From: Deltaproteobacteria bacterium
Lineage (GTDB): Bacteria > Myxococcota_A > UBA9160 > UBA4427
NCBI GenBank assembly: GCA_002691205.1
Contig: NZHD01000051.1
Span: 2,901-66,900, forward strand
Reading direction: 5' to 3'
Length of the DNA stretch: 64,000 nucleotides
Shown: in pieces, positions 1 to 64,000 of the stretch
How the letters are laid out: every line of letters starts with the position of its first letter
Position numbering within the stretch: position 1 is the first letter of the stretch
Translations under genes and position numbers: made by a program
The notes under the pieces: model-generated
What the model was told of the DNA's origin: nothing
The model's database searches: none
Seen by the model: the letters and a program-made list of their open reading frames with translations, nothing else

Positions 1-1741
1 AGCCCGACTCCTGCGCATGAAGTTGCAAGTCGGTCCTTGCAAAATAAATCTGCCGAAGCATATCACTCGCAGCCCGATAGGTTCGCGCGGCCTTGAGCTT
101 TCGAAAAAGCTCATCCGGCACAGATTCTCCAGTCTTGAAGTGAGACGAAATGGAGTCCAGAGTCTCTTTTTGATAGCACCAATTTTCCATAAACTGACTT
201 GGAAGCTCTACTGCATCCCACTCAATGTTGCGGATCCCCGCCGCCAGAGACTCATCGACTTCTGTCAGCATATGCTGCAACCCATGTCCAAACTCATGAA
301 AAAGAGTTTGCACTTCGTCGAAGAGCAGCAAACTTGGGGCTTCTCCCACCGGAGGCGATTGATTGCAAACGAGATAGGCCACCGGCAGGCGAACGTCCTC
401 TTCACCCACGGCCAAACGCCGACTCCGGCCAACGCACTCATCCATCCACGCCCCACCCCTTTTCTGGCCAGGCCGAGAGTAAGGATCAAGATAAAAAGCA
501 GCGACATCGCGCCCGGAAGAGTCAAAGATTCGAAAAAAACGAACATCCTCATGCCAGACCGGGGCTTCTCCATCTCGCGCCTCAATCTTGACCTTAAAGA
601 GACGCTCAGCCAATTCAAAGAGCCCCTTTAAGACCTGAGGCAGCGGGAAGTAGCCGCGCAAATCTTCTTCACTGTAGGCGAAAGACTTTTCTCTCAGCCG
701 CTCTGCCCAGAAAGCAACATCCCAAAGTGCGAGACCATCCTGAAACTCTGCGTCCTGCTCGGATGCAAACGTTCGCAACTCCTCTAACTCGGAGATGGCT
801 CCTTCAAATGCAGGCTCCCTCAGCTCCTCTAATAAATTCAACACCTCTCCGACACCCGGCGCCATCTTGGTCGACAAACTGAGCTCCGCATAGGAGTCGT
901 ACCCCAGCAACTGGGCCTGTTCTTGTCTCAATCGAAGGATCTGCGCAATCGCATCCGTATTGTCAAACTCACCCGATCCGGCCCTTCCTATGTAGGCCCG
1001 GTAAACGTTCTCCCGAAGGTCACGACGACGAGAATGTTGCATGAAAGGCATCACGCAAGTCGGGTCCAAGCCGAGCTTCCAAGGGCCGCCTTCCGCACTG
1101 GCTTCGGGCTCTCCGCTCTCTCGTGCAGACTGAGCGGTGAGTTCGAGCAAGCTCTGAGGCAACCCCTCAACCTCCGCCGCCTCGCGAAGCCAAATCCCGC
1201 CCGCTTCAGTGGCATCCAGCACCCGATTACTAAACTCTGTGGAGAGCTGAGCCAAGGACTGCGCGATTTCGTTAAAACGAGCCCGCTGGGCATCAGGAAG
1301 CCCCACACCGGAATGCTCCGCATCCCGTAACAAGCTCGTGAGAATACGCTTTTGAGCCCGCGACAAACGCTCCCCCTCCGCGCTCTGTGAAAGCGTGCTT
1401 AATGCGTCATAAATGACGCGGCTCTGCCCCTGCCTAAGAGAAAAACTCACGACCCTCGGCTGAGCCTCCTCATAGGCTCTACGCAGGGCCTCCTCGTTAC
1501 GTACCCCCATGAGGTGTCCCACAACGCCCCAGCAGCGGCCAAGGCGATCTCCCATGGACTCCAAGGGCACCACAGTACTTTCCCAGGTCGGCTCTATCTC
1601 GTCTTCAAGAGAAACAAGCTCATTCTCAAGTTCGGCCAGAAGTGATGCAATGGCGGCCTCCACGTCACCGGCGTCGATTTCATTAAATGGGGGAAGCCCC
1701 TCCATAAAGAGAAGAGGGTTTCGATTCTCACGTTCGGACAT
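1..1741 (-). CDS. prlC: Oligopeptidase A / M3A family zinc metallopeptidase, partial (C-terminus lies beyond position 1)
   Basis: Absent from the ORF track because it runs off the left edge. My translation of the minus strand reads MSERENRNPLLFMEGLPPFNEI ... LFHEFGHGLQHML (HEXXH codons at 284-298) ... IEWDAVELPSQFMENWCYQ, the M3 oligopeptidase A signature. Start is ATG at 1741, with an in-frame alternative ATG at 1768. The plus-strand ORFs at 17-1847 are antisense shadows. Confidence 0.85.
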   Translation of the reverse strand, partial: MSERENRNPLLFMEGLPPFNEIDAGDVEAAIASLLAELENELVSLEDEIEPTWESTVVPLESMGDRLGRCWGVVGHLMGVRNEEALRRAYEEAQPRVVSFSLRQGQSRVIYDALSTLSQSAEGERLSRAQKRILTSLLRDAEHSGVGLPDAQRARFNEIAQSLAQLSTEFSNRVLDATEAGGIWLREAAEVEGLPQSLLELTAQSARESGEPEASAEGGPWKLGLDPTCVMPFMQHSRRRDLRENVYRAYIGRAGSGEFDNTDAIAQILRLRQEQAQLLGYDSYAELSLSTKMAPGVGEVLNLLEELREPAFEGAISELEELRTFASEQDAEFQDGLALWDVAFWAERLREKSFAYSEEDLRGYFPLPQVLKGLFELAERLFKVKIEARDGEAPVWHEDVRFFRIFDSSGRDVAAFYLDPYSRPGQKRGGAWMDECVGRSRRLAVGEEDVRLPVAYLVCNQSPPVGEAPSLLLFDEVQTLFHEFGHGLQHMLTEVDESLAAGIRNIEWDAVELPSQFMENWCYQKETLDSISSHFKTGESVPDELFRKLKAARTYRAASDMLRQIYFARTDLQLHAQESG

Positions 1742-1891
1742 TGCGCTCTCAACCTCCACTGTTTTCATGGCTCCGAAGAGCCCGTGCATCTCATGCAGTG
1801 CTCCTGCCCTAGACCCACTTATTGATGACCAAAACTTCAAATTCTGACCGAACTGATCTCGCCCAAGCTTAGCCCAAAACCTTTTTTACTC

Positions 1892-4072
1892 TTAAAAGCG
1901 AAAGGTCCATCGCAACTTAATCAAAGGCAGGCTGCGATTGAGATACACCTGGTTGTTTCGATACTGAAGCTCCTGTTTAACGACTAAAAAAAGCTCTCTC
2001 CCGGGCACAATAATCCATCGAAAGCGACTATCGATGCCGATCTCTCCTGTCTCGTGCTCATACTGAAAAAGTGTATTCCAGGAGATATCGACGTTGAACA
2101 TAATATCCAACCGAGCCACCGCCACATGCCTCTCAAAGTCACCCTGCTCAAGTTCAACAAAAGACCCGGAATACCCCAACGAGATCGCAAGATGCTCTGA
2201 AGGCCTGAAGACTAAACTTGGATCCACCTGAACCAATCGGCCGGAATAAAAAGAGCCTGCTTCGCCCAAAAAAGAGATCGCTAGAACCCGTGCGTTGCTG
2301 CCCTTATAGTCCCAAAAAAAACGATGATCTGTGTATTGACCCACCGGAACAATCACACCAGGATAGATTTCAAAATCTTCCCTAGGCTGTTCAAAGTCGT
2401 ACAAGTACCCCATCCACAATCGGTCCCCCATGGCTGTCTTGAAATCAAAGGGAGTGAGGTAGGCCTGAGCGGTTCTGGGTACATTCTCCCGGTCTGTCAC
2501 GACGTCTGCATAGACGGAGAAATCGATGGTCCTCATCCACTCCGGGCGAAGTCGATAACGGAACACGCCATTGTACGAGCGAATGTCGGGGCGGTTCACG
2601 AACCCTAGGCTGGGCGAAAAGTCTTCCGACAATTCCTTATATTCCAGTGACCAAAGAATGCGGTCATTGGGATAGGACAACTGCCCTCCCCAGCCAGACT
2701 GGAGCCCATTTTCCCCCGAAGTAAAACTTCTTTGGAACCATGCTCGCGCCTCAACGACCTTATCGCCTTGCCAATCGCTGTTCCGATAAAGTGCATCGAT
2801 TCCGATCAGGCCATTCTCTTCATCGGAATCGGGATTGCCATGCGTTGCGATAAATCCCACCGAGGACTCTTCGCCGACATTAATCATGACGCGTTCAACG
2901 CCTAAGCTTTTCTGCCCAACCCCCTGCCCCGCGCCCGTCCAAGTTTCCAAAAAACCAAAATTCACCCGACCTTGACGGCCCGTCACTTTCCCACCGAACA
3001 GAAGGGGCACCTCCTCCCCATCCACAAGTCCGATCCGGCGGGAGAAAAACGGTCGGCCATTAAAGCCCAATCCGCCAAAATCGAAAATCGTCGCATCCTG
3101 AAGAAAAAATGCCCTCTTCTCTGGGAAAAAGAGTGCAAACCGAGTCAAGTTCACACGGAAGAGATCGACTTCAGTATCTGCAAAATCCGTGTTCGCCGTC
3201 AAAGATGCCGTCAGCCAAGGACTGGGACTATAGAAAATATCGCCACCGGGCTTCGCCTTGAATTCATGAACATCATTCACTTCATCGTCAATACGCTGAA
3301 CACTCAGGGCCGGGACGATATCCAGGCCCAAACCCTGATTCGCACCTAGCATGCCCGACAATTCGCCGGCATTCGCCATATTTCCAAACGAGCGATTGAT
3401 GTCGATGTCTGTCCATCGATTTCTTTCGTTTGTCCGGCGAATGACCCGGTAAATATTGAAACCCCAAATATCACTTTCAGGGTCAAACGAAATAGACTCA
3501 AAGGGGATTTCAATCTCTGCCACCCACCCGAGTTCATCGATTCGTCCACGCGCTCGCCAGATTGTGTCCCAGTCGGATTTAAAACTCTTGTACGATACTA
3601 AAGCGTCAAAACGAGACCCATTCGGGTTCACGCCAAAGAAGTAACTCGATCGATGATCTCTAAACGTATCCAGAAAGAAACCCACACGATCATCCCCGCG
3701 AAGGCTGCCGTCCTCTTTCATCACTCGAGCGATAATTTCATCGGGGTGAGTGTCGAAACAACGAATTCCAACATAAAGAGCCCCCTGGGTACGCACGATT
3801 CGAATCTCGGTTGCTTGGCTGGGAGTCGCGCCCGTCACCGGAACGACTTGAGTGAGCGGTTTTAGGGGCTCTATGGATTGCCAGACGGGATCATCTAAAC
3901 GTCCGTCTAGCGTTGGCGGATCCACAACCAAAGTGGCCCTAGCCTTGGCCACGGTCACATCAGGACTGACTGCCCATGCCGACGTTGAAAGAAAACTGAA
4001 ACAAATCACAAACGCGGACGCGAGGAGGCGCGTTGAATTTTTTGGCTTCACTCCAGCCCTAAAGTCGCACAT
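1892..4072 (-). CDS. Secreted CBM9-like / DUF5916-type protein (carbohydrate-binding family 9-like N-domain plus large beta-rich C-domain)
   Basis: Signal peptide (LLASAFVICFSFLSTSAWA). The N-terminal pattern LDGRLDDPVWQSIEPL ... ALYVGIRCFD ... DDRVGFFLDTF is typical of CBM9-like/DUF5916 proteins. C-terminus ends in an aromatic residue (RWTFRF). Family assignment is from memory of the motif. Confidence 0.55.
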   Translation of the reverse strand: MCDFRAGVKPKNSTRLLASAFVICFSFLSTSAWAVSPDVTVAKARATLVVDPPTLDGRLDDPVWQSIEPLKPLTQVVPVTGATPSQATEIRIVRTQGALYVGIRCFDTHPDEIIARVMKEDGSLRGDDRVGFFLDTFRDHRSSYFFGVNPNGSRFDALVSYKSFKSDWDTIWRARGRIDELGWVAEIEIPFESISFDPESDIWGFNIYRVIRRTNERNRWTDIDINRSFGNMANAGELSGMLGANQGLGLDIVPALSVQRIDDEVNDVHEFKAKPGGDIFYSPSPWLTASLTANTDFADTEVDLFRVNLTRFALFFPEKRAFFLQDATIFDFGGLGFNGRPFFSRRIGLVDGEEVPLLFGGKVTGRQGRVNFGFLETWTGAGQGVGQKSLGVERVMINVGEESSVGFIATHGNPDSDEENGLIGIDALYRNSDWQGDKVVEARAWFQRSFTSGENGLQSGWGGQLSYPNDRILWSLEYKELSEDFSPSLGFVNRPDIRSYNGVFRYRLRPEWMRTIDFSVYADVVTDRENVPRTAQAYLTPFDFKTAMGDRLWMGYLYDFEQPREDFEIYPGVIVPVGQYTDHRFFWDYKGSNARVLAISFLGEAGSFYSGRLVQVDPSLVFRPSEHLAISLGYSGSFVELEQGDFERHVAVARLDIMFNVDISWNTLFQYEHETGEIGIDSRFRWIIVPGRELFLVVKQELQYRNNQVYLNRSLPLIKLRWTFRF

Positions 4073-4078
4073 CCCTCG

Positions 4079-5533
4079 TTACGCTTTCACCGGCACAGGC
4101 AATGAAGGTTTCCAGTAAGACCCGATCACAACGACGACGCAGTTAAGCACCAGGCCCGCGACGCCCGCATGAACCCCAAAAACTTGAGAAAACCCCAGAT
4201 ACGTTAAACCCACCGACAGAATGGTTCCAACCACGAGCCCCATCAAGGTGGCCGTCGCGGTCTGCTTACCCCAGTGCAGAGCTAGAAGAAAAGCGGGCAC
4301 GCACTGGATCAAAATTTCCATCTTAAGTTCAATCAGTCGCCAAAGCGTAACATCTCGATGAAGCGCAAGTGGGATCATGGCCACGAGAACGAGACCCGCG
4401 AGCCATTTTCCCTGTTGAGCCTGCTTTGCTCCATCTCCGGTCCGACCAAAAACGTCTCTCGCCAGCAAAGACCCCAACGAGAGAAGGCATGAGTCTGCCG
4501 TGGACATAATGGCTGACAAAGCACCAATAAAGACCACAACGGCTCCGACTCGCGAAATGGGCCCCTCCTGGGCCCATTCATTCAGGAGCAACGGCATGAC
4601 CCCATCCGCGTCAATTCCCGTCCCTACCTCTAACCGAGTGATCGCTGCAATCCCGATCAGGGTTACGACAAACGTGGTCAACAACGGCATGTAGGTCATC
4701 AGCGCAAACGACTGTGAGAGAGCTCGACCTGTGCGTGCGGCGTAAATTCGTTGAATCGCTTGAGGGTAAACCACACTTCCTAGCCCGAGAAGTGCAATGG
4801 TACTGAACCAATTTACAGAGGTTTTCAAGTCGGGAACGGCCACGGCTTCAGGCCGAATTTTAGAGACTTCGAGGGTGATCTGTGTCATGCCCCCCGAGCC
4901 GACCAAAAGCCACACCAGTAAGGTCAACAAGCCCACAGCCATGAGAATCCCCTGAGCCGCGTCGGTCCAAGCCACCGCACGCATGCCTCCTCGGGTCTCA
5001 TAGAATAAAATTAAACCCGCCAAACCAATGACACCCCAGGAGTACGGAACCAAATCCCCCGTAACTAAACTCGCCACATAACCCATGGCCTTCAGCTGAG
5101 CCAGTAAAAAGTTAGCGAGAGCGAAGACCATCAACATCGCCACGGAAAAACCAAGAATTCTTCCCGAGCGACTGCCTCCAAACCGATCCCTCAAAAAGTC
5201 ACCCGGAGTTACGTAGCCCCGCTGGATGGCTGCGGGCCTTAGACGGGGCACCAGGGCGTGAAAGGTCACAATGATGGCCATCATAAAGCCCGTCGCCATG
5301 ACAAAACTAAAGCCCGTCCGATAGGCTCTCCCGGGATATCCCAGCAAAGAATTCCCCGAATACGCTGTGGCATACAACGTTAAAAAAAGCACGAAGACGC
5401 CTAACTCTCTTCCGCCCAAGAAGTGATCGCTAGGCGTCAGTTCCCGCCTCGCACGATTCGCCACCTCAGCCACGCCCAAAAGGACCGTCAGATATACGGC
5501 CAAGGCGAGCACACCCACTTCGGAAAAGCTCAA
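4079..5533 (-). CDS. Sodium:solute symporter family (SSF) transporter
   Basis: About 13 predicted TM segments. The N-terminal DHFLGGRELG and the following GNSLLGYPG resemble SSF (PutP/PanF-like) proteins. Its 4-nt overlap with an upstream small DUF3311-like gene is a typical SSF pairing. Confidence 0.8.
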   Translation of the reverse strand: MSFSEVGVLALAVYLTVLLGVAEVANRARRELTPSDHFLGGRELGVFVLFLTLYATAYSGNSLLGYPGRAYRTGFSFVMATGFMMAIIVTFHALVPRLRPAAIQRGYVTPGDFLRDRFGGSRSGRILGFSVAMLMVFALANFLLAQLKAMGYVASLVTGDLVPYSWGVIGLAGLILFYETRGGMRAVAWTDAAQGILMAVGLLTLLVWLLVGSGGMTQITLEVSKIRPEAVAVPDLKTSVNWFSTIALLGLGSVVYPQAIQRIYAARTGRALSQSFALMTYMPLLTTFVVTLIGIAAITRLEVGTGIDADGVMPLLLNEWAQEGPISRVGAVVVFIGALSAIMSTADSCLLSLGSLLARDVFGRTGDGAKQAQQGKWLAGLVLVAMIPLALHRDVTLWRLIELKMEILIQCVPAFLLALHWGKQTATATLMGLVVGTILSVGLTYLGFSQVFGVHAGVAGLVLNCVVVVIGSYWKPSLPVPVKA

Positions 5534-5805
5534 GACCCCTTCTCCTCAGCCTGATCATTCGACTTTGGCAAAAAATTCAATTCAGCGTGGTCATCAACTT
5601 CCGTCCACAACCAAGCCCAAGAATTAAGACAAGCCGCCACCGCATAGCAGCCGATCGCCACGGCTACCCAGTCCGGCAAACCTAAGAAAAGCTGAAATTC
5701 ACCGCCCTGTCGGTACCAAGGCACCGATGCCACAAAAAGAAAACCAATCATTCCAAGCAGAATGCGTCGTCCGGTTTTCCGACTCTTCATTCTCATCTGT
5801 GTCAT
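5530..5805 (-). CDS. Small two-TM membrane protein, DUF3311-like SSF accessory subunit
   Basis: 91 aa with two hydrophobic helices and a PWYRQG motif. Stop overlaps the SSF start (5530-5533). This arrangement is common for DUF3311 proteins. Confidence 0.5.
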   Translation of the reverse strand: MTQMRMKSRKTGRRILLGMIGFLFVASVPWYRQGGEFQLFLGLPDWVAVAIGCYAVAACLNSWAWLWTEVDDHAELNFLPKSNDQAEEKGS

Positions 5806-5886
5806 CTCCTAAACCTCAAACCTCTTATCGACCACGACGGAAGCCATTTAACCTTTGCGGTGTAGCATTCCGGTCTCAAAGCAAGC

Positions 5887-6600
5887 TCACCCTACGGCCT
5901 CAATGCAGCGAATGTCATTATGGCGAACATTATTTACATGCGTACTCACCTGTAATGATTCCAGAAGGCCAACCGGCGCAGGGGCGAGCAATCTTGCCAA
6001 GCCCTCTCCCTCCTCAAGTTCAGGGTCAAGCCACGTACGCCATTCCTTTGGCTCAATCAAAACAGGCATTCGGTGATGGACCAGCCGGACCGTCTCATTG
6101 GCAGCCGTCGTCAGCAAAGCGCAGGATTCAACGACCTCCCCTGTCCGAGAATCAACCCAACTTTCCCAAATTCCAGCCACAGCCATCATCTCAGCCTGTG
6201 CGGAGCGAAAGTAATACGGTTGTGATGGACGCCGACGGTTCGAATTGGCTTCCGGTTCATCCTCTGAAAAACGCTTCCACTCGTAAAACCCATCTAGAGG
6301 GATGAGACACCGACGTTTCTTGAATGCCTCTTTAAAAGACGGTTTAACCGAAGCCGTCTCTGATCGCGCATTGATCAGCAAGCGAAAACCTTCCCGCGAC
6401 TTAACCCAAGACGGAATAAGGCCCCAGTGCAAAGGGGCATACCGGCGTACGCCTTCAGATTCCAAACGAATCGCGGCCACAGGCTGACTCGGCGCAATGT
6501 TGTAACGATTCCGGACCTCAGATTCTTCAAAATCAGCCGGCACATCGAAAACCTCTGCAACCTCGGCCACAGACCTTGTCAAAACCATGCGACCACACAC
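5887..6600 (-). CDS. yedK: SOS response-associated peptidase (SRAP/YedK family), abasic-site DNA-protein crosslink protein
   Basis: N-terminal MCGR (catalytic Cys2), then RYNIAPSQ, HWGLIPSW, INARSET and DGFYEW motifs, all hallmarks of SRAP. Confidence 0.85.
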   Translation of the reverse strand: MCGRMVLTRSVAEVAEVFDVPADFEESEVRNRYNIAPSQPVAAIRLESEGVRRYAPLHWGLIPSWVKSREGFRLLINARSETASVKPSFKEAFKKRRCLIPLDGFYEWKRFSEDEPEANSNRRRPSQPYYFRSAQAEMMAVAGIWESWVDSRTGEVVESCALLTTAANETVRLVHHRMPVLIEPKEWRTWLDPELEEGEGLARLLAPAPVGLLESLQVSTHVNNVRHNDIRCIEAVG

Positions 6601-6792
6601 CTTGAACTCCGCTGCTACTATGTTGAATGAGGCCCCTCAAACGCGCCGCAACAACATCGACCCTCTGCTTAGAGAACATCTGAGCCGACCACACATTTTC
6701 AGGAGACTCGCTGCCTTTTGGACTCATCAAACAATAGCGCGCCCGATCAAGCTTCATCGACGCATGGACATGCTTTAGAAGAAGCCGAGGAA

Positions 6793-7794
6793 ATGGAATT
6801 GCCCTCACTTTTGGTCCGAAGTGCGGCCGGCGGCATCCTCATGGGGCTTGCAAACCTTGTCCCGGGTATTAGCGGGGGCACAATGCTTCTTGCGGCCGGG
6901 GTCTACCCCACATTTATCGCCTCGATCGCGAAAGTGACCACGCTCAAAATCGAGGTTCGCTCCCTTCTCACCTTGGGGACCATCGCCGTCTGCGCACTCC
7001 TTGCAATCTTGCTGCTCGCGGGCACAATGCGAGACCTCGTGATCCACCAAAGATGGATCATGTACAGCCTTTTCATTGGACTCACACTCGGGGGACTTCC
7101 GCTCGTCTGGCGACTCGCCCGCCCCGCCCAACCGGCCCTGCTGGTGGGTGCAGGACTCTCCTTTCTCGGCATGGTCTGGATGAGTTTCGGAGCCATCAGC
7201 CCCGGCAGCGATGAAGCCCAATTTGGATTACTCCTCCTTTCTGGACTCGCTGGCGCCTCCGCCATGATTCTGCCCGGGATCAGCGGCGGATATCTCCTCC
7301 TTCTGCTCGGTCAGTACGAGCCCATCCTGGGCGGTATCGATCACTTGAAGCAAGGCATCCTCGGCGGGGAAGGTTCCCCAGCAATGAATGCCGAACTGAT
7401 CATGGCCTCCATGACCGTCATCATCCCCGTAGGAATTGGTGTACTCATTGGCATCGTCGGAGTCAGCAATCTCCTCCGATGGCTTCTGGATCGTTTTGAA
7501 AAGCTCACTCTCGGCCTGCTGCTCGGACTTTTGCTCGGGTCCGTAGTTGGCCTGTATCCTTTCCAAGCCCCCAGTCCACCTGAGCCTGGATTCATCCACA
7601 AAGGGTCCATCATCACCACAGCAGACCAACTCGCGACCATCGAACCGAAGGACTGGCCCTTAACCCGATTTAGCCCCTCTGGTCGCCAAGCGGCCGGCTC
7701 AGTGGCGCTCATCCTGTTGGGTCTCGGGTGTACCCTGGCAGTGGACCGAGTCGGAAGACAGAAACCCACGGCAGTGGCTCAAGGGGATTCCTAA
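6793..7794 (+). CDS. DUF368 family membrane protein (family implicated in undecaprenyl-phosphate translocation, PopT-like)
   Basis: Duplicated PG(I/V)SGG motifs (LVPGISGGTMLL and ILPGISGGYLLLLLGQYE) and a polytopic profile. The longest ORF starts at TTG 6718. I prefer ATG 6793 (MELPSLLVRS...) because the hydrophobic core begins there. Confidence 0.7.
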   Translation: MELPSLLVRSAAGGILMGLANLVPGISGGTMLLAAGVYPTFIASIAKVTTLKIEVRSLLTLGTIAVCALLAILLLAGTMRDLVIHQRWIMYSLFIGLTLGGLPLVWRLARPAQPALLVGAGLSFLGMVWMSFGAISPGSDEAQFGLLLLSGLAGASAMILPGISGGYLLLLLGQYEPILGGIDHLKQGILGGEGSPAMNAELIMASMTVIIPVGIGVLIGIVGVSNLLRWLLDRFEKLTLGLLLGLLLGSVVGLYPFQAPSPPEPGFIHKGSIITTADQLATIEPKDWPLTRFSPSGRQAAGSVALILLGLGCTLAVDRVGRQKPTAVAQGDS

Positions 7795-7816
7795 GAGCCG
7801 CTTGCCCCTCGACCGA

Positions 7817-8671
7817 TTAAAGCCCAGGCCCTGCCGAGTGCCTACGGCTTCGCCCGGGTCTCTTTGCTCGGTCAAGTTGCGACGCGTACCGCTTGAGTTC
7901 CACGATCTCGGGACCGGTCAAAGGACGAGCGGCTCCCGTGCCTAGACGTCCCAGCCGGAGAGGACCCACGCGAATACGCTTTAACTTTCGGACCGGGTGC
8001 CCCAGTTGCAACAGAGTTCTACGAATCTGGCGCTTACGCCCCTCCGTCAAAGTCAGATTCAGCGTTGTGGTTTCTGAGTCCGGGTCATAACGCACAGAGC
8101 TCACCCCAACGGGGGCTGAAGGTCCATCATCCAGGCGAACCCCTCGACGCAACCTCTCAAGCACTTTCGACTCGATGTTGCCCTTTGCAATCACTCGATA
8201 CTCTTTCTCACTGACGTGAGAAGGATGAAGAAGCCTCTGGGTCAGATCTCCATCATTCGTCATCAAGAGCAACCCCGAGCTATCCCGGTCCAGTCTTCCT
8301 ACGGGGTGCACTCTCCCCACGCCATCCGGCAAAAGCTGCATCACTGTCGCTCTTCCGTGGGGGTCACGAACCGTCGTCACCAAGCCCACAGGCTTGTTGA
8401 TCGCCCAATATTGGGGTCGTTCGGGACGAATCCGCTCTCCATCAAAGGCAATGTCATCGGTCAGCGGATCGGCCTTGTCACCCAAACCGGCGGTTCGGCC
8501 GTTGATCGTGACACGCCCTTCGCGAATCAGCTCTTCAGCCCCCCTACGGGACGCAAACCCCGCAGCCGCCAAAATCTTCTGGACTCGAATCAGGCCGACA
8601 TCGCCAGACTTTGGAGCTCTCACCTTCGATGACTCGGGAGTTCTTCTTTTTTTAGACGGGTCTGATGTCAT
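7817..8671 (-). CDS. rluB: Pseudouridine synthase, RsuA/RluB family
   Basis: S4 domain (IRVQKILAAAGFASRRGAEELIREGRVTING) followed by the catalytic motif VGRLDRDSSGLLLMTNDG, with basic N- and C-terminal tails. Confidence 0.8.
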   Translation of the reverse strand: MTSDPSKKRRTPESSKVRAPKSGDVGLIRVQKILAAAGFASRRGAEELIREGRVTINGRTAGLGDKADPLTDDIAFDGERIRPERPQYWAINKPVGLVTTVRDPHGRATVMQLLPDGVGRVHPVGRLDRDSSGLLLMTNDGDLTQRLLHPSHVSEKEYRVIAKGNIESKVLERLRRGVRLDDGPSAPVGVSSVRYDPDSETTTLNLTLTEGRKRQIRRTLLQLGHPVRKLKRIRVGPLRLGRLGTGAARPLTGPEIVELKRYASQLDRAKRPGRSRRHSAGPGL

Positions 8672-8676
8672 AGCGG

Positions 8677-9396
8677 CTAAGAAGGGGTCTCAGGCTCAGA
8701 GGGCGCCAACGTTTCCGATTCCAAGCTTTCGATTGCCTGTTCCGTATTTTCGGCCACGACGTTGGCCACCGAGCTGAATTCGGACTCAGCGACTTCGACA
8801 GACGCTTCTTCACCAGCGCCGGATTGATCGACTTCGGTTCCTCCCTCGCCCGGCAAGACAATCCCTTGCTCGCGAGCTAATTCCTCAAGCTCGCGCAAGG
8901 CAGGCAGATCTTTAATAGACTCAAGCCCGAAGACCTCGAGAAAACGACGACTCGTCGCATAGATTAACGGCCTTCCCGGCACATCTCGATGGCCTGCAAT
9001 TCTCAGCAACCGACGATCCAACAACCCGCGAACCACAGCCCCCGTGTCTACGCCGCGCACCTCATCAAGTTCAGCTCGCGTCAATGGCTGCTTATACGCG
9101 ATGATCGAAAGGGCCTCAAGGGCAGCCTGAGAGAGGCGAAGAGGACGTTCTTTCCTTAACTGCTGCAAATAGCCTGAGAACTCAGCCAAGGTCCGAAGCT
9201 GAAACCCGCCGGCCACTTCCCAAACCTCAAAAGCGCGACCAGACTCCTGGTACTCCGTATTTAGCTCATTGACGAGATCCTTCGCGCTGGCCGCAGTCAA
9301 CTGCGGCACGATCTTGGCCAATCGATCCGCCGAAACCGGCTCCGGAGACGCCATGATAAGGGCCTCAATCACTCTTCTCTGTTCATTCGTGTCCAT
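8677..9396 (-). CDS. scpB: Segregation and condensation protein B
   Basis: VIEALIMASPEPVSADRLAKIV ... AALEALSIIAYKQPLTRAELDEVRGV is the ScpB winged-helix pattern. It sits immediately downstream of scpA. Confidence 0.85.
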   Translation of the reverse strand: MDTNEQRRVIEALIMASPEPVSADRLAKIVPQLTAASAKDLVNELNTEYQESGRAFEVWEVAGGFQLRTLAEFSGYLQQLRKERPLRLSQAALEALSIIAYKQPLTRAELDEVRGVDTGAVVRGLLDRRLLRIAGHRDVPGRPLIYATSRRFLEVFGLESIKDLPALRELEELAREQGIVLPGEGGTEVDQSGAGEEASVEVAESEFSSVANVVAENTEQAIESLESETLAPSEPETPS

Positions 9397-9405
9397 ATCT
9401 GAGCC

Positions 9406-10293
9406 TCACATTGTATCCGTAATGCGCATCTGCCAATCAGGTGTATCGCCTCCACCTGGCCTTAGTCTCAACCGAATCGGACCCTCTGGTGCACCGTCCT
9501 CATTCAACCCTTGAAACAGGTGGAGCGCCTCAAGCCGGGTCAACTCAAGCATAGCCAAGAAGGTCGCTACCAGAATCGACCGATGAGGAGGACCGCCCTC
9601 TTCCAAGCGAAAGATCTCCGTGAATTCAAGGCTCTCTCGCCCGTCCATCAACCGCATCACGAACACCATTCTATCTCGAACAGTAACCGGTTCCGAGTCT
9701 ACCTGATGAACCAGGTCAGCCGTGTGCAGTTCTTCCAAAACCGATCGAAAGGCTTCAATTAAATCGAATAAACCCACCTCAATTTCGCGCTCCGATTCGT
9801 CCTTCTGGGCGACACCCGGTGCTGAGACTCGGTAGATGTCTCGATCGAGCCACCGCCTCTCGGAAAGGGTCTGGGCCGCTTCTTTAAACCGCTGGTACTC
9901 AAGCAGTCTTGCGACCAGTTCCGCTCTGGGATCCAGAGCTTCGCCCTCTCCCTCGGCTTCTTCATTGGGAAGCAACATGCGAGACTTAATCAGAGCCAAA
10001 GTGGCTGCCATGACCAAGTACTCAGCGGCGACATCAATATTCAAGTCTTGCATCAAGTCGATGTAATCCAGATATTGCTCACCGATCAGAGAAATCGGAA
10101 TATCCTTCACATCCACTTCGTTCTGCCGAATTAAATGCAAGAGGAGATCTAAAGGCCCCTCAAAAATAGGCAGCTTGACAGCGTAGGCCCCTTCGAGGTC
10201 CTCGCTGAAGGCACTTCTATCCCTGCTTGAATCTGTGACCGGATCAACTTGGCTCATCGGAACTGTATCCTTAGGGGGAGCCGGGTCATACAC
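9406..10293 (-). CDS. scpA: Segregation and condensation protein A (kleisin)
   Basis: FEGPLDLLLHLIRQNEVDVKDIPISLIGEQYLDYI is the canonical ScpA N-terminus. Confidence 0.85.
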   Translation of the reverse strand: MYDPAPPKDTVPMSQVDPVTDSSRDRSAFSEDLEGAYAVKLPIFEGPLDLLLHLIRQNEVDVKDIPISLIGEQYLDYIDLMQDLNIDVAAEYLVMAATLALIKSRMLLPNEEAEGEGEALDPRAELVARLLEYQRFKEAAQTLSERRWLDRDIYRVSAPGVAQKDESEREIEVGLFDLIEAFRSVLEELHTADLVHQVDSEPVTVRDRMVFVMRLMDGRESLEFTEIFRLEEGGPPHRSILVATFLAMLELTRLEALHLFQGLNEDGAPEGPIRLRLRPGGGDTPDWQMRITDTM

Positions 10294-10350
10294 GGGGAAG
10301 TTTTTGCTGGCCCCCGAAGTATGAGCGATTCTCGGCGTACGGGCAACAAT

Positions 10351-11718
10351 CTACTCTGCATCTCTTTTGGAGGATCTTTTCTTTGCCCCCCGAACACGAG
10401 TTTTCCCGCGAGTCGAAGCCCTTCGAACTAACTCCTCAGCCAAAGTCAGGGCCTCCTCCCGATTTAACAACTCTCCATCGAGAAAACCCGCTCGAATCCG
10501 GGCCAAGACTCGTCCAAGAGCGGGCCCCTCTAGCCCTAACGAGACGAGATCAGCGCCAGTCACAGGAACCCTTTGAACTCGATCCTCTGCCGCCCAGCGT
10601 ACAATTTGACGTCGCCCCGCCGAGGACGCCACCGCGTAGAGCGCATACAAACTCTCCTCGTGAATTCCGGCCAGGACTCCATCCACCGCAGACCTGCCCC
10701 GGGCCTTGCTCAGCCCTTCCAATCTTCGGTGCCTCAGGCGAGCAAAACCCATAATGCGTTCAGCTGTCTCTCCTCGGACAGAGAGCCTCTGCAATACTCG
10801 CTGCCTGACAGCCGATGGCAAATCGACCAACCACACGGCCAGCCCCGGCACAAATGGACGATAGGGGCTCGAGCGCCAAGGCGGATTCACGACGGCGCGT
10901 CCCAGGCGTCGAATCGGCGATCTCGCTGAGGACGAGAATGTGAGACTCGAATCGAGTGCCTGAAGAACTCCCCAGTCCGATAAGTATTTAAGTGCTTTCA
11001 CCGGGTCTAACCCTAAGGCGGAATCTGTAAAAACCTTCTCCAATTCGCGTCGGATCCGATCTCCACTGATCGAAGAAAAGACTCCGTGTGCAATCGATTC
11101 ACTCAATGCCACACGAGTCCCGCGCGCCAAACTAAAACCAAGGCGAGGCCCAAGCCGCGCTGCCCGGAAAGCACGCGTAGGGTCGTCGCGAAAGCTCTCC
11201 GAATGCAGTATCCGAAGCTGTTTTCGATCAAGGTCACGAAGACCTCCCACCGGATCTGTCACCTCTAACTGGGCACGCCTCTCGCTTGAAAACAGCTCAA
11301 GCGCTAACGCATTCACACCAAAATCACGCCGAAAAAGATCCTCCTCAAGGGACGCCGCCTCCACGACCGGGAGGGCACCCGGCGACCGGTAAGTCTCACT
11401 CCGGGCCAGCGCCAGGTCCAACTTCCCGTTGCCGCTCTCCATGCTTACCGTGCCAAATCGGCCATGCACCACAATTTTGACATTTTGGGGACAAGCGGCC
11501 CGAGCGACTTCGGCGACGATCTCGCGAGCGGCCCCAGGTGCTTCAAGCACCATGTCCACATCCATAATCGGGCGATTTAACAGAAGGTCTCGGACGGCCC
11601 CCCCGACCAGAAACAAGCGCAAATTTCTCGAATTCGCCTCTTCGGCCAATCCTTGGACTATTTCTACGAGGTCCGGAGACAAACTTCGAAAGATCTCTTT
11701 TGAGCTCATTCGGGACAC
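10351..11718 (-). CDS. cca: CCA-adding enzyme / poly(A) polymerase-family tRNA nucleotidyltransferase
   Basis: Head-domain motif LFLVGGAVRDLLL..P..DVDMV plus RDFGVNAL. Lys/Arg-rich C-terminal tail. CCA versus A-adding specificity cannot be decided by eye. Confidence 0.7.
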   Translation of the reverse strand: MSRMSSKEIFRSLSPDLVEIVQGLAEEANSRNLRLFLVGGAVRDLLLNRPIMDVDMVLEAPGAAREIVAEVARAACPQNVKIVVHGRFGTVSMESGNGKLDLALARSETYRSPGALPVVEAASLEEDLFRRDFGVNALALELFSSERRAQLEVTDPVGGLRDLDRKQLRILHSESFRDDPTRAFRAARLGPRLGFSLARGTRVALSESIAHGVFSSISGDRIRRELEKVFTDSALGLDPVKALKYLSDWGVLQALDSSLTFSSSARSPIRRLGRAVVNPPWRSSPYRPFVPGLAVWLVDLPSAVRQRVLQRLSVRGETAERIMGFARLRHRRLEGLSKARGRSAVDGVLAGIHEESLYALYAVASSAGRRQIVRWAAEDRVQRVPVTGADLVSLGLEGPALGRVLARIRAGFLDGELLNREEALTLAEELVRRASTRGKTRVRGAKKRSSKRDAE

Positions 11719-12662
11719 TACCGACCGGCCCGCCTTCCCGACCCACGCGGGTGCCGGGATTCAACACTCTCCCGCAAACGCCCTTTATCCACATGGGTGT
11801 AGATCTGAGTCGTCGCAAGATCAGAGTGCCCAAGCATTGCCTGAATCGACCTTAAGTCGGCTCCCCCTTCGAGTAAATCTGTCGCAAAAGCATGGCGCAA
11901 CACATGAGGCGACACACGGTCCTGCGGAATGCCCGCAAGACGCGCCGCTTTACGAATGACAAGGAAAAAGTTCTGACGGGTCATGGGAGCCGCTCGACGT
12001 GTGAGAAAGACCGCCCGGGAGCGATCCGAACGACCTGCGAGCAGCGAGGGCCGTCCCTCCGAAAGATAAGCCTCCATGGCCTCAAGAGCCTGCTCGCCCA
12101 CAGGCACGACTCGTTCTTTATTTCCTTTGCCCACAATACGCAGAAGGCCTGCTCGCGAATCAAGTGAAGAGAGCGGTAACGAAACAAGCTCAGTGACGCG
12201 CAGCCCAGCACCATAGAGCAATTCAATCATCGCTCGATCACGTAATCCTATGGGCGTCGTCGTATCCACAGCCTCAACCAGAGCGGTGGTCTCATCTGGG
12301 CGAATCAATCGAGGCAACGTCTTGGGAACACGTGGTCCCAAAACCCCTTCCATAGGGTCGTGGGACAAGAGATTCCTCTGAGCCGCAAAGACCATCATCC
12401 GCCGAAGAGAAGACAGCGCACGGGCACGACTTCGAGGCCCCAACCCACTCGACTCCAAGTCGTCAATGTAAGATAGAACTGTATTTCGAGTCAGATCCTC
12501 GGGTTGGCGTGCGCCACTGGCGAGAGCCGAAGATACGAAGCGCCTCAAATCACTCGCGTACGCTTCAACCGTCTTAGGAGCCAGGCCTCTTTCTAGCTTT
12601 ATATGATTCAAAAACGCATCCCGAAGAGCATCCAGAGAAACGATGCCCCCGGCCACATTCAT
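11718..12662 (-). CDS. xerD: Site-specific tyrosine recombinase XerD/XerC
   Basis: LERGLAPKTVEAYASDLRRF N-domain. C-terminal HVLRHAFATDLLEGGADLRSIQAMLGHSDLATTQIYTHV with R..HxxR..Y catalytic residues. ATG at 12662 overlaps the glnD stop (ATGA). The track ORF starts at TTG 12668. Confidence 0.8.
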   Translation of the reverse strand: MNVAGGIVSLDALRDAFLNHIKLERGLAPKTVEAYASDLRRFVSSALASGARQPEDLTRNTVLSYIDDLESSGLGPRSRARALSSLRRMMVFAAQRNLLSHDPMEGVLGPRVPKTLPRLIRPDETTALVEAVDTTTPIGLRDRAMIELLYGAGLRVTELVSLPLSSLDSRAGLLRIVGKGNKERVVPVGEQALEAMEAYLSEGRPSLLAGRSDRSRAVFLTRRAAPMTRQNFFLVIRKAARLAGIPQDRVSPHVLRHAFATDLLEGGADLRSIQAMLGHSDLATTQIYTHVDKGRLRESVESRHPRGSGRRAGR

Positions 12663-15472
12663 GCCCAATCCCCAGAACCGCTCTCTGGATCTGAAAGATT
12701 TTTAGCCGCCTTCAAAAGGTCAACTCGGAGTCGCTCTACAGATTCAGCATCTCGAAGTTTTCGCCCCGACGGATCTTTCAAATAAAAGCTATCCGTTACC
12801 TGGTCCTTAATGGTCGCTGCTTTAGAAACATAAATTTCAAGCCCGTGATCTCCGAGACATCGCGTCACATCATGCAGAAGCCCCAAACGATCATCTGCGA
12901 TGACATCCACCACCGTGTAAAACTCGCTCTCCGTATTAGAGACGAAAACTCGAGTCGGCTTCTGAGAAGGAGGAACCTGCGCACCGACTCGGCGTCTACG
13001 GCGACGATGAATCAGTTCCTCCACATCAAGGTCACCGGACAGTACTCTTCGCAAATCCGACTGAAACTCATCGAGGGCGAGAGCGCGCTCACTCTCTCCT
13101 CCTGACGGCGTCTTGAGTCGATAGATCTCTAGTGCGATCCCTCCTCGACTTGTATAAACGTTAGACCCAAGAATATTGAAGCGATGAGCTGACAAAACAC
13201 CGGCCACTTGAGAAAAAAGCCCGTGCGCGTCACGGGTGCAGACAATGAACTCTGTGAAGTCAGCCCGCATTTCCCGAAAAGCAGTTTCCACTTCTTGAGA
13301 CTTCCAGTGACTCAAAACCACTTGAGCGTGACGCGCGATCTGCCTTGGGGTATGAGTGACGAAATAGCGACGCGGCATCCCATCAAAAAAACCTTGAACC
13401 CAACCTTCATCAACACCTAAGTTAGAAAGTTCCTCTCTGGTACTTTGCTGCCGAACCTCCACCCGCGCCTCAAGAACCTCCATCGCTTTGCCTGTGTCGT
13501 CTGCTCCAATCTCAAGCATTTCCGCGGCCCGTTCAAACAACTCTCTCAGCAGCTGACCCTTCCAATCGGTCCAAGCATCTTTTGAGCAAGCCCTAATATC
13601 TGCAAACGTGGATAAGTAGAGATTCCGGAGATTCGTCCGATCTCCGCACAACTGGGCCAACTCAAGAATCAACTTCGGATCAGACAGATCCCGACTCTGC
13701 GCAAGGTGAGACATGAGGAGGTGATGCTCGACGACGAACAAAATACGATCCATTCTCTCTTCCGAAAACCCCATTCGGTCCAGCGCAACCCTGGCACGCA
13801 CGATTCCCTTTCGAGAATGGTTTCCTCCGAACCCTTTCCCGATGTCATGCAAAAGGCAACCTAAAAAAAGAGCAGGACGATCCTCTACTTCCTGCATCAA
13901 CTCGGACAACTCAGGCATCTCCTGGGCATAGCGTCCTCGCCAGAGGCGCCGCAGCTCCTCCACCAAGAAGATGGAATGAATGTCCACCGTATAGGTGTGA
14001 TAAAGAACGTGCTGCCATCGACAGACAATGTGCTCCCATTCCGGAATAAAAGCCGCGAGCACCCCAATATCATTCATGGCTGTCAGAGTCCGAGTCACTC
14101 GTTTTTGCGCATGAAGAATTCGCATCAAACACTCACGAAAGCTTGGGTCCTTGCGATGCTCGTCAGTCAACAGACTTAAATTTTCCCTTAGAAACCGTTG
14201 AGCCATTCGAGAAAGAGGAACATCGTGATTCTGAGCAACTTCAAAGGCCATGAGCAGTCGAATGGGCCTCTCCCGAAGATGAGCGGCGTGGGGAATCTCC
14301 AAGTGGGAATCAGCCAACCGAAACCCTTCCTCGACCTCAACGCTCTCCGAGGTCGATCCACCCTGGCTATCGACTCGAATTTCGCACTGGGAAATAACCA
14401 AGTCTGAATAGGTCTTAATCGCGCGAGCGTGTCGATAGTAATCCCGCATAAAACGTTCGACAGGAAGATCGGGGTTGTCCGGTTCGAAACGAAGTTTCGC
14501 GAGCGTAGGCGAGTTCCCCTCGCCGGATTCAGAAGTCCCTTCATAGGCATCCATGGATCCGTATCCCAGCGCCTCTGCCATATACTCCTGCATCTCAAAG
14601 CTCATCTGATCGTGCGCCCGCCCAGCTTTTAAGTGCAGGCCGTTCCTAACTCTCCAGAGAAAGTCGAGCGCGGATCGATACTCCTGCATCTCACGCTCGG
14701 TCAATAATCCGAAATGAAGAAAATCATCAAGATGCCTAATGGAAGGCTGGGCTCCTCGCGCAATCCAATAAGCGGCATGATAATCACGGAGAGCGCCCTC
14801 GCCCTCTTTCACATTCGGCTGAAGCAAGAACAAGGACTCGCCGAAGCTCCTATGCCGCTCCTCCATCATCTCTTGCTGTTCACGAATAAAAGCGGGCACA
14901 TCTTGTAGTAACTCTCGTCGCATCGTGTCCGCAAACTCATGAAAAAACTCGCCGTCGCCGCATAGAAAGCGGGCTGTCAAGACGGTTGTCCTCACAGTGA
15001 CGTCCTCACGCCCCATGGCCAGCGTGTCGTCAATCGTTCGCGTCGCACAGCCTAGGACTCCCCCCGCGTCCCAAAGCCAATACTGAAGTCGCTCTGCAAC
15101 AGTCGCCACGTAGGGGGATAACTCATCTCGATAAAGAACCAACAAGTCGAGATCTGAATGAATCGACATCTCACGGCGCGCGAATCCACCCACTGCGACG
15201 ACGCATAAACCCCGCTCGAGAGCCCCCCCCTCGGAGAGCACCCGTTCCTCACTCAAGGCAAAGAGACTCCGGATGAGACGATCCATCAAATCCGAATTAC
15301 GCTCGTTTACGATCCGGCCGGAGTCGGTCTCCAACTGCAACTCCGCTAAATGAGCACGAACGAGCGCAAGCCTTTCACGTACCATCCCGGGAATGAGGCG
15401 ATCGACTTCACTCTTGCTCTCGGGAAGATCTTCTGGGCGAATCGCCATATCTGGCAGAGAGGTGGTTGTCAT
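12659..15472 (-). CDS. glnD: [Protein-PII] uridylyltransferase / uridylyl-removing enzyme
   Basis: 937 aa. Nucleotidyltransferase motif (GGFARREMSIHSDLDLLVLY), HD domain (LLHDIGKG) and two C-terminal ACT-like domains. Confidence 0.85.
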   Translation of the reverse strand: MTTTSLPDMAIRPEDLPESKSEVDRLIPGMVRERLALVRAHLAELQLETDSGRIVNERNSDLMDRLIRSLFALSEERVLSEGGALERGLCVVAVGGFARREMSIHSDLDLLVLYRDELSPYVATVAERLQYWLWDAGGVLGCATRTIDDTLAMGREDVTVRTTVLTARFLCGDGEFFHEFADTMRRELLQDVPAFIREQQEMMEERHRSFGESLFLLQPNVKEGEGALRDYHAAYWIARGAQPSIRHLDDFLHFGLLTEREMQEYRSALDFLWRVRNGLHLKAGRAHDQMSFEMQEYMAEALGYGSMDAYEGTSESGEGNSPTLAKLRFEPDNPDLPVERFMRDYYRHARAIKTYSDLVISQCEIRVDSQGGSTSESVEVEEGFRLADSHLEIPHAAHLRERPIRLLMAFEVAQNHDVPLSRMAQRFLRENLSLLTDEHRKDPSFRECLMRILHAQKRVTRTLTAMNDIGVLAAFIPEWEHIVCRWQHVLYHTYTVDIHSIFLVEELRRLWRGRYAQEMPELSELMQEVEDRPALFLGCLLHDIGKGFGGNHSRKGIVRARVALDRMGFSEERMDRILFVVEHHLLMSHLAQSRDLSDPKLILELAQLCGDRTNLRNLYLSTFADIRACSKDAWTDWKGQLLRELFERAAEMLEIGADDTGKAMEVLEARVEVRQQSTREELSNLGVDEGWVQGFFDGMPRRYFVTHTPRQIARHAQVVLSHWKSQEVETAFREMRADFTEFIVCTRDAHGLFSQVAGVLSAHRFNILGSNVYTSRGGIALEIYRLKTPSGGESERALALDEFQSDLRRVLSGDLDVEELIHRRRRRRVGAQVPPSQKPTRVFVSNTESEFYTVVDVIADDRLGLLHDVTRCLGDHGLEIYVSKAATIKDQVTDSFYLKDPSGRKLRDAESVERLRVDLLKAAKNLSDPESGSGDWA

Positions 15473-16698
15473 TGCTTATTTCCTAAAGCGCTCTTTTGCG
15501 CCGCGGCCGTCCTTTGACGTGCCTGATTTCGATAGTGCCCCAAACCCGCTGCGATTTGAGCTGCCATGGTGTCAAGATACTGATCATTGGCCAAAAGACG
15601 AGAGTCCTTCCGGTTCGTCAAAAAGCCGGTTTCTACCAGAATGGAGGGCATGCTCGACATAAAGAGGACATAAAAAGGCCCCTTTTTCACCCCTAGATCC
15701 GCCACCGACCCGTAAGTTGAGTTTAGGCCCGTAGTCATATCTTCGTGCACGACCTCCGCGAGCAAACGGGAATGATCCGATGCTTCGGACACCCGCAAGC
15801 GAGACAGTGCCTTCTGCAGAGAATCCACTTGCGAGGGCTTGACTCCATTTTCCCTTGCTGCGACCTGAAGGTTGTGCCTCTTGTGATCTTCGTCCAGATA
15901 GTAGATTTCGATCCCTCGTAATGAACGGTTCTCGGACGCATTCGAATGAATCGAAATAAAAATATCCCCTCTCGCGGACTCGGCCATCGCCGTCCGCTCC
16001 TCAAGGTCAAGAAATCGGTCATCTTGGCGCGTCATCACAACTTCGAAGGAGCGAGCACGCAATCGAGCCGCCAGGAATTTCGCAAGCTTGAGGTTGACAT
16101 CTTTTTCCATCACACCTCCCACGCCCACCGCTCCAGGATCTTTGCCTCCGTGGCCGGGGTCAATGACGACTTTATGAATTGGTCGAGATCCCATGGGCAA
16201 ACGAGAGGAGGTCTTATTCCCCTTCTTAGCCACGGACTTTCGCGCGGGTTTGCTCTGTGGACCGTAGACATCGACCACGATTCTATCCGGAGACGAAAGC
16301 GTAAACATTCGATGTCGGTCGTAGCTTTCAAGGTCAATCACGAGTCGAGTGGTCTTGAGCGTGTTCTGCCCCAACCTCACAGCTTTAAGCAATCCATCCC
16401 CAACCGGCACGCCCTCTTTATACTTCCGCCCCACCCAAATATCTGGGATATCAAGATAGAGCCGCTCGGGACGATTCAGCTTGTCATTGCGCCCTAGATG
16501 GACGAGTGGGGCATTCGAAACGGATACTGGCTCTGTCAACTCGACGACCACTCGGGTGTAAGCGGGGTACGACCAAGTCCGAATTTCGGCCACATCCCCC
16601 AGGCCCTTGGGACGGTCTACCCCTAAGAGAGCCCAGCAGAGCAGACAGAGAACTAAAACAGACCCACGCGAGCGACCAGACGGCTTGATCGAAATCAT
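15469..16698 (-). CDS. N-acetylmuramoyl-L-alanine amidase with AMIN domain (AmiB/AmiC type)
   Basis: AMIN-like N-domain (YTRVVVELTEPV), then Amidase_3 motifs VVIDPGHGGKDPGAVG and FISIHSNA. ATG 16698 forms an ATGA overlap with the mutS stop. The track ORF extends to 16728. Confidence 0.8.
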   Translation of the reverse strand: MISIKPSGRSRGSVLVLCLLCWALLGVDRPKGLGDVAEIRTWSYPAYTRVVVELTEPVSVSNAPLVHLGRNDKLNRPERLYLDIPDIWVGRKYKEGVPVGDGLLKAVRLGQNTLKTTRLVIDLESYDRHRMFTLSSPDRIVVDVYGPQSKPARKSVAKKGNKTSSRLPMGSRPIHKVVIDPGHGGKDPGAVGVGGVMEKDVNLKLAKFLAARLRARSFEVVMTRQDDRFLDLEERTAMAESARGDIFISIHSNASENRSLRGIEIYYLDEDHKRHNLQVAARENGVKPSQVDSLQKALSRLRVSEASDHSRLLAEVVHEDMTTGLNSTYGSVADLGVKKGPFYVLFMSSMPSILVETGFLTNRKDSRLLANDQYLDTMAAQIAAGLGHYRNQARQRTAAAQKSALGNKQ

Positions 16699-19388
16699 GA
16701 GGAACCGGACTCCAGCCGTTTGCGCCAAAGTTCAAGCAGCCCCAGTGCTTCCATGGGCGTTGTCCCATTCACTTCAAGATCCTTTAACTCCGCCAGGATC
16801 CTTTCACCCTCTTCGCCGACCGTAGATTCGGATCGATCAAGGGCCAGTGTGAGTTGGCCCGGCTCCATAGCCTGAGGGCGGCCCTGTTTTTGGCCCGCAT
16901 CTCCCTCTTCTAAATTTTTCAAAATCTCACGTGCACGCAAAATGACATTCGAAGGCAGCCCAGCCAGCCTCGCCACCTGAATTCCGTAGGAGCGATTCGC
17001 CCCGCCACTCACGAGCCGACGAAGAAAGATGACATCATCTTCCCACTCTCTCACTTCGAAATGAGCATTGGACAGGTGCCGCTTACCTTCCGCCAGCTGG
17101 ATCAACTCATGGTAGTGAGTCGCAAATAGAGTCCTGGCTTCAAGCCCGCGGGTGTCATGTAAATGTTCAGCCACAGCCCAGGCTATGGACAAGCCATCGA
17201 AAGTGCTTGTGCCTCGGCCAATCTCATCCAATATGATCAGGCTCCGGCGGGAGGCCAGCCGCAAGATATCCGCGGTCTCTCTCATTTCGACCATAAAAGT
17301 CGACTCGCCTCGAGAAAGCCGGTCTGAAGCACCTACGCGCGTAAAGATCCGATCCACCACGCCTATCCGAGCGGATTCAGCAGGAACAAAACTTCCTATT
17401 TGTGCAAGAAGAACAATTAATGCCACTTGCCTTAAATATGTACTCTTTCCGGACATGTTCGGCCCGGTCAAGAGAAGGATACGTGTCCCCATGCAATCCA
17501 GCTCCGTATCGTTTGGGACAAAGCTCCCTTCCGACGCACGGCGAAGAACCTGCTCGACAACGGGGTGACGCCCTCCCTTAATCTCGATCAACTCGCCTTC
17601 ATCGACCTCTGGACGAACCCACGCTTCCCGGCGTGCGACTTCCGCAAGACTGGCCAGGGCATCTAAGTCCGCCACACGTTCCGCAGCACTGCGGACCTTC
17701 TCAATCTCAGCCAAGACCGATTGACGCAACCCCTCAAAGACCTCTCGCTCAAGAGAGGCAGCGCGGTCATTGGCTCCCATCACGCGACTCTCAACCTCGC
17801 GCAAGCCATCCACAGTGAAACGCTCCACGCTGGCCAGAGTTTGCTTTCGCTCGTAATGCTCAGGGACTTTCTGCAATTGGCTTTTGGGGACTTCAAGGGA
17901 GTAACCGTGAACCGGGTGGTATCGAACCTTCAGAGTGCTAATCCCAGTCTTTTCGCGCTCAGAAGACTCGAGCTCTGCAATCCAGCTGCGCCCCTCGCGC
18001 GCATCCTCATGGATCTGGTCTAGGTCGGGCCTGAAACCCGGCCGGATGTAGCCCACCTCGTGCGCCCCCCTTGACCCGCGAGGAATCACGGGGGGATCAT
18101 CCACCAAGGCCGCTTCAAGTAGGTTCGCCAATTCGGGAAGAGCCTCCGGCAACACGAGCCCAGCCGGCCTTTCTGACTTTGAGTCCGACGTCGCCTCAAA
18201 GAGGTCATCTACATCTTCTTCCAAAGCAGCCCTCACGTCTGGAAGCGCCTGCAAGGAGGAACGCAATGCACCGAGGTCTCTCGGGACCGCGTTGGGTCTC
18301 ACGGCTTTGGCCAAAAGTCGCTCGAGGTCACGAACGTGGCCAAGCGCCTCTCTCAGACGTCCTCTTGAACGATCTAGGTCAAAAAGGAAGCCTACAGCGG
18401 CCTGACGACTTCGAATCACCGCCGGTTGCCTCTCCGGGTAGGCGATCCATCTTGCCAAACGCCGTGCGCCTAAAGCGCAGCCCGTTTCGTCAAGACAGGC
18501 TGATAACGTCCCCACCCGACCCCGATCTTCGTTGTTTTCAAAGAGCTCCAGGTGGCGACGCGTCGCATCGTCCAAAACCACCGTATCGCCCAAAGCATAC
18601 TCACGAACTCGCGGAACATGAGAAAGGGCAAAGGGCTGATTCCGCCCGAGATAACTCAGCAGTGCCGAGATCACCCTGCGAAGGCCCTCGTCCGAACATT
18701 CAGCCCACCCTTCGGGCTGCTCGCCCGAAAAGACGCCATTGAACTGCTCCGCCGGGATCTTTGTCAAAACGGTTTCGGGCAGCAGAAGATTTAAGTGCGC
18801 GCTCGAGACTTCAGCCACCGACTCCTCAAGCAAGATTTCTCGTGGAGCGATTCGCTGCAACTCTTCGATCAAAGCCGCAGGCAACTCTCCATCAATCGTC
18901 TGCTCAACACATGTGGCCCTAAAGTCTCCCGTCGAAGCATCCAACGCCGCAAGGGCCGCCCTGCCCTCAGAACTCGACGGCGCAACCGCCACCAACGAAA
19001 TTTGTTCTCGCCCATCAATTCCCTCTGGATCGCCGACTAAACCGGGCGTCACCACCTCCACCACTTCGCGCTTGACGAGCCGGCGACCGCCTGTGGCTTT
19101 CGGGTCCTCCACCTGCTCGCAGATCGCCACTCTGTGTCCGAGCCCAGCTAACTGTTTGATATAAGCGTCTGCACTATGGACGGGAATACCGCACATAGGG
19201 ACCGCATCCGGCTTGCCTTTATCTCGTGTGGTCAGAGTAATATCGAGGAGTGGAGCGACCTTTTCAGCATCCCCCAAAAACATCTCATAGAAATCGCCCA
19301 TGCGATAAAAGACCACCGCGTCTGGATAATCTGCCTTGATCGCCAAGAACTGACGCATCATTGGCGTTTCAAGCGCTGATGTCTTCAC
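16695..19388 (-). CDS. mutS: DNA mismatch repair protein MutS
   Basis: TPMMRQFLAIKADYPDAVVFYRMGDFYEMF N-terminus, Walker A GPNMSGKST, and DEIGRGTSTFDG. GTG start overlaps the upstream stop (GTGA). Confidence 0.95.
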   Translation of the reverse strand: MKTSALETPMMRQFLAIKADYPDAVVFYRMGDFYEMFLGDAEKVAPLLDITLTTRDKGKPDAVPMCGIPVHSADAYIKQLAGLGHRVAICEQVEDPKATGGRRLVKREVVEVVTPGLVGDPEGIDGREQISLVAVAPSSSEGRAALAALDASTGDFRATCVEQTIDGELPAALIEELQRIAPREILLEESVAEVSSAHLNLLLPETVLTKIPAEQFNGVFSGEQPEGWAECSDEGLRRVISALLSYLGRNQPFALSHVPRVREYALGDTVVLDDATRRHLELFENNEDRGRVGTLSACLDETGCALGARRLARWIAYPERQPAVIRSRQAAVGFLFDLDRSRGRLREALGHVRDLERLLAKAVRPNAVPRDLGALRSSLQALPDVRAALEEDVDDLFEATSDSKSERPAGLVLPEALPELANLLEAALVDDPPVIPRGSRGAHEVGYIRPGFRPDLDQIHEDAREGRSWIAELESSEREKTGISTLKVRYHPVHGYSLEVPKSQLQKVPEHYERKQTLASVERFTVDGLREVESRVMGANDRAASLEREVFEGLRQSVLAEIEKVRSAAERVADLDALASLAEVARREAWVRPEVDEGELIEIKGGRHPVVEQVLRRASEGSFVPNDTELDCMGTRILLLTGPNMSGKSTYLRQVALIVLLAQIGSFVPAESARIGVVDRIFTRVGASDRLSRGESTFMVEMRETADILRLASRRSLIILDEIGRGTSTFDGLSIAWAVAEHLHDTRGLEARTLFATHYHELIQLAEGKRHLSNAHFEVREWEDDVIFLRRLVSGGANRSYGIQVARLAGLPSNVILRAREILKNLEEGDAGQKQGRPQAMEPGQLTLALDRSESTVGEEGERILAELKDLEVNGTTPMEALGLLELWRKRLESGSS

Positions 19389-20425
19389 CGCCCTCTCCCC
19401 ACTGAATGCGAGCTTGTCGATAAATGTAAATCCACCTCTTCCAGGAAGTCAGCATACCCCTTGAAGTCGCTCTCGTCCGAATCCTCCGACGACCTCGCAG
19501 CCATGCTCCGCAAGAAAACGACCAGGGCGACCGTGTTCCAAGGGTCTTCACGCACAATCTCCTCGAGTTCATTCATGGACTCGCTGGCCCGTCCCTCGAT
19601 CAAAAGGCAGCGCGCCAATGCAACCCGAGCCTCGACGTCCTGCGGGGCTTCGGCGAGTTGAGACCGAATCATGCCTTCATAAACCCCTCTGCGTGAAAGC
19701 TTAGGTCGACAGGCCTCGATTCCCAGATAGGCCCGAGCAGCCAAATTCGAGTCCAGGCCGGCGGCCCGGAAGAAAAGCTTCATGGCGGCCTTCCAGCGGC
19801 CACGCTCACGCTCCGCTTCTCCAAGGCTCAGAGCCACTTCCGCTGACTCAGGGTCACACTTCAGAGCCCGGCGAAGTGCGCGTCGACAGGCGTCCGCCTG
19901 ACCCCCTTCTCTCAACTGCAGAGCCAACTCACGCCAAAGCACGGCTTCCTGCTCTTTCAAGGACAGACCGCAGACCCGGGACCTTCGGCGCAAAAACTCG
20001 ATGGCACGAGAAAATTCGCCTTGCTCTCGCATTAACTCGGACATGGCTTCAAGAGCCACCGCGTCGCGTCGATCCTTCCTCAGAATTTCTTCGTAAACCT
20101 CAATCGACCGAGCCAAAAATCCGCCTTCTCGAAAACCGGCAGCCAATTCAGAAAGAGCCCGGGACTTTTGACTCGAATCTAAGTCTCGTCGCAGGGCGAG
20201 CGTCTGACTCAAGCTGATCGACCGGCCCAACTCGCCCCGCTTGCGGTAAACGGAAGCCAGCCCAAGATAAGCGTCTGCATCCGACGAATCAGCCCGAACG
20301 ACCTCGGTCAACGCCTCATCGACCGCATCAAGGTCATGAGCCAACGCCGCCCCGAGCGCACGTCGAATGGAGGCCGGCACATTGCCGGCGAGCCGCCTCT
20401 TCCTGCTCTGCCTGAACCAGCGCAA
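19385..20425 (-). CDS. LapB(YciM)-like TPR protein lacking N-terminal TM helix and C-terminal rubredoxin-type zinc finger
   Basis: Sits in the lapB position downstream of lapA. TPR pattern AYLGLASVYRKRGELGRSISLSQTL ... LAAGFREGGFLARSIEVYEEIL ... ALEAMSELMREQGEFSRAIEFL parallels the LapB core. The last ~60 residues contain no Cys, and there is no hydrophobic N-terminus. Confidence 0.55.
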   Translation of the reverse strand: MRWFRQSRKRRLAGNVPASIRRALGAALAHDLDAVDEALTEVVRADSSDADAYLGLASVYRKRGELGRSISLSQTLALRRDLDSSQKSRALSELAAGFREGGFLARSIEVYEEILRKDRRDAVALEAMSELMREQGEFSRAIEFLRRRSRVCGLSLKEQEAVLWRELALQLREGGQADACRRALRRALKCDPESAEVALSLGEAERERGRWKAAMKLFFRAAGLDSNLAARAYLGIEACRPKLSRRGVYEGMIRSQLAEAPQDVEARVALARCLLIEGRASESMNELEEIVREDPWNTVALVVFLRSMAARSSEDSDESDFKGYADFLEEVDLHLSTSSHSVGRGR

Positions 20426-20503
20426 ACTTACTCCTGTGCGAGCACGCCCCCCAGCGCGACCACCGGATCCCCTCCGGAAGCGAAGCCTAAAGATATCCGC
20501 TGC

Positions 20504-20833
20504 TCAAACGGACACCTCAGCCGAAACCTCTTTAGCCTCGGCCAGAGGCAAATTTCGTAACTCGTGAATTTCTTCCTCTAACTGCTCTGCCTGCTTGCGA
20601 TAGTGCCGTGAGATCAGCCTTGAGCGGAACAACATAAAAAGCATGGGCAAGCCAATCAGAGCCCCGCCCATAGAAGCGGCCCCCAAAAGAGCCTGCCAAA
20701 AAGGCAACTCGTAAAACCGTTCCATGCCGTAATCAAGTCTGACCACTTCATTATGGGCACCCACAAAATGCCACCCCATCACCCAAACAGCCACTAGAAA
20801 AGCGATCGCAATGATGCGTTTTAAAACTTTCAT
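20504..20833 (-). CDS. lapA: LapA-like inner-membrane protein (DUF1049, lipopolysaccharide assembly protein A family)
   Basis: 109 aa with two TM helices and a coiled C-terminal tail. Conserved position between ihfB and the lapB-like gene. Confidence 0.6.
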   Translation of the reverse strand: MKVLKRIIAIAFLVAVWVMGWHFVGAHNEVVRLDYGMERFYELPFWQALLGAASMGGALIGLPMLFMLFRSRLISRHYRKQAEQLEEEIHELRNLPLAEAKEVSAEVSV

Positions 20834-20885
20834 CGCTTCCTTCCTAGATCCCTTCGGCCAACACTGCGCGATGGAAATGGCGCCG

Positions 20886-21203
20886 TCAGAGCACCGCTTC
20901 CTGCTTCTCTACATCGGGGTCTGGAGACTCATCGACCATCTCCTTAAGTTCCTTTCCCACTTTGAAGAACGGGGTCCTCTTCGCGCTGATCTGAACCGGC
21001 GCTCCTGTCTTTGGATTTCGCCCTTCTCGTGCCTCACGAACTTTTACCTGGAAGCTGCCGAAGCCTCGAATCTCGATGCGTTCTCCCTCCCGCAGCGACT
21101 CGATCATGGACTCAAAAATCGTATTAACAACGACCTCCGTATCCTTCTTCGAAATATGCGGAGTCCGCCGTGCGACCTCTTCGATTAGTCCGCTCTTGGT
21201 CAT
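20886..21203 (-). CDS. ihfB: Integration host factor subunit beta
   Basis: MTKSGLIEEVA ... GERIEIRGFGSF ... GRNPKTG matches IHF-beta/HU-family signatures. Conserved rpsA-ihfB synteny. Confidence 0.85.
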   Translation of the reverse strand: MTKSGLIEEVARRTPHISKKDTEVVVNTIFESMIESLREGERIEIRGFGSFQVKVREAREGRNPKTGAPVQISAKRTPFFKVGKELKEMVDESPDPDVEKQEAVL

Positions 21204-21306
21204 CTCTATCCCCTGTCAGTGCCCACTCGCCACAATCTGCCCCCAGTCGGTCCTCAGCTCTCCCCTGGACAGACCCTTCTTCATTCTTTCCGCCGGCGGG
21301 CCAACG

Positions 21307-21340
21307 TGCCCCTCTCCTCGTATCTCAAAGGAGAGGGGCA
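21307..21340 (-). terminator. Strong GC stem-loop between rpsA and ihfB (partial terminator/attenuator or RNA-stability element)
   Basis: Perfect 10-bp inverted repeat GCCCCTCTCC (21308-21317) / GGAGAGGGGC (21330-21339) with a 12-nt loop, starting 6 nt after the rpsA stop. No U-tract follows on the minus strand, so it is not a canonical intrinsic terminator. Confidence 0.45.
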
Positions 21341-21345
21341 TGCCT

Positions 21346-23049
21346 TTATTCCTCGTCCGCCTTAGCCGCCAGCTTCTCAGCCAACAGATCACCGAGCGTG
21401 GTGGTCTGACTCTGAGATTCCTTCACGGCCAGCTCCTTAAGTGCCGCACGCTCCGCCTTATCGCCTACCGCACGAATAGACAACGACACCTTCTGCTCCG
21501 CTGGATCCACCTTGACAACCAGGGCCTTCACTTCAGCGCCCACCTCAAAGTGTTCGGCCGGATTCTCGATCCGATCGGCCGCCAACTCTGAGCTGTAGAC
21601 CAACCCCTCGATGCCTTCATCGAGTTTCACGAAAACACCGAAGTCCGTCACGCTCGTCACCGGCCCAACGACCTCCGTGCCAACGGGATACTTAATTCGA
21701 ATCCCGTCCCACGGATTGGGCTCCAGCTGCTTGATTCCCAGGGAGAATTTTTCATTCTCCTTGTCGATTTTGAGGACAATCGCCTCGACTTCTTCCCCCT
21801 TTTCATATTTCTCACTGGGGTGCTTGATCTGCTCAGTCCACGAAATATCGGAAACATGAACCAAACCATCGATTCCTTCTTCAAGCCCGATAAAGATTCC
21901 GAAGTTCGTGATATTCCGAATGGTCCCATTGACATGGGCACCCACCGGATACTTCTCTTCGATGAGAGTCCACGGGTTATCCTCGGTCTGCTTCATACCA
22001 AGAGAGATTTTCCGGTTGCCTTCATCGACATCCAGAACCACAGCTTCCACATCATCTCCCACGGAAACAATCTTGGAAGGATGCTTCACTCTCTTCGTCC
22101 ACGACATCTCAGAGACATGCACCAAGCCTTCAATGCCCGCCTCGAGTTCAATAAAGGCCCCATAATCGGTCAAGGACACAATTTTGCCGCTCAGGCGTTT
22201 GCCGAGAGGATACCGGAGGGCCGCATCCACCCATGGATCTGGCTGAATCTGCTTAAGGCCCAGAGACACCCGCTCATTCTCCGGATCGAATTTAAGAACC
22301 TTCACCTTGATCTCATCGCCCACACCAAAAAGCTCACTTGGGTGATTGATGCGCCCCCATGACATATCAGTCACGTGAAGCAGACCGTCGATGCCACCCA
22401 GATCGATAAAGGCGCCATAATCCGTCAGGTTCTTAATCACACCGTCTAGAATCTGACCCGAAGAAAGCGTACCCAAGGTGCTTTCCCGCATCTTACGGCG
22501 TTCCGTCTCAAGCAAAGCGCGACGAGAAAGCACAATATTCCCGCGACGCTTGTTGAACTTGATGATCTTGAAAGTCACTCTTTCGCCGATCATTCCGTCC
22601 AAGTTTCGCATGGGGCGCAAATCGACCTGAGATCCAGGGAGGAATGCCTTTACACCGATATCCACCGAGAGGCCGCCCTTCACACGAGCAACGATCACAC
22701 CTTCCACCGGTTCTTCTCGATCGTAGGCGTTGCTAATCTCGTCCCAGACTTTCAGGCGTTCCGCTTTTTCTTTCGAGAGAACGATTCGCCCACTTTCATC
22801 CTCAGCATCTTCGACCAGGACCTCAACGGTGTCGCCGGGCCCAAATTGCAGGTTGCCGTCGTCATCCATGAATTCCCACGAAGCGATAATCCCTTCGGAT
22901 TTAAATCCCACATCGACCGTCACAAAATCATCATCGATTGAAAGAATCTTACCCTGGGCCAGTTCGCCCTCTTTAACTTCTGTCGTCATGCTGTTGAAAA
23001 TGTCAGCGAAACTTTCTCCCGCCTGATCTGTCGTACTTGTATCACTCAT
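21346..23049 (-). CDS. rpsA: 30S ribosomal protein S1
   Basis: 567 aa with six S1 repeats (recurrent G.V..IT/LTDYGAFI.L..GIEGL.H.SE.SW pattern). AGGAG RBS upstream. Confidence 0.95.
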   Translation of the reverse strand: MSDTSTTDQAGESFADIFNSMTTEVKEGELAQGKILSIDDDFVTVDVGFKSEGIIASWEFMDDDGNLQFGPGDTVEVLVEDAEDESGRIVLSKEKAERLKVWDEISNAYDREEPVEGVIVARVKGGLSVDIGVKAFLPGSQVDLRPMRNLDGMIGERVTFKIIKFNKRRGNIVLSRRALLETERRKMRESTLGTLSSGQILDGVIKNLTDYGAFIDLGGIDGLLHVTDMSWGRINHPSELFGVGDEIKVKVLKFDPENERVSLGLKQIQPDPWVDAALRYPLGKRLSGKIVSLTDYGAFIELEAGIEGLVHVSEMSWTKRVKHPSKIVSVGDDVEAVVLDVDEGNRKISLGMKQTEDNPWTLIEEKYPVGAHVNGTIRNITNFGIFIGLEEGIDGLVHVSDISWTEQIKHPSEKYEKGEEVEAIVLKIDKENEKFSLGIKQLEPNPWDGIRIKYPVGTEVVGPVTSVTDFGVFVKLDEGIEGLVYSSELAADRIENPAEHFEVGAEVKALVVKVDPAEQKVSLSIRAVGDKAERAALKELAVKESQSQTTTLGDLLAEKLAAKADEE

Positions 23050-23090
23050 ACTTTTTTTAAAACTCCTAGGGTGGCCGACTCTGGGTCAGC

Positions 23091-24014
23091 CTAAATTTCC
23101 GAGTTAACGACCCCGGATCGGACGTTCGCGCGCAAGGCCTCCCCCGTTGATGGCGATGGCCGGACGGCCACTGCTTCCAACGCGTGAGCACCTCGCGCAA
23201 GAAACTTTTCTTGCGCTTCAAGATCACCTGATTCGATGGAGCCTCCAAGCTCTTCGAGCGAACCCGCGAAAGCCCGAAGGACTTCAGCCACGGCTTTTCG
23301 ATTCGTATTCAGGATCTCACTCCACATCCCGGGATCGCTCCGAGCGATCCGGGTAAAATCTCTAAAGCCACTGCCCGCAAGTGCGGTGGCCGTCTCAGGC
23401 GCACCTTCCAACGCGTGGGCAAAGGCAAAAGCCAGAGCGTGCGGGACATGACTGACCCACGCCACCTCACGATCGTGATTGGCCGGATTTCGCAACACCA
23501 CATCTGCCCCGAGGGATCGCCAAAACTGAGCGACGCGCTCAGCAGCGGACTCAGGCACTCCCTCTCCCGCTGAAATCACACATGGAGCCCCTACAAAAAG
23601 GTCTGCATGGGCGTGAGAAGCGCCTCGTTCATGCCCTCCCGCCATGGGGTGGGCCCCGACATAATGGACTCCGCGTGGCAAAAGGCCAGGAAGTGTGGCG
23701 GCGAGCACCTCTTTAACGCTGCCTAGATCAGTCACAAGCGCTCCAGGCTCCAGATCAGGAGCCGCCTCGGCGAGCACAGAAGGCATGGCGCCCACAGGCG
23801 TCGCCAATACCAGTAAATCAGCATCCTTCACGCAAGAGGCAATATCGCCGATCTCATCCACGACTCCTTCTTGCAAGGCTTGACGCAAGGGAGCCTGCGA
23901 CCGACTTGCGGCCACAACCCGGTCGGCGACACCACGTGCTCGCGCCGCCAATCCCACCGAGCCTCCCAACAAGCCCAGGCCCAGGATCGCGACTTTGCGA
24001 AAGCTTGAGCTCAC
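23091..24014 (-). CDS. tyrA: Prephenate dehydrogenase
   Basis: Rossmann motif VAILGLGLLGGSVGLA and the GAHPMAG motif. Overlaps the hisC stop by 4 nt. Confidence 0.8.
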   Translation of the reverse strand: MSSSFRKVAILGLGLLGGSVGLAARARGVADRVVAASRSQAPLRQALQEGVVDEIGDIASCVKDADLLVLATPVGAMPSVLAEAAPDLEPGALVTDLGSVKEVLAATLPGLLPRGVHYVGAHPMAGGHERGASHAHADLFVGAPCVISAGEGVPESAAERVAQFWRSLGADVVLRNPANHDREVAWVSHVPHALAFAFAHALEGAPETATALAGSGFRDFTRIARSDPGMWSEILNTNRKAVAEVLRAFAGSLEELGGSIESGDLEAQEKFLARGAHALEAVAVRPSPSTGEALRANVRSGVVNSEI

Positions 24015-25126
24015 GAGACCCCCGTCTCAGGATTGGCGCCTTGCACTATTTCCTGCACAGCTTTGATCAATTTTTCATTCTCTTCAGGGCGACCGATGGA
24101 AATGCGGATGTGATCGGAGAGACCAAAGCCTTGCATGGGCCGAACAATCACACCTCGCTTCAGCAGTGTTTGATCAAAGCCAGGACCCATTTTGACCAAA
24201 ATAAAATTCGCATCCGTGGGCACGACCTCAAACCCCAGTGCTGTGAGCTCACTGGTCAGATATTCGATCCCTTGCCCGTTTAGGGCACGAGTGTCGCGTA
24301 CGTGATCCGTGTCCTCCAGAGCCGCGCATGCACCCGCCTCAGCCAAACTGTTCACATTAAAGGGGTGTCGGGCTCGCTCAAGCAAACCGACCAACTCGGG
24401 AGAGCCGATTCCGTACCCCACTCGCAAACCTGCGAGTCCGTAGATTTTGGAAAATGTTCGCAGCACCAAGGTGGCCGGCCTTTCCCGTATAAGCTTCACG
24501 CTCTCAGGAAAATCCTCTCGGCGAACATACTCAAAGTACGCCTCATCGATGACCAACAACGTTTCGTGAGGCAATTCGGCGACGAAATCCGCGAGAGCAG
24601 AGGCCCCAAAACTAGTCCCGGTCGGATTATTCGGATTGCACACAAAGACCATTTTTGTTCGATCCGTGAGGGCCGCTTTCAACCCCTCAAAATCATGACC
24701 CAAAGAAGCATCCAAAGGTACCTTGATCGAGGTGCCCCCCATCCCCGTCACTACAATTGGGTACATGGCGAAAGAAGGCCAAGGCATCACGGCCTCGTCG
24801 CCCGGAGCGATAAAGGTCTTCACCAAGAGTTCAAGAATTTCGTCGGCGCCCGCGCCAAAGACCAACTGATCCGTCCCCACGCCCAAACTGCGAGCCAGAC
24901 GATCCCGAAGCGCAAAGCAACCTCCATCTGGATAACGATGAATCGAAGCCGCAGCCTCATGCACGGCCGCCAAAGCTAAAGGTGAAGGTCCCAGCGGGTT
25001 CTCGTTGGAAGCCAATTTAACGGCGCCCTTAATCCCGAGTTCTCGCTCGACTTCTTCGATGGGCCGCCCTGGCGCATAGGGAGACAACTGACGAATATGG
25101 GGATTGGCCAGCTCTTCAAGTTTCAT
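24011..25126 (-). CDS. hisC: Histidinol-phosphate / aromatic aminotransferase
   Basis: KLASNENPLGPSP, NPNNPTG and a TFSKIYGLAGLRVGY PLP-lysine motif. Confidence 0.85.
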   Translation of the reverse strand: MKLEELANPHIRQLSPYAPGRPIEEVERELGIKGAVKLASNENPLGPSPLALAAVHEAAASIHRYPDGGCFALRDRLARSLGVGTDQLVFGAGADEILELLVKTFIAPGDEAVMPWPSFAMYPIVVTGMGGTSIKVPLDASLGHDFEGLKAALTDRTKMVFVCNPNNPTGTSFGASALADFVAELPHETLLVIDEAYFEYVRREDFPESVKLIRERPATLVLRTFSKIYGLAGLRVGYGIGSPELVGLLERARHPFNVNSLAEAGACAALEDTDHVRDTRALNGQGIEYLTSELTALGFEVVPTDANFILVKMGPGFDQTLLKRGVIVRPMQGFGLSDHIRISIGRPEENEKLIKAVQEIVQGANPETGVS

Positions 25127-26298
25127 TTTGCCCCTCGCTGACGAGGAGTTCTAGCCCCCGCTGAATACGCCCTCGGAAACGAACCTAAATTCTTATATGA
25201 ATTCGAAAAGTCCGCAGCCTCATCGAGAGCTTTGCCTACATGGTCCATGCTCTCATGTCCCTCTAGATCGATGAAGAACACATACTCCCAGGGCTTCCCC
25301 TTCATCGGTCGAGACTGCACCGAAGCCAAGTTCACGCCGTTTCTCGAAAAGGGCTCCAGGAGTCGGTGAAGAGCGCCAGGTTGATCGCGACCCACCGTAA
25401 AGGCCACAGAGGTTAGATCGTTTCCGCTGGCCTTGGGCATCTCTCGGCCCACTACGGCAAAGCGAGTGGTGTTCCCCCGACTGTCCTCGATCCCTTCGGC
25501 CACAAACTGAAGCCCATACGTCTCCGCAGCGATTGCGCTTCCGATGGCCGCCATGCTGCCATCGTCAGCCGACGCTTTCGCGGCCGCGGCCGTACTCGAC
25601 GTATCCACCACCTCAGCCGAGGGCAAATGGGTCCGTAGCCAATGGCGACACTGAGCTACAGCTTGAGGAATCGAAGCCACCCGAACAATATCCTCAATCC
25701 GACCGTTCTTTGAAAGCAAGTTCTGCGAGACCCTCACCATGATTTCACCACAGATGGTCACGTCGCTTTCCATCAATGCATCAAAGGTCGGGTTGACCGT
25801 CCCATCAATGGAATTTTCAAGGGGAATCACACCGAAGTGGGTATCGCCCCGCTCCGTCGTTTTCAAAACATCCTCAAGTTGAGGCACCGCGCACAAGTCG
25901 ACCTGAGTTCCAAATTGGGATACCGCGGCTTGATGGCTAAAGGTCCCGGCCGGCCCTAAGTAAGCCACCCGAACTCTCTCTTCAAGGGACCTCGTCGCCG
26001 AAACAATCTCTCTGAAGACAGGCGCGATCCCGGCATCGGGGAAAGGGCCCGAGTTCGTATCACGCAACGCGTTCACGAGATCTCTTTCACGGCTGGCGAC
26101 ATACACGGGGCTCACAGCACTGCCCTGCTTTAACAAACCCACCTCTTTCACCAGCGAAGCTCTCTCGTTGAGACAAGCCAGAGTTCGAGCATCGACTTCG
26201 TCAATGGCCTGACGCAACCGGTCCAGTTCCCGCTCGGCTCTCTCCTCGGAGTGCGCTGAGCTGTCCACTGATTCTCTTTTTTGCTTGGCCTCGACCAT
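25123..26298 (-). CDS. pheA: Bifunctional chorismate mutase / prephenate dehydratase (P-protein)
   Basis: CM domain (LDRLRQAIDEVDARTLACLNERASL), PDT domain (VAYLGPAGTFSHQAA ... NTTRF) and a C-terminal ACT domain. Confidence 0.9.
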   Translation of the reverse strand: MVEAKQKRESVDSSAHSEERAERELDRLRQAIDEVDARTLACLNERASLVKEVGLLKQGSAVSPVYVASRERDLVNALRDTNSGPFPDAGIAPVFREIVSATRSLEERVRVAYLGPAGTFSHQAAVSQFGTQVDLCAVPQLEDVLKTTERGDTHFGVIPLENSIDGTVNPTFDALMESDVTICGEIMVRVSQNLLSKNGRIEDIVRVASIPQAVAQCRHWLRTHLPSAEVVDTSSTAAAAKASADDGSMAAIGSAIAAETYGLQFVAEGIEDSRGNTTRFAVVGREMPKASGNDLTSVAFTVGRDQPGALHRLLEPFSRNGVNLASVQSRPMKGKPWEYVFFIDLEGHESMDHVGKALDEAADFSNSYKNLGSFPRAYSAGARTPRQRGAK

Positions 26299-26671
26299 GA
26301 CTCGCCCTTGATCCTACGGTTTTGAATGGGGAGGAATCGGATCCTTCCGGCGTCCACAGGAGCCTTACTTTGAACGAAAGATCCGTCTAAAACTCATATG
26401 AGGCGCAGAACACGATTTGCCGAGAAATGGCCAAAACCCGCTAACCCCCCGAAAAAACAGCGACAATATATCCAAGCGTGTGCAGCGTGGCAAATGCAGA
26501 TCGTTGAATTTCACCTTCCGTAACGGGGGTTTATCCATTTATCAGCCCCGCGAAGCGTCAAAACAGCCAGCCGTCGGATAAACAGGCCCTCTGGCGGCCC
26601 TCTGAAGTTTTTAAGCTCTAGAAAACAACCGGAATCCCCGCGCCGAATCCTGCCTGCGATATGGTCCTCCT

Positions 26672-27304
26672 ATGACTCAACTGATTGGCCTCTCAGGAGG
26701 AATCGGCTCAGGAAAAACCAGCGTGCGCCAGATGCTTGAGGAGCTGGGGGCTCAAACGATTTGTGCAGACCAAGTGGTCCATGAACTTCAAGCGGCCGGA
26801 GCCCCCATGCTCGACGTCTTGGCTGAAGAATTCGGCCCCGAGATCCTCGCGTCGGATGGCTCCCTAAACCGTAAAGCCCTGGGAGATGTGGTCTTCAGGG
26901 ATGCCAAAGCCCGAGCGCGACTCGGCGCCATCGTCCATCCACCCGTGGTCGCGGAAATCGCGCGACGAACCCGCTCGGCCATGGAAAGCCAGGTTCCCGT
27001 GGCGGTGGTCGATATCCCTCTATTGTTCGAAGGAATTCAGAATCAAACAGGCAGTGCCATCGCTCTTCAGTACGACGCCCTGGTTCTCGTCTGGGTGCCT
27101 GCGGAGACGCAGATTCAAAGAACGGTTAAACGCGACAGCTGCACGGTGGAAGAAGCCGAAAGACGTGTCGCGGCCCAAATGCCCATCGACGATAAACGCC
27201 CACTGGCCACTCACATCATCGATAATTCGGGCCCCTTGTCCAAAACCGCAGAACAAGTCCAAAGTCTGTGGGAACAATGGAGTCGCCAAGAGGCTCCTTC
27301 GTAA
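26672..27304 (+). CDS. coaE: Dephospho-CoA kinase
   Basis: IGLSGGIGSGKTSV P-loop followed by DADQVVHEL-like context. Length is about 200 aa. Confidence 0.9.
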   Translation: MTQLIGLSGGIGSGKTSVRQMLEELGAQTICADQVVHELQAAGAPMLDVLAEEFGPEILASDGSLNRKALGDVVFRDAKARARLGAIVHPPVVAEIARRTRSAMESQVPVAVVDIPLLFEGIQNQTGSAIALQYDALVLVWVPAETQIQRTVKRDSCTVEEAERRVAAQMPIDDKRPLATHIIDNSGPLSKTAEQVQSLWEQWSRQEAPS

Positions 27305-27507
27305 GTCCCTCAAGTTCAATCTCAATCAACCGATCCATTTCTTGAGGTCATATCACCAACGAAGACGCGACCTCTGCCCACTTTGAATGCAGGCCTGCCA
27401 ATCCATTGGGCGGCCATGTGAACTACACTCACAGAAGCGCCGGCACGCGACGGACTCGATTGGCACACGCCTTGCTTAGTTACACCGTCATCTAACGGAG
27501 AATTAAA

Positions 27508-29076
27508 TTGCCCAGTTACATGTATGATCGATTATCAGCTCAGGACAATTCCTTCCTCGTGGTAGAGACCGACCATGTGCCCATGCATGTCGCAGCCATT
27601 GGGATCTACCTAACCGCTGACTTGGCCGGTCCCCATGGAGGGGTCGATGTACGCCGATTCAAACGAGCCCTTGAAGCGCAGCTCCATAGAATTCCTCGCT
27701 ATCGGCAGAAGTTAAAGTGGGTGCCCATCGAACAGCGACCTGTCTGGGTCGACGACGAACACTTCAACATCGACTATCACGTACGACACGCCGCACTTCC
27801 TCAGCCGGGAGGCGTAGATGAACTCAAAAAGCTCACCGCTCGCATTACCACGCGACAACTGGACCGAACACGTCCTCTATGGGAAATGTGGTTAATCGAA
27901 GGACTGTCCGAGGGGCGATTCGCCATGGTGACGAAGATCCATCACTGCATGGTGGATGGACAGTCCGGGGCGGATGTCGCACAAATCCTCATGTCACCCA
28001 GTCCAGAGCATGAGCCCAAAGAACCTCGGCCATTCCGACCTCGCCCCTCGCCGAGCGGAAACGAACTGCTTTGGGATGCCGTCCAGCGCAGGCTTACCTT
28101 GCCGGCCAAAATGCTGGGGGAACTGGCCCAGTTTCGGGATCAAACCGACCACCTTACCCAGGAAGTGAGCACACGGGTCAAAGCGGTCGTAGACCTAGCG
28201 ACGTGGGGACTCGCCCCGGCGTCAGGCACCCCTCTCAACGGTCCATTGGGCCCCCACCGAAGAGTGGACTGGCTCACCCTACCGCTCGCGGACGTCAAAA
28301 AAGTCAAAGACAGCCTTAACTGCACCGTCAACGACGTGGTTTTGGGAACCGTCTCAGGAGCGGTTCGCCAATACCTGCTACATCGCGGCGTCAACCCAGA
28401 CCAGATTAATTTTCGCGTCTCGACCCCTGTCAGCGTTCGTAAACAAGAAGAACAAGGAAAACTCGGGAACCGGGTATCGGCCTGGATCATTTCACTCCCC
28501 CTCGACGAATCCGATCCACTCAAGTGGGTTTCGCGTGTGCATGAGGCGACGACGAAGCTCAAAGAGAACCGCCAAGCCCTCGCTGTAGACATGGTCATGG
28601 CCGTCGCCGAGTACCTTCCCCCAAGTTGGATGGGGCTCGCCGCACAGGCGGCCTCCGGCCCCATCAACATGATTGTGACGAATGTCGCCGGCCCTCAATT
28701 CCCCCTCTACCTATTGGGAGCCGAACTTCTGGAGTTTCACCCATTGGTTCCTCTTATGGACGGAACTGGACTCGGAATCGCTCTCATGAGCTACGACGGC
28801 AAACTCCACATCGGCCTCAATGCAGACTATGAGATGGTCCCCGACATTGGCATTCTGACGGCTCTTCTGGCACAGGCCTTCATGGCGATATCGGACGCAT
28901 CTCTTTCAGAGAAACCCAAAAAAAACGAATCCATCAAGAAGAAAATGAAGTCGTCTCGTACTCACTCTGAAGAGCCTCCGGCCAGCGTCGCGACTCCCCT
29001 CTCTGCGGTGCCGTCCCCCGAACCCACTCTGGTTCATTCGCCCAGTCATTCACTAAATCAATCGCTGAAGACCTAA
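27508..29076 (+). CDS. Wax ester synthase / diacylglycerol acyltransferase (WS/DGAT) family
   Basis: Catalytic HHxxxDG motif (KIHHCMVDGQSG). N-terminal LSAQDNSFL and C-terminal NVAGPQFPLYLLGA motifs. TTG 27508 lies 7 nt after a GGAG. ATG 27520 is an alternative start. Confidence 0.8.
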   Translation: MPSYMYDRLSAQDNSFLVVETDHVPMHVAAIGIYLTADLAGPHGGVDVRRFKRALEAQLHRIPRYRQKLKWVPIEQRPVWVDDEHFNIDYHVRHAALPQPGGVDELKKLTARITTRQLDRTRPLWEMWLIEGLSEGRFAMVTKIHHCMVDGQSGADVAQILMSPSPEHEPKEPRPFRPRPSPSGNELLWDAVQRRLTLPAKMLGELAQFRDQTDHLTQEVSTRVKAVVDLATWGLAPASGTPLNGPLGPHRRVDWLTLPLADVKKVKDSLNCTVNDVVLGTVSGAVRQYLLHRGVNPDQINFRVSTPVSVRKQEEQGKLGNRVSAWIISLPLDESDPLKWVSRVHEATTKLKENRQALAVDMVMAVAEYLPPSWMGLAAQAASGPINMIVTNVAGPQFPLYLLGAELLEFHPLVPLMDGTGLGIALMSYDGKLHIGLNADYEMVPDIGILTALLAQAFMAISDASLSEKPKKNESIKKKMKSSRTHSEEPPASVATPLSAVPSPEPTLVHSPSHSLNQSLKT

Positions 29077-29337
29077 GCGAGACCCGAACGCAAAACCTTC
29101 AGACCAGACGATCCACCCTGGGATGGCAGATGGAAACCTTCGGGGCCAAGAAAATAAACCTGTTGAGCCTAGCCGTCTCAGTGCGTCCTGAATCATCTCC
29201 ACCCGACGTTCCAAGACTCCGCCTAGGCAAATCGAGCCATTCAGACCGCAACGCGTCCTGCCGCACCACTGCTCATGGGTTCTCTGAATGCCTAAAAAAG
29301 AGGAACCCGCGATCTGATGAAAGGACCGCCGCCGGAC

Positions 29338-29973
29338 CTACGACTCAGAGACCCCGTGGCGCTTGACCGCCTCAACAAAAGCCCTCATCAGCGCTGGATC
29401 TTTCTTTGAGCCCGGCCCCTCCACGCCTGTCGCGACATCGACTCCCCAAGGCGGAATATCACCGAGGTCGGAAAGGGCTTCTCCGACATTGTCCGGCGTC
29501 AAACCACCCGCAACGATGACGTCGTGTCCATGCGCGATCAGATCCTCGGCTTCGCTCCAATCCCAAGCCTGCCCTTTTCCGCCACCCTCGTGTGGGTGAT
29601 CGAGCAAAAGAATCGCGCTGGGGTAAGCCTCGGCCGCCTCTTGATCGGCTCCCCGAATGGCTTTAATGGCGGGCAAGTCAATGGACTCAATGTCTTCCTC
29701 GCTCTCTTGCCCGTGAAACTGTATGCGGTCGAATTCGACTCGACGAAGAACCGTATCGATCTCGTCCCACGTTGCGTCCTGAAACAGGGCGACGCGCTCT
29801 ACGGGAAATTCGGCCAGCGCCTCAGAGATCAATTCCGCGACCCGCAAATCTACAAACCGCGAAGATTCAGGGACAAAATTAATGCCTACGAGGTCCGCGC
29901 CGGCTTCGACGGCCCCCAAAGCTTCCTCCACCGACTGCACGCCACAAATTTTGATCCGAACGCTCTCGCTCAC
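29338..29973 (-). CDS. trpF: Phosphoribosylanthranilate isomerase
   Basis: IKICGVQSVEEALGAVEAGADLVGINF is the typical TrpF N-terminus. Overlaps the trpC stop by 4 nt. Confidence 0.85.
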   Translation of the reverse strand: MSESVRIKICGVQSVEEALGAVEAGADLVGINFVPESSRFVDLRVAELISEALAEFPVERVALFQDATWDEIDTVLRRVEFDRIQFHGQESEEDIESIDLPAIKAIRGADQEAAEAYPSAILLLDHPHEGGGKGQAWDWSEAEDLIAHGHDVIVAGGLTPDNVGEALSDLGDIPPWGVDVATGVEGPGSKKDPALMRAFVEAVKRHGVSES

Positions 29974-30779
29974 TGATTCCTCCGCAATTCATTCAACGCC
30001 GTCTTCACATCGGGTTGTCGCATCAAAGATTCTCCCACCAAAAAAGCTCTAGCCCCGACAAGCTCCAAACGATCGATGTCTTGAGTGTGGTGGATCCCGC
30101 TCTCCGCCACCAGCAAAACGTCCTGATCTGGCCCAAGAAGGCCCGCCAGACGCTCCGTCACCGCTAAATCGACTTCAAAAGTCCGTAGATTTCGATTATT
30201 TACGCCCAGCAGAGGGGCTCCACATTCCAGAGCCTGCGCCAGTTCTTGCTCATCGTGCACTTCCACAAGCACGTCTAAGCCCAGCTCAACAGCCCGAGCG
30301 TAAAGAGAGGCTAAATCTGAAGGGGTCAGAGCCGCCACGATCAAAAGAACCGCATCGGCCCCGGCCCACCTCGCTTCATCAATCTGATAAGGGTCGATCA
30401 CAAAATCCTTGCGCAGAACCGGCAAATTCACGGCCGCTCGTGCCGACTTCAGAAATTCAAGATCGCCACCAAAGAAAGACTCATCGGTCAAAACGGAAAG
30501 GGCTGCGGCCCCTCCCTCCTCGTATCCTCGAGCCAGTGCCACCGGATCGAAATCTTCTCTAATGAGACCGCGACTCGGAGACCTGCGCTTAATCTCAGCG
30601 ATGATGGCCGGGGACGCACTGGCACTCAAAGCAGCCCGAAAGCCCCGCGGAGCCTCGCTCACGGACTCCGCCCGATCTCGCATCTCCACAGCCGACACCA
30701 CAGCGGTCGCCTCGATCAACTCCTCACGTTTTTTATCCAAAATCTTGTCTAAAATCGTCAAGACCTTAGGCCCCCACAT
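29970..30779 (-). CDS. trpC: Indole-3-glycerol phosphate synthase
   Basis: IIAEIKRRSPSRG, LRKDFVIDPYQI and LLIVAAL motifs. Confidence 0.9.
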   Translation of the reverse strand: MWGPKVLTILDKILDKKREELIEATAVVSAVEMRDRAESVSEAPRGFRAALSASASPAIIAEIKRRSPSRGLIREDFDPVALARGYEEGGAAALSVLTDESFFGGDLEFLKSARAAVNLPVLRKDFVIDPYQIDEARWAGADAVLLIVAALTPSDLASLYARAVELGLDVLVEVHDEQELAQALECGAPLLGVNNRNLRTFEVDLAVTERLAGLLGPDQDVLLVAESGIHHTQDIDRLELVGARAFLVGESLMRQPDVKTALNELRRNQ

Positions 30780-31809
30780 TCGTGGCGTGAATCAAAGCTT
30801 CGAGCTTCTCCAAAGCCGCCCTCGAGTCCAAACTCTCATACGCTCTCACAAGCCCCTCCTTCAGGTTCTCGACAGCAGAGGCAGCAAAGAGCGCGGCCGC
30901 CGCATTTAAACAAACGATGTCTCGACCGGGCCCCTTCTCTCCGCTTAAAATCCGTTGAAGAATCTGTGCATTCACCGCACCCGATCCTCCTTCAAGATCC
31001 TCGGCCGTCGCTTGACTTAGCCCCAGGGCAACTGGATCTACGGTGCGGCTCTCAACAACGCCATCTTCCACGATCGCCGCAGTACTGGTTCCAGTGGTCG
31101 TCAACTCATCTAGGCCGTCGCTGCCATGGACCACCATTGCACGGCGTGCCCCCAATTCACCCAGAGCTTGAGCAAGGGGCTCCACCAGTTCCGGCGAGTA
31201 CACACCCACGAGTTGGTGCTGTACACCGACGGGGTTCAACAAAGGCCCTAAGCAATTCAGGAGCGTCCGAATCCCAATCTCAGCCCGGACGGGCCCTACA
31301 TGACGAAACGCAGGGTGCGCGGTTCGAGCGAAGAACGGAGCTATGCCGATCTCGTCGAGAATCTCCGCACAACGAGACACAGGCAGATCAATTTTTACCC
31401 CTAAAGCTTCAAACGTGTCAAAGCTCCCTCCCCCGCCGCCAGTCACGGATCGGTTCCCGTGTTTGGCCACAGGGACTCCCGCTCCAGCCACAACAAACGC
31501 GGCGCTGGTGGAGATGCTGAAAGTGCCACGCCCAGTCCCACCCGTACCACACGTATCAACGGTTCCAGGCGTCGCCACAGGGGCAGGTTCAGCGAAGCGC
31601 CTCAGCGCCTTGGCCGCGGCCACAATCTCGCCCACAGTCTCACCTTTGATCCGGAGCGCCACTAAAAAAGCGGCCGTCTGAGCCGAGGAAGCCTGCCCCG
31701 ACATCATCTCAGAGAAAGCCGACTCCACGAGACTCGGTTCAACCTCACCCCCCGCGACCGCCGCTGCTATTGCCTCTCTCAAGCTCAAGGTCTTCCTCCA
31801 TCGACGCAT
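30766..31809 (-). CDS. trpD: Anthranilate phosphoribosyltransferase
   Basis: VDTCGTGGTGRGTFSIST, KHGNRSVTG and LNPVG motifs. Start position is uncertain because the track ORF overlaps the trpG end by 25 nt. Confidence 0.9.
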   Translation of the reverse strand: MRRWRKTLSLREAIAAAVAGGEVEPSLVESAFSEMMSGQASSAQTAAFLVALRIKGETVGEIVAAAKALRRFAEPAPVATPGTVDTCGTGGTGRGTFSISTSAAFVVAGAGVPVAKHGNRSVTGGGGGSFDTFEALGVKIDLPVSRCAEILDEIGIAPFFARTAHPAFRHVGPVRAEIGIRTLLNCLGPLLNPVGVQHQLVGVYSPELVEPLAQALGELGARRAMVVHGSDGLDELTTTGTSTAAIVEDGVVESRTVDPVALGLSQATAEDLEGGSGAVNAQILQRILSGEKGPGRDIVCLNAAAALFAASAVENLKEGLVRAYESLDSRAALEKLEALIHATNVGA

Positions 31810-32375
31810 CTCTGAACAAAATTAGCCATCAATTTTGGCCCCACCGAGGTCAAGATGGACTCCGGATGAAACTGCACTCCTTCCGCCGGCAACGAAGCGT
31901 GGCGAATCGCCATGATTTCACCATCCTCGGTTCGCGCCGTCACCTTCAGAACGTCTGGACACGTCTCGGATTCAATCACCAGCGAATGGTAGCGCGTAGC
32001 CTGAAAAGGCTCGGGAAGCCCCTCCAAGACACCCAAACCTTGATGCCGCATCATAGAGGTCTTACCGTGCATGACCGTTTGAGCCCGCACCACCTTGGCC
32101 CCAAAGGCCGCACCCAGGGCTTGATGGCCGAGACAAATTCCAAGGACCGGGATCTGGGCTTCCGCAAACCGTTTCACCGCCTCCACTGAGACACCAGCAT
32201 TCTCTGGAGTGCCGGGACCGGGCGAAACCACGAGGCCCCCGGGAGAGAGCGCCAAAAGCGTATCCACTGACTCCGCATCATTCCGAATGACCTTGACCTC
32301 AACACCCAATTCGCCAAACCCCTGAACGAGGTTGTACGTAAACGAATCATAGTTATCAATCATCAACAAAAACAT
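31785..32375 (-). CDS. trpG: Anthranilate synthase component II / PabA-type glutamine amidotransferase
   Basis: MFLLMIDNYDSFTYNLVQ N-terminus (ATG at 32375; the track ORF extends to 32450). GICLGHQ nucleophile elbow and FHPES. Confidence 0.85.
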   Translation of the reverse strand: MFLLMIDNYDSFTYNLVQGFGELGVEVKVIRNDAESVDTLLALSPGGLVVSPGPGTPENAGVSVEAVKRFAEAQIPVLGICLGHQALGAAFGAKVVRAQTVMHGKTSMMRHQGLGVLEGLPEPFQATRYHSLVIESETCPDVLKVTARTEDGEIMAIRHASLPAEGVQFHPESILTSVGPKLMANFVQRCVDGGRP

Positions 32376-32655
32376 GAGGCGCCCCCGTCTCGCGAGAGTG
32401 GCCCTGTTCGAAAATGGGACGAATCCCGGGAGCTCCAATGGCCCGCCCAAAGTCTTCCCTTTACAGGGGAACGCCTCATCGCCAGAAAGGCGTCCGTCTT
32501 GATTTGAAGGGCAGAACCGGCTTGAGCGAAGCCTTCTGCAAATCTATCGGGATGCGGCGGGAACACGATTTCCTCGAGGCACACAGCTCCGAGCAAGCCG
32601 CGTGGGATGAACGAAGCTTGGAGTCTACGGGGTCACACCCACCCCAGCAAGAAAG

Positions 32656-35040
32656 CTACCAGTCGCGACTTCCAAGCCATCCTGCCGCTGTGGAAAAGGG
32701 ATCCCGAACGTCCTCGCCCCCCAAACCAATAATGCTGTACCTCAACCGCACAAAGAGATCGCTGTTTCGATCCTCTCCCAGATCAAAGCCCAGGGTAAAG
32801 CAACGACACGTTGAGGCATAGATAAAGGTGCCCACCTGCGTCAATAAATCATTGTATTCCAGGGAATAGTTGGCCCGGTACTGCACCTGCAAGCGCTCTG
32901 AAAATCGGAGGCCCACATTTATTTCGAGCTGACTCACGCGATCCTCAGTCAACACGGCCAGGTCTGGCGGAACACGCAAGTAGCGGTAACCGACTCCAAA
33001 ACTACTTCTGGAAAGAGGACCCCACTTTGGAGGCGAGAAACGAACCCCGGCGATGGCCTCATCAAAATCAGCGCTTTCCACATCCCAAGCCATGGAGTAA
33101 TCCAGCCTGACCCAGTTTCGATAAAAACTTTGCCCGTCGATCAACAGTTGCCCCACCGAGGCCTGATCGAAATCATGCTCGAATCCCAAGCGGATCTCAC
33201 TAAAAATCCCTCTCAATCGACGTCCACCCCTCTCCCCCCAGCGAAGACGATTTTTCACTCCCAGGGCCAGTACGTTTTGATTGGGAATCCGGTCCGACGG
33301 ATCAAGGACACGATTTTCAGGATCCAGTTGCCGCAGACGGCGCTGGGAAACCAAAGAGGCCGGCACGAAGACGGGATCATCGCCTTGGGAGCGGGTCTGG
33401 ACCCAAGTATAATTTATGTAGGGTTCCGCATCGTGCTCAATGTGGTGCGTTTCGCCGAGTTGGAAATCTCGAGTCAACTGCGTGCTCAGAACACCACGCG
33501 CTGTGAAGACACCGCGTTCAGAAACACCCTGAGGGTCCGTACTGTAAAGCGTTTGCGCGTACCCCACCTCCGGCCAAAAATCGGCGACGCCCGCTACCGA
33601 CACGGGGCGGGCTAGGCGGGGCCGAAACAGGGCCCGCTGCCCGCTTTGAAAAGGGGTGCCCGCCGGATAATACAAAGCCAGAATCTCGGGACTGGGCGTT
33701 TCCGGAGCATCAAAATAGACATACTCCGCGTCCATTGACCCCACTAGGCCCAAAGCATCCAAGCCCGGCCCACCTCCCGGCAAAAGACGGACCGCCACGT
33801 CGGGCCACCGATTCAGGCGAATCGTCGATCGGTCCGACTCATCGCTGAACTGAACATCCTGTGCGTAGTTCATCCCGCCCACCGCGCCCCACCGTCCAGA
33901 GTCACCAAAATGGCGAAAGGCAAAAACGCGTGAGCGCAAGAAAATATCTCGGCGGTAAAACCCATATTCATCAAAATCTTGTAAATAGGCTCGGTCCGAG
34001 ACCAGCCTTACATCTGCGCGAGCCTGCCATCCCTCGGGCAAAGCTTGATCGTGCTCGAGCGCGGCGGCCCAACGATTGGGTTCGAATCTGGAAACCCCTT
34101 CCACGTAACTATCGTCCCGGGCGTATGCCCCATAGGCGCGCCCGCCGGAGTCCTTTCCAAAGACGTAGTCGACGTCGACATCAAGTTTGAACCCCCGCTT
34201 TTCAGAGTACAAAGGGGTAGCGATAACCCCAACGCCACGGCTGGCGGCCCAAAAAAGCGGAAGGCCTACACGACTCCCGCTCTGCCCCCCAAAAGCGACT
34301 TCAGGTGGCAAGACTCCGCTCTCCCGCTCGGTCTTCACAGGAAAGATGAGCCAAGGAAACCAAATCGCGGGAATGCCCAACACGTCGACCGTGGCATTCT
34401 TAGCCCGTCCGTACCCCCCCATTTCAATCTCGGCTTTATCGGTCCGGAGCGCCCAAGGCTTGCGGTCATCATCGTCGGGACAACGGCAGGCGGTAATCCA
34501 ACCGTCCTCAAGGGTGTACTCCCGCTCGCCATCCTTTCCGATTTCTCTGGCCTCAATCAAGAAACCAGTGGGACCCGTATCGATCTCGCCCTCAAAGAGC
34601 AATGCATCGAGTGTCTCCACATCAAAGATCACAAAGGAAGCCTCGAGGTACTGGTCCTCGCTCTGAAAACGAACGTCCCCGCTCGCGACACCTCGGCCGG
34701 TCTCTAAACTAAAGGCCACCCAGTCGGCCACGAGTTTGCGCCGGTCCTGCGCCAGCAAAACGCCTCCGCTCCCGACGTAGACTTCACCCTCCGCGACGTA
34801 TTCCAAGTCTCCGGCATCCAATCGAAAAGGGCCCTCGAAGGGCACGAAATTGGCCGCCCAGGCGTCCCCCAAGAAGAGCCACCCCACGATCAAGAGGCTC
34901 ATCCATGCATGCCCTACAGATCTTGAACGAGAAACTCCAAGAAAAGAACGCCTCTGAGGCCTAGCCCGCTGCAAGAGGCTGCCCACTTTGCTCGGGTTGC
35001 GCAGAACTTGAAAAGCGATCATATCCGAGCGCTTCGGCAT
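32656..35040 (-). CDS. lptD: LPS-assembly outer-membrane protein LptD (OstA family)
   Basis: 794 aa. Signal peptide, OstA-like N-domain (GDVRFQSEDQYLEASFVIFD), large beta-rich C-domain. Exactly four Cys in two CxC pairs (ITACRCPDD at the N-domain/barrel junction, ASTCRCF near the C-terminus), placed like the interdomain disulfide cysteines of E. coli LptD. Confidence 0.65.
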   Translation of the reverse strand: MPKRSDMIAFQVLRNPSKVGSLLQRARPQRRSFLGVSRSRSVGHAWMSLLIVGWLFLGDAWAANFVPFEGPFRLDAGDLEYVAEGEVYVGSGGVLLAQDRRKLVADWVAFSLETGRGVASGDVRFQSEDQYLEASFVIFDVETLDALLFEGEIDTGPTGFLIEAREIGKDGEREYTLEDGWITACRCPDDDDRKPWALRTDKAEIEMGGYGRAKNATVDVLGIPAIWFPWLIFPVKTERESGVLPPEVAFGGQSGSRVGLPLFWAASRGVGVIATPLYSEKRGFKLDVDVDYVFGKDSGGRAYGAYARDDSYVEGVSRFEPNRWAAALEHDQALPEGWQARADVRLVSDRAYLQDFDEYGFYRRDIFLRSRVFAFRHFGDSGRWGAVGGMNYAQDVQFSDESDRSTIRLNRWPDVAVRLLPGGGPGLDALGLVGSMDAEYVYFDAPETPSPEILALYYPAGTPFQSGQRALFRPRLARPVSVAGVADFWPEVGYAQTLYSTDPQGVSERGVFTARGVLSTQLTRDFQLGETHHIEHDAEPYINYTWVQTRSQGDDPVFVPASLVSQRRLRQLDPENRVLDPSDRIPNQNVLALGVKNRLRWGERGGRRLRGIFSEIRLGFEHDFDQASVGQLLIDGQSFYRNWVRLDYSMAWDVESADFDEAIAGVRFSPPKWGPLSRSSFGVGYRYLRVPPDLAVLTEDRVSQLEINVGLRFSERLQVQYRANYSLEYNDLLTQVGTFIYASTCRCFTLGFDLGEDRNSDLFVRLRYSIIGLGGEDVRDPFSTAAGWLGSRDW

Positions 35041-35043
35041 CGA

Positions 35044-35619
35044 TCATCCGGACGCATCGCGAGACATCTCGGCCAGATCGCGCTCAAGTTCGTCCGCTTG
35101 AATCACGCCCACGTGTTGTTTTTGGATCCGCCCCTGCCGGTCTAAAAAATAGGTCACCGGAAAGCCCGGCGCTCCAAAGTCCTGAGCCAGGGAAGCCCCC
35201 CCCAGCAAAATCGGATAGCGGACCCCCTTTTCCTTGACCCATTGGGCCACGTTCTCGGCCCCCTCGAGATCGGCCGAAACGCCGAACACCAGAACGGCGG
35301 GATCCTCGGCATGAGCGGCATGGAACGCATTGAGAGCGGGAATCTGATCAATGCACGGGAGACACCAAGTCGCCCAAAAGTCAAGAATCACAACCTTCCC
35401 CTGGAGATCGGCGAGTCCAACCCGTTCATCAGAGCCCAGCCTTTGGAGACTAAAGTCGGGCGCCTTTGGGCCCGGACCGTTGGGCTTCCCTTCCTCTACG
35501 GGGGAACACCCTGTCACCATCCAAAGAGCAAGGAGGCCGCAGCCTGAGAAACGCAGAAGCGTTCCCCAACGCTGAACGCCAAAAGCAAGTGCCCGACCCG
35601 GAGTACGAAATAGTCTCAT
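35044..35619 (-). CDS. TlpA/ResA-like thioredoxin-fold thiol:disulfide oxidoreductase, lipoprotein
   Basis: Lipobox LWMVTGC. Active site FWATWCLPC (WCxxC). Ends 3 nt before the lptD start. Confidence 0.75.
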   Translation of the reverse strand: MRLFRTPGRALAFGVQRWGTLLRFSGCGLLALWMVTGCSPVEEGKPNGPGPKAPDFSLQRLGSDERVGLADLQGKVVILDFWATWCLPCIDQIPALNAFHAAHAEDPAVLVFGVSADLEGAENVAQWVKEKGVRYPILLGGASLAQDFGAPGFPVTYFLDRQGRIQKQHVGVIQADELERDLAEMSRDASG

Positions 35620-35726
35620 CCGAATGGAGATTCCTCTTTCCAGGTCAAGATTGCCAACCCGGGCACAGCAAAAACAGGTTTAAGGCGAAACAGCCCAAAA
35701 CCGCCCTCACAGGCAGCCCGTTCAAA

Positions 35727-35755
35727 GAGGGGGACGCCACTCAGGCGTCCCCCTC
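35727..35755 (-). terminator. Intrinsic-terminator-like hairpin downstream of the 148-aa gene
   Basis: Perfect 12-bp stem GAGGGGGACGCC / GGCGTCCCCCTC with a 5-nt loop, 18 nt after the stop at 35774. Followed on the minus strand by TTTGAA, so the U-tract is short. Confidence 0.5.
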
Positions 35756-35773
35756 AAAGAATTCGCTCCGAAC

Positions 35774-36220
35774 CTACCAGCCGTCAGGGGGAGAATCAGG
35801 CTCCGGGCCTGAGGCCACCTGAGCATTCGCCCCACCGGGTCGATACTGGGGCGCTCGACCGATAAATTCGATCTCCTTCTCTCCCCGTAACTCCTCGGGC
35901 GTAATGACGTATGTGCCTCTGACGGCTCTGGTCAACACCGTATCCGCGACCTCAGAATCTCCGCCAGAAAAGACCCATGCGAAACCCGCAATGGTGGCTC
36001 CCCCTAAGGAATAAGCCAGCTTAAGTGGGCCATATACAAGCGTCGAAAGGGCTGCTGCTGCGCCCAAACCCCCTTCGCTGGCTGTTCCACCTAGGTCCGA
36101 CTCGCCGGACCAACTGAGCGAAGGTGCCCCAAGAAGAATCCCCGCACTCACGAGAGCGCAAAGCACACCTCTCCCCTTACTTCCATTCGATCGTATTGAA
36201 TTGTCCATATGTCCTCTCAA
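35774..36220 (-). CDS. Hypothetical secreted Gly/Ala-rich protein
   Basis: ORF with a signal-like segment (VLCALVSAGILLGAPSLSWS) and a Gly/Ala-rich hydrophobic core. I recognise no family. The downstream hairpin supports a discrete transcript end. Confidence 0.4.
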   Translation of the reverse strand: MRGHMDNSIRSNGSKGRGVLCALVSAGILLGAPSLSWSGESDLGGTASEGGLGAAAALSTLVYGPLKLAYSLGGATIAGFAWVFSGGDSEVADTVLTRAVRGTYVITPEELRGEKEIEFIGRAPQYRPGGANAQVASGPEPDSPPDGW

Positions 36221-36316
36221 AATGGGCGAAGAATCCGCCCCTTACCCCCACCCGGGAGTGTTCCGCGTCCTGAGCGAAACAGCAAGCGGGTTTAAAAGAA
36301 CACACCTCCTTAGCCT

Positions 36317-36766
36317 CTATTTTGAGGCTTCTGTATCCACCCAAAGCGTCACCGGGCCATCGTTGAGCAGATAAACCTGCATATCTGCTTGAAACCGGCC
36401 CATCACCACAGGCACGCTCAGTTCACGCGCCGCCTGGGCCACCTGCTCGATCAACGGCCGAGCCGCTTCAGCCCCGGCTGCTCCTCCGTAAGAGGGCCGC
36501 CGTCCTTTACTCGTCTCGCCGTACAGGGTGAACTGCGAAACCACGCCCAGGGTGCCCTGGACATCAAGCACAGACCGGTTCATACGACCGTCCTCGTCGT
36601 CAAAAATCCGCAAATGGACCAGCTTCCGAGCCATCTCGATGGCCTGCTCAAGGCCGTCGTTGCCCCCGACGCCGACCAAGGCCAGCAGGCCCGGGCCCAT
36701 TTCCGAAATTACGTCTCCCGCCACTTCAATCCGAGCCTCCCGCACGCGCTGCACTACCGCTCGCAC
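36317..36766 (-). CDS. dtd: D-aminoacyl-tRNA deacylase
   Basis: MRAVVQRV N-terminus, SQFTLYG and GRRPS motifs, 149 aa. Confidence 0.9.
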   Translation of the reverse strand: MRAVVQRVREARIEVAGDVISEMGPGLLALVGVGGNDGLEQAIEMARKLVHLRIFDDEDGRMNRSVLDVQGTLGVVSQFTLYGETSKGRRPSYGGAAGAEAARPLIEQVAQAARELSVPVVMGRFQADMQVYLLNDGPVTLWVDTEASK

Positions 36767-36770
36767 GGCT

Positions 36771-37283
36771 CTAAATCCCCTGCTGGTCGCTAAAACGACC
36801 GGTATACACCGCTGAGCCTTCGGTCCGCATTAAAACGATTTGGCAGACCCGAACGCCGGCATAAAGCTGAAGAGGCTCACTGGAAACATTGCTCATCTCG
36901 AGCACTTGTCTGTTCGCGACACCCGGCTGAACGAACGCACTTGTCACGTGAATCATTAAGCCAAGGCGTGCGAATCGACTTCGCCCTTCAAGAAAACCAC
37001 ATAGATCTGGAGGCAACGAAAGGACCTCGCGGGTGATCCCATGAATCGTCACCCCGGGCAAGAGAACAAACGGCTCTTCCAAAGACTGCACCCGGGTATA
37101 ATCTCGATAGTCCGTGGACTCTTTTACCTCAATGGGATCGGCGGTGGGTTCAATCACCCGGATCTCCGAGCCCAGAGTCAAGTCCACTGAAGCCACACCG
37201 ACTTGGTCCCTTGAAAAAGGATCGATCTTCAATCGCCCCGAATCAAGCTCTTGCAAAATGATTTCACGAGTGAGGACAGCCAC
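36771..37283 (-). CDS. dcd: dCTP deaminase family protein
   Basis: ILQELDSGRLKIDPF, ASVDLTLG, and EGRSRFARLGLMIHVTSAFVQPG...LEMSN. I prefer GTG 37283 (MAVLTREII...) over the track ATG 37316, which would overlap the divergent ugpQ-like start. Confidence 0.75.
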   Translation of the reverse strand: MAVLTREIILQELDSGRLKIDPFSRDQVGVASVDLTLGSEIRVIEPTADPIEVKESTDYRDYTRVQSLEEPFVLLPGVTIHGITREVLSLPPDLCGFLEGRSRFARLGLMIHVTSAFVQPGVANRQVLEMSNVSSEPLQLYAGVRVCQIVLMRTEGSAVYTGRFSDQQGI

Positions 37284-37309
37284 AGTGACAAGATGATATC
37301 CTAGGTCGC

Positions 37310-38116
37310 ATGACACATCCTATTTTCAATCGTCCCCGCCCTGTGATTATCGGCCATCGCGGCGCAGCGGGCTCCGCCCCCGAAAACACTCTCGCCTCCT
37401 TCCAGCAAGCTTTAGAGGAAGGGGCACAGATTCTAGAGAGTGACATTCATGTCACTTCCGACGGCTTTCCTATCCTCCTGCATGATTCCACGGTCGACCG
37501 AACCACAAACGGAACAGGCGAAGCTCACCAACTCAGTCTGTCCGAAATACAAGCACTCGACGCCAGCGCGAATTTTTCAGCCGCTTCCGGTGTTCAAGCC
37601 CAAACCTCCTTTGAGTCCCCTGTGAGGATCCCCACCCTCCGAGAAGCCTTCGAAGCGTTCCCCAATGCCGCCTTCAACCTTGAAATCAAAGGCAACTCTG
37701 AAGCTTTGGTGAAATCGGTGGTGTCTCTCGCTCAAGAGATGAAGAGAGAAGACCAAACCCTACTCACAGCCGGCGAGGACAAGATTCAGGCCCTACTCCG
37801 CGAAGAGAGGGCACGAACGGGAGCGAAATCAGCTTTAGGAGCAAGCTTGGCCGACATCCTCGAAGTGATTCGCAGCGCCCAAGAGCATCGCCCTCCCGAA
37901 ACAGACAGCATGGCGATTCAAGTACCTTCTGAATTCGGCGGACGGCCTCTCATTACTCAAGAACTCGTCGACCACTGCCACCAACATCAAATCGAAGTCC
38001 ATGTCTGGACCATTAACGACGCCCAAGAGATGCGAGACTTGCTTGACTTGGGGGTCGATGGTCTCGTTACGGATGTGCCGGCTTGCATGGCCCATCTGCT
38101 TGCTCAACGCCGATGA
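37310..38116 (+). CDS. Glycerophosphodiester phosphodiesterase
   Basis: IIGHRGAAGSAPENTLASF ... LESDIHVTSDGFPILLHD is the GDPD catalytic pattern. Confidence 0.8.
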   Translation: MTHPIFNRPRPVIIGHRGAAGSAPENTLASFQQALEEGAQILESDIHVTSDGFPILLHDSTVDRTTNGTGEAHQLSLSEIQALDASANFSAASGVQAQTSFESPVRIPTLREAFEAFPNAAFNLEIKGNSEALVKSVVSLAQEMKREDQTLLTAGEDKIQALLREERARTGAKSALGASLADILEVIRSAQEHRPPETDSMAIQVPSEFGGRPLITQELVDHCHQHQIEVHVWTINDAQEMRDLLDLGVDGLVTDVPACMAHLLAQRR

Positions 38117-38739
38117 AGCCTTTCTCGAACGCTGCTGGCACTGGCTCAAAACGCGAAAAGAGTCCTCTCTCCCCTCCTTCCATCCTTTTTGAGAGCCAGC
38201 TTAAATCTCTCTCGGCCGCGTCTACACACGGACCCATCGTTGACCTGGCGTGTGGTCGAGGTCGCCACGCCTTGGCTGCGGCCCAGAGGGGATGGCCCGT
38301 CATCGGCCTCGATCGCAACCGAAAGTTCCTCAAAGAACTTCAAGAAACCAGTCGGTCCTCAAACTTGCCCATCTCCCCGGTTTTCACCGACCTTGAAACG
38401 CCTTTTGGAATCCCTCTAAAAAAGGGATCCGCCGGAGCCGTGTTGGTCTTTCGTTTTCTCTACCGACCCCTCGCTCAAGCCATTGAGGCGCTTCTCGCCC
38501 CAGGCGGCCTACTTCTGTACGAAACTTTTACCACCGCCCAAGCTCAGCGCGCGACAGGCCCCTCTAACCCATCGTTCCTATTGAAACCCGGAGAACTGAA
38601 AAAGCTGTTCCCGACCCTTGAAACTCTGCATTACAGCGAGGCCCCGGACATGGAGAAGATCCGTGGGCCCCACGAAAGTCCGGGTGACGAGTCTCAGGAT
38701 GAGACTTGGGCTCGACTCGTTGCTCGCAAACGCCCCTAA
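38113..38739 (+). CDS. Class I SAM-dependent methyltransferase
   Basis: Motif I VDLACGRGRHAL and post-I GLDRN. ATG 38113 overlaps the upstream stop (ATGA). The track ORF starts at 38083. Confidence 0.6.
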   Translation: MKPFSNAAGTGSKREKSPLSPPSILFESQLKSLSAASTHGPIVDLACGRGRHALAAAQRGWPVIGLDRNRKFLKELQETSRSSNLPISPVFTDLETPFGIPLKKGSAGAVLVFRFLYRPLAQAIEALLAPGGLLLYETFTTAQAQRATGPSNPSFLLKPGELKKLFPTLETLHYSEAPDMEKIRGPHESPGDESQDETWARLVARKRP

Positions 38740-39836
38740 CTCGGCGAAGGACTTGAAAGTTCGGCTAAGGCCCAGTGCGCGTGTTCAGCGAGCAAAGGAT
38801 CCTGCCCCTCGGCAAAGCGTTGAATGAGCGGACGCAGTTGCTCATCCTTCCGGTTGCCCGCGGCCACCAGAGCGTTCCGCATGAGACCCCGATACCCCGA
38901 CCGACGCAACGCGGTGCCCCGGGTCGCTTCGCGCCACTGGGCTTCATCTAAAGAGAGAACCCAGTGAAGTTCGGCGTCGACCCAACGCGGGTCCGGCCGA
39001 AGCCGCTCCCGCAGGCCCAAAGGGTCAGGGAGTTCTCGTTGGTCTGGCTTCCGATTCCATGGACAAACGTCTTGACACACATCGCATCCAAAAATCCATT
39101 CCCCTTGCGCGTTTCTTAACCCCGGCTCGGTGACCCCTCGGTCTTCAATGGTCAAATACGAGATACAGCGACGCGCATCGAGCACATACGCATCCACAAA
39201 TGCGTCGGTGGGGCATGCATCCAGACAGGCTCGGCAAGTGCCGCAATGGTCGGTTTCAGGGACATCAAAATCGAGTTCTAAATCGGTCATCACTACGCCC
39301 AGTAACAATCGAGAGCCGAGTTCTCGATCAATCAAACATGTATTTTTCCCCTGCCAACCCAACCCGGCCCGCGCTGCATAAACGCGTTCCAAAACAGGCC
39401 CCGTGTCCACATAACAACGCGTTGAAACCTCATGACCCGCCAATGCTTGCATGCCGATCCCAAGCGCTTTGACACGGTCAAGTAAAACCTCATGGTAATC
39501 CGCCCCCCCCGCGTACCCGGCCACACCTCGCCCCGTCGAGGAATCGCCGCCTCCTTGAGCCGATTCAGGAGAAGGGTGAGCCAGCGCGAGCGCCACGATG
39601 CTTCGTACTCCCGGCATGAGTTTCTCGGGTGAAGCTCGCTCAGACGCACGCTCGGCCATATACGTCATGGACCCGGCGTAGCCTCTCTCGAGCCATTCGG
39701 AAAGGAACTCCGTTTCAAGGCTCTCCTGAGGCGAACAAATTCCGACTCGATCAAAACCCAAGGCCTGGGCGAGAGAACGCACTCGATCAGATAGTGTGGG
39801 CGCCCTCTGCGTTGGCTTCACTTCAAGCTCGCTCAC
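38736..39836 (-). CDS. queG: tRNA epoxyqueuosine(34) reductase
   Basis: Two ferredoxin-type clusters (CGTCRACLDACP, CDVCQDVCPWN) and a C-terminal HEAT-like region. GTG start overlaps the exosortase stop (GTGA at 39833-39836). Confidence 0.85.
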   Translation of the reverse strand: MSELEVKPTQRAPTLSDRVRSLAQALGFDRVGICSPQESLETEFLSEWLERGYAGSMTYMAERASERASPEKLMPGVRSIVALALAHPSPESAQGGGDSSTGRGVAGYAGGADYHEVLLDRVKALGIGMQALAGHEVSTRCYVDTGPVLERVYAARAGLGWQGKNTCLIDRELGSRLLLGVVMTDLELDFDVPETDHCGTCRACLDACPTDAFVDAYVLDARRCISYLTIEDRGVTEPGLRNAQGEWIFGCDVCQDVCPWNRKPDQRELPDPLGLRERLRPDPRWVDAELHWVLSLDEAQWREATRGTALRRSGYRGLMRNALVAAGNRKDEQLRPLIQRFAEGQDPLLAEHAHWALAELSSPSPS

Positions 39837-40675
39837 GACACCGCATTTTCACCGCTTGACCGGCGGTCCACCCAGCGAAGAAAAGCCCCCATGCCCAACA
39901 AGGCGCCGCAGGCGCACAGGTACGTAAAAATACCCACCCACTCGTGAATCGCACTACCCGTTGCCGCCTCGACGCCCGCGGTCTGTGCCATCTGTACAGA
40001 GAGAAGAACACGAGCGAGGTTGCCCAGTAAGGCGACAGGCAGAACGGTCAGGATAAGAAGGATGCGCCGGAGCAATCGGTGATCGGTGAAATAAGCCAGA
40101 ATCACACCCAGAGGAACCAAAGTCAGCAAGGAAGTAATGCCACTGCAGGCTTCCGCCACAAAAAGCTGATCGCCACCGGGAAGTTCGATCACATTGCCCC
40201 TGCGCAGGACCGGATCTCCCATCGCATGCAAAATGCTGGTCCCCAATTCGCTCACCCAAAGTTGTAACTGCCCCGTCAGAGCCGCCAGCCATGGCTCGGG
40301 CCAAGGCACCATAAACAGCAGAAAACCGATGGGGAACATTAAAGTCTTGAGCCAAAAACGACCACGCAGCAGAAGCACCCCTCCCGCCACCGAAGCCACC
40401 ACTGAAACGCCCACCCAGGTCATGGACCCCACCAACCAACCAATCAGATAGACCGACAAAGCTCCAGCCAGCACCCAAAGGCCTCGAATATCCCAATCCG
40501 AATCAAGCAAAGGGAGGACTCTCCGTTTGCTGCTCGCGGCCCACAACGCGACTAGGGGGATGAAATAACCATGCGAATAGTACGGAGAAGCACTCCAGAC
40601 CTCCGCCAGAGCGGCGAGTCCAGGAGCCAACACCAAAGCGAGCAATCCCACTAAGACCCAGTCCATTGTGCGCAT
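39833..40675 (-). CDS. Exosortase (EpsH/Xrt family transpeptidase for PEP-CTERM proteins)
   Basis: About 8 TM segments. Family catalytic motifs FVAEACSGITSL (Cys), LLGNLARV (Arg) and SAIHEWVGIF (His). I start at ATG 40675 (MRTMDWVLVGLL...). The 154-aa N-terminal extension in the track ORF is non-hydrophobic and overlaps the opposite-strand sulfotransferase. Confidence 0.8.
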   Translation of the reverse strand: MRTMDWVLVGLLALVLAPGLAALAEVWSASPYYSHGYFIPLVALWAASSKRRVLPLLDSDWDIRGLWVLAGALSVYLIGWLVGSMTWVGVSVVASVAGGVLLLRGRFWLKTLMFPIGFLLFMVPWPEPWLAALTGQLQLWVSELGTSILHAMGDPVLRRGNVIELPGGDQLFVAEACSGITSLLTLVPLGVILAYFTDHRLLRRILLILTVLPVALLGNLARVLLSVQMAQTAGVEAATGSAIHEWVGIFTYLCACGALLGMGAFLRWVDRRSSGENAVS

Positions 40676-40840
40676 AGCCGCTTTCGCTCCCCTTCGATTA
40701 CTGCCGAAGTCTACCCGGTTCATCGGGACAGTGGAGGCCAGAGTTGAAGCCCTTTGCGTAAAACCCTCTCCTGTGAGAGGCTTTCCCTCGAAGATCGTAA
40801 AAAAAGTCCCCACCCTCACGGAATATGGAGAAAAAAGAGC

Positions 40841-41851
40841 GTGCAAGAACAGCTGGTGTTTATAATCGGAGCGCCTCGTTCTGGATCCACCCTGCTCGCC
40901 CGAATGCTCGGGGCGCATAGCGAAATCCATGCCCCCGCCGAGCCTCATCTGCTGACTCCCCTCGCCCACCTTGGCTACTACGAGCGCGTGGACGAAGCCC
41001 CTTATGATCCAATTATCAGCCAACTTGGCATCCGCGAATTGGTGCCTGCGCTTCCCCATGGCGAAGCCGATTACCTCAAAGCACTGCGCAGCTACACGGA
41101 TGACCTCTACTCGGGACTGCTGGCCAATACAGGAGCCCACCTCTTGCTCGACAAAACGCCGGCCTATGCGTTAGTCCTCGACTTTGCGGCACGACTCTAT
41201 CCCAACGCACGCTACGTTGTCCTCACGCGCCATCCCATGGCCATCTGGTCTTCGGTCATCGAGTCCTTCTTTGACGGCGATCACGAAATGGCCCACAAGC
41301 ACAACCCTGTGATCGAACGGTATGTGCCTGCCATTGCAAAATTTCTGCAAGATCCACCCGTACCCATTCATCACATTCCCTACGAATCTCTCGTTAAGGC
41401 ACCGGAAGAGCACATGCGTTCGGTGAGTGAATTCCTCGGTATTGAGTTTGAGGCCTCTATGGTCAATTACGGAGACGGCCAGTCCCAAAATGCCGCCGCT
41501 CGAGGCCTCGGCGACCCCATGAAAGTGGCCACCGAAAAGCGCCCCACGACCGGATCCCTGGCCAAATGGGCCGAGCAGTTAAACGGAAGGCCCGAGCGAG
41601 TTGCCCAGTGTCGATCCATCTTAAACCGCTTAGATGATGCAGACCTCGCGACCTGGGGCTTTTCTCGACAAGAGATCGAAGATCAACTCGCAGCGGTGGA
41701 CCCCGCCGGCCCCCGCGCAGCCGGCCCCAAACTCAGTCGCCATGTCCTTGAACGAAAGCTTCTGCTCGCCTTGCGTCGCAGAGTGGGCGAAAATTGGTCC
41801 GGCCGCGTAGTCCGCCGAGTCAGAGAGATCTGCGACCTTCTTCTACGTTAG
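40841..41851 (+). CDS. Sulfotransferase family protein
   Basis: PAPS 5-prime phosphosulfate-binding loop IIGAPRSGSTLLARML and a later RHP motif region. GTG 40841 lies 10 nt after a GGAG. The track ORF starts at 40754. Confidence 0.7.
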   Translation: MQEQLVFIIGAPRSGSTLLARMLGAHSEIHAPAEPHLLTPLAHLGYYERVDEAPYDPIISQLGIRELVPALPHGEADYLKALRSYTDDLYSGLLANTGAHLLLDKTPAYALVLDFAARLYPNARYVVLTRHPMAIWSSVIESFFDGDHEMAHKHNPVIERYVPAIAKFLQDPPVPIHHIPYESLVKAPEEHMRSVSEFLGIEFEASMVNYGDGQSQNAAARGLGDPMKVATEKRPTTGSLAKWAEQLNGRPERVAQCRSILNRLDDADLATWGFSRQEIEDQLAAVDPAGPRAAGPKLSRHVLERKLLLALRRRVGENWSGRVVRRVREICDLLLR

Positions 41852-41897
41852 ACTGCATGCGGATCACACAGCCCCTAAAAAGAGAGCCTCATTAGAA

Positions 41898-42590
41898 ATG
41901 TACAGACGGTTCTGGACCCTCATCCGCGAAGCCACCCGACGGTATTTTGTCGCCGGCCTCCTCGCCTTTGCGCCCATTGGCATCACAATTTGGGCCATCG
42001 TCGTCATCATTACTCGCCTGGACAACCTGCTCTTGCCGCGGGTCATCGAGTTTCTATTTCCATCCCTCCAAGAACCGCCGAATATTCCTCCGCTGGTCGG
42101 CGCCCTCTTCACCTTCCTTGTGATCCTCTTTGCGGGTGTCCTCGTTCGTCACCTTTTTGGCAGCGAACTGGTTCGAATCGGAGAACGCCTCCTCTCACGC
42201 GTGCCGATTGCCCGAAGTATTTATTACGGGATCAAGCAGCTCTTCGAGGCCATTTTGGCCACCACGGACAGTAAAAAAGGATTCAATCGCGTCGTTCTCA
42301 TCGAATACCCGCGCAAAGGCATCTGGGCTATCGCCTTCGTGACGGGGGACTCAAGAGGCCCTCTCAACCGAGCCTTTCCCGAACAATCCATGCTCAATTG
42401 TTTTATTCCGACAACACCCAATCCCACATCGGGCTTCTACCTGCTTATTCCCGAAGAGGAAGTAAGAAACGTAGAACTGAGCGTCGAAGATGCTTTCAAA
42501 GTCATTATGTCGGCCGGCCTCGTCACTCCAGATGTGGAGAACGAGCATCCGACACTGCCCGGCATGGATACGAATTCGCCGCGAAGCTAG
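41898..42590 (+). CDS. DUF502 family membrane protein
   Basis: N-terminal FVAGLLAFAPIGITIWAIVVI plus a second TM, and PNPTSGFYLLIP, a motif I associate with DUF502. Confidence 0.6.
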   Translation: MYRRFWTLIREATRRYFVAGLLAFAPIGITIWAIVVIITRLDNLLLPRVIEFLFPSLQEPPNIPPLVGALFTFLVILFAGVLVRHLFGSELVRIGERLLSRVPIARSIYYGIKQLFEAILATTDSKKGFNRVVLIEYPRKGIWAIAFVTGDSRGPLNRAFPEQSMLNCFIPTTPNPTSGFYLLIPEEEVRNVELSVEDAFKVIMSAGLVTPDVENEHPTLPGMDTNSPRS

Positions 42591-43108
42591 CCTTCGGCGG
42601 GATCCGCCGCTCCGTAACGAACGGCGATCACTTCAAGTTCGAGGGCGCCACGAGGTCGACGCACAATCACTTCGTCCCCTACACTTTTCCCCAGCAGACT
42701 CCGGCCCACCGGCGAATCCATACTGATCTCACCTCGACTCGCGTCCGACTCATCGGGGCCCACCAGTCTATACGAGAGCGTTTCTCCGTCCGCGTCTTCC
42801 AGCGTCACCCATGCCCCGAAATAGATTCGGTCATCCTTTCGTTCCGAGTCGGACTCGACCACGGTCAATGCGTCGATCCGCTTAGCTAAAAAGCGAATTC
42901 GCCGGTCGATCTCTCGCAGCCGCTTCTTGCCGTAAATGTAATCCGCATTCTCAGAACGATCGCCCAAAGCCGCCGCCACCGAGACCTGCTCGGTGACTTT
43001 AGGCCGCTCGACACTCCAGAGATGGTCGTGCTCGCTCTGAAGGCGCGCAAAACCCTCGGGCGTGATGTAAGCGCTGTCGCTCTGGGGAGCCTTTTGCGAT
43101 TTAGCCAT
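42587..43108 (-). CDS. greB: Transcription elongation factor GreB
   Basis: YITPEGFARLQSEHDHLW ... GDRSENADYIYGKKRLREIDRRIRFL ... FGAWV closely parallels E. coli GreB. ATG 43108; the track ORF extends to 43249. Confidence 0.9.
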   Translation of the reverse strand: MAKSQKAPQSDSAYITPEGFARLQSEHDHLWSVERPKVTEQVSVAAALGDRSENADYIYGKKRLREIDRRIRFLAKRIDALTVVESDSERKDDRIYFGAWVTLEDADGETLSYRLVGPDESDASRGEISMDSPVGRSLLGKSVGDEVIVRRPRGALELEVIAVRYGAADPAEG

Positions 43109-43155
43109 CTTCCTACAATGACCTGCCCACCCGGATAGGTCAAGCTGGCTCCCCC

Positions 43156-43482
43156 TTGAGCATCTCCCACACTTCAGGCTATAATTTAAATGTGTCCAAA
43201 ATTGAATCCAACGACAGTGATCAAAAGCCCGTAGAGCCCGGGCCGCCACCGACGCCTTTTGACCATCCCTTATTCTTACCCGTGCTGCTGCTCGGGTTCT
43301 CGATTTGGTTTGGCTACGACGGGTGGATCAATCAAGATCCGGAGATGCTTGAGCATCAAGATTTCAACCGCTATGGGTTCGCAGTTCTTGCGGTGCTCAC
43401 AGCTTGGTTCGGCTACAAGGGCGTCAGTGAGTGGAAGGCCAGCAAAGAAGAGCCCTCTCAGAATTCCGCCCAAGACCAGTAA
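43156..43482 (+). CDS. Hypothetical small two-TM membrane protein
   Basis: ORF with two hydrophobic helices (LFLPVLLLGFSIWFGY, GFAVLAVLTAWFGY). No family recognised. Start uncertain (a GTG about 36 nt downstream is possible). Confidence 0.35.
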   Translation: MSISHTSGYNLNVSKIESNDSDQKPVEPGPPPTPFDHPLFLPVLLLGFSIWFGYDGWINQDPEMLEHQDFNRYGFAVLAVLTAWFGYKGVSEWKASKEEPSQNSAQDQ

Positions 43483-43655
43483 GATTTTGAAAGACAGGTC
43501 ACCACGGGCTCACTCTTACGAACAATGTCGTCTGAATTTTAAAAATCGAGGCCTTTAAGACCCCTGGGAGCCCTTACTGAGACAGCTCAAGCGATATTTC
43601 GCTTGTCTCATGAAGGCTTCTGACCGATGAGTGGATCACACTCAAGGAGTCTTTC

Positions 43656-45128
43656 GTGACACAGAATCTGGCCAGCCACCTGCTTTACGAAGTTAACAGA
43701 TCTCAACAAACGGATACCGTCGTGGCCCCTTGGCTTGAAGATGGGGCAGACCTTCTGCCGGAAAACCTGTCCGAAGTGGAACACCATCCACAAGAAGGCG
43801 ACATTTTTCACGGACGGTTTAAGTACCGAATTTTGTCCCGTCTGGGAAAGGGCGGCTTCGGATCGGTCTATCTGGCCGAGTGCCTCGATGCATCCCCCCT
43901 TGGAAGAAGAACGAAACTGGATGTCCCTCCCCCTCAAGTGGCCATCAAGGTCTTGGGACCCACTCGAAACGAAAGAGCGAAAAGTTTTCTCAAACGCGAA
44001 CTCGCTGCGCTGCTCGCGATTCAAGCGCCTCAAATCCCGATTCTCTACGACTGGTCGCTCGAAAGCGAGTCGGCTTTTTCAGTCGTCGAATACTTCCCCA
44101 GTGGCAGCCTGGCCGATGCTTGGCCGTTAATTGGACGCTTCGACGAGCAACAAACTTGGCGCTTAGTCTCCGACCTTTTATCCGCTCTGTCCGCAGCCCA
44201 CCGCGCGTCTATCTTGCATCTTGATGTCAAACCCTCAAATGTTCTTCTGGATGGAGACGGAGGTTTTGTTCTCACTGACTTTGGTGTCTCTCACGCCTCA
44301 CGCATGTCCCGTGGTCTTTTAACTCAAGGCCGAATTGCGGTGGGTCTCGGGACGCACGGCTATCGCGCCCCCGAACAGGACAACTGCGAAATTCAAAGCT
44401 TCGACTTGCGAACGGACCTCTGGGGCGTCGGCGCCACGGCCTGGGGGCTCTATACCGGCATCGACCTGACCAAGCGACGTGAGGCCCTTCGTAAAGCACG
44501 AGATGGCAATGTGTACGGACTGCAGCGGCTTTCGGATGTGCGGATTAATTGTCCCCCACCCCTTGAAGAAGTGATCATGGGACTCCTTCACATTGACCCT
44601 TCCCAGAGGCCGGGCGGCGCCAGCGAGGTGCTCGGACAAATCCGAACTGTGGCCCGTGGATTTGGACTCGATTCTCATACGGTGGCCTCGGCGCGGAGGG
44701 AAAGCATCGCTCCGGGAGAGATTCAGAACTTGATTGATTCGCTCGTCGATCCGCTTTGGGCCTCGATTTGTCGTACACCCGGATTCGAGCGCTACTTCGT
44801 CCGATTTGAGGAAGGCGAGACACTTTCCTCGGCGGGCCCCAGTGCACACCAGACCTTCTTGCTCCTCAAGGGTGCTGTTTCGATTGAACGAGAGGGCGAA
44901 CAACGTGACATTGAAAGACGAGAAGGGACATTAATGGGGGCCGTATCGGCCCTGACTGGCGCGCCACGAAGGGTTCAAATGAGAGCGGTTGAAGGTCCCG
45001 TATGGGTTTGTATTTTCAACGAAGCTGAACTTGAGCAACTCGTGACATGTAACTCCTCTGTCGCAGTCCGCATGATTCGAAGCATGGCCCAAAGACTCAT
45101 AGAAAGTCCTGACCGACACGGGGTCTAA
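43656..45128 (+). CDS. Ser/Thr protein kinase fused to a C-terminal cyclic-nucleotide-binding domain
   Basis: GKGGFGSVY, VAIKVL, HLDVKPSNVLL (non-RD), DFG and GYRAPE. The C-terminal ~120 aa reads FLLLKGAVSIERE...RREGTLMGAVSALTGAPRRVQMRAVE, which is cNMP-binding-like. AAGGAG lies 6 nt before the GTG start. Confidence 0.85.
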   Translation: MTQNLASHLLYEVNRSQQTDTVVAPWLEDGADLLPENLSEVEHHPQEGDIFHGRFKYRILSRLGKGGFGSVYLAECLDASPLGRRTKLDVPPPQVAIKVLGPTRNERAKSFLKRELAALLAIQAPQIPILYDWSLESESAFSVVEYFPSGSLADAWPLIGRFDEQQTWRLVSDLLSALSAAHRASILHLDVKPSNVLLDGDGGFVLTDFGVSHASRMSRGLLTQGRIAVGLGTHGYRAPEQDNCEIQSFDLRTDLWGVGATAWGLYTGIDLTKRREALRKARDGNVYGLQRLSDVRINCPPPLEEVIMGLLHIDPSQRPGGASEVLGQIRTVARGFGLDSHTVASARRESIAPGEIQNLIDSLVDPLWASICRTPGFERYFVRFEEGETLSSAGPSAHQTFLLLKGAVSIEREGEQRDIERREGTLMGAVSALTGAPRRVQMRAVEGPVWVCIFNEAELEQLVTCNSSVAVRMIRSMAQRLIESPDRHGV

Positions 45129-45235
45129 GTCCGTTTTCGCTCTGATCTGTTAGTCTGGGTTGGCTTTTCGTTTCAAACACGAGCCCACATGCCCAGACAG
45201 GCCTCTGGCCCACGGCACACGAGGAGACAAAACGT

Positions 45236-46021
45236 ATGCTCTTAGATCGGTTTAAAATGGGTGGCCAAGTGGTCGTGGTCACGGGCGCCGGTCGAGGCAT
45301 CGGTCGCGGGTGCGCGTTAGGGTTTGCGGAGGCTGGAGCCCACGTGGTCTGCGCAGCCCGTACGCTTGACCAAATTCAAGAGACGGCCTCTCAAGTCGAA
45401 GCCCAAGGGGTGCAGAGTCTGGCCGTCCCCTGTGATGTCAGCGATCCGAACCAACGACAGAAGCTCATCGATGCAACCGTCGAAAAGTGGGGCCGGATCG
45501 ACGTCTTGATCAACAATGCAGGTGGGTCCCCGCCCCGCCCAGCGCTTGAAACCAGTGATACGATGTTTAATCGCGCCTTCGACTTCAATGTCACCACTGC
45601 GTTCAGCCTAACACGAATGGCTGTCCCACATATGCAACGAGGCGAAGGAGGCGCAGTCGTCAACATTTCATCCGCCGCCGGACGATTGGCCCAATCTAAT
45701 TTTGCCGCCTACGGCACAGCGAAGGCTGCATTGTCATTCATGACTCGGCAACTTGGCCAAGAATTGGCTCCTCGCGTGCGCGTGAATGCCATCGCGGTGG
45801 GCTCCGTAGGCACATCCGCCCTCCTGCCTTTCCTCGATGAATCGACGCGTCAAAAGATGGAGGCCATGACGCCCATGGGCCGACTTGGAACGGTGGAGGA
45901 CATCGCTTTGGCGGCTCTCTTCCTCGGGTCCTCTGCTGCGAGTTGGGTCACTGGGAAAATCTTTGAAGTCGACGGAGGCACCGAATCGACCAACTGGCCC
46001 TTCGACCCATCAAGCCAATAG
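45236..46021 (+). CDS. SDR family oxidoreductase (FabG-like)
   Basis: VVVVTGAGRGIGRG, NNAG, and a Y..AK catalytic motif (AAYGTAKAA). Confidence 0.85.
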   Translation: MLLDRFKMGGQVVVVTGAGRGIGRGCALGFAEAGAHVVCAARTLDQIQETASQVEAQGVQSLAVPCDVSDPNQRQKLIDATVEKWGRIDVLINNAGGSPPRPALETSDTMFNRAFDFNVTTAFSLTRMAVPHMQRGEGGAVVNISSAAGRLAQSNFAAYGTAKAALSFMTRQLGQELAPRVRVNAIAVGSVGTSALLPFLDESTRQKMEAMTPMGRLGTVEDIALAALFLGSSAASWVTGKIFEVDGGTESTNWPFDPSSQ

Positions 46022-46034
46022 TCGGACACATCTT

Positions 46035-47396
46035 ATGGCTTCACAAACGTTCCTGACTCATCCTGTTGACTCAACGGAAATGCCGCGCGGCATTCCCTAC
46101 ATCATCGGCAATGAAGCCGCCGAACGCTTCAGCTTCTATGGGATGAGAGCCATTCTCGTAATCTTTATGACGCGCTACTTGCTCGATGCACAGGGCGAAA
46201 GCGCGCCCATGGAAGAGGCGGAGGCCACCTCATGGTTTCATCTCTTCATGGCGGCGGTCTATCTCACCCCCCTCATGGGAGCGTTGCTCGCTGACATTTT
46301 CGTTGGAAAATATAAAACTATTTTGGGTCTCTCTCTTGTCTACTGCCTTGGGCATCTGGCTTTAGCCGTGGACGAAACCCGCCTCGGTCTCTCCGTGGGC
46401 CTCTTCTTGATCGCACTGGGGTCGGGCGGAATCAAGCCCTGCGTCTCAGCACACGTGGGCGACCAATTTGGCCACAAAAATGCCCACCGTCTTCGAGATG
46501 TCTTTTCGTATTTCTACTTCGCCATTAACCTGGGTGCATTTGCATCAACTCTGATGACTCCACTTTTGCTTGAACATGCCGGTCCACATCTGGCCTTTGG
46601 ATTGCCGGGAGCCCTGATGCTCATCGCGACCTGGGTTTTTTGGCTGGGTCGCGAAAAGTTTGTTCACGTACCGCCTCACGGTCGTACTTTTCTACATCAG
46701 CTCTTTAGCCGAGGGGGCTTTCGCACCCTGCTGCCCCTGGCTCTGCTCTATGCCTTTGTTGCCGTCTTCTGGTCCCTCTTTGACCAAACCGGGTCATCCT
46801 GGGTCATTCAGGCGGAAGGGATGGACCGACAACTCTTTGGCGTGGAGGTCTTGCCCTCACAAATTCAGGCCTTGAACCCACTTTACGTCATGATTTTGAT
46901 TCCCCTCTTTGTCTACTTCATTTATCCCGCCATGGACCGTTTTTTCCCAGCGACCCCGCTGCGGCGAATCTCCATTGGACTCTTCCTCGCCGTCCCCTCC
47001 TATCTTTTGATGGCCCAACTTGAGATGTGGATCGCAGCTGGACATACACCGAGCATTGCCTGGCACCTTTTGTCATACCTTATCTTGACCGCAGCTGAAG
47101 TCCTCATTTCCATCACAGCCCTTGAATTTGCTTACACCCAAGCGCCCACCGCCATGAAGTCAATCGTCATGGCCTTGGCGCTCGCGTCGGTTTCCCTGGG
47201 CAACCTTTTCACCGCGGCCGTGAATACCTTCATCCAGAGTGAACAAAACCAGAGCTGGCTCACGGGGCCCGCTTATTTTCTGTTCTTTGGAGCCCTCATG
47301 GCTTTCACAGCGCTAGCTTTTGTCCCGTTCGCCATCCGCTACCGTGAAAAAGCCCACCTGCAAGACGATGATCGATCTGAAGCGCTTCCAAATTAA
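46035..47396 (+). CDS. POT/PTR2 family proton-dependent oligopeptide transporter
   Basis: GNEAAERFSFYGMRAILVIFM (ExxERFxYYG-type motif) and a polytopic profile. ATG 46035; the track ORF 45885 start overlaps the SDR gene. Confidence 0.85.
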   Translation: MASQTFLTHPVDSTEMPRGIPYIIGNEAAERFSFYGMRAILVIFMTRYLLDAQGESAPMEEAEATSWFHLFMAAVYLTPLMGALLADIFVGKYKTILGLSLVYCLGHLALAVDETRLGLSVGLFLIALGSGGIKPCVSAHVGDQFGHKNAHRLRDVFSYFYFAINLGAFASTLMTPLLLEHAGPHLAFGLPGALMLIATWVFWLGREKFVHVPPHGRTFLHQLFSRGGFRTLLPLALLYAFVAVFWSLFDQTGSSWVIQAEGMDRQLFGVEVLPSQIQALNPLYVMILIPLFVYFIYPAMDRFFPATPLRRISIGLFLAVPSYLLMAQLEMWIAAGHTPSIAWHLLSYLILTAAEVLISITALEFAYTQAPTAMKSIVMALALASVSLGNLFTAAVNTFIQSEQNQSWLTGPAYFLFFGALMAFTALAFVPFAIRYREKAHLQDDDRSEALPN

Positions 47397-47497
47397 CTTA
47401 AGAAAATACGAGACCACTGGCCTTTCCATACAGGTGGCGCGGCGGCCAACCTGAGATGTACGTTCTTGTGTGCTTTCACGCACCCCCAAGGAGAACC

Positions 47498-48556
47498 ATG
47501 GCCGCTTCCAGAGCTTCATCGCCTCGCCCTCTCGGAATTATTGTCAATCCAAGTTCCGGACGAGACGCTCGACGTCTGTTTGCTCGCGCAGACAGTTCGA
47601 CGATCCAAACCAAGCGCAATCAAGTGGAACGTATCCTGGTGGGAGCCGCTGCGGCCGGTGTCCAAAAGGTCATCCTCGCCCCAGATGCCTTTCGGATTTC
47701 TCAGAATGCGTGTGCGGCCATCGGCGTCAAGATAGAGGTCGAGATGCTTAAGTTTCGCCTCGAAAACAAAGCCACCGACACAGCCCGTGCCGTTAGACTG
47801 ATGCAAGAAGCCGGATGCGGGGCCCTCGCCGTCTTGGGCGGGGACGGCACCAGTCGAATCGTGACTCAGACATGGCTCGACGCGCCCTTGCTCCCTCTCT
47901 CCACGGGCACCAACAATGTCTTTCCCCTTATGCTGGAGTCCACCGTCGCCGGGGCGGCCGCCGGCGCTGTCGCCGCAGGTCTCGTTCCGCTTAAAAAAGC
48001 GGCCCGGCGGACAAAACGAATCGTCGTTGAAATCGAAGGCGAACCTCCTGATTTAGCTCTGATCGACGCGGTTCATCTTGTCGATGACCACACCGGGAAC
48101 CTGCTTCCCTTTGATCCCACATGCATGCGAACCTTAGTTCTTTCTCGGGCTCTGCCCGATGCCGTGGGCATGTCGCCGGTGGGTGGACTGCTTGAGCCCT
48201 GCCGAGCTGAAGACGACTTTGGAGTCGCCGTCTCCTGCGTAGCCCCCGACCCAAACCAGCGCCGAATTTTAGCGCCTATCTCACCCGGGCTATACCGACC
48301 GATTCACGTCTCAAATGTACGACGGATCGAACTCGGTGAGCCCGTCTCCTTCGCCGGTCCCGGCTTGGTGGCGGTGGATGGGGATCGCGAGCGAAAACTT
48401 GAAAAGGGCCAGAACGTACAGCTCCGTGTGGAACGGGACGGCCCCTTTGTCATTGATCCCGCGCAAACTCTTTCTGAAGCGGCTCGGCTGGGCCACTATG
48501 AAGGACACACCCACTGGCACGATCAGAGAGATGAGGGAGGATTCGAATGTTGTTGA
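47498..48556 (+). CDS. ATP-NAD kinase fold protein (AcoX-like)
   Basis: IIVNPSSGRD, VLGGDGTSRIV and STGTNNVFP motifs of the NAD kinase/diacylglycerol kinase-like fold. AAGGAG RBS before ATG 47498. Confidence 0.6.
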   Translation: MAASRASSPRPLGIIVNPSSGRDARRLFARADSSTIQTKRNQVERILVGAAAAGVQKVILAPDAFRISQNACAAIGVKIEVEMLKFRLENKATDTARAVRLMQEAGCGALAVLGGDGTSRIVTQTWLDAPLLPLSTGTNNVFPLMLESTVAGAAAGAVAAGLVPLKKAARRTKRIVVEIEGEPPDLALIDAVHLVDDHTGNLLPFDPTCMRTLVLSRALPDAVGMSPVGGLLEPCRAEDDFGVAVSCVAPDPNQRRILAPISPGLYRPIHVSNVRRIELGEPVSFAGPGLVAVDGDRERKLEKGQNVQLRVERDGPFVIDPAQTLSEAARLGHYEGHTHWHDQRDEGGFECC

Positions 48557-48921
48557 GTCAATTGCGATGGATACTCGCTCTGGCTATTGGCGTCTGCGTC
48601 ATGATCGCAGTTTGGCTTGACCCTGAGGTCAAGGCACCGGGAGGGGTCGAAGCGACGATCCGCGAACCCATCGCGGCGAAGCCGCTATTTGAACCACCGC
48701 CCCCTGCTGGGGCGAGTTGGGAAGAGCGAGTCGCCGCCTACAGGAACGCCCGAACGACTCTTCTGACCAGTACGCCCCCCGGCGGAGTTCAAATGGCTGC
48801 CTTAGAGTCCTTGCGTCAGCAATATTTTCCAGCCGAAGAGCTTGACCGAGCTAAACTCACCGATGAGCAGGACGGTGTGATTCCAAGCCGCAGCAAAAAC
48901 CCCGAACCGCCCAAACTCTGA
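48547..48921 (+). CDS. Hypothetical membrane-anchored protein
   Basis: ORF overlapping the upstream stop by 10 nt, with one N-terminal TM (ILALAIGVCVMIAVWL). The tail LESLRQQYFPAEELDRAKL is faintly reminiscent of lipase-chaperone C-termini. Not assignable. Confidence 0.35.
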   Translation: MLLSQLRWILALAIGVCVMIAVWLDPEVKAPGGVEATIREPIAAKPLFEPPPPAGASWEERVAAYRNARTTLLTSTPPGGVQMAALESLRQQYFPAEELDRAKLTDEQDGVIPSRSKNPEPPKL

Positions 48922-48944
48922 ACCCAAAGGAAATTCTCTAGGCC

Positions 48945-49715
48945 GTGGCCCAGCCCTCTCTCACACCTGAGATCAAACAAGCGCGAGTGCTCATCCAAGA
49001 CGCTCAGAAGGTTTGCGTCCTCACAGGTGCAGGGATTTCCACGGATTCGGGCATCCCCGATTTCAGAGGACCCAACGGGGTCTGGACTAAAGACCCCGAA
49101 GCCGAGAAGATGTCGACGCTCTCCCACTATATGTCTGAACCTGACGTGCGCCGACGCTCCTGGCAAATGAAGCTCGAGCAGGCCGATGCACAAAGGCAGC
49201 CCAACGCGGGGCATCGAGCGCTGGTTGAGCTTGAGAGACAGCAGAAACTTCTGGCGCTGGTGACTCAGAATGTGGACGGACTTCATCACGACGCGGGCAG
49301 CGATCCCGAACGCATCGTCGAAATCCATGGCACGTTACGCGAAGTGGTTTGCATGGAGTGCGACGAACGCGCCGACATGGAACGAGCTCTCCGGCGCGTC
49401 AGGGCCGGAGAGGAGGATCCTGCGTGTCGAAGCTGCGGGGGAATTCTTAAATCTGCCACGATCTCCTTCGGCCAGGGGCTGGTGGAACGGGACATGGTTC
49501 GAGCCGAATCCGCGGCTCAAGAATGTGACCTCATGCTCGCCATCGGCACCACGCTCGGCGTGTACCCCATCGCAGGCATTGTTCCCATCGCCCACACTCG
49601 CGGAACACCCGTCCTCATTGTCAATGCCGAACCCACGGAAATGGATGCGCTGGCCCATCTCCGGCTGACCGGCTCCATTAGCGAAGTACTCCCTCTGATC
49701 CTGAATCAGAACTAA
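48945..49715 (+). CDS. cobB: NAD-dependent protein deacylase (sirtuin, CobB-like)
   Basis: TGAGISTDSGIPDFRGPNGVW, QNVDGLH, and a four-Cys zinc ribbon (CMEC...CRSCGG). Confidence 0.85.
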   Translation: MAQPSLTPEIKQARVLIQDAQKVCVLTGAGISTDSGIPDFRGPNGVWTKDPEAEKMSTLSHYMSEPDVRRRSWQMKLEQADAQRQPNAGHRALVELERQQKLLALVTQNVDGLHHDAGSDPERIVEIHGTLREVVCMECDERADMERALRRVRAGEEDPACRSCGGILKSATISFGQGLVERDMVRAESAAQECDLMLAIGTTLGVYPIAGIVPIAHTRGTPVLIVNAEPTEMDALAHLRLTGSISEVLPLILNQN

Positions 49716-49794
49716 AACGGAGCTTCGCCAGCAGCCGGCTCTGAGCACCGCTACCCTCTCCTATGAACCCAAGGGAACCCAGAAGACCTCTCAA

Positions 49795-51129
49795 ATGATT
49801 TTTCCTACCTTTGATCTCAGTCAATCCGAAGACCAAAAGACGTGGACCACACGTCTAGAACGCCTTCGAGCCACCGCCTCTCTCTCGAGCGAAGAAGCCA
49901 AGACGGTCGCTCGTCTCATCGAAGACGTGCGTCTCCGAGGTGATGAAGCCGTGGTCGACGCCATGCGCGAATTTACCGACCCCGACTTTGAAACAACGCG
50001 GATTTGCGTGCAGCCAGAGGAAATGGCGCGGGCCGAAGCGGAACTGGACCCTGCTCTTCGCGAAGCCATGAGAACCGCCATCGAAAACGTGGATCGATAC
50101 CAAAGGCATATCTGTCCCAGTAATCCACCAAACATCGAAATCGGCGGAGCCGAAGTCGGACTTCGTTTTAGCCCCGTCGAGAGCGCAGGGCTGCTGGTTC
50201 CGGGGGGCGTTGCTGTCCTCGTCTCGACCCTGATCATGTTGGCCGTACCGGCGATGGCGGCCGGCGTGAAGCCTACTTCTCTCTCGGTCGTCCACCCTCC
50301 CGCCACTCGGCGCCCTGGACGCCCTTCAGGCGACATTTCCAAAGAGGTGATGGCTTGCTGTCACATGCTTGGCATCGAAACCCTCTACCGAATTGGTGGA
50401 GCCCAGGCGGTGGCCGCCCTCGCCTTCGGAACGAAACAAGTCGAAAAAGTGGACATGATCGCCGGCCCCGGCAATGTGTTCGTGCAGTTGGCGAAGCAAA
50501 TGGTCGGTGGAGCCTGCGGGACAGACGGCGGTTTTTACGGCCCCAGCGAAATTGTGACCATCGCCGACGAAACGGCGGACCCAAGATGCGTCGCGGCCGA
50601 CTTGATGGCACAAGCCGAGCACGACCCAGGGAAATGTTTTCTAATCTCCTGGTCGAAGACAGTCATTGAGAACATTCTCGACGAACTGAATCAGCAAAGA
50701 GGCCAAAGGGCTCGGGTCGAAGCCATCGACCGCGCCCTAGCCGAGGAATCAGCGGCGCTGCTGGTGTCTGATGAGAAAGAAGCGGCCGAAATTGCAGATC
50801 AGATTGCAGCCGAGCACGTCAATCTCTCGGTGGCCGATCCACAGGATTGGTTGAGTCGACTGCGTCATGGCGGCGAATTCTTCCTCGGCGACCAATCTCC
50901 CGTGGCCGCGGGCGACTATTTTGCGGGCCCGAGTCACTGCCTTCCCACCGGCACCACCGCCCGATTTGCGAGCGGGATCAGTGCCTATACGTTTCTCAAG
51001 CGAAGCGGGAGCATTCAGTATCGGGAAGGAATGCCCGGTGAAGCCATGGATGCCATCGCGAAACTGGCAGAGCTTGAAGGTCTGGACGCTCACGCTGCCT
51101 CGGTACGAGTGCGACGGCGCTTGGACTGA
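49795..51129 (+). CDS. hisD: Histidinol dehydrogenase
   Basis: IAGPGNVFV, QAEHD, and FAGPSHCLPT.. motifs; 444 aa. Confidence 0.9.
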   Translation: MIFPTFDLSQSEDQKTWTTRLERLRATASLSSEEAKTVARLIEDVRLRGDEAVVDAMREFTDPDFETTRICVQPEEMARAEAELDPALREAMRTAIENVDRYQRHICPSNPPNIEIGGAEVGLRFSPVESAGLLVPGGVAVLVSTLIMLAVPAMAAGVKPTSLSVVHPPATRRPGRPSGDISKEVMACCHMLGIETLYRIGGAQAVAALAFGTKQVEKVDMIAGPGNVFVQLAKQMVGGACGTDGGFYGPSEIVTIADETADPRCVAADLMAQAEHDPGKCFLISWSKTVIENILDELNQQRGQRARVEAIDRALAEESAALLVSDEKEAAEIADQIAAEHVNLSVADPQDWLSRLRHGGEFFLGDQSPVAAGDYFAGPSHCLPTGTTARFASGISAYTFLKRSGSIQYREGMPGEAMDAIAKLAELEGLDAHAASVRVRRRLD

Positions 51130-51180
51130 TTCCGGGTTCTGCCCTTTTCACTCTTCCTCACGCGCCAAGCCGCGTCGTTT

Positions 51181-52884
51181 CTAGGGCCAACGGGCGAACA
51201 CTCGAAACGAAAGACCATGATCTTGAATCCCGAGGTCGCCAACCGGTGCAAAATCAAGCAGTTGCGCGCCATAGCTGAACTCGGCTCTGAACCACGGAGT
51301 GGGAGACCAGATGGCGTTGACACCTACGCTCGCCAGATTGGTATCTCCTCCGCGTCCCGACCGGCCGTGGCTCCAAGAGCGCCCAAAATCGGCAAACGGC
51401 CCCGCTCGGAGAACACTTCGCCCGGAAGGCTCCAGGCGCAAAGGAAGAGACAGTTCAAAACCCAGCGCATATCCGTTATCGCGCACAACGGCATTCTCAC
51501 GGTAACCACGCACACTGTAACGGCCCCCGATCGCATACCGCTCAAAAGGCAAAAGAGGATCCAACGCCAGCTGAACACTGCCTCTAAACCCCACTTCTAT
51601 TCCACTCTCTGCATGTCTCCATCGCCACTCGGCTTGCCCAAGCCAAGCCGCAAATTCTGCGGTGTCCGTCTCTCCACTCGTCGCCCCCAAGATATCTAAA
51701 CCCACACTCCATGTGGAACGCAAAGCTAAGGCCTGATTCGGGCGCTGGGTGGTCCACTCTTGATAAAATCGCAGAACACTGTCGCGGACCTCACCCTCCG
51801 CATTCGCTGCATCCGAAAAAGCAAACGGAAAACCGCCCACAGTGGAGCGACTCTGCCTCCACTCTCCACGGACTCCCACGACGAGAGACGACCCATTCGC
51901 CGACCAAAGCCGTTGGGTCAGGTCCACGGCTCCCATCCAATACGTACTATCGACATCAAAGCCCGAAAGACTTCCATCGACAATCGCCGCATCCGTGTAA
52001 CGAAAGTCCACAGCCAGCTCCGTTCCCCAATTGGAAACAGGCACGTCATAGTGAACCAAAATGTCTCGCAATCCCTCGGAGAGACCCAAAATGGCCCCCA
52101 GCCTATCTCCCTGGCCTATGGGATTCAGCAGCCCCACCGAGAGGTGGCCGGCCATCTCTCCAATCAAAGGGTTTAATTCATTTCCGAAATCGAGAGCCCC
52201 AGTAAAGCGACGACTCTCCACGACCTCAACCTCAAGAATCGCCTCACCTGCCTCCATTCCTGGAACGAGACGAGCCCGTAACGTTCGAATCCCCGGCTCC
52301 GCCTCAAGCGACTTCAGTCGTCGCTCAAGGGTAAAAGCATTCAGAGGTTCGCCCTCAAGACCCTCAAGGCGAGACTCTAAATACGTCGCGCGATAGTGGC
52401 CTTCGCCGCGCACAACCACACGGCCGAGTCGGCCTTCGATCACTTCAAGCCGGAGGGCTCCGGCCGTGACGTCCTGATCCGGCCAACGGACTTGTGTATT
52501 CACGTAGCCCGCTTTGATGTAGAGCCCCGCTAGGCTCGATCGCAATGTCTCAATTTGCTCGCCATCAAGAACGCGCCCCATAAATCCCTGGGTCAGTCTC
52601 GCAATCACCGCTGGGTCAAGCACCGTATTGCCGACAACATAAATTTCATCGACGCGCACACGCGCTCCGCCCGACATCGTCGTCGAACGCTCCGCCGGAA
52701 TCGGTGGCAAACGAATGGGCGCAGGGCCCATCAACGCCTCACCCACAACCGGGATCGGGCGGCGGCCCGGAAAGTCGGGCACCGACGGAACCTCCTGGGC
52801 CAAAGAAGCCGAGGCCTGTAAAAAAAACCACGCCATGGCGACCCAAAGGCCTGCTCTCCCCAACGAGAACCCTGGCCTCACCAA
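51181..52884 (-). CDS. ShlB/FhaC/HecB-type two-partner-secretion outer-membrane transporter (TpsB)
   Basis: Signal peptide (...FFLQASASLA|QE). POTRA_2-like segments (VRVDEIYVVGNTVL...GYVNTQVRWPDQDVTAGALRLEVIEGRLGRVVV). Beta-barrel ending in an aromatic residue (FRVFARWP). TTG/GTG start directly abuts the tpsA stop. Confidence 0.85.
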   Translation of the reverse strand: MVRPGFSLGRAGLWVAMAWFFLQASASLAQEVPSVPDFPGRRPIPVVGEALMGPAPIRLPPIPAERSTTMSGGARVRVDEIYVVGNTVLDPAVIARLTQGFMGRVLDGEQIETLRSSLAGLYIKAGYVNTQVRWPDQDVTAGALRLEVIEGRLGRVVVRGEGHYRATYLESRLEGLEGEPLNAFTLERRLKSLEAEPGIRTLRARLVPGMEAGEAILEVEVVESRRFTGALDFGNELNPLIGEMAGHLSVGLLNPIGQGDRLGAILGLSEGLRDILVHYDVPVSNWGTELAVDFRYTDAAIVDGSLSGFDVDSTYWMGAVDLTQRLWSANGSSLVVGVRGEWRQSRSTVGGFPFAFSDAANAEGEVRDSVLRFYQEWTTQRPNQALALRSTWSVGLDILGATSGETDTAEFAAWLGQAEWRWRHAESGIEVGFRGSVQLALDPLLPFERYAIGGRYSVRGYRENAVVRDNGYALGFELSLPLRLEPSGRSVLRAGPFADFGRSWSHGRSGRGGDTNLASVGVNAIWSPTPWFRAEFSYGAQLLDFAPVGDLGIQDHGLSFRVFARWP

Positions 52885-55347
52885 TCAGTCCCTATCTGCC
52901 AAGCGCCAACGTCCACCGCAGCCTGGATCGAATCCATCCAGTTGCTGACGCACACTGCCCCCTTGAGGCGAAAGCGTCTGAGAGGTCGCGCCTTCTGAGG
53001 AGGCGCCTCTCGGACCTGAAGGGAGATAGCCATCGAGAGCGGGCGGCCTCGATGGCCGACCTTCTATGACGAACGAACTGTCGCCCACATCTCTTCGCGC
53101 TGCACACTGAGCCCGCAGCAATGCTGAGACATCCAAGTACGAAACGGGAAGAGGCTCCACCTGCCCGGCCACATCCACCTGAGGCGCGTTGATGGTCACC
53201 ACACCGTCTACACCCCCATCAAATGAAGAGGGGATAATCGCTGAATCCGCTGACTCAAGCAGGTAGTCGGCCGAGAGATCGATGTTTCCACCGCTGCCCT
53301 CTTTAGCCGAACTCACCAATTCGCTTTCGTTCAGAACGAGATACTGCGGCCCTCCCTCCTGACCCACTCGGATATTCCCCCCGCTTCCGTCCTCTTTGCT
53401 GACCTTCGTCTCCACCTTACTCCGAATGAACTCGATGCGAGCGCCCGCCGCGATCGTGATTTCGCCGCCCTCAGAGGCCGCCAATGCCTCTGCGTTCAGC
53501 TCGGCATCGCGCATAAAAATATTGTGATCGGCCATCACGTTGAGTTCACCGGCAGACGCCTCACCGAGGCTACTCACGGTCACAAAGCCCCCGTCTACGA
53601 TCGATATGTTCTCAGCCTGTAAGAAAACAGAACCCGAAGCTCCATCATCCGCCCGAGCGGCGATTTCGCTTCCCTGACCCGAGAGAGAACCACTCACAAG
53701 AAGGTCACCCTCTAGCCTCACATCCACACTGCCCGTATCCGCAGGCGTTTGAAGCGTACTGGCGGAAATCGTTCCGCCTTGGGTGACCTCAAGACTCCCC
53801 GCGCGAACCGAAATATCGCCGGCCTTTGCGCCTGGAAAAGTCAAGGCGGACCCCTCCTGATAGAGAGCCCGAGCTAAGAGTCCAGACCGCGCGTAACTCC
53901 AGGCCCCGTCTTCCCAACTGCGCAAGACGCCCGAGATCACGACCGACCCCGCCATGTCCACGCGAATATCGCCGCCTACTAAATCCCGGTACACCGGCGT
54001 GCGGATCTGTCCTCCATTGACGAGACGGAGATTTCCTCCCTCCACCCAGATGGCACCGGCCGGCCCTCCCCCAGGCCGGGGCAGTGAAAACAACACACTG
54101 CCCTCGTCAAGGCTCACTTCCTCGGACCCCACGACATGCAGGCCCACCGGACTTCCAGACGACCCTTCGTTGAGACCTTCGGTTTGGAGCCCGATAACGT
54201 TCACCGAAGACCCTCCTGTGAGTGAAACCGTCTCGCCTCGAATCTCCACGGGGGCCGCCGAGGACTCAATCAGAGAGACCCCCTCATTTCCAGCGGCAAG
54301 CAAAACCTCAGGGGCCGAGATGCGAATCGCAGGCCCCGAGACAAGCCCCTCATCGACGAACCTTTTTAAGGTCGACGCTTCCAAAGTCATTGAATGACCG
54401 GCTTTCAAATCCATAGCGGGCCCTTGGGCATTCCCTCCGGAATAAATCTCCGTGCCCCCCACTAGACGAAGTACGCCTCCCTCAAGAAGGACTCGACCCC
54501 CTCCTGCCCCGCCTCCCATTCGAGAGTCCAAACGTGAGCCTTCAAGCTCAATCAAAGCCTCCTGACCTACCTGCGCCAAAGGAAGATTTGATTCGCCGCC
54601 CACCGAAAGAGGAACTTCCACCGCGCTGTGCCCGGTGGCCACGAGATGAATCACGGATCCAGGCACCTCCACTTTTCGGGAGATCAAACCCACTTTTCCC
54701 GCCACGATTCTAAACGCGTTAAAGCTCCCCACACCGACAAAGCCCGGGATGGAAGGATCTGCAGTCAGGGTCACACCGGGCAACGGCGCATCGCCCTCGG
54801 TGCCTTCAAAAACCAACGAAACCGGCTCTCCCGAGCAGCACCCGCTCGCAGACCACGGGCTTCCGTCCACCGGGAATGCGCCGTCCGAAAAACGCACCGC
54901 ATTGGCGGTGCTCAAGGTCAGCCCTCCGGACAAATTATAGAAGGCACCGCTTGGTCCCACCGTGATACCGTGAGGGCTTAAGAAATAAAGATCTGCCCCA
55001 ACGTGTTCCGAAAACACCGAGCCATTGATCAGGGCTGGACTTTCACCCGTCAATCGAACAAAGACATGATCGAACAAGCCCGGCCCTGCAAAGCCCACAT
55101 TCTCAGAAGGGTCCACCGAAAACTCGGAAAAGCTGTGAAAAAGATTCCCACCCGCTTGCTCACCGCGCGTCGAATCAACCTCGTATGTGTAAGCCTCGCT
55201 CCCCGGCGCAACACCGCTCCCCCCAGCCCCCACCGTGCCATCAAAAACGACCTGGGTCCACGCCGCCTCGACAAAGAAGAGCAACAGGAGCAGAGCGCTC
55301 CAAATCGGCCGAGCGATTCCTCGATTAAAAAAAATGAGTCGAATCAT
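52885..55347 (-). CDS. TpsA-like exoprotein with filamentous-haemagglutinin N-terminal (TPS) secretion domain and beta-helical body
   Basis: Signal peptide, then the TPS-domain hallmark GGNLFHSFSEFSV (codons at 55129-55146) and ALINGSV...DLYFLSPHGITVGP, a divergent NPNGI box. The rest is Gly/Ser/Val-rich repeats. ATG 55347 shares its A with the upstream TGA (TGATG). The track start is TTG 55350. Confidence 0.8.
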   Translation of the reverse strand: MIRLIFFNRGIARPIWSALLLLLFFVEAAWTQVVFDGTVGAGGSGVAPGSEAYTYEVDSTRGEQAGGNLFHSFSEFSVDPSENVGFAGPGLFDHVFVRLTGESPALINGSVFSEHVGADLYFLSPHGITVGPSGAFYNLSGGLTLSTANAVRFSDGAFPVDGSPWSASGCCSGEPVSLVFEGTEGDAPLPGVTLTADPSIPGFVGVGSFNAFRIVAGKVGLISRKVEVPGSVIHLVATGHSAVEVPLSVGGESNLPLAQVGQEALIELEGSRLDSRMGGGAGGGRVLLEGGVLRLVGGTEIYSGGNAQGPAMDLKAGHSMTLEASTLKRFVDEGLVSGPAIRISAPEVLLAAGNEGVSLIESSAAPVEIRGETVSLTGGSSVNVIGLQTEGLNEGSSGSPVGLHVVGSEEVSLDEGSVLFSLPRPGGGPAGAIWVEGGNLRLVNGGQIRTPVYRDLVGGDIRVDMAGSVVISGVLRSWEDGAWSYARSGLLARALYQEGSALTFPGAKAGDISVRAGSLEVTQGGTISASTLQTPADTGSVDVRLEGDLLVSGSLSGQGSEIAARADDGASGSVFLQAENISIVDGGFVTVSSLGEASAGELNVMADHNIFMRDAELNAEALAASEGGEITIAAGARIEFIRSKVETKVSKEDGSGGNIRVGQEGGPQYLVLNESELVSSAKEGSGGNIDLSADYLLESADSAIIPSSFDGGVDGVVTINAPQVDVAGQVEPLPVSYLDVSALLRAQCAARRDVGDSSFVIEGRPSRPPALDGYLPSGPRGASSEGATSQTLSPQGGSVRQQLDGFDPGCGGRWRLADRD

Positions 55348-58300
55348 CAACTCCCCGCAGCGGCCTCACACTGGTCGGACTCAAACTCAGCCGGCGGCGA
55401 AGACTGCCCCAGGGTCCGCTTGTGAATCACAGCGTCACGAATCGTACATTCTGCGTCATTGTCCACGCTACACCGCTCCCCCACTTCAGCGTCCACTGGG
55501 TCCACCAACTGAGAAAGTAGCGCAGCTAGATCCACCGATTCACTGCCCGAAATCCATCCGTCGCCGGTCGCCTCGCCACACTGACAAGCATCGCCGATGC
55601 CCTCAGGAAGGTTCGAATCGATCCACTCCATCCCGCCCGAATCAATCTGTGAGGTATTGGCCGTGTAAATACAGTTGTCGTCTTCATTCCGTCGCTCGTC
55701 CTCATCGACATCTTCCGACATTGTGCTTGCAACGCCATTCGACGACACGCCGCAGGGCTCATCACACGCAAACAGGACACCCGGGTCGTAGTACTGAGCA
55801 TCCGACAGAAGAGGCTGACTTGCACACCACGAAACCGGAGCGGCGAATTCAGAGGCATCCGGCAAAAGCAAGCTCGGCAAACGATCCTCCACGCTGCAGC
55901 CGGGCGAATACTCGGGCTCACCCGGTTCGGGACAAGGGCTCAGATCCACACTCGGCGATATATTCAAACGCCCCACGCACTGAAGGTCCTCTAGTCCAGG
56001 CGTCAAGGCCCCTAAACTCGGCTCGGTCATGCTCAGATTCCCCTCGACCACGAGAAAGAGATAACCGTCGGTGGCACTCGATGGGTCCGTATCCTCCCAA
56101 GCAAATGATGCGCCGTCTACATCCCCGGAAGAGTAGTCAAGGCCGTCCGCATTTACCGAGGAGTAAACGGCATCCTCAGAGGAAGCGTCGTACAGCGAAG
56201 ACGCCCCATCGTCACACCACATCCGTCCGTCCGCATCGAGAGTCCCGTCGCAATCTTGCCATGAAATCGTGTGATCCCACTGACCGTCGCTATCGTCATC
56301 AACCAGGGGCGGTTCCGCGGCCACCGTCAAACGATGCAGTAAATACGACGGCGAAGTGAAACAAAGCTCAAAAACACTCACATCATCAATCGCCTGCCCC
56401 ACTAACGGGAGGAGTTGGGCTTCCACGCAGGTCGAACTCGACGACGCCCCCGAAGTTCTCATCATTCGAGAGGAACGGCACGGTGTGGCGGTCCGAGAGG
56501 ACATCACACGAAAACGGCTGATTGCATCCGTGTCGGAAACCACAGGAAGAATCCCGCCCGCACGGCCCATTGAAACATTCACAGCCGGGCGCGAGGCGGG
56601 TCGAGGTATGGGCGGAGCCCATACGAGATCGCCCATATGCTCGACCACACCTGCCGTGCACAAGTCCTCGGTCGCTTTCAACAAAACATAGAGGGTGTCT
56701 GGGCGCAGACCGCCGAAGCCCACCTGACTATTCGCTCCCCAAGCGTCGGTCACGAAGACCCCGGACTCGCTCCGATCCAGAACTGAACCTAGATATGGAC
56801 TGCCCGTCGGAACCTGACTACATCCACTGCATCCCATACACAGACTCTCAGGCGCCTCACACACTGAACCCACGGGTCCGCCAAACGTGAAATCATCCGC
56901 AGAAGCACCCAGTGGCGTGAGCGCCACCAACATTTCGTCAATGTCGGCCACAGCGCCGCACTCAACCTCGAGCCTCCAACGATCTTCCCCTAGGCCGTCT
57001 GGGTCTTCAATCAGGTGAACCACAGTTTCTTCGCAGGCGTCTCCCACGCCATCTTGATCCGCATCCGCCTGAGCTGCGTTGGAAACTCGCAGGCAACTAT
57101 CGCAGCGGTCCCCCACCGAATCCCCATCAAAGTCCAGCTGATCTGAATTCGGGACGGTGGGACAGTTATCCACAAAATCGGAGTGACCGTCCTGGTCTGA
57201 GTCCTGCAAATGCAGTTGCCAGACCACACCCCCATCACTGGGCGTGCCCACCGGAACCGCATTGGCTCCCACCCACAGTTCCGGCTCGCCGTCCCCGCTC
57301 ACGTCGGCCACCGCGACAGATCGGCCAAACAGAGTCGAGGCCTCGATCACGCCCCCAGGCACATCGAGCTTGTCAATAAAAACGCCCCCCTCGATGGTGC
57401 TGCCCCCCATCAAAGGCATCATTTGCAAAACGACAACGCCCCCTTCTTGCTGTGTTCCGCTGCCATAAGCCCCGGCCAAAAGGTCTGTGTCGCCATCCGC
57501 ATCGATATCCCCGAGCGGCGTCAGCGAATTTCCAAGACCTGAAACAGAAACGTTAGCGGCCGGAAAGCGAGCCACACCCGAATCGATGGTGTCCTTCACG
57601 ATCCCCCCCGACTGCGAGGTCAAGGAAACGATTTGAATGGCTCCTCTCTGATTGGGCCCTCGACCGGGTGAACCGACGGCCAGTTCGACGCCCGTTCCTC
57701 CATAAAGATTCCCCAAAAAGGCTAAGGATGCTCCAAATTGATCTCCGTCAGTGAGAGAAGCTGAGCCCAAAGATCCATTGCCCAGAGTCGTAGCGGACTT
57801 GAGCGTACCGTCTGATTTCAAGTTCAGAATCTCAATCGCGCCGCAACCCAACACACAGCCGATAGGCGCATCTGGATGGCCAACCACGACATCCGAAACG
57901 CCGTCGCCGTCTAAGTCTCCAATCCCTGTGACCGATTTAGGCGCGTAGGCCATCTGAAACCGAACCGTACTCCTCACTTCAGGCAGAGGCGAGAGCGCCG
58001 TACGAGCGCTTAAGAAAAGAATAAAAACGTAGCGTCGCCCTGGAGCCACAACGGCCAACTCCGTGACTCCGTTGCCGTCTAAATCTCCGATCGCGGCCAG
58101 ACCGGCTCCAAATCCATCGCCGGCCAGAATAATACTTTTGTATTCAGGCGTATCGGAACCAAACTGAATGACGTCATCCACCGTCCCGTCACGCCGCATG
58201 AGCAAAAGCAGGACCGCACCCGCGTTATTGTTATAGCTCGGTGCGCCCAGGGCGAGGTCGGACACTCCGTCTCCATTGAGGTCACCCACGGCGGCCACCG

Positions 58301-59138
58301 ACTCGCCCAGCTTCCAATCGAGCGAAAGGTTGAGCCCATCGGGCGTAATGGGGTTCACCGTCTCAATTTCATCGGCGCGAATAGCGTTTGCCGAACTCAA
58401 AAGGAGGCTCAATCCCAAAATTAAACCGGCTGCACCTCGGACTCGACGACGTGCAAGAAACCCTAAGCCGGTGAGCCCTGAAAGCAGCAGCAAACCAAAA
58501 CCGGGTTCGGGCACTAAAATCTGTCCCGCGTCCACTGAGACTTCATCCATACTGACCTGGACCGCTGAACTCGTCGCCATCACCATCAACTCGGGCGGAT
58601 CATGCTCATCGCCCACCGAGGTCCACGCCAAATCCAAAGTCCCTACACACTGAGAAGAACCCGCACTGAGAGGACTCGTATCGTACAACCAACTCAAACC
58701 CAGTTCGCTAACAGGATGGGCCGCGAGTTCAGCATCAGTTTTTGAGGCCACTAAAACGATCGATCCACACTCCACAAAACCCTCAATCAGAACCGGATTT
58801 TCCGTGTTCGCCGGGACTTCAAGATCAAGCTGCCAGGCACAAAGTTCATCGCCGGAACCCGTCGCTGCGTCGCAGTCGGCCGCGGGGCTTGTCGAAGCCG
58901 TCGCCCCCACCTCCAAGCAGAGAGTAAAACTCTCCGTGGGCGCCGAAGGAATGGAAAAAACCACACCTGAACTCTCCACGGGAGCCCAGACCGTCGCCGC
59001 GTCTTCAATCGCGCAACAACCCGAAACCGATCCCTCGCAGAGATAAAACTCGGGGGTTCCTGCGAAGCCGATCCCCTCTCCCAGCCACAGAATCAGTGTG
59101 GCCCATCCCCAAATGCGTCGTATTCTAGCTCCCGCCAT
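55347..59138 (-). CDS. Giant multidomain surface protein: signal peptide, Cys-rich N-domain, internal PEP-CTERM signal, second signal-peptide-like helix, six FG-GAP (integrin-alpha-like) repeats, thrombospondin type-3 repeats, Cys/Asp-rich C-region
   Basis: FG-GAP calcium motifs at a ~60-aa period: [80 protein letters not shown] and [16 protein letters not shown] (nt 57261-58286). TSP3 reads [35 protein letters not shown] (nt 57030-57206), with a second copy near the C-terminus ([16 protein letters not shown]...GIGDACQCG). Confidence 0.75.
58383..58451 (-). other. Signal-peptide-like segment immediately after the PEP-CTERM signal (aa 230-252)
   Basis: RRRVRG (n-region), [13 protein letters not shown] (h-region), SANA|IRADE (AxA-type cleavage site). 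Confidence 0.55.
58434..58514 (-). other. Internal PEP-CTERM sorting signal (aa 209-235 of the 1263-aa ORF)
   Basis: [27 protein letters not shown] is the complete tripartite PEP-CTERM pattern (PEP motif, TM helix, Arg cluster), but it is followed by 1028 more in-frame codons rather than a stop. Confidence 0.7.
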
Positions 59139-59265
59139 ATTCTCATCCGCTTATCATCATCAGCAGCTGCGGTCCTGAGCCTCTATTCTACTCGCTTTAG
59201 CCCTCAGGATGTCGCAAACCTTGTTTTTGTGGTGCCCCTGAAGCTGAAGTCGGTGACGATTAAAA

Positions 59266-59294
59266 AATCGGATCAGAAAAATATGAATCCGATT
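59266..59294 (-). terminator. Weak terminator-like hairpin between the CHAT gene and the giant gene
   Basis: Inverted repeat AATCGGAT (59266-59273) / ATCCGATT (59287-59294) with a 13-nt loop, followed on the minus strand by T5-6 (plus-strand A-run 59262-59267). The stem is AT-rich, so only moderate termination is expected. Confidence 0.35.
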
Positions 59295-59317
59295 GCCCCT
59301 CCGGGGGACATCGGCCC

Positions 59318-61651
59318 TCAAAGCCAACTTCCGATCATCTGAAAAGGGGCCCAAAAAGCTGGGTGCCGATAGCGAAAATCCTGCCTGAGTTCTCTTTGTG
59401 CCTGGGCCAGCGCCTCGGCCCGAGAAACCCCTGCGGTCAACAGATGCCGATAAAAAGCGGTCACCAGCCGAGCCGTCGCCGGATCATCCACACTCCAGAG
59501 GCTTCCAAGAGCGCTTCGGGCCCCCGATTGAACAGCGATGCCCGACAAGCCAAGCGCAGCCCGTGGGTTGCCCTCGGCCGTTTCGCACGCGCTCAGGGTT
59601 AGCAACTCAAGGGGCTGCTCACGAAAACGAAAAGTTCCGATGTCCTCCGCCAAACCCTTCATTGAGAGTCGGCCGTCCGCTGTCACAAGAAAAGCACTCT
59701 CCTCAAGTCCAGAAAAAACAGCATGAGTCGCCAGATGAACCACGCTGTAGGGCTCCTCGGCCAGGCGTTCCCTTAAACGGGATCGACGAAAGGCAGCATT
59801 CATTAAGACATCGCCCCCGATCACCGAATGAACTTCTTCGATCTCAAGAGCCACATTTGGAAGAGGCGCAAAGCCGTCAGTGGCTTCGCTTAAACCAGCC
59901 AGCAAGGCACGAGGCCCTTCTTTTTGAAACGGACGTGGGTCTGTTAACTGAAGCCCAGGTGTCAGCGCCACCGCATAGTGATCCACCAAAAATGATTGAC
60001 CGTCGTGAAGCGCTGCCATGGGAATGGTCAACAAGGCGCCCGAAGGAACGAAGACCAGCGTTTTAATCTCGCGCTCTTGCAGCGCCCCCTTCAGGGGCTC
60101 AATCAACCAAGTGTAGAGCCGTTGAGCGTGAGGCAAATAGCGGCGGGTCCCCGCCCGCTCAAGGGTTTGCCGAAACAAAGCCACTTCCGTCTCGACCAAG
60201 GCCCTCGAAACCGCTTTTTCATAGGCCACAATTTCCCCAGTCGGCCAGCTAACCAAGACCACCAAGCGGTCGGCCAATGAGACGGGGTAGAGAATGGCCG
60301 CCTCAGGAGAAACCGCTTCGATACTGGCTAAGCGGTCCTGCAATGCGTCCACGCATTCGTCTTGAAAATAGTCCCTCAATTCGGCGGCTTTGAATCGCTC
60401 CAAGCCATCGCGTGCGCGACGAAGCAGACTTTGACGCACGGCCGAATCTGAAGTCGCCTGAGCCTGATCCAAGAGCAGCCCAACGAAGGCTTCATAGATC
60501 GGCTGAACCTCCTGCTCAAAGGAGGCCCCCTGCCCGTCCCCGCCCCACGGCGTTTGAGTCCGCAGGGGCGCCAAGGCTTCAATGGCCCTTGAGTACGCCG
60601 AGATCGCCTCGGGCCTCCGGCCGAGTTCATTCAAAAGTTCGCCGCGCTGTGACTCAAGTCGATACAATCGAACCGGGTCCGCGATCCGTCTCGCCCGTCG
60701 AAGTGCTCGATTCGTCAATTCCAGGGCTTCACCCCGGCGTCCTTCCATTTGATACAGGGCCCCAAGTTCCCTCAAGGCCACGGTCGCCACGGACTCCGCC
60801 CCCACTTCATCGGCGGTCTCAAGCCCGGCATACAACCATTGTGAGGCCAACACGCGCGATTCCGCTGACGGCACCCCCAGGCTTCTTTCCTGATGACCAA
60901 GATTGACCCAGAGTTCAGCCCGCACATACGAAGGCGGTAAAGTCTCCACTCGAAGGGCCGCTTCTTTTAAAAAAGACTGAGCCCGCTCCGGTCCACTCGG
61001 GGCCGAAACACGAGCCGCATTCCCAAGCGCACGCGCCTCAAGAGCCGAGTCTTGAGCGAGTCCCCCTGCCAACGCACTGGCTTCAAAGTGAGCCAAAGCA
61101 TCCTCGGGAAGCCCCTTCAGCGCCGCCAGAACTCCGAGGTCATTTTCTGCTTCCGCCGTCACTCTCACTTGATCGAAAGTACGCGCTCCGTGGATCGCCC
61201 GGGTGAGCCAGAGAGTCGCTTGCGCCCTCTCGCCTAGGGCTAAAGCCGAAGCGCCTAATGAAGCTTCGATGGCCGGCCGCTTGTTGGATAAATCTCTCTC
61301 ATCTGAAATGGTGAGTGCACGCTCCAGATGCGTCATCGAGGAAGGGACCTCGCCCACCGCTCGCTCACAGCGCGCCAAATCCAGCAGACTCTCCACTTCA
61401 AGGCTCGCCTGGCCCCGGGCCTTCTCCACCGCTTGGGCATAAAGGGCCCGCGCTGACAAAAACTGGCCCTGAGATTCCGCCTGGGCCGCTTTCGCTCTGA
61501 GGCCAGAGACCTCAGACTGACTGCCCACGGTTTGCCCACGAACAAGGCTTGGGGCCATCGCTAACAAAGAGAGGATCAAGCTCAAGAAAAAGAATTCCCG
61601 AAGATAAGATCTCTTCACAAACATAAAGCCCAGACATCGCGATGGGTGCAT
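59318..61651 (-). CDS. Exported TPR-repeat CHAT-domain (caspase-like) protease
   Basis: Sec-type signal (MFVKRSYLREFFFLSLILSLLAMAPSLVRG|Q), about 400 aa of TPR-like helices, then a CHAT domain with a His/Cys dyad in VVHLATHAVFSG (His codon 59723-59725) and LLTLSACETAEG (Cys codon 59585-59587). Confidence 0.8.
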   Translation of the reverse strand: MHPSRCLGFMFVKRSYLREFFFLSLILSLLAMAPSLVRGQTVGSQSEVSGLRAKAAQAESQGQFLSARALYAQAVEKARGQASLEVESLLDLARCERAVGEVPSSMTHLERALTISDERDLSNKRPAIEASLGASALALGERAQATLWLTRAIHGARTFDQVRVTAEAENDLGVLAALKGLPEDALAHFEASALAGGLAQDSALEARALGNAARVSAPSGPERAQSFLKEAALRVETLPPSYVRAELWVNLGHQERSLGVPSAESRVLASQWLYAGLETADEVGAESVATVALRELGALYQMEGRRGEALELTNRALRRARRIADPVRLYRLESQRGELLNELGRRPEAISAYSRAIEALAPLRTQTPWGGDGQGASFEQEVQPIYEAFVGLLLDQAQATSDSAVRQSLLRRARDGLERFKAAELRDYFQDECVDALQDRLASIEAVSPEAAILYPVSLADRLVVLVSWPTGEIVAYEKAVSRALVETEVALFRQTLERAGTRRYLPHAQRLYTWLIEPLKGALQEREIKTLVFVPSGALLTIPMAALHDGQSFLVDHYAVALTPGLQLTDPRPFQKEGPRALLAGLSEATDGFAPLPNVALEIEEVHSVIGGDVLMNAAFRRSRLRERLAEEPYSVVHLATHAVFSGLEESAFLVTADGRLSMKGLAEDIGTFRFREQPLELLTLSACETAEGNPRAALGLSGIAVQSGARSALGSLWSVDDPATARLVTAFYRHLLTAGVSRAEALAQAQRELRQDFRYRHPAFWAPFQMIGSWL

Positions 61652-61670
61652 TAAGCCATTCCGCCTCTGT

Positions 61671-63113
61671 TCACTCTATGCTCGAATCGATTGGCACTCG
61701 GATCTCGACCTGTTCCAATAAATCGCTCCGCGCCTTTTCAACGCCTTCGACGTCTAGACCTGCTTCGGTCCAGTCTGAAAGCTGCCTGAAGGCATCGTAC
61801 CAATACCCTTGCTCGGCCAGCAGGTGCGCCTGCGCGGCCAGTTCGGCCTCCTCCCACTTCACTTGCTGAGCGGGTGTTCGCTCTTGAAAAACCAGCGCGG
61901 CACTCGCTCTCACATCACGAGAACGACGCGCAGCGTCGACCACGGCCGCCGCCTGCCAGCGATACACAACCCCAGCTTGAAGCTCCACACCGAGATCCTC
62001 AAGCGACACCGCGTGAAGCCCCGCTGCCTGAGGTCCGCCTCTCTGAAATTCAACCAGGGGCTCAATCGAAACATCGTCCGCGACCGTGATCTCAATGGGA
62101 AGGGACGTAGGCTCCGAGAGCCAGTAATAAAGCGTGGGGGAAGTCGAACTCGTCCAACCCACATGATCGGGGCCTAAAGCGTACACTTCGAGTGACGAAG
62201 TCCCTCCCGCCGAACGCACTTTCCCATAGGTTCGAACCGACGGCCCGCCCAAAAGGGGAATCTGATCCACTCCATATCGAATTTCCCCAGAAGGCCAATT
62301 CGAAGCCAGGAGCGCGATATCGGGGCCCGCCACGAGGGGCGAAATGTCCGAACTCGGCGACTCAGGCGTGCTCGCGACCTCCACCGTTTTCGGGGGCAAG
62401 ACTTCGGCTTCGCGCGGGGACGGGGCCCTCATCTGATCCACCTCGGGTTGGCTCTCGTTCAGGGCCAAAGCACCTGGGGAGACACCCTTCGCTGCCTCGT
62501 CAGAAGCCAATTCCTGTAGATCAACCGGATCAAGGGGAACCAACGGACTCTCGGGGGCCGGCCTCGTTGAGCTTTCGGCCAGAGTCGGCGCGGGGACCAT
62601 GGGCGCCTCGTCTCTGACCCATAGCCAACCCAGAGGCAAAATCAGAATCGCGAGCGCCGCTGCGGCAAACGTGGGCGAGACCACCCAACCACCGAGGGCC
62701 TCTAGGGCGTTTGAGAAAGCTTTCCTCCACTCCGTCCCAAGAGACACTGAAGCGTCTGGCGTGGACGCCTTCGATGCTACTCCGATCGCGGCAAAATCAA
62801 AACGTTCCAGGACCGTCAACTCCGTCGTACAGGGTGCACACGCTTCCAGATGAGTTTCAAGACCTCGGCGCACGTCAAAATCGAGCGTGGCCGGTGCCTG
62901 CGCGTACGCGAGCAAGACCTCTTCCGAAGGATGATCTCCGGCCGAACTCGGCGCCGCATGTCCCAGCGCCTGCTCAAGTTGCATGCCTCGGCGAACTTCC
63001 CGGGTGCAATCCGAGCAGCTCGGATAATGAGCTCGAAAAGCCGCGTAGCGCGAATCCTCCCGCTCAAGCAGGAAATCCACTACATCAATTTCATCGAAGT
63101 CTTCACAAGGCAT
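61671..63113 (-). CDS. Membrane anti-sigma factor with tandem zinc-binding (HxxxCxxC) N-domains and a periplasmic DUF928-like C-domain
   Basis: Canonical N-terminus MPCEDFDEIDVVDFLLE (ATG 63113; the track ORF starts at TTG 63206). Motifs HYPSCSDC (63006-63029) and HLEACAPC (62832-62852). One TM (62616-62687). Pro/Ser-rich linker. C-domain (61692-62204) reads PTLYYWLSEP..IEITVADD...GVVYRWQAAAVVD...LLAEQGYWYDAFRQLSDW, matching my memory of the DUF928 pattern. Confidence 0.7.
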   Translation of the reverse strand: MPCEDFDEIDVVDFLLEREDSRYAAFRAHYPSCSDCTREVRRGMQLEQALGHAAPSSAGDHPSEEVLLAYAQAPATLDFDVRRGLETHLEACAPCTTELTVLERFDFAAIGVASKASTPDASVSLGTEWRKAFSNALEALGGWVVSPTFAAAALAILILPLGWLWVRDEAPMVPAPTLAESSTRPAPESPLVPLDPVDLQELASDEAAKGVSPGALALNESQPEVDQMRAPSPREAEVLPPKTVEVASTPESPSSDISPLVAGPDIALLASNWPSGEIRYGVDQIPLLGGPSVRTYGKVRSAGGTSSLEVYALGPDHVGWTSSTSPTLYYWLSEPTSLPIEITVADDVSIEPLVEFQRGGPQAAGLHAVSLEDLGVELQAGVVYRWQAAAVVDAARRSRDVRASAALVFQERTPAQQVKWEEAELAAQAHLLAEQGYWYDAFRQLSDWTEAGLDVEGVEKARSDLLEQVEIRVPIDSSIE

Positions 63114-63202
63114 GGCCTGTGTCCTTTGTGCCGTTCGGTCCGCAACGCATAAGTTTTTTATCCCCCTCGCTGTGGACAGTCGTTCCCACATCGCGAATCG
63201 GA

Positions 63203-63778
63203 TCAACCTGAATCAAGAAAATCAACAAGATCCCCTCTTAATTGTGTGAGGCCATCCCTGAGGTACCGTTTAAGAGACCCCAGAGGAATCCCGGTATCCT
63301 CAGCCACTTGATCATAGGTCCGTCCCTGGACGTGAACCCCCAAAACCACAAGACGCTGTTTTTCGGGAAGTCGCTCAAGGGCTTGAGCGAGATCTCGGCT
63401 CATTTCGCCCTCTCCCGGGTCGTCCGCGAGCTGAGCCTCATCTGCCCCGACCACATCCTCCCAAGGAAGAGTCTCATTTTCTTTGGTGCGAGTCTGGGCC
63501 TTCAACCGATCGATAAACTTGAAACGCGCCGTGGTTCTCAGATACCCCACCACCGCCCGCCGGTCCCGAATTTTTCCGTCACGTAACGCCAAGGCCGCCG
63601 CCACAATGACCTCTTGTACCAAGTCATCCCAGTCGCTGCGAAAATCGTAGGCATTCCAACGGCCCAAAAACCCGTTGACCAAACGAGTCAGCCTAGCCAG
63701 AGCAAGCGCGTCTCCTGCCAGCAAGGCTTCGAGTGTCGCCCCCCAGTCTGTCTGACCGCCTGCGGCATTTCCCGTCAT
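63203..63778 (-). CDS. ECF (group IV) sigma-70 family RNA polymerase sigma factor
   Basis: Region 2 (DWDDLVQEVIVAAALAL, RAVVGYLRTTARFKFID) and region 4 HTH (LPEKQRLVVLGVHVQGRTYDQVAEDTGIPLGSLKRYLRDG). I prefer ATG 63778 or ATG 63865. The track start 63955 would overlap the divergent gene. Confidence 0.8.
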   Translation of the reverse strand: MTGNAAGGQTDWGATLEALLAGDALALARLTRLVNGFLGRWNAYDFRSDWDDLVQEVIVAAALALRDGKIRDRRAVVGYLRTTARFKFIDRLKAQTRTKENETLPWEDVVGADEAQLADDPGEGEMSRDLAQALERLPEKQRLVVLGVHVQGRTYDQVAEDTGIPLGSLKRYLRDGLTQLRGDLVDFLDSG

Positions 63779-63910
63779 TCTCACAAGTATGCTCAACTCT
63801 TGAGGCCGTCGCACCCGGCGAACAAACGCACCCAGACCTCGCGCCAAGCCCCGATCTCGAGTCATCCAAAAGATTAAGCATCTAAGCCTTAAACCATTAC
63901 CCTTTGACCT

Positions 63911-64000
63911 ATGGAACTCTGGATCCCTCTCAGCATCGCAGCCGCTTTTCTTCAAAACATCCGCTCAGCGCTGCAAAAGTATCTAAAAGATGCTCTCTCT
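63911..64000 (+). CDS. Partial N-terminus of a membrane protein, possibly EamA/DMT-type permease (continues beyond the window)
   Basis: My translation from ATG 63911 is MELWIPLSIAAAFLQNIRSALQKYLKDALS, which is hydrophobic then amphipathic and resembles DMT-family N-termini. Only 30 codons are visible. Confidence 0.3.
   Translation, partial: MELWIPLSIAAAFLQNIRSALQKYLKDALS

Follow-up and report, generated by a model that had tools for sequence, protein, structure and literature searches.

A candidate envelope signalling and secretion cassette in Myxococcota linking an ECF sigma factor to DUF928, TPR-CHAT and TPS proteins

Six co-directional genes on the minus strand of a 64-kb stretch of marine myxococcotal DNA (the window) encode an ECF sigma factor, an anti-sigma bearing an uncharacterised DUF928 domain, a TPR-CHAT protein, a giant envelope protein and a TPS pair, TpsA and TpsB. 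The question raised by this locus is whether these genes belong together and, if so, what the encoded proteins would do. The cassette looks like an undescribed coupling of the cell surface to transcription.

Gene order and a shared promoter motif

The ORF coordinates (Table 1) bore out the six minus-strand genes and the spacings given in an earlier, sequence-only reading, with the junctions exactly where it had placed them. The anti-sigma stop lies 19 nt from the CHAT start and the CHAT stop 179 nt from the start of the giant gene; the TGA stop of the latter and the tpsA ATG have one base in common, and tpsA directly abuts tpsB. The gene extents stood at the junctions but not at two starts, those of the sigma and anti-sigma genes, which lie downstream of the longest-ORF starts. 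For the sigma gene, longer ORFs reach 63865 (the database annotation) and 63955 (63203-63955, 250 aa), and the start was picked to agree with aligned orthologues, which are 188-191 aa long. The gene at the 3' end, tpsB, is convergent with hisD, and the cassette is flanked by housekeeping genes of equal GC content.

Table 1 Features of the cassette (window coordinates)
Feature	Position	Strand	Remarks
TpsB outer-membrane transporter	51181..52884	-	567 aa from TTG start; ShlB/POTRA_2/Omp85 matches
TpsA	52885..55347	-	820 aa from ATG at 55347; longest ORF 52885-55350, 821 aa
Giant envelope protein	55347..59138	-	1263 aa
Internal PEP-CTERM-like element and second signal-peptide-like segment	58371..58514	-	giant residues 209-256
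Predicted promoter P2, TGATCC-N17-CGACT	59248..59275	-	perfect match
TPR-CHAT caspase-fold protease, predicted exported	59318..61651	-	777 aa
Single-pass anti-sigma with DUF928	61671..63113	-	480 aa; longest ORF 61671-63206, 511 aa
Predicted promoter P1, TGATCC-N17-CGACT	63178..63205	-	perfect match
ECF sigma factor	63203..63778	-	191 aa from ATG at 63778, probable start

At least five further lineages of Myxococcota share this gene order, with unrelated flanks and anti-sigma identity down to ~35-42%. All six genes are found at loci L004/L015 and L016, and partial cassettes at L005, L007 and L018; in L005 and L007 TpsB is not adjacent and other genes come after the TPS gene. At L009 what remains is sigma, anti-sigma and a fragment of CHAT.

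Perfect matches to the motif TGATCC-N17-CGACT occur exactly twice in the window (0.03 expected), both in the cassette and on the gene strand. Across seven loci there are 27 occurrences, compared with 4.8 in shuffles, and their positions are conserved. P1 overlaps the sigma stop codon, the TGA falling within the -35 hexamer, and is upstream of the anti-sigma gene. This sigma-stop site was left out when the motif was derived; a motif at the P1 position (0-1 mismatch) was present in 10 distinct lineages, the divergent L029 and L032 among them. P2 lies in the gap before the giant gene, and a motif upstream of the FG-GAP gene is kept in L004, L005, L007, L016 and L018. The motif was absent from loci without the sigma gene. 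Its -35 hexamer, TGATCC, is without the usual ECF 'AAC'.

There is, therefore, strong support for two predicted sigma-dependent units, P1 serving anti-sigma–CHAT and P2 serving giant–tpsA–tpsB. As the motif precedes both, the predicted regulon is the entire cassette minus the sigma gene. No motif was found upstream of the sigma gene in the source genome, so there is no sign of the sigma controlling its own gene. The order kept between unrelated flanks, together with the common motif, confirms that these genes are not chance neighbours.

The six proteins

In profile-HMM searches (Pfam, NCBIfam) every family call of the sequence-only reading held, with TSP_3 and zf-HC2 under their cut-offs. The signal peptide or transmembrane segment claimed for each non-sigma protein was also seen, in the N-termini of TpsB, TpsA, the giant and the CHAT protein (all judged by eye) and in a helix of the anti-sigma.

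The sigma factor matched Sigma70_r4_2 (2.6e-11) and Sigma70_r2 (2.6e-5) in Pfam and TIGR02937 (sigma70-ECF) in NCBIfam (59 bits, cut-off 42.9). Of the solved structures, SigH/SigE and R. sphaeroides RpoE come nearest to it.

The cytoplasmic part of the anti-sigma contains two HxxxCxxC (ZAS-type) modules, although zf-HC2 scored only 0.0053, under the Pfam cut-off. Residues C3, H29, C33, C36, H88, C92 and C95 are conserved in the alignment, and the ZAS motifs are kept in 19 homologues and in 92 of another 105 clusters with the fusion. A transmembrane helix (residues ~147-167) is followed by a disordered Pro/Ala/Glu linker (169-291), a conserved R-x-G-G-x-x-R motif (R294, R300) and a predicted periplasmic DUF928 domain (residues ~296-470; Pfam 7.9e-17). 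In fused and stand-alone proteins alike, this double-Arg linear motif precedes the first DUF928 strand by 11-19 residues. An AlphaFold2 model of DUF928 (pLDDT ~90) is a beta-sandwich with four helices, for which Foldseek returned generic FN3/CBM folds only and no clue to function. The ASD+DUF928 architecture was found in at least 105 clusters at 50% identity. These features strongly support a zinc-type single-pass anti-sigma that should keep the ECF sigma cytoplasmic and DUF928 periplasmic on a long disordered tether.

The CHAT protein matched CHAT (2.5e-63) and TPR_12 (1.5e-11) in Pfam. Its His643/Cys689 dyad is intact, and neither HLATHA nor LSACET varies in sets of 8 and of 28 homologues. 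The best Foldseek matches of its AlphaFold2 model (pLDDT 89, pTM 0.85) were the craspase Csx29 (7x8a_D, 2.4e-14; also 8eey_B), DdvA (8e-13; structures 8rw5 and 8rot at ~1e-12) and separase. With its signal-peptide-like N-terminus, it is strongly supported as an exported Cys protease of the separase/craspase type.

The giant protein matched FG-GAP (1e-19) and, just under the curated cut-off, TSP_3 (4.1e-5) in Pfam; an NCBIfam match to an MtsC-like TSP3 stretch (3.7e-18) was far under the equivalog cut-off. Its parts are, in order, a signal peptide, a Cys-rich N-domain, a PEP-CTERM-like hairpin, FG-GAP beta-propeller repeats, TSP3 repeats and a Cys-rich C-terminal region. Orthologues are present in every full cassette, and in L005 and L007 the protein is encoded as two genes. 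The PEP-CTERM element had been taken as a C-terminal signal, which it is not: the VPEP, hydrophobic helix and RRRVRG lie internally, at residues 209-236 of 1263, with another signal-peptide-like segment, closed by ANA, immediately after them (to residue 256). NCBIfam PEP-CTERM models score weakly here (21 bits, cut-off 50); the internal element is nevertheless conserved in 5/5 aligned orthologues. No TPS domain was found in the giant, which carries its own export signals including this hairpin, so it does not look like usual TpsB cargo, and its proposed role as the TPS cargo falls.

The TPS domain is instead in TpsA (Pfam 1.5e-14; TIGR01901, adhes_NPXG, 38 bits, cut-off 29.1), between the signal peptide and a beta-helix. 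A conserved C-terminal motif and a Cys748-Cys810 pair, Cys810 being 10 residues from the protein end, are kept in 8 of the 9 TpsAs of these systems. The motif includes 'GR(G/P)G..P.P', just ahead of a predicted periplasmic anchor loop. TpsB matched ShlB (7.8e-20), POTRA_2 (6.3e-17) and Omp85 (4.7e-8) in Pfam, and its TTG start gives a canonical signal peptide. That TpsB exports TpsA is strongly supported by these assignments.

A wider module in other phyla

Outside Myxococcota, a stand-alone secreted DUF928 protein is found with TPR-CHAT, TpsA and TpsB, and a CHASE2 membrane nucleotide cyclase is the usual neighbour. Stand-alone DUF928 occurs with CHAT, ShlB and TPS at L011, L013, L014 and L022 and with the CHASE2-cyclase at L010, L011, L012, L019-L022 and L031; at L030 it is tied to another multi-TM protein. 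The association was met in Thermodesulfobacteriota, Pseudomonadales, Desulfobacterales, unclassified MAGs and Oscillatoria. The families are also linked by Rosetta-stone fusions: TpsA–TPR-CHAT (L019, P0142), anti-sigma–DUF928 (the source locus) and anti-sigma–TPR-CHAT in DdvA (PMC11506125). The association of DUF928, CHAT, TPS and ShlB that the sequence-only reading named for cyanobacterial genomes is thus real, and it extends beyond cyanobacteria.

The recurrence of this set with CHASE2 in other phyla suggests that the source locus represents a widespread module in its ECF-coupled version. The view of the locus as a variant with DUF928 fused to an ECF anti-sigma is upheld by the co-inheritance of the six genes and by the conserved promoter motif with its two units. 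The earlier interpretation was sound on the families and their association and missed the CHASE2-cyclase transducer and the DdvA and craspase/Csx30 precedents. A literature search found no paper on the DUF928/CHAT/TPS/ShlB association, and the module is apparently undescribed. In Nostoc punctiforme, DUF928 (PF06051) likewise adjoins a membrane signal transducer, a CHASE2 sensor, but this adjacency is mentioned in passing, without CHAT, TPS, a sigma link or a mechanism (PMC5587647). Taken jointly with the cleavage mechanism below, the ECF-coupled reading is given slightly better than even chances.

Proposed mechanism, alternatives and known systems

The explanation that we favour, by analogy with known systems and by a modest degree, makes the locus a self-contained cassette for envelope signalling and secretion in which CHAT cleaves the anti-sigma. 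In HMW1 and HxuA a C-terminal Cys-pair loop stays periplasmic and locks TpsA in TpsB (PMC5422565). The window TpsA resembles them in its Cys pair, with disulfide anchoring predicted only, and its anchor region is unrelated to theirs in sequence. TpsA tethered in this way would be the outward-facing element, and the cassette may sense a surface or contact. A surface event would activate the periplasmic CHAT protease, whose TPR arm would bind the R-x-G-G-x-x-R motif. The founding CHAT protease, HetF, cleaves after Arg (PMC9457339), and we infer a similar cut ahead of DUF928. This would be the site-1 cleavage, removing the bulky DUF928; as it leaves a periplasmic stub of ~120 residues, further trimming would be needed before an RseP-type protease could complete cleavage and free the sigma factor. 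More surface proteins would then be made, with more anti-sigma and CHAT as a reset. In the other phyla the same set would be wired to the CHASE2-cyclase rather than to an anti-sigma.

A less probable possibility is that sigma and anti-sigma are a local regulator of an adhesin/secretion operon, CHAT matures or releases TpsA and/or the giant, as SphB1 does for FHA, DUF928 responds to some unrelated ligand in the periplasm and general proteases (DegS/Prc-type) degrade the anti-sigma. There are TPS systems that use accessory maturation proteases (PMC5422565), the TpsA–TPR-CHAT fusions fit, and 'GR(G/P)G..P.P' is a plausible CHAT site from its position before the predicted anchor loop. This leaves unexplained, however, the constant presence of DUF928 in the set, its link to an inner-membrane transducer (anti-sigma, CHASE2-cyclase or the L030 protein) and the sharing of a predicted unit by CHAT with the anti-sigma and not with tpsA. 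Maturation and anti-sigma cleavage by CHAT are not mutually exclusive.

Somewhat less likely again, DUF928 could be a securin-like pseudosubstrate or inhibitor of periplasmic CHAT. A signal would free CHAT for other targets, and its departure would lead to transcription through a conformational change in the anti-sigma or cleavage elsewhere. Separase, a structural relative of CHAT, is held by a pseudosubstrate inhibitor (PMC11506125), and the linear motif that precedes DUF928 might just as well act as an inhibitory peptide. An unspecified second step is required for sigma release, and by sequence alone this scheme is indistinguishable from CHAT cleavage of the anti-sigma.

A conflict system acting through TpsA, either contact-dependent inhibition or caspase-like programmed death/defence, is improbable. 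CHAT proteases do act in type III-E CRISPR and in the defence island that DdvA regulates, and some TPS systems are CDI systems (PMC5422565). Against this, PADLOC matched 0/6 proteins, the short TpsA lacks a C-terminal domain of toxin or VENN type and tpsA is not followed by an immunity gene, the last gene being tpsB with hisD convergent; the cassette also sits among housekeeping genes without a change in GC content. That the genes are unrelated is scarcely credible and contradicted by the comparative data, with the order retained at such low anti-sigma identity between different flanks, a common promoter motif and families that recur jointly across phyla and are linked by domain fusions.

Among the closest known systems is DdvS/DdvA of Myxococcus xanthus (PMC11506125, PMC6061681), also from Myxococcota, with an ECF sigma and a zinc-binding single-pass anti-sigma that likewise has a long flexible periplasmic linker. 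DdvA itself carries the periplasmic TPR-CHAT, whereas in the window TPR-CHAT is a separate exported protein and DUF928 is on the anti-sigma; autoproteolysis of DdvA was not observed (PMC11506125). DdvS is not among the solved sigmas closest to the window sigma, and its promoters (GTAA-N16-CGT) differ from the motif found here. Its regulon is CBASS/CRISPR, in contrast to the surface/secretion proteins predicted here, and no defence model was matched by the six proteins.

In the type III-E craspase, the TPR-CHAT protein Csx29 cleaves Csx30, an inhibitor of the ECF-like CASP-sigma (PMC10028731). No structure matched the window CHAT better than Csx29, but this defence system is cytoplasmic, RNA-activated through Cas7-11 and without a membrane component, DUF928 or TPS. 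In PUMA3 cell-surface signalling (VreA/VreI/VreR) of P. aeruginosa an ECF sigma/anti-sigma pair also governs a TPS pair, PdtA/PdtB (PMC2729926; PMC5422565), but with a FecR-type anti-sigma and the receptor-like VreA, and without CHAT or DUF928. The PUMA3 TPS genes are regulon members, whereas those of the window are candidate sensor parts.

Composition of the cassette

An earlier, sequence-only reading had proposed that six minus-strand genes form an undescribed envelope signalling and secretion system. The ORF coordinates confirmed six co-directional genes and the close junctions claimed for them: 19 nt separate the anti-sigma stop from the CHAT start and 179 nt the CHAT stop from the start of giant (the gene of a 1263-aa FG-GAP/TSP3 envelope protein), one base is common to the TGA of giant and the ATG of tpsA, and the tpsB start abuts the tpsA stop. 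Comparison with orthologues shifted the starts of two genes, the anti-sigma to 63113 (MPCEDF...) and the sigma factor, most likely, to 63778 (MTGNAAGG...). The latter and the tpsB start at 52884 fit the orthologues better than the database calls; the database sigma start, 63865, adds about 30 non-conserved residues and the database tpsB start, 52782, would cut off the TpsB signal peptide. Signal-peptide-like N-termini were judged by eye to be present on TpsB, TpsA, the giant protein and the CHAT protein. The cassette has the GC content of its flanks, housekeeping neighbours in the window include hisD, Sir2, MutS, ribosomal protein S1 and LptD, and an Rfam scan of 50900-64000 gave no match. A 374-aa ORF antisense to the giant/tpsA junction, Arg/Pro-rich and of low complexity, is almost certainly spurious.

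Features of the cassette, its surroundings and compared loci on other contigs (L numbers)
Feature	Location	Coordinates	Strand	Evidence or remark
sigma	window	63203-63778	-	191 aa; Sigma70_r4_2 2.6e-11, 43.4 bits (cut-off 25.7); Sigma70_r2 2.6e-5, 24.4 bits (cut-off 24), marginal; TIGR02937 59 bits (cut-off 42.9)
anti-sigma-DUF928	window	61671-63113	-	480 aa; DUF928 (PF06051) 7.9e-17, 62 bits (cut-off 26), residues 336-502 of 511-aa ORF
TPR-CHAT	window	59318-61651	-	CHAT 2.5e-63, 214.7 bits, plus TPR
giant	window	55347-59138	-	FG-GAP 1e-19; TSP_3 4e-5, slightly below cut-off
tpsA	window	52885-55347	-	820 aa; TPS 1.5e-14, 54.9 bits (cut-off 33.5); TIGR01901 38.1 (cut-off 29.1)
tpsB	window	51181-52884	-	ShlB 7.8e-20, 72 bits; POTRA_2 6.3e-17, 61.6 bits
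P1, predicted promoter	window	63205-63178	-	before anti-sigma
P2, predicted promoter	window	59275-59248	-	before giant
PEP-CTERM-like element (VPEP + helix + RRRVRG) + second signal-peptide-like segment	window	58371-58514	-	giant residues 209-256
exosortase EpsH	window	39833-41140	-	Pfam 1.3e-52; ~14 kb from giant
Ser/Thr protein kinase fused to cyclic-nucleotide-binding domain	window	43656-45128	+	~6 kb from cassette
antisense ORF	window	55235-56359	+	374 aa, rejected
opposite-strand motif	L004	~9278	-	upstream of sigma
divergent genes	L004	8083-9129; 7161-8018		no Pfam match
opposite-strand motif	L016	~1978	-	upstream of sigma
TpsA-TPR-CHAT fusion	L019	10567-14934	-	single polypeptide
FGE-sulfatase + TSP3 protein	L023	12282-15398	-	like C-terminal half of giant protein
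PEP-CTERM protein	L023	19994-21631	-	genuine, C-terminal element
DUF928 fusion	L030	506-2131	+	different N-terminal domain

Profile HMMs backed the family proposed for each of the six products, the zf-HC2 call alone being weak. The sigma factor has the sigma2 and sigma4 domains only, which places it among the ECF (group 4) sigma-70 factors; it also has an anti-sigma gene directly downstream and a conserved bipartite motif at two sites in the cassette. A comparison gave no support to DdvS as the closest sigma factor, and the text of the Casas-Pastor ECF classification mentions neither CHAT nor TPS.

For the anti-sigma, the zf-HC2 model scored 17.3 bits (cut-off 22.2, E 0.005) and ChrR aligned at E 0.3, but the HxxxCxxC sets on which such a domain depends are conserved: an alignment of 19 homologues showed two fully conserved sets, C3/H29/C33/C36 and H88/C92/C95, an upstream His preceding the latter. 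The protein is accordingly predicted to carry a class I zinc-type (ZAS) anti-sigma domain that would bind zinc and the sigma factor. An AlphaFold2 model begins with a pair of helical bundles, from which a transmembrane helix (147-167) and a disordered linker (169-291) lead to DUF928, which scores above its gathering threshold and is modelled at pLDDT ~90 as an FN3/Ig-like beta-sandwich with four helices. Foldseek searches with the DUF928 model matched nothing more specific than generic FN3 and CBM folds (E above 1e-3), which suggests a binding module rather than an enzyme. A strongly conserved linear motif lies 11-19 residues ahead of the first DUF928 strand. In stand-alone DUF928 proteins it reads Y-x-P-P-x-R-G-A-P-x-G-R-x-G-G-G-T-R-G and in fused ones G-G-x-S-V-R-T-G-G-x-V-R-S; the core common to both is R-x-G-G-x-x-R-[GSA], with R294 and R300 as its arginines in the window anti-sigma.

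The CHAT protein, with a dyad (His643/Cys689) invariant among homologues, is predicted to be a Cys protease of the separase-craspase TPR-CHAT type (clan CD). As a PDB sequence search with the protein or its profile gave TPR proteins only, a structure model was needed to reveal the link to DdvA and craspase. The AlphaFold2 model, from an alignment rebuilt from database matches (pLDDT 89, pTM 0.85), gave full-length Foldseek matches to craspase Csx29 (2.4e-14), the anti-sigma DdvA (8e-13) and separase.

The products of tpsA and tpsB have the family matches of a type Vb two-partner secretion (TPS) pair, and secretion of TpsA is predicted. TpsA ends in a motif conserved across these systems, ...LP..(Y/F)LD...L...C..R....SSF...GR.G..P.P.G.LP, and in eight of nine cases there is another Cys close to the C-terminus, the pair in the window being Cys748 and Cys810.

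The giant protein had been called a PEP-CTERM protein. A PEP-CTERM-like element is present, but it is internal (residues 209-236 of 1263) and not C-terminal, and the NCBIfam models for exosortase substrates scored 21 and 19.5 bits (cut-offs 50 and 100). Directly after it comes a further segment resembling a signal peptide, which ends in ANA, and this arrangement is kept in all five orthologues. It could allow one polypeptide to give rise to two exported products, or fold as a membrane hairpin of two helices. As an exosortase gene is present in the window, processing of the internal PEP motif is conceivable, even though the giant protein is not a canonical member. Genuine PEP-CTERM proteins adjoin TPS genes at loci L011 and L023; no homology was found between the N-domain of the giant protein and the L011 PEP-CTERM protein. 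L023, from an unclassified bacterium, carries a CHAT/TPS/ShlB set with an FGE-sulfatase/TSP3 protein.

A conserved candidate promoter motif

The motif TGATCC-N17-CGACT was derived from the stretches between the CHAT and FG-GAP genes in six lineages. A scan of whole loci also found it at a second site, outside the deriving set, directly upstream of the anti-sigma gene; there the sigma stop TGA (63203-63205) doubles as the start of TGATCC, the -35 hexamer of predicted promoter P1. The motif is present at the sigma stop in 10 distinct lineages, the divergent loci L029 and L032 included. Seven loci gave 27 matches, against 4.8 in shuffles. The 64-kb window, for which 0.03 perfect matches are expected, has exactly two at ≤1 mismatch; both are perfect and on the gene strand, at P1 and P2. 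The motif was not found in DUF928 loci lacking a sigma gene. No sigma-70-type promoters were predicted in the cassette region, and there was no excess of terminators.

All cassette genes except sigma thus lie behind a conserved predicted ECF-type promoter. The simplest reading is of two putative sigma-dependent units, anti-sigma–CHAT and giant–tpsA–tpsB, and the overlapping or abutting stops and starts within the latter fit with this. Upstream of the window sigma gene the motif was not found even at 3 mismatches, while the L005, L007 and L018 lineages have it 140-260 nt upstream of theirs. A 'GAGGTC' likeness upstream of some sigma genes is too near the start codon and probably reflects coding or lineage conservation. 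At L004 and L016 an opposite-strand motif upstream of sigma points at divergent genes, which may be extra members of the regulon.

A proposed mechanism and its relation to known systems

ECF anti-sigma factors are released by site-1 and site-2 proteolysis. The six genes probably work together, under this sigma factor, as a cassette for envelope signalling and secretion. In the mechanism proposed for it, TpsA would be exposed on TpsB while its C-terminal loop stayed in the periplasm; a disulfide loop on the periplasmic side keeps HMW1 and HxuA anchored in TpsB (PMC5422565). A surface event would then activate the periplasmic TPR-CHAT protein, whose TPR arm would bind the R-x-G-G-x-x-R motif while CHAT cut after Arg, the residue after which the founding CHAT protease, HetF, cuts (PMC9457339). 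Loss of DUF928 would open the anti-sigma to further trimming and to RseP, and the freed sigma factor would drive P1, giving more anti-sigma and CHAT as a reset, and P2, giving more giant protein, TpsA and TpsB. That CHAT cuts DUF928 is put forward tentatively, and as a step is rather less probable than its opposite; for cassette linkage and the cutting mechanism combined, the balance tips slightly in favour.

Two other readings were considered. CHAT could be a maturation protease for TpsA or the giant protein, which seems unlikely, or DUF928 could be a securin-like inhibitor of CHAT, which seems quite improbable. That the cassette is a conflict system is disfavoured: none of the six proteins has a PADLOC match, so a defence reading is unsupported, and toxin and immunity genes are absent.

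Among known systems, the cassette would work most like DdvS/DdvA and craspase/Csx30, in which an ECF sigma factor is under the control of a CHAT protease. The periplasmic TPR-CHAT region of DdvA has been proposed to make the site-1 cut in DdvA itself, with RseP acting next (PMC11506125), and craspase Csx29 cleaves Csx30, an inhibitor of an ECF-like sigma factor (PMC10028731). Here, however, CHAT has a gene of its own and DUF928 forms the ectodomain of the anti-sigma, the DdvS promoter differs from the cassette motif and, unlike DdvA and craspase, the cassette has no defence context. PUMA3 (VreI/VreR) is similar in that an ECF pair controls a TPS pair (PMC5422565). The cassette belongs to none of these three systems. 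It also differs from FecI/FecR/FecA-type cell-surface signalling in having neither FecR nor a TonB-dependent transducer, the six proteins giving no Pfam match to FecR, Plug or TonB_dep_Rec. Nor is it a CdiB/CdiA/CdiI system: TpsA has only 820 aa and a TPS domain match alone, and tpsA is followed only by tpsB and then a converging hisD.

The wider DUF928/CHAT/TPS module

The full order sigma–anti-sigma-DUF928–TPR-CHAT–FG-GAP/TSP3–TpsA–TpsB was found to recur elsewhere when homologues of the anti-sigma were followed to the contigs that carry them. All six genes are present at L004/L015 (42% anti-sigma identity) and L016. At L005/L006, L007/L008/L017 and L018 the FG-GAP protein is split in two or the contig is truncated, and at L005 and L007 no TpsB follows TpsA. 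All these loci have unrelated flanking genes. At L009 just the sigma gene, the anti-sigma gene and part of a CHAT gene are left. The genome and metagenome scans gave only 7 and 9 loci, as they relied on one narrow peptide pattern. These comparisons show the six genes, on conserved gene order, to be one evolutionary unit, and chance juxtaposition is excluded.

A domain profile search found stand-alone secreted DUF928 proteins of ~220-280 aa whose neighbourhoods repeat the same families. DUF928 occurs with TPR-CHAT, TpsB and TpsA at L011, L013, L014 and L022 and with CHAT and TpsB at L010, and an Oscillatoria locus (L012) has TpsA and three DUF928 paralogues. An NHL protein at L013, which lacks an export signal, is probably unrelated. 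Starting from the CHAT side, both loci examined (L022 and L023) fitted the same pattern. A membrane protein with CHASE2 and guanylate-cyclase domains adjoins DUF928 at eight loci (L010, L011, L012, L019, L020, L021, L022 and L031), and L029 has the CHASE2-cyclase and a sigma/anti-sigma-DUF928 pair together. Most loci without a sigma gene have a CHASE2 protein with a guanylate/adenylate-cyclase domain beside DUF928.

Fusions of three kinds were also found, which tie the parts together physically. In Myxococcota proteins DUF928 is fused to the anti-sigma. An HMMER scan of 1.84 billion representatives gave thousands of DUF928 matches and, among the best 150 matches assessed, at least 105 new 50%-identity clusters with anti-sigma and DUF928 modules, 92 of the 105 having two HxxxCxxC motifs; proteins of this architecture thus make up a sizeable family. 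The L030 protein joins DUF928 to a domain that has several hydrophobic helices and lacks ZAS motifs, possibly a third type of partner in the membrane. TpsA and TPR-CHAT are joined in single polypeptides at L019 and in the compared protein P0142, adjoining TpsB, DUF928 and CHASE2-cyclase; in the L019 fusion TPR-CHAT starts directly after the TpsA C-terminal motif. CHAT and TpsA, as predicted products, can thus be one protein, and DUF928 is a predicted periplasmic element attached to or beside an inner-membrane transducer. From the recurrent neighbourhoods and fusions, therefore, the predicted core is DUF928, CHAT, TpsA and TpsB, with interchangeable inner-membrane transducers.

A literature search on DUF928/PF06051, two-partner secretion with CHAT, and CHASE2 with TPS found nothing relevant, with one exception, a passing mention of CHASE2/DUF928 adjacency in Nostoc punctiforme (PMC5587647). 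ECF signalling by regulated proteolysis is already known; the phylogenetically broad DUF928/CHAT/TPS module from which the cassette is built is apparently undescribed.

A broader reading, which is doubtful at present, is that DUF928/TPR-CHAT/TpsA/TpsB is a widespread unrecognised trans-envelope pathway in which TpsB-anchored TpsA would report an event at the surface, CHAT would relay it by a cut at the Arg motif and DUF928 would gate interchangeable outputs at the inner membrane. Equally speculatively, these outputs would be an ECF anti-sigma, as in the fusion clusters, most of them Myxococcota-like, or else a nucleotide cyclase of the CHASE2 type, as in cyanobacteria, Desulfobacterota and Gammaproteobacteria. 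If TpsA is the sensor and CHAT the relay, this would be a new trans-envelope signalling route; the pathway, if real, would include the first type Vb secretion system to act as a sensor and the first free periplasmic caspase-fold protease to act as a site-1 protease. It would give a role to DUF928 and to the abundant extracytoplasmic TPR-CHAT proteins, provide CHASE2, long an orphan sensor domain, with a protein partner, and add a third, modular configuration in which a CHAT protease controls an ECF sigma factor beside DdvA and craspase. Two-partner secretion would then be part of a sensory device, beyond its use as an export route. The predicted promoters and cleavage motif make these proposals directly testable. 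As the sister systems use a nucleotide cyclase, the kinase/cyclic-nucleotide-binding protein encoded near the cassette is also of interest.

Follow-up and report, generated by a model that had tools for sequence, protein, structure and literature searches.

Organization of the locus

The window, the whole 64-kb stretch of DNA analysed here, contains on its minus strand an open reading frame (55347..59138) encoding 1263 amino acids, similar to the 'hypothetical protein' MAI78636.1 from a deltaproteobacterial/Myxococcota metagenome-assembled genome (MAG). We shall call its product the precursor; it differs at two residues from the representative of its cluster (P0001). The host is an uncultured marine myxobacterium-like bacterium.

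The chain begins with a Sec signal peptide of 26 residues (aa 1-26, 59061..59138) running up to the sequence GTPE. This was called by inspection; the homologues align at the A|GTPxPYLC boundary, and residues 2-20 are helical in the AF2 model. There follows an N-terminal module (N-module; aa 27-208, 58515..59060), a beta-sandwich that contains Cys, bears the motif GDELCAWQ and has, according to AF2 and Foldseek, a cohesin-like fold. Then come the two elements that are the subject of this study, an internal PEP-CTERM signal (aa 209-235, 58434..58514) and an internal signal peptide (aa 230-255, 58374..58451), which overlap in a basic cluster.

The remainder was described in an earlier note, made from the sequence alone, as an FG-GAP/TSP3 adhesin, and the domain searches bear this out. 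The region of about aa 258-644 (57207..58367) matches the integrin-alpha-like FG-GAP beta-propeller of Pfam (PF01839) over five stretches with 70.4 bits (cut-off 22.1, E=1e-19), and in a second AF2 model, covering aa 1-650, it is all-beta with pLDDT mostly 80-95. Thrombospondin type-3 Ca-binding repeats lie at about aa 645-704 (57027..57206). Pfam TSP_3 places four stretches there at 23.6 bits, slightly under its cut-off of 25, and the NCBIfam model for the MtsC TSP3 region matches with E=3.7e-18 at a score of 65.6 against a cut-off of 350. Next is a Cys-rich middle region (aa 705-1139, 55722..57026), which gave no match in a Pfam search and is conserved in the alignment of homologues, including a Ser/Arg-rich linker at about aa 870-905. 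One further TSP3-like repeat precedes the C-terminal dockerin-like module (aa 1180-1263, 55350..55601, with opening and closing segments of 31 and 22 residues), recognized by comparing a profile with the PDB. Modules of the FG-GAP, TSP3 and Cys-rich types are of a kind located outside the cytoplasm. The TPS domain (PF05860) was not found in the precursor by Pfam.

The gene lies within an apparent operon on the same strand. Upstream are an ECF-type sigma factor (63203-63955), a DUF928 protein (61671-63206) and a CHAT/TPR protease-like protein (59318-61651), assigned by Pfam and synteny; a literature search on DUF928 with CHAT returned nothing relevant. Downstream, Pfam identifies a TpsA-like protein of 821 aa with a TPS domain (52885-55350) and a ShlB/FhaC-type TpsB transporter (51181-52884), and these two genes (51181..55350) adjoin the precursor gene in both close and distant relatives.

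An exosortase gene lies 14 kb from the precursor gene (39833..40672, minus strand; PF09721 E=1.3e-52, TIGR02602 151 bits against a cut-off of 105.6). The listed open reading frame (39833..41140) is over-extended upstream, the true length being about 280 aa, and the protein carries the Cys motif AEACSG. It reaches no named subtype and is located outside any EPS locus. Its orthologues (280-287 aa, 69-73% identity) occupy the same gene neighbourhood in Myxococcota MAGs. In close relatives the exosortase lies about 10-14 kb from the precursor gene, and in distant relatives it was not found within 10 kb of the precursor homologue.

An internal PEP-CTERM signal merged with a predicted signal peptide

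PEP-CTERM signals have so far been defined, modelled and annotated as strictly C-terminal. In the original description 87% lie fewer than 10 residues from the C-terminus, and the few regions with long tails were considered possibly non-functional (Haft et al. 2006, PMC1569441). In the precursor 1028 residues follow, so that the signal is not at the extreme C-terminus. The 27 residues in question (aa 209-235) were correctly recognized in the earlier note, and all parts are present: VPEP (58503-58514), a hydrophobic membrane helix (aa 213-229, 58452-58502; helical at 214-229 in the AF2 model) and the Arg-rich cluster RRRVR (aa 230-234, 58437-58451). Scored as an isolated segment of 40 aa it exceeds the cut-offs of both PF07589 (22.0 bits, cut-off 20.7) and TIGR02595 (20.1 bits, cut-off 16). 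When it is scanned within the first 252 aa, it scores 16.9 and 14.9, both slightly under cut-off, and neither model is listed when the full 1263 aa are scanned; several NCBIfam PEP-CTERM families then place their extreme C-terminal profile positions on residues 200-232. When all six frames of the window were scanned for P[ED][PSA] followed by a hydrophobic stretch and at least two R/K, there was a single match, which is this junction. Genomes that use the system typically encode many PEP-CTERM proteins; about 160 kb of this clade (the window plus about 100 kb of related loci) contained no further site.

The PEP-CTERM signal is directly followed by what resembles the h- and c-regions of a signal peptide, as the earlier note had remarked: 17 residues (aa 236-252), then IRADE. 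The n-region is RRRVRG, with the Arg cluster held in common with the PEP-CTERM signal, so that the element starts at residue 230 and not at the N-terminus of the chain. It continues with an h-region of 12 residues and a c-region ending SSANA|I or IRA|D, and residues 234-248 are helical in the AF2 model. Cleavage had been proposed after ANA (aa 252). Since Ala255 is invariant in the family alignment, signal peptidase more likely cuts IRA|DE, after aa 255, and we retain ANA|I as the alternative.

Past the Arg cluster the in-frame codons read GTC CGA GGT GCA GCC GGT TTA ATT TTG GGA TTG. The only codons of start type are thus the TTGs at L242 and L244, both inside the h-region, and the observation that no start codon with a proper n-region follows is therefore right. 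With no conserved start codon after the Arg cluster, the only export signal available to the adhesin is the internal one. The third Arg codon (R232, 58443-58445) is indeed CGA, one transition from TGA, as had been pointed out. The remark is beside the point. Loss of a stop codon at this position can be rejected, because every homologue reads through with different codons. A lipoprotein signal was likewise ruled out, since the h-region is not followed by a conserved Cys of a lipobox.

Conservation and origin of the junction

Four members of the cluster, drawn from NCBI (MAI78636.1), Logan and ENA assemblies, all encode the 1263-aa protein, and the junction is identical in each of them. Aligning the orthologous loci revealed a single reading frame spanning N-module and C-terminal module at each of them: this holds for five syntenic orthologues of 52-55% identity, and distant Myxococcota homologues of about 30% identity are also single reading frames. 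Throughout this range V209-P-E-P212, the hydrophobic helix, R230, the short h-region and A255 are kept, and the Arg cluster is retained; VPEP and R230 are invariant in seven full-length homologues. The same junction is found in relatives of about 900, about 1550 and 4717 aa. One relative (P0020) has PES in place of PEP.

On these sequence comparisons an assembly error and a recent fusion can both be dismissed as the source of the layout. Both had been offered as explanations in the earlier note. The former is contradicted by the independent assemblies; of the latter, 'recent' has to be given up for a junction conserved down to about 30% identity, and the idea of a fusion survives. Such an origin is supported by a family of standalone N-module proteins of about 205 aa, each starting with a signal peptide and ending in a PEP-CTERM signal. 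P0151, one such protein, is encoded by its own gene in an operon of the same type as that of the precursor, together with ShlB, a dockerin-ended cargo and a TPS protein. At another locus (L089) the unfused cargo bears its own N-module-like domain, lacking PEP-CTERM. N-module homologues were collected by exhaustive HMMER search; a word-indexed profile search gave two matches, probably because hydrophobic words of low complexity crowded out the candidates.

Recurrence of the junction in other proteins

The complete junction, comprising a PEP-CTERM signal whose Arg cluster is reused as n-region, an h-region and AxA, was found at 171 sites in 112 proteins collected for this analysis. Planctomycete reading frames with four to eight units are among them, and polyproteins that contain three to eight PEP-CTERM/signal-peptide junctions are encoded in metagenomic assemblies from planctomycetes and other sources. 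Some of these recur in independent assemblies, and one multi-junction pair lies on a 5-Mb contig beside ordinary single-unit PEP-CTERM genes. Proteins of this kind are at present labelled 'hypothetical' or merely 'PEP-CTERM domain-containing'.

In a set of 170 internal junctions, median lengths are 8 aa for the basic loop and 18 aa for the uncharged stretch. Small residues occupy positions -3 and -1 in all but two (168/170), in related and unrelated proteins alike. In P0165 the internal h- and c-regions (..VGIGEVRA|DPIS) are homologous to the protein's own N-terminal signal peptide (..VGVGEGRA|DPIS), a homology that holds for the junction class and not for the gene in the window. To judge from these sequences, the second helix resembles a signal peptide and not a transmembrane anchor. 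Since the layout is both conserved and recurrent in many bacteria, we take it to reflect genes that probably encode two or more surface proteins, and not an error.

A cohesin-like module and a dockerin-like end

The N-module was modelled by AF2 with pLDDT 82 and pTM 0.80. When it was compared with the PDB by Foldseek the top 14 matches were all cohesins (E 4e-5 to 1e-3, TM 0.42-0.61), whose characteristic fold is a nine-stranded jelly-roll beta-sandwich. At the level of sequence, Pfam cohesin (PF00963) matched none of 19 N-module members at E<=10, an hmmsearch of the N-module profile against PDB sequences yielded no cohesin, and hhalign against a CipA cohesin gave a probability of 0.1%. The modelled structure thus resembles cohesin at fold level only, with TM about 0.45-0.6.

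For the C-terminal module, a profile built from 17 such modules gave 19 matches to PDB sequences at E<=10. Seventeen are named dockerins or dockerin-bearing cellulosomal proteins, and the other two belong to a 'serine protease' in which dockerin-type repeats stand in tandem. Type I dockerins are characterized by a duplicated Ca-binding loop-helix (F-hand) segment of about 22 residues, and the best matches, 2CCL_B and 1OHZ_B (E=1e-4), align across both repeats. Comparison by hhalign with a CelS dockerin gave E=3e-4 and a probability of 38%, and Pfam Dockerin_1 (PF00404) did not match at E<=10.

Among 60 fused N-module proteins 35 end in the dockerin-like module, on cargos that include FG-GAP adhesin, GDSL lipase, VWD and RHS proteins. 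The co-occurrence of dockerin-like module and N-module in 35/35 collected proteins is partly an ascertainment effect and is left out of our argument. Many dockerin-like-ended proteins at the genome loci have no N-module nearby, and the subfamily of about 900 aa has the junction and lacks the dockerin-like end. A literature search on cohesin with PEP-CTERM produced nothing relevant. The two modules may bind each other in the manner of cohesin and dockerin; this is the weakest step of the model that follows.

A model for processing, and its alternatives

Among the three explanations proposed in the earlier note, the one that best fits all the comparative evidence is a helical-hairpin polyprotein processed by both signal peptidase I and exosortase, that is, a two-part envelope precursor. 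We put its probability at roughly 60%, with both cleavages deduced from the sequence signals. The ordinary N-terminal signal peptide would export the beta-sandwich module of about 180 aa, which ends in a seemingly genuine PEP-CTERM signal of VPEP, membrane helix and RRRVR. The Arg cluster would remain in the cytoplasm and serve also as the n-region of the second, internal signal peptide, whose short hydrophobic core would re-enter the membrane and restart export, now of the FG-GAP/TSP3 adhesin of about 1000 aa. With the Arg cluster cytoplasmic and the second core re-entering the membrane, the two hydrophobic segments would lie as a tight hairpin of helices within the inner membrane, leaving both large parts on the outside. 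The cut by signal peptidase I most likely falls after Ala255 (or Ala252) and releases the adhesin. The exosortase, whose gene is 14 kb distant, most likely cleaves at PEP and delivers the N-module to its place in the envelope. Because the fold of the N-module is cohesin-like and the end of the adhesin dockerin-like, the adhesin, once free, may bind again to the N-module on its anchor. The products would then possibly be an anchored cohesin-like module and a dockerin-bearing adhesin.

The same hairpin topology is compatible with a double-pass inner-membrane protein that is left uncleaved or only partly cleaved, with both helices anchoring two periplasmic domains; in a variant of this, exosortase removes the N-module, signal peptidase is idle and the adhesin stays tethered by the hairpin. 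The other envelope proteins of the operon could partner a membrane-tethered protein, and the cleavages of our preferred model are themselves deductions. Nevertheless we regard such an anchor as unlikely. A stable transmembrane helix would be expected to be longer than the second hydrophobic stretch, which is followed by a helix-breaker and small-x-small in the 168 junctions noted above, and by an invariant Ala in the precursor's own family. An anchor would leave the invariant VPEP without explanation, and would not account for internal h- and c-regions homologous to real N-terminal signal peptides. In the multi-unit polyproteins, moreover, unrelated exported domains would have to be threaded through the membrane 8-16 times.

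Very improbable, in our estimation, is an evolutionary relic, in which a PEP-CTERM gene became fused to its downstream neighbour and the internal signal is decaying and non-functional. The doubt cast on long-tailed PEP-CTERM regions by Haft et al. (PMC1569441) and the PES of P0020 might be cited in its favour. A relic is disfavoured by the conservation of VPEP in all seven aligned full-length homologues down to 30% identity, by the persistence of PEP or PES across architectures from about 900 to 4717 aa, by the retention of the basic cluster and the AxA site, and by the exosortase being conserved in synteny.

We give still less credence to translation of two separate proteins, the adhesin acquiring an N-terminal signal peptide of its own by re-initiation within the reading frame. 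In two orthologues there is a Met just before the h-region (P0002, RRRRGRAMSSS...; P0004, RRQTGRRMSSA...). However, P0003, P0006 and P0023 have no Met there, the gene in the window has no ATG or GTG at this place and its only in-frame TTGs fall within the h-region, and in none of them would a basic n-region remain downstream. Finally, an artefact that erased the stop codon or frameshift separating two ordinary genes, for which one might invoke the metagenomic origin of the sequence and the CGA codon, is for practical purposes refuted by four independently assembled copies of the junction and by the single reading frame at all orthologous loci.

Returning to the polyprotein, a broader proposal can be made more tentatively, at somewhat less than even odds. 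The junction may be a general bacterial polyprotein device that yields from two to eight or more separately sorted proteins per reading frame, with membrane-embedded exosortase and signal peptidase I each cutting one side of the hairpin. In the present case an exosortase-anchored cohesin-like module and a dockerin-ended adhesin would re-associate, giving cellulosome-style anchoring in Gram-negative Myxococcota tied to the CHAT/TPS/TpsB operon.

Relationship to known systems

Literature searches for internal or tandem PEP-CTERM signals and for PEP-CTERM polyproteins returned nothing relevant, and so the suggestion that the arrangement was previously undescribed stands for exosortase signals in the literature searched. 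It does not extend to sortases. The closest precedent is provided by the streptococcal Zmp/IgA1 proteases, which have an N-terminal LPXTG whose second hydrophobic segment has been proposed to be a second signal peptide. Those proteins use sortase and LPXTG in Gram-positive cells, in contrast to exosortase and PEP-CTERM in a diderm here, and there is no homology. The part preceding the motif in the precursor is, furthermore, a folded module of 180 aa that is also a standalone protein family. The junction suggests that exosortase may not need a free C-terminus in order to recognize motif, helix and basic cluster, much as has been proposed for sortase in the streptococcal Zmp proteases.

To our knowledge both the chemistry of exosortase and its acceptor are still undefined. 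The junction would be a natural substrate with a built-in read-out, since two products and a small leftover hairpin peptide are predicted. If correct, the pairing of conserved internal copies with a signal peptide would also alter how PEP-CTERM signals are searched for and reading frames annotated, internal copies having been dismissed as probably non-functional. With the classical PEP-CTERM/exosortase system (EpsH, XrtA-type; PMC1569441) the locus shares the PEP motif, transmembrane helix, Arg cluster, N-terminal signal peptide and exosortase gene. It differs in the position of the signal, 1028 residues from the C-terminus, in the second use of the Arg cluster as an n-region, and in an exosortase of no named subtype outside an EPS locus.

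Internal signal peptides are themselves not new. The Bradyrhizobium cytochrome b/c1 precursor FbcH is a polyprotein with an internal signal peptide cut by signal peptidase; such bacterial polyproteins are, as far as we know, single cases and not a recurring cassette. Viral glycoprotein precursors, too, are polyproteins whose internal signal peptides are cleaved by signal peptidase (bunyavirus review, PMC7926653). As proposed for the precursor, an internal hydrophobic signal restarts translocation, with cleavage by signal peptidase and several extracytoplasmic products from one reading frame. Neither of them is known to pair the internal signal peptide with a sorting signal of sortase or exosortase type.

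Dockerin-mediated attachment to a small anchored module has a counterpart in ScaE of Ruminococcus flavefaciens, a single cohesin that is covalently anchored by sortase and binds the dockerins of ScaB and CttA (PMC2930009, PMC5429695). Common to both is a small cohesin or cohesin-like module with a C-terminal transpeptidase-type sorting signal, together with a partner that ends in a dockerin or dockerin-like module. ScaE and its partners are encoded by separate genes and their binding is proven, whereas the precursor holds both in one reading frame, the binding is putative, and the resemblance is to cohesin at fold level only and to dockerin by a weak profile match. The locus nevertheless points to a possible cohesin/dockerin-like surface display in diderms, with anchor and cargo from one gene.

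The adhesin part has its nearest likeness in Myxococcota FG-GAP/TSP3 adhesins such as MtsC, which carries MYXO-CTERM (NF047638) and has the same integrin-alpha-like propeller and TSP3 repeats. Unlike these C-terminally tagged adhesins, the precursor carries its tag with the N-module, and the adhesin terminates, untagged, in the dockerin-like module. The related Myxococcota FG-GAP proteins P0047 and P0093 have ordinary terminal PEP-CTERM signals.

The PEP-CTERM signal inside the 1263-aa ORF

Within the window ORF (55347..59138, minus strand) residues 209-235 read as a PEP-CTERM signal, a class defined as C-terminal by Haft et al. 2006 (PMC1569441), and this is followed directly by residues 236-252 and then IRADE. 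The earlier note had described a complete signal in mid-ORF with a signal-peptide-like helix behind it, and the sequence, HMM scores and a six-frame scan all bear this out; in the scan the PEP/helix/basic pattern occurs only once in the whole window, in this ORF. The isolated segment scores 22.0 bits against Pfam PF07589 (cut-off 20.7) and 20.1 bits against TIGR02595 (cut-off 16). Scanned in longer context both scores lie slightly below the cut-offs, and residues 200-232 align to the last profile positions of several NCBIfam PEP-CTERM protein families. The third Arg codon of the cluster is indeed CGA (58443-58445), and no start with an n-region follows, the only in-frame start-type codons past the cluster being two TTGs within the hydrophobic core. 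The part beyond the junction matches the Pfam repeats FG-GAP (E=1e-19) and TSP_3, and apart from these the gene belongs to no named family.

Conservation and origin

Five homologues of 1231-1255 aa cover the whole window protein at 52-55% identity, as does a Myxococcota protein at ~30% identity; among GTDB genomes full-length relatives are confined to Myxococcota MAGs. V209, P210, E211, P212, R230 and A255 are invariant in the homologue alignment, and both hydrophobic segments are retained while their sequences differ. The 52-55% homologues share the gene order ECF sigma, DUF928, CHAT/TPR, junction gene, TPS-domain protein, ShlB-type transporter, hisD. The earlier note had proposed comparing orthologous loci, and here the junction gene is one ORF, not two genes. 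Among the more distant relatives that carry the junction are ~900-aa forms, ~1550-aa forms whose signal lies around residue 600, and, on a complete Myxococcota chromosome, a protein of 4717 aa.

The proposal of a recent fusion stands as regards fusion. The N-terminal profile, used in an exhaustive HMMER search, matched 140 proteins. Many are ~205 aa long; they begin with a signal peptide, carry the beta-rich module of the window protein (GD/GxELC motif) and end in a PEP-CTERM of the ordinary kind. One of these, P0151, is a separate N-module gene that closes an operon of ShlB, a 1302-aa cargo and a TPS-domain protein, and the cargo shares the C-terminal module of the window protein at its end. 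The window ORF therefore unites two parts that are elsewhere separate genes, and such a union is classically taken to point to a functional link. That unfused cargo (locus L089, 1259-5167), with RCC1 repeats, TSP3 and a dockerin-like end, begins with its own N-module-like domain (GGDEICQWAVRL) lacking a PEP-CTERM, so the N-module can also stand in cis with no junction present. The fusion cannot be called recent, because the junction is kept in the syntenic 52-55% orthologues and the ~30% relative. An assembly or sequencing error is dismissed: NCBI (MAI78636.1, a 'hypothetical protein' of a deltaproteobacterial MAG), Logan and ENA assemblies together supply four cluster members in which the junction is identical. 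We put the probability that the precursor has a conserved functional architecture at about 0.9.

The six-gene cluster (51181-63955, minus strand: ECF sigma, DUF928, a secreted CHAT/TPR protease-like protein, the junction gene, a TpsA-like TPS-domain protein and a ShlB-type TpsB) is conserved, the loci considered being the window, L001-L010, L034 and L089, and linkage of CHAT, TPS and ShlB to the junction gene persists in the ~30%-identity Myxococcota relatives. A literature search found no paper combining DUF928 with CHAT. A conserved Ser/Arg-rich low-complexity linker lies mid-adhesin (~56424-56531, aa ~870-905; RPAxAC..S....R..RS..SS then GVEAILLPLV), and could be a putative protease site, for example for the neighboring CHAT protein. 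Two of the distant relatives have the gene broken into two overlapping ORFs (L006 12553-12619; L009 12687-13117), a frameshift or sequencing error ~2.7-3 kb into the gene and far from the junction. The sorting motif varies within the family, PEP being replaced by PES or PEA in some members (P0020 at residue 214; P0141 and P0167 at their C-termini).

The junction in other proteins

The HMMER search also drew long proteins whose matches, several per protein, are limited to the junction portion of the profile (among them P0129, 2500 aa, with 8 sites; P0142 with 6; P0136, P0139, P0143, P0190, P0201 and P0232). These are strings of unrelated exported domains, each with a PEP-CTERM end, in which a short hydrophobic run and then a site of AxA type come immediately after the Arg cluster. 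All the proteins fetched together hold 171 internal sites in 112 proteins, a sample biased by the inclusion of the junction in the search profile. The median basic loop is 8 residues and the median uncharged stretch 18, with small residues at -3/-1 in 168 of the 170 analysable junctions. The internal h- and c-regions of P0165 are clearly homologous to its own N-terminal signal peptide.

Several polyproteins were found again in independent assemblies. P0143 and P0190, of four units each, adjoin on a 5-Mb planctomycete-like contig (L084 5600-13900) whose DNA translates to the query, and ordinary single-unit PEP-CTERM genes lie on both flanks. The PEP-CTERM segments there are nearly identical among themselves (VPEPSTLALLLIGG.GLC). 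The multi-unit ORFs look like in-frame fusions inside tandem PEP-CTERM gene arrays, in which the Arg cluster would have taken the place of stop codon, spacer, start codon and n-region. The PEP-CTERM/signal-peptide junction appears to be a general device. Literature searches found nothing on internal, tandem or polyprotein PEP-CTERM signals; Haft et al. 2006 held that the few PEP-CTERM regions with long tails might not be functional, and internal signals go unmentioned in Haft's 2023 preprint, which deals with C-terminal sorting signals.

N-module and dockerin-like end

AlphaFold2 with a 19-sequence alignment predicts the N-module as a confident beta-sandwich (pLDDT 82, pTM 0.80). The 14 best Foldseek matches in the PDB are all cohesin modules (E 4e-5 to 1e-3, TM 0.42-0.61); no sequence method tried gave a link to cohesins. 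The last ~85 residues of the window protein resemble a Cys-braced dockerin. A profile of 17 such modules gave 19 matches among all PDB sequences, 17 being named dockerins or dockerin-bearing cellulosomal proteins and two a 'serine protease' with tandem dockerin-type repeats; the top matches are the Xyn10B dockerin in 2CCL and 1OHZ (E=1e-4, both repeats aligned). By hhalign the module aligns with a CelS dockerin at E=3e-4, and Pfam Dockerin_1 does not match it.

The module is present in 35 of the 60 proteins with >120 residues after the N-module, on cargos as different as FG-GAP adhesins, a VWD protein, an RHS protein and GDSL lipases, where it sits right after the internal signal peptide. Many proteins with no nearby N-module also end in it, and the ~900-aa subfamily has the junction and lacks this end, so the pairing is suggestive, not strict. 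As an extreme C-terminus (GDxCQCG...RCSV...C.I.D) it is found on many otherwise unrelated proteins (loci L011-L081, e.g. L045 1-10345, L021, L039) of Myxococcota, Gammaproteobacteria (Halieaceae), Binatia and Spirochaetales MAGs; at L045 three consecutive genes end in it.

Proposed processing and the exosortase

We infer all processing steps from sequence and comparison. Both halves of the precursor are built of extracytoplasmic domain types, and no further export signal is available to the C-terminal half. The two hydrophobic segments therefore very probably form a hairpin that runs out, in, out and leaves RRRVR on the cytoplasmic side; the AF2 model places helices at 214-229 and 234-248. The second segment resembles a signal peptide in length and c-region, and signal peptidase I would probably cut after it. 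We prefer the invariant A255 as the site, retaining the cut after ANA (A252) of the earlier note as the alternative. As the N-module belongs to a normal exosortase-substrate family, exosortase cleavage at PEP is comparably probable. Once anchored, the cohesin-like N-module could then keep the adhesin at the surface by binding its dockerin-like end. This docking is a tentative suggestion by analogy with Ruminococcus flavefaciens ScaE, a single sortase-fixed cohesin that holds ScaB and CttA (PMC2930009, PMC5429695). Streptococcal Zmp/IgA1 proteases, with their N-terminal LPXTG, come nearest among known systems. We regard the window gene as a variation on exosortase sorting, the Zmp-type internal anchor and cohesin/dockerin display.

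A candidate enzyme is encoded in the window. ORF 39833..41140(-) matches Exosortase_EpsH (E=1.3e-52) and scores 151 bits against the TIGR02602 subfamily model (cut-off 105.6); it reached none of the named subtypes scanned. The listed ORF is over-extended by ~155 codons, the true exosortase having ~280 aa and a start near 40672. Orthologues of 280-287 aa (69-73% identity) in Myxococcota MAGs share the neighborhood hisD ... greB, DUF502, sulfotransferase, exosortase, queG ... lptD. The processing enzyme is thus present and conserved alongside the junction gene. No further PEP-CTERM sites were found in ~160 kb from the window's clade. Housekeeping genes (queG, greB), rather than an EPS locus, surround the exosortase, and the divergent sulfotransferase (40754-41851, plus strand) adjoins it in relatives too. 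Unrelated to the junction, a WS/DGAT (wax-ester synthase/diacylglycerol acyltransferase) gene lies at 27508-29076 on the plus strand.

Follow-up and report, generated by a model that had tools for sequence, protein, structure and literature searches.

A possible ECF sigma-controlled envelope signalling module joining an anti-sigma::DUF928 fusion, a TPR-CHAT protease and two-partner secretion in Myxococcota

Several described systems relay signals to ECF sigma factors by acting on their inhibitors. In the RseA–DegS–RseP system, a site-1 protease removes the periplasmic domain of a single-pass anti-sigma factor before the site-2 cut, and sigma-E is freed. In FecA–FecR–FecI, an outer-membrane component signals to the periplasmic domain of the anti-sigma factor, and the ECF sigma factor induces transport genes. 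The DdvA–DdvS pair of M. xanthus combines an ECF sigma factor with a transmembrane anti-sigma factor that carries a fused periplasmic TPR-CHAT region (PMC11506125, PMC6061681); this region blocks RseP and has been proposed to make the site-1 cut in DdvA itself (PMC11506125). In the type III-E craspase, Cas7-11–Csx29 cuts Csx30, freeing CASP-sigma (PMC10028731).

The locus described here lies on a Myxococcota chromosome, in a window that comprises the whole 64,000-nucleotide stretch of DNA analyzed. It is a six-gene module on the minus strand, to which all coordinates below refer, encoding an ECF sigma factor, an anti-sigma::DUF928 fusion, a TPR-CHAT protein, an FG-GAP/thrombospondin-type-3 (TSP3) repeat protein, TpsA and TpsB. 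The cluster is larger than the sigma, anti-sigma and CHAT triad of the original prediction, as the FG-GAP/TSP3, TpsA and TpsB genes also belong to it. The predicted order of the triad was confirmed by the open reading frames and Pfam assignments, with 19 nt between the anti-sigma stop codon and the CHAT ATG. Its proposed cas-independence also held: the window contains no cas genes and no CRISPR array or CRISPR-like repeats, the cluster proteins gave no PADLOC matches, and the remaining window genes are housekeeping genes. No site-2 protease (S2P) gene was found within the cluster. The locus is tentatively read as an envelope signalling module that is self-contained and under sigma control, representing the sigma/anti-sigma form of a CHAT–DUF928–TpsA/TpsB cassette, with a probability of about 0.42.

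DdvA–DdvS is a closer precedent for this locus than Csx29. Both come from Myxococcota and pair an ECF sigma factor with an anti-sigma factor that has a zinc-type N-terminal domain, one TM helix and a long flexible periplasmic linker. Both also have a periplasmic TPR-CHAT region (by prediction here) with a His/Cys dyad (Foldseek E about 1e-12, TM about 0.45), at only about 16% identity. The TPR-CHAT region of DdvA is fused to the anti-sigma factor, whereas here it is a separate, putatively secreted protein encoded 19 nt downstream. DdvA is dimeric and lacks both DUF928 and three active-site helices, whereas the ectodomain here is DUF928. The regulons differ as well, being a CBASS/CRISPR defence island for DdvA and, by prediction, the protease, the FG-GAP protein and a two-partner secretion pair here. 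The original prediction saw an independent use of the TPR-CHAT plus sigma logic; its cas-independence stands, but its novelty is lower because the DdvA–DdvS precedent has been published (PMC11506125).

Csx29 shares the TPR-CHAT fold and the dyad, and is the top Foldseek match (8eey_B, E 1.7e-14, TM 0.49-0.57), at 11-14% identity in structural alignments (8eey_B 13%). The phmmer and profile searches of the CHAT protein against all PDB chains returned TPR proteins only and matched no solved CHAT structure. The proposed Csx29-like counterpart is therefore retained as a generic TPR-CHAT fold but not as a likeness at the sequence level (about 13% identity, no sequence match). In both cases a protease would lift the inhibition of an ECF-like sigma factor, through a cleavage that is putative here. 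Craspase, however, is cytoplasmic, RNA-guided and Cas7-11-bound, whereas the CHAT protein here is exported, as judged by heuristics only, and has no accompanying cas genes; Csx30 is a soluble inhibitor, whereas the anti-sigma factor here is a classical membrane protein. This single-pass architecture with a periplasmic domain is also that of RseA (summarised in PMC10028731, PMC11506125), but the candidate for the site-1 cut is a caspase-like Cys protease here and a PDZ serine protease, DegS, there, and in place of misfolded porins a dedicated secretion apparatus is presumed to give the input. The likeness to FecA–FecR–FecI would lie in an outer-membrane signal crossing the periplasm to the periplasmic domain of the anti-sigma factor; the partner here would be TpsB/TpsA instead of a TonB-dependent transducer, with a periplasmic protease and DUF928 interposed.

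The ECF sigma factor gene (63203..63778) encodes 191 aa from the ATG at 63778, with Pfam Sigma70_r2, r4_2 and r4 matches and an NCBIfam sigma70-ECF match (TIGR02937; E 4e-16, 59 bits, cut-off 42.9). Its reading frame is open over 63203-63955 and the gene caller picked a start at 63865, but the start at 63778 is favoured as likely, since it gives a protein of ortholog length (190-191 aa). Directly downstream lies the gene for the zinc-type single-pass anti-sigma factor, a 480-aa fusion to DUF928 (61671..63113) identical (100%) to a 480-aa database protein (P0001). The open frame spans 61671-63206, with the true start at the Met at 63113, where this database protein and 23/23 homologs begin; therefore the two genes do not overlap, and an 89-nt spacer holding a promoter-like site lies between them. 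The architecture of the fusion is kept in 23 aligned homologs and in more than 100 cluster representatives (50% identity).

The cytoplasmic region of the anti-sigma factor (62829..63107) carries two tandem zinc-type motifs, C3/H29/C33/C36 and H61/H88/C92/C95, identified as alignment invariants. It shows weak zf-HC2 and RsrA matches, with two HxxxCxxC motifs N-terminal of the TM helix, and AF2 models it as two helical bundles (pLDDT 79-94). The single TM helix (aa 141-167, 62613..62693) is placed by the hydropathy peak and an AF2 helix at 147-167, and is followed by a variable, Pro/Ala/Glu-rich periplasmic linker (62250..62609), which is unconserved in the alignment and predicted to be disordered (pLDDT <50 over aa 169-305). 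The DUF928 fold (61701..62201; PF06051, E 7.9e-17, 62 bits, cut-off 26) is modelled as an Ig/FN3-like beta-sandwich followed by four helices (AF2 pLDDT 83-96). A Foldseek search with this model gave generic Ig/FN3 matches only and no characterised homolog, and in the searchable literature a single paper mentions DUF928, in passing. Between linker and fold lies a conserved Arg/Gly linear motif, LLGGPSVRTYGKVRS (62211..62255), disordered in AF2 and N-terminal to every DUF928 fold. It is kept in fused and free forms, the equivalent in free DUF928 proteins being Y[KR]PPxRGAPxxRVGGGTRG, and it is a candidate cleavage or docking site for the CHAT protease.

The TPR-CHAT cysteine protease (777 aa, 59318..61651) was delineated from Pfam, AF2 (pLDDT 90.1), Foldseek and homolog N-termini. 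It comprises a putative signal peptide (about aa 1-39, 61535-61651), a TPR solenoid (aa 43-440, 60332-61525; Pfam TPR_12, AF2) and a CHAT domain (aa 508-775, 59327-60130; PF12770, E 2.5e-63, 214.7 bits, cut-off 24). The intact dyad first proposed from the sequence was upheld: the catalytic His643 codon (59723..59725, in 'VVHLATHAVF') and Cys689 codon (59585..59587, in 'LTLSACETA') fall within canonical motifs and do not vary across 34 homologs, which argues for real proteolysis somewhere. The N-terminus, 'MFVKRSYLREFFFLSLILSLLAMAPSLVRG|Q', is signal-peptide-like, with a hydrophobic peak at aa 19-39 and AF2 pLDDT <50, and nearly all CHAT homologs have a signal peptide or a lipobox. Export to the same compartment as the DUF928 ectodomain, also part of the original prediction, is thereby supported, with the signal peptide itself judged by heuristics only.

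The three remaining genes encode putative surface components. The FG-GAP/TSP3 protein (1263 aa, 55347..59138), recognised by Pfam FG-GAP and TSP_3 and by ortholog alignment, has an internal PEP-CTERM-like segment (58362-58514) and weak NCBIfam PEP-CTERM and MtsC-like matches. It is followed by a TpsA-type exoprotein (821 aa, 52885..55350; Pfam TPS PF05860, E 1.5e-14; TIGR01901, E 1.1e-9) and by the outer-membrane transporter TpsB (51181..52884), with POTRA_2 (PF08479, E 6.3e-17) and a ShlB barrel (PF03865, E 7.8e-20). A C-terminal TpsA motif kept across loci (52996-53139), the Cys-flanked 'SSFVVxGRGGLPxxPDGYLPS', also marks the junction of natural TpsA–TPR–CHAT fusion proteins (P0058 and genes in loci L008 and L073). 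These fusions appear to connect the protease with the substrate of the secretion system, and they back the earlier guess that TPR-CHAT is coupled to TpsA.

Two predicted ECF-type promoters with exact matches to GATCC-N17-CGACT are present in the window, both intergenic and correctly oriented. The first, P(anti-sigma–CHAT) (63178..63204), has a -35 element, TGATCC, that includes the TGA stop codon of the sigma gene; the exact motif occupies the same position in 12/12 other non-redundant sigma-type loci covering the junction. The second, P(FG-GAP–tpsA–tpsB) (59248..59274), has an A/T-rich tract upstream and recurs at the corresponding intergenic position of 10 orthologous loci. Across the sigma-type loci, TGATCC-N17-CGACT has 28 exact sites in 299 kb against 0.57 expected (~50-fold), compared with 4 in 876 kb against 1.7 expected in non-sigma loci. 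None lies upstream of the sigma gene itself in this genome. Position and enrichment suggest that the motif is read by the ECF sigma factor of this locus, and the sigma, anti-sigma and CHAT genes and the two-partner secretion pair are predicted to form one regulon. A conserved sigma-70-like -10 box, TAGAAT (59185..59190), lies downstream of the second ECF-type site and is possibly a second promoter; 'GTAGAAT' or 'GTATAGAAT' is kept in the window and in loci L002, L004, L010, L011, L012 and L013.

Comparative genomics places the locus within a wider family. The sigma, anti-sigma::DUF928, CHAT, FG-GAP and TPS genes are syntenic across Myxococcota at 35-42% identity, with ShlB in some, and the same gene set recurs in rearranged order in three loci (L017, L018 and L020). 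In 73 species-level loci (13 with fused and 60 with unfused DUF928), DUF928 usually adjoins CHAT, TpsB and TpsA, with a median DUF928–CHAT gap of 194 bp, and CHAT, TpsA and TpsB are found together across phyla. For signalling, the cassette has one of two partners, sigma with the anti-sigma::DUF928 fusion or a CHASE2-cyclase with a free, secreted DUF928; both sigma and CHASE2-cyclase occur together in 0/73 loci. Where at least 7 kb is available on each side, 6/6 fused loci have sigma, CHAT and TPS, and among well-flanked unfused loci CHASE2 is present in 19/24 and CHAT in 17/24, so that the membrane transducer is a slightly steadier partner of DUF928 than CHAT is. Three loci (L022, L033 and L069) have CHASE2 and DUF928 but no CHAT in the available sequence (<=10 kb each side). 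Co-occurrence of CHAT with the sigma/anti-sigma pair was seen in every sigma-type locus with enough context except L023, where sigma, anti-sigma::DUF928 and a free DUF928 adjoin a MacAB-like ABC system and no CHAT lies within about 4 kb. The triad is cas-independent, as originally proposed, but it is not a one-off arrangement, being the sigma-output version of a CHAT–DUF928–TpsAB cassette that is widespread and apparently undescribed. If the cassette acts across the envelope, the output is the anti-sigma factor in Myxococcota and some Spirochaetota, and the CHASE2 cyclase in Proteobacteria, Nitrospirota, Verrucomicrobiota and others.

These observations can be assembled into a working model. 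From its sequence and predicted structure, the zinc-type single-pass anti-sigma factor would hold the ECF sigma factor at the inner membrane, with the disordered linker and DUF928 at its periplasmic end. The natural fusions suggest that the exported TPR-CHAT protein is functionally attached in the periplasm to the C-terminal tail of TpsA, whose beta-helix would be threaded through TpsB to the surface. An altered state of the TpsA/TpsB/FG-GAP surface apparatus might activate or free CHAT, which would then cut or capture the Arg/Gly motif at the N-terminal edge of DUF928. With the bulky ectodomain gone, an RseP-type site-2 protease could, by analogy with RseA and DdvA, clip the membrane stub and release the sigma factor. 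Free sigma would transcribe anti-sigma–CHAT and FG-GAP–tpsA–tpsB from the TGATCC-N17-CGACT promoters predicted by comparative genomics, resulting in feedback and more surface apparatus. A role for CHAT as the site-1 protease of the anti-sigma factor is compatible with the evidence. The generalised form, a widespread and undescribed pathway in which a TpsA/TpsB-tethered TPR-CHAT cuts the Arg/Gly motif of DUF928 and relays the signal through either anti-sigma destruction or the CHASE2 nucleotide cyclase, is possible but doubtful. DUF928 could equally be a CHAT pseudosubstrate or keeper, or a sensor of something else.

A somewhat unlikely alternative is that CHAT cuts TpsA and/or the FG-GAP/TSP3 cargo to mature or release it, with DUF928 sensing cargo fragments or the envelope state rather than serving as substrate. 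Periplasmic proteases do act on the periplasmic ends of adhesins in the second-messenger-linked LapD–LapG (LapA/CdrA) system and in FhaB processing, CdrA and FhaB being TpsA-type adhesins; the models are LapG on CdrA/LapA and SphB1/CtpA on FhaB. The second-messenger tie of LapD–LapG parallels the CHASE2-cyclase version of the cassette, but the protease families are different, DUF928 is absent and the LapD signal runs from inside to outside. The TpsA–TPR–CHAT fusions, with the Cys-flanked TpsA motif at their junction, the joint occurrence of CHAT, TpsA and TpsB across phyla, and the DUF928 and transducer pairs without CHAT nearby all fit a cargo protease. This leaves unexplained why DUF928 typically lies within about 200 bp of CHAT and why a single predicted sigma-dependent transcription unit covers both the anti-sigma factor and CHAT.

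It is unlikely that DUF928 is instead a securin-like keeper whose motif occupies the protease uncut, the anti-sigma factor being switched by CHAT binding or titration as a conformational or occupancy signal. A disordered motif beside a folded domain, kept in fused and free forms, would suit this role, as would free DUF928 proteins acting as stoichiometric partners. Control through a bound peptide or an inactive geometry of the dyad is also known from the fold relatives separase and DdvA (Foldseek; PMC11506125). The invariance of the catalytic dyad nevertheless argues for proteolysis somewhere, and classical single-pass anti-sigma factors are usually inactivated through proteolysis (PMC11506125).

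CHAT may also act outside the cell rather than in the periplasm, as the protease takes the TpsA passenger position in TPS-domain–CHAT fusions. TPS systems also often export toxins (PMC5422565), but it is quite improbable that CHAT acts outside the cell as an effector or toxin exported via TPS, with DUF928 serving immunity or quality control in the periplasm and the sigma pair regulating expression only: CHAT proteins that stand alone carry Sec or lipoprotein signals of their own but lack a TPS domain, the neighborhood is housekeeping with no defence or toxin matches, and a CHASE2-cyclase as the other output speaks for signalling, not immunity. A chance or merely co-regulated neighborhood, with no direct CHAT–anti-sigma relationship, accords with the CHAT-less sigma-type locus L023 but is very improbable given a gene set kept across phyla and through rearrangement, two mutually exclusive outputs, and a predicted promoter common to anti-sigma and CHAT.

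If the envelope signalling reading is true, caspase-like CHAT proteases would be periplasmic signal transducers far beyond DdvA and CRISPR, and a surface secretion apparatus would be linked to transcription or to cyclic-nucleotide signalling. DUF928 would gain a function, and the CHASE2 sensor domain would gain its first candidate input, the loci suggesting a protein partner for it. The catalytic Cys, the candidate cleavage motif, the two predicted promoters and the fusion proteins that point to interaction partners are all testable. Even if the cleavage step is wrong, a conserved cassette with two interchangeable outputs remains a useful comparative-genomic finding.

Six co-directional genes on the minus strand are carried by the final 13 kb of the window, which comes from an uncultured Myxococcota bacterium. 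They encode an ECF sigma factor with regions 2 and 4 (63203-63778), an anti-sigma factor with zinc motifs, one transmembrane (TM) helix and a DUF928 domain (anti-sigma::DUF928, 61671-63113), a TPR-CHAT protease (59318-61651; CHAT E-value 2.5e-63), a 1263-residue FG-GAP/thrombospondin-3 protein (FG-GAP and TSP_3 domains; 55347-59138), TpsA with its TPS domain (52885-55350), and TpsB with POTRA and a ShlB barrel (51181-52884). The open reading frames, domains and catalytic codons confirm the sigma/anti-sigma/TPR-CHAT triad of the original prediction. Housekeeping genes make up the remainder of the window (hisD, a Sir2 homolog, MutS, GlnD and LptD). In view of these surroundings and of the lack of any PADLOC defence-system match or CRISPR array in the window, a defence-system reading was rejected. 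About 6 kb from the cluster (43656-45128, plus strand) is a gene for a Ser/Thr protein kinase with a cyclic-nucleotide-binding domain at its C-terminus; no link between the two was established.

The Met at 63113 is the true start of the anti-sigma factor: all homologs align from this position, and the database protein is 480 aa long. The factor consists, in order, of two cytoplasmic HxxxCxxC zinc-type motifs, a TM helix at aa 141-167, a disordered and variable linker of ~130 aa, and DUF928. The tandem zinc-type motifs (C3/H29/C33/C36 and H61/H88/C92/C95; 62829-63107, minus strand) are near-invariant in the family, and each is predicted to form its own helical bundle; class I anti-sigma factors mostly have one such motif. 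A conserved linear motif lies ahead of every DUF928 fold, in fused and free forms alike. Free DUF928 proteins carry a signal peptide and then Y[KR]PPxRGAPxxRVGGGTRG, and the equivalent in anti-sigma::DUF928 fusions is P.Y…GG.SVRTGG.VRS (LLGGPSVRTYGKVRS in the window). This Arg/Gly motif, disordered in the AlphaFold2 prediction, stands out as a candidate protease site or TPR-docking peptide.

The codons originally assigned to the protease dyad are correct, and the residues, His643 and Cys689, are invariant in 34 homologs. Export, also claimed at the outset, is probable, as the N-terminus resembles a Sec signal peptide and a signal peptide or lipobox is present in nearly every homolog. Lipoprotein-type signals (LAGC, LVGC, LLAC) replace the plain signal peptide in the CHAT orthologs P0035, P0036, P0037 and P0062, implying membrane-anchored, periplasm-facing proteases.

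The AlphaFold2 model of the protease (pLDDT 90.1) contains a 17-helix TPR solenoid followed by a caspase-like domain. Foldseek searches with this model retrieved three groups, about equally near at 11-16% identity: Csx29 from type III-E craspase (E = 1.7e-14), DdvA, an M. xanthus anti-sigma factor with a periplasmic TPR-CHAT (E about 1e-12), and separase. Sequence searches of all PDB chains found no CHAT among solved structures, and a CHAT profile search against the PDB was dominated by TPR proteins and gave no ranking of Csx29, DdvA and separase. Given the low identity of the Foldseek matches and the negative sequence searches, the kinship with Csx29 is one of fold class only: the window protease is a generic TPR-CHAT outside the Csx29 family. 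The cluster is cas-independent, as originally proposed, and the Csx29–Csx30–CASP-sigma switch (PMC10028731) is analogous to it in logic only.

Gene fusions connect the protease to TpsA. Complete TpsA and TPR-CHAT occur in one chain in the database protein P0058 and a gene of DUF928 locus L008 (precomputed Pfam), and in a gene of locus L073 (HMMs built for this analysis). Stand-alone TpsA proteins share the C-terminal motif '…LDxSxLLxxxCxxRxxxxxSSFVVxGRGGLPxxPDGYLPS…' (YLDVSALLRAQCAARRDVGDSSFVIEGRPSRPPALDGYLPS in the window), which is found at the TpsA/TPR junction in both fusions examined, L073 and P0058. This placement is Rosetta-stone evidence that CHAT probably cooperates with the TpsA C-terminus. 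A rival reading of the protease would have it process TpsA/FG-GAP cargo.

The FG-GAP/TSP3 protein has a PEP-CTERM-like internal segment ~210 aa in (58362-58514, minus strand; VPEP, hydrophobic helix, RRR), directly followed by a second signal-peptide-like hydrophobic stretch. The layout, conserved across 8 orthologs, could reflect the joining of two exported proteins or the use of an internal sorting/cleavage signal. The FG-GAP module, a separate protein in the window, is part of TpsA in L033 (2-7366, minus strand), where a TpsA exceeding 2455 aa, with FG-GAP_2 and MBG repeats, adjoins a CHASE2–nucleotide-cyclase and DUF928.

The order sigma – anti-sigma::DUF928 – CHAT – FG-GAP – TpsA (– TpsB) is kept in other Myxococcota at 35-42% protein identity. 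An exhaustive profile search found the full anti-sigma::DUF928 architecture in more than 100 cluster representatives at the 50% identity level; short DUF928-only proteins were also numerous. Scanning one genome per species yielded 73 DUF928 loci from many phyla, annotated with HMMs built for this analysis: 13 fused, with anti-sigma and DUF928 in one chain, and 60 unfused, with a free secreted DUF928. Because many contigs are short, the counts over these loci are lower bounds: a sigma gene is present in 11/13 fused and 0/60 unfused loci, a CHASE2–nucleotide-cyclase membrane protein in 0/13 and 36/60, CHAT in 11/13 and 39/60, TpsA in 9/13 and 25/60, and TpsB in 5/13 and 38/60. The two fused loci without a sigma match are those whose contigs end there, and those without CHAT are L016 (a 2-kb fragment) and L023. 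Sigma and CHASE2-cyclase occur together in none of the 73. CHAT co-occurs with sigma/anti-sigma pairs as the original prediction would expect: wherever a fused locus has 7 kb or more of sequence on both sides (six loci), sigma, CHAT and TpsA are all present. DUF928 and CHAT lie a median of 194 bp apart. The fused and unfused counts identify the window triad as one output variant of a wider CHAT–DUF928–TpsAB cassette.

Full-length CHASE2–nucleotide-cyclase orthologs (E about 1e-100 to 1e-170) adjoin the free secreted DUF928 in L021, L027, L030, L042, L060, L061, L068, L075 and some 28 further loci, most often arranged as CHAT–CHASE2-cyclase–DUF928. L022 and L033 are among the loci that also carry cNMP-binding or GAF-HD proteins. 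This arrangement suggests that the CHASE2 sensor domain has a protein input. CHAT is absent from L022, L033 and L069 within the available sequence (up to 10 kb each side), and DUF928 is paired slightly more constantly with a membrane transducer than with CHAT. On a second rival reading, DUF928 might be a securin-like keeper of CHAT. Locus L023 of a Spirochaetales MAG (3978-10631) encodes a sigma factor, an anti-sigma::DUF928 and a second, free DUF928, and the promoter-like motif TGATCC-N17-CGACT precedes both DUF928 genes. HlyD-like, MacB/FtsX-like and ABC-GAF genes follow, a MacAB-like system in place of CHAT, which was not found within the contig.

TGATCC-N17-CGACT occurs twice as an exact match in the window, each time intergenic and on the minus strand: once in the gap from the sigma stop codon to the start of the anti-sigma gene (63178-63204), and once upstream of the FG-GAP gene (59248-59274). 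Loci with an ECF sigma and anti-sigma::DUF928 hold 28 exact sites in 299 kb (0.57 expected), against 4 in 876 kb of non-sigma loci (1.7 expected). Every sigma-type locus examined carries a site at the sigma–anti-sigma junction, with the sigma TGA stop (63203-63205 in the window) forming the first three bases of the -35 TGATCC. Sites also occur ahead of the FG-GAP/TPS operon and, in several genomes, ahead of the sigma gene. The motif fits an ECF-type promoter for the cluster sigma, and its placement and enrichment predict a regulon of anti-sigma–CHAT and FG-GAP–tpsA–tpsB. Sigma autoregulation was rejected for this genome: unlike several orthologous loci, its longer contig (L082) has no site upstream of sigma at up to one mismatch.

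A generic promoter/terminator scan found no sigma-70 consensus promoter in 51-64 kb of the window. The short hairpin that follows CHAT went unflagged in it, and no terminator is claimed there. A sigma-70-like -10 box, CATACT (63779-63800, minus strand; GATACT, CATAAT or CATCAT in orthologs), has its end about 7-8 nt upstream of the sigma ATG (63778), which suggests that the sigma mRNA is leaderless and transcribed constitutively. Seven loci share a conserved 'GTAGAAT' or 'GTATAGAAT' (59185-59190, minus strand) in the spacer that separates CHAT from FG-GAP, some 60-90 nt downstream from the ECF-type motif; this element may be a second, housekeeping promoter.

The most likely mechanism, at a probability of about 0.4 for all its steps together, is as follows. 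The membrane anti-sigma would sequester sigma, and the exported TPR-CHAT, attached to the periplasmic tail of TpsA, would report the state of the TpsA/TpsB/FG-GAP surface apparatus. Once activated, CHAT would cut the Arg/Gly motif and so remove DUF928; a site-2 protease would then clip the membrane stub, and the released sigma would transcribe its two operons. The data directly establish the architecture, topology, conservation and co-occurrence of the parts, the gene fusions and the motif enrichment, whereas binding, cleavage, the trigger, the site-2 step and recognition of the promoters are inferred; the original interpretation of CHAT as site-1 protease is thus supported in part. The last rival makes CHAT itself a TPS-secreted effector.

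Among published systems, DdvS–DdvA of M. xanthus comes closest; its TPR-CHAT is fused to the anti-sigma and was proposed to make its own site-1 cut before RseP (PMC11506125). Compared with DdvA, the window cluster is a split version whose ectodomain is DUF928; it is also connected to TPS, and its predicted regulon differs. In the literature searched, incomplete in coverage, neither the CHAT–DUF928–TPS cassette nor a pairing of CHASE2 with DUF928 is described, and CHAT, DUF928 and TPS go unmentioned in the main text of the paper that reclassified ECF sigma factors. The locus is best read as protease-linked ECF signalling, a split variant of a known theme; that the wider cassette constitutes a new trans-envelope pathway is plausible, if tentative.
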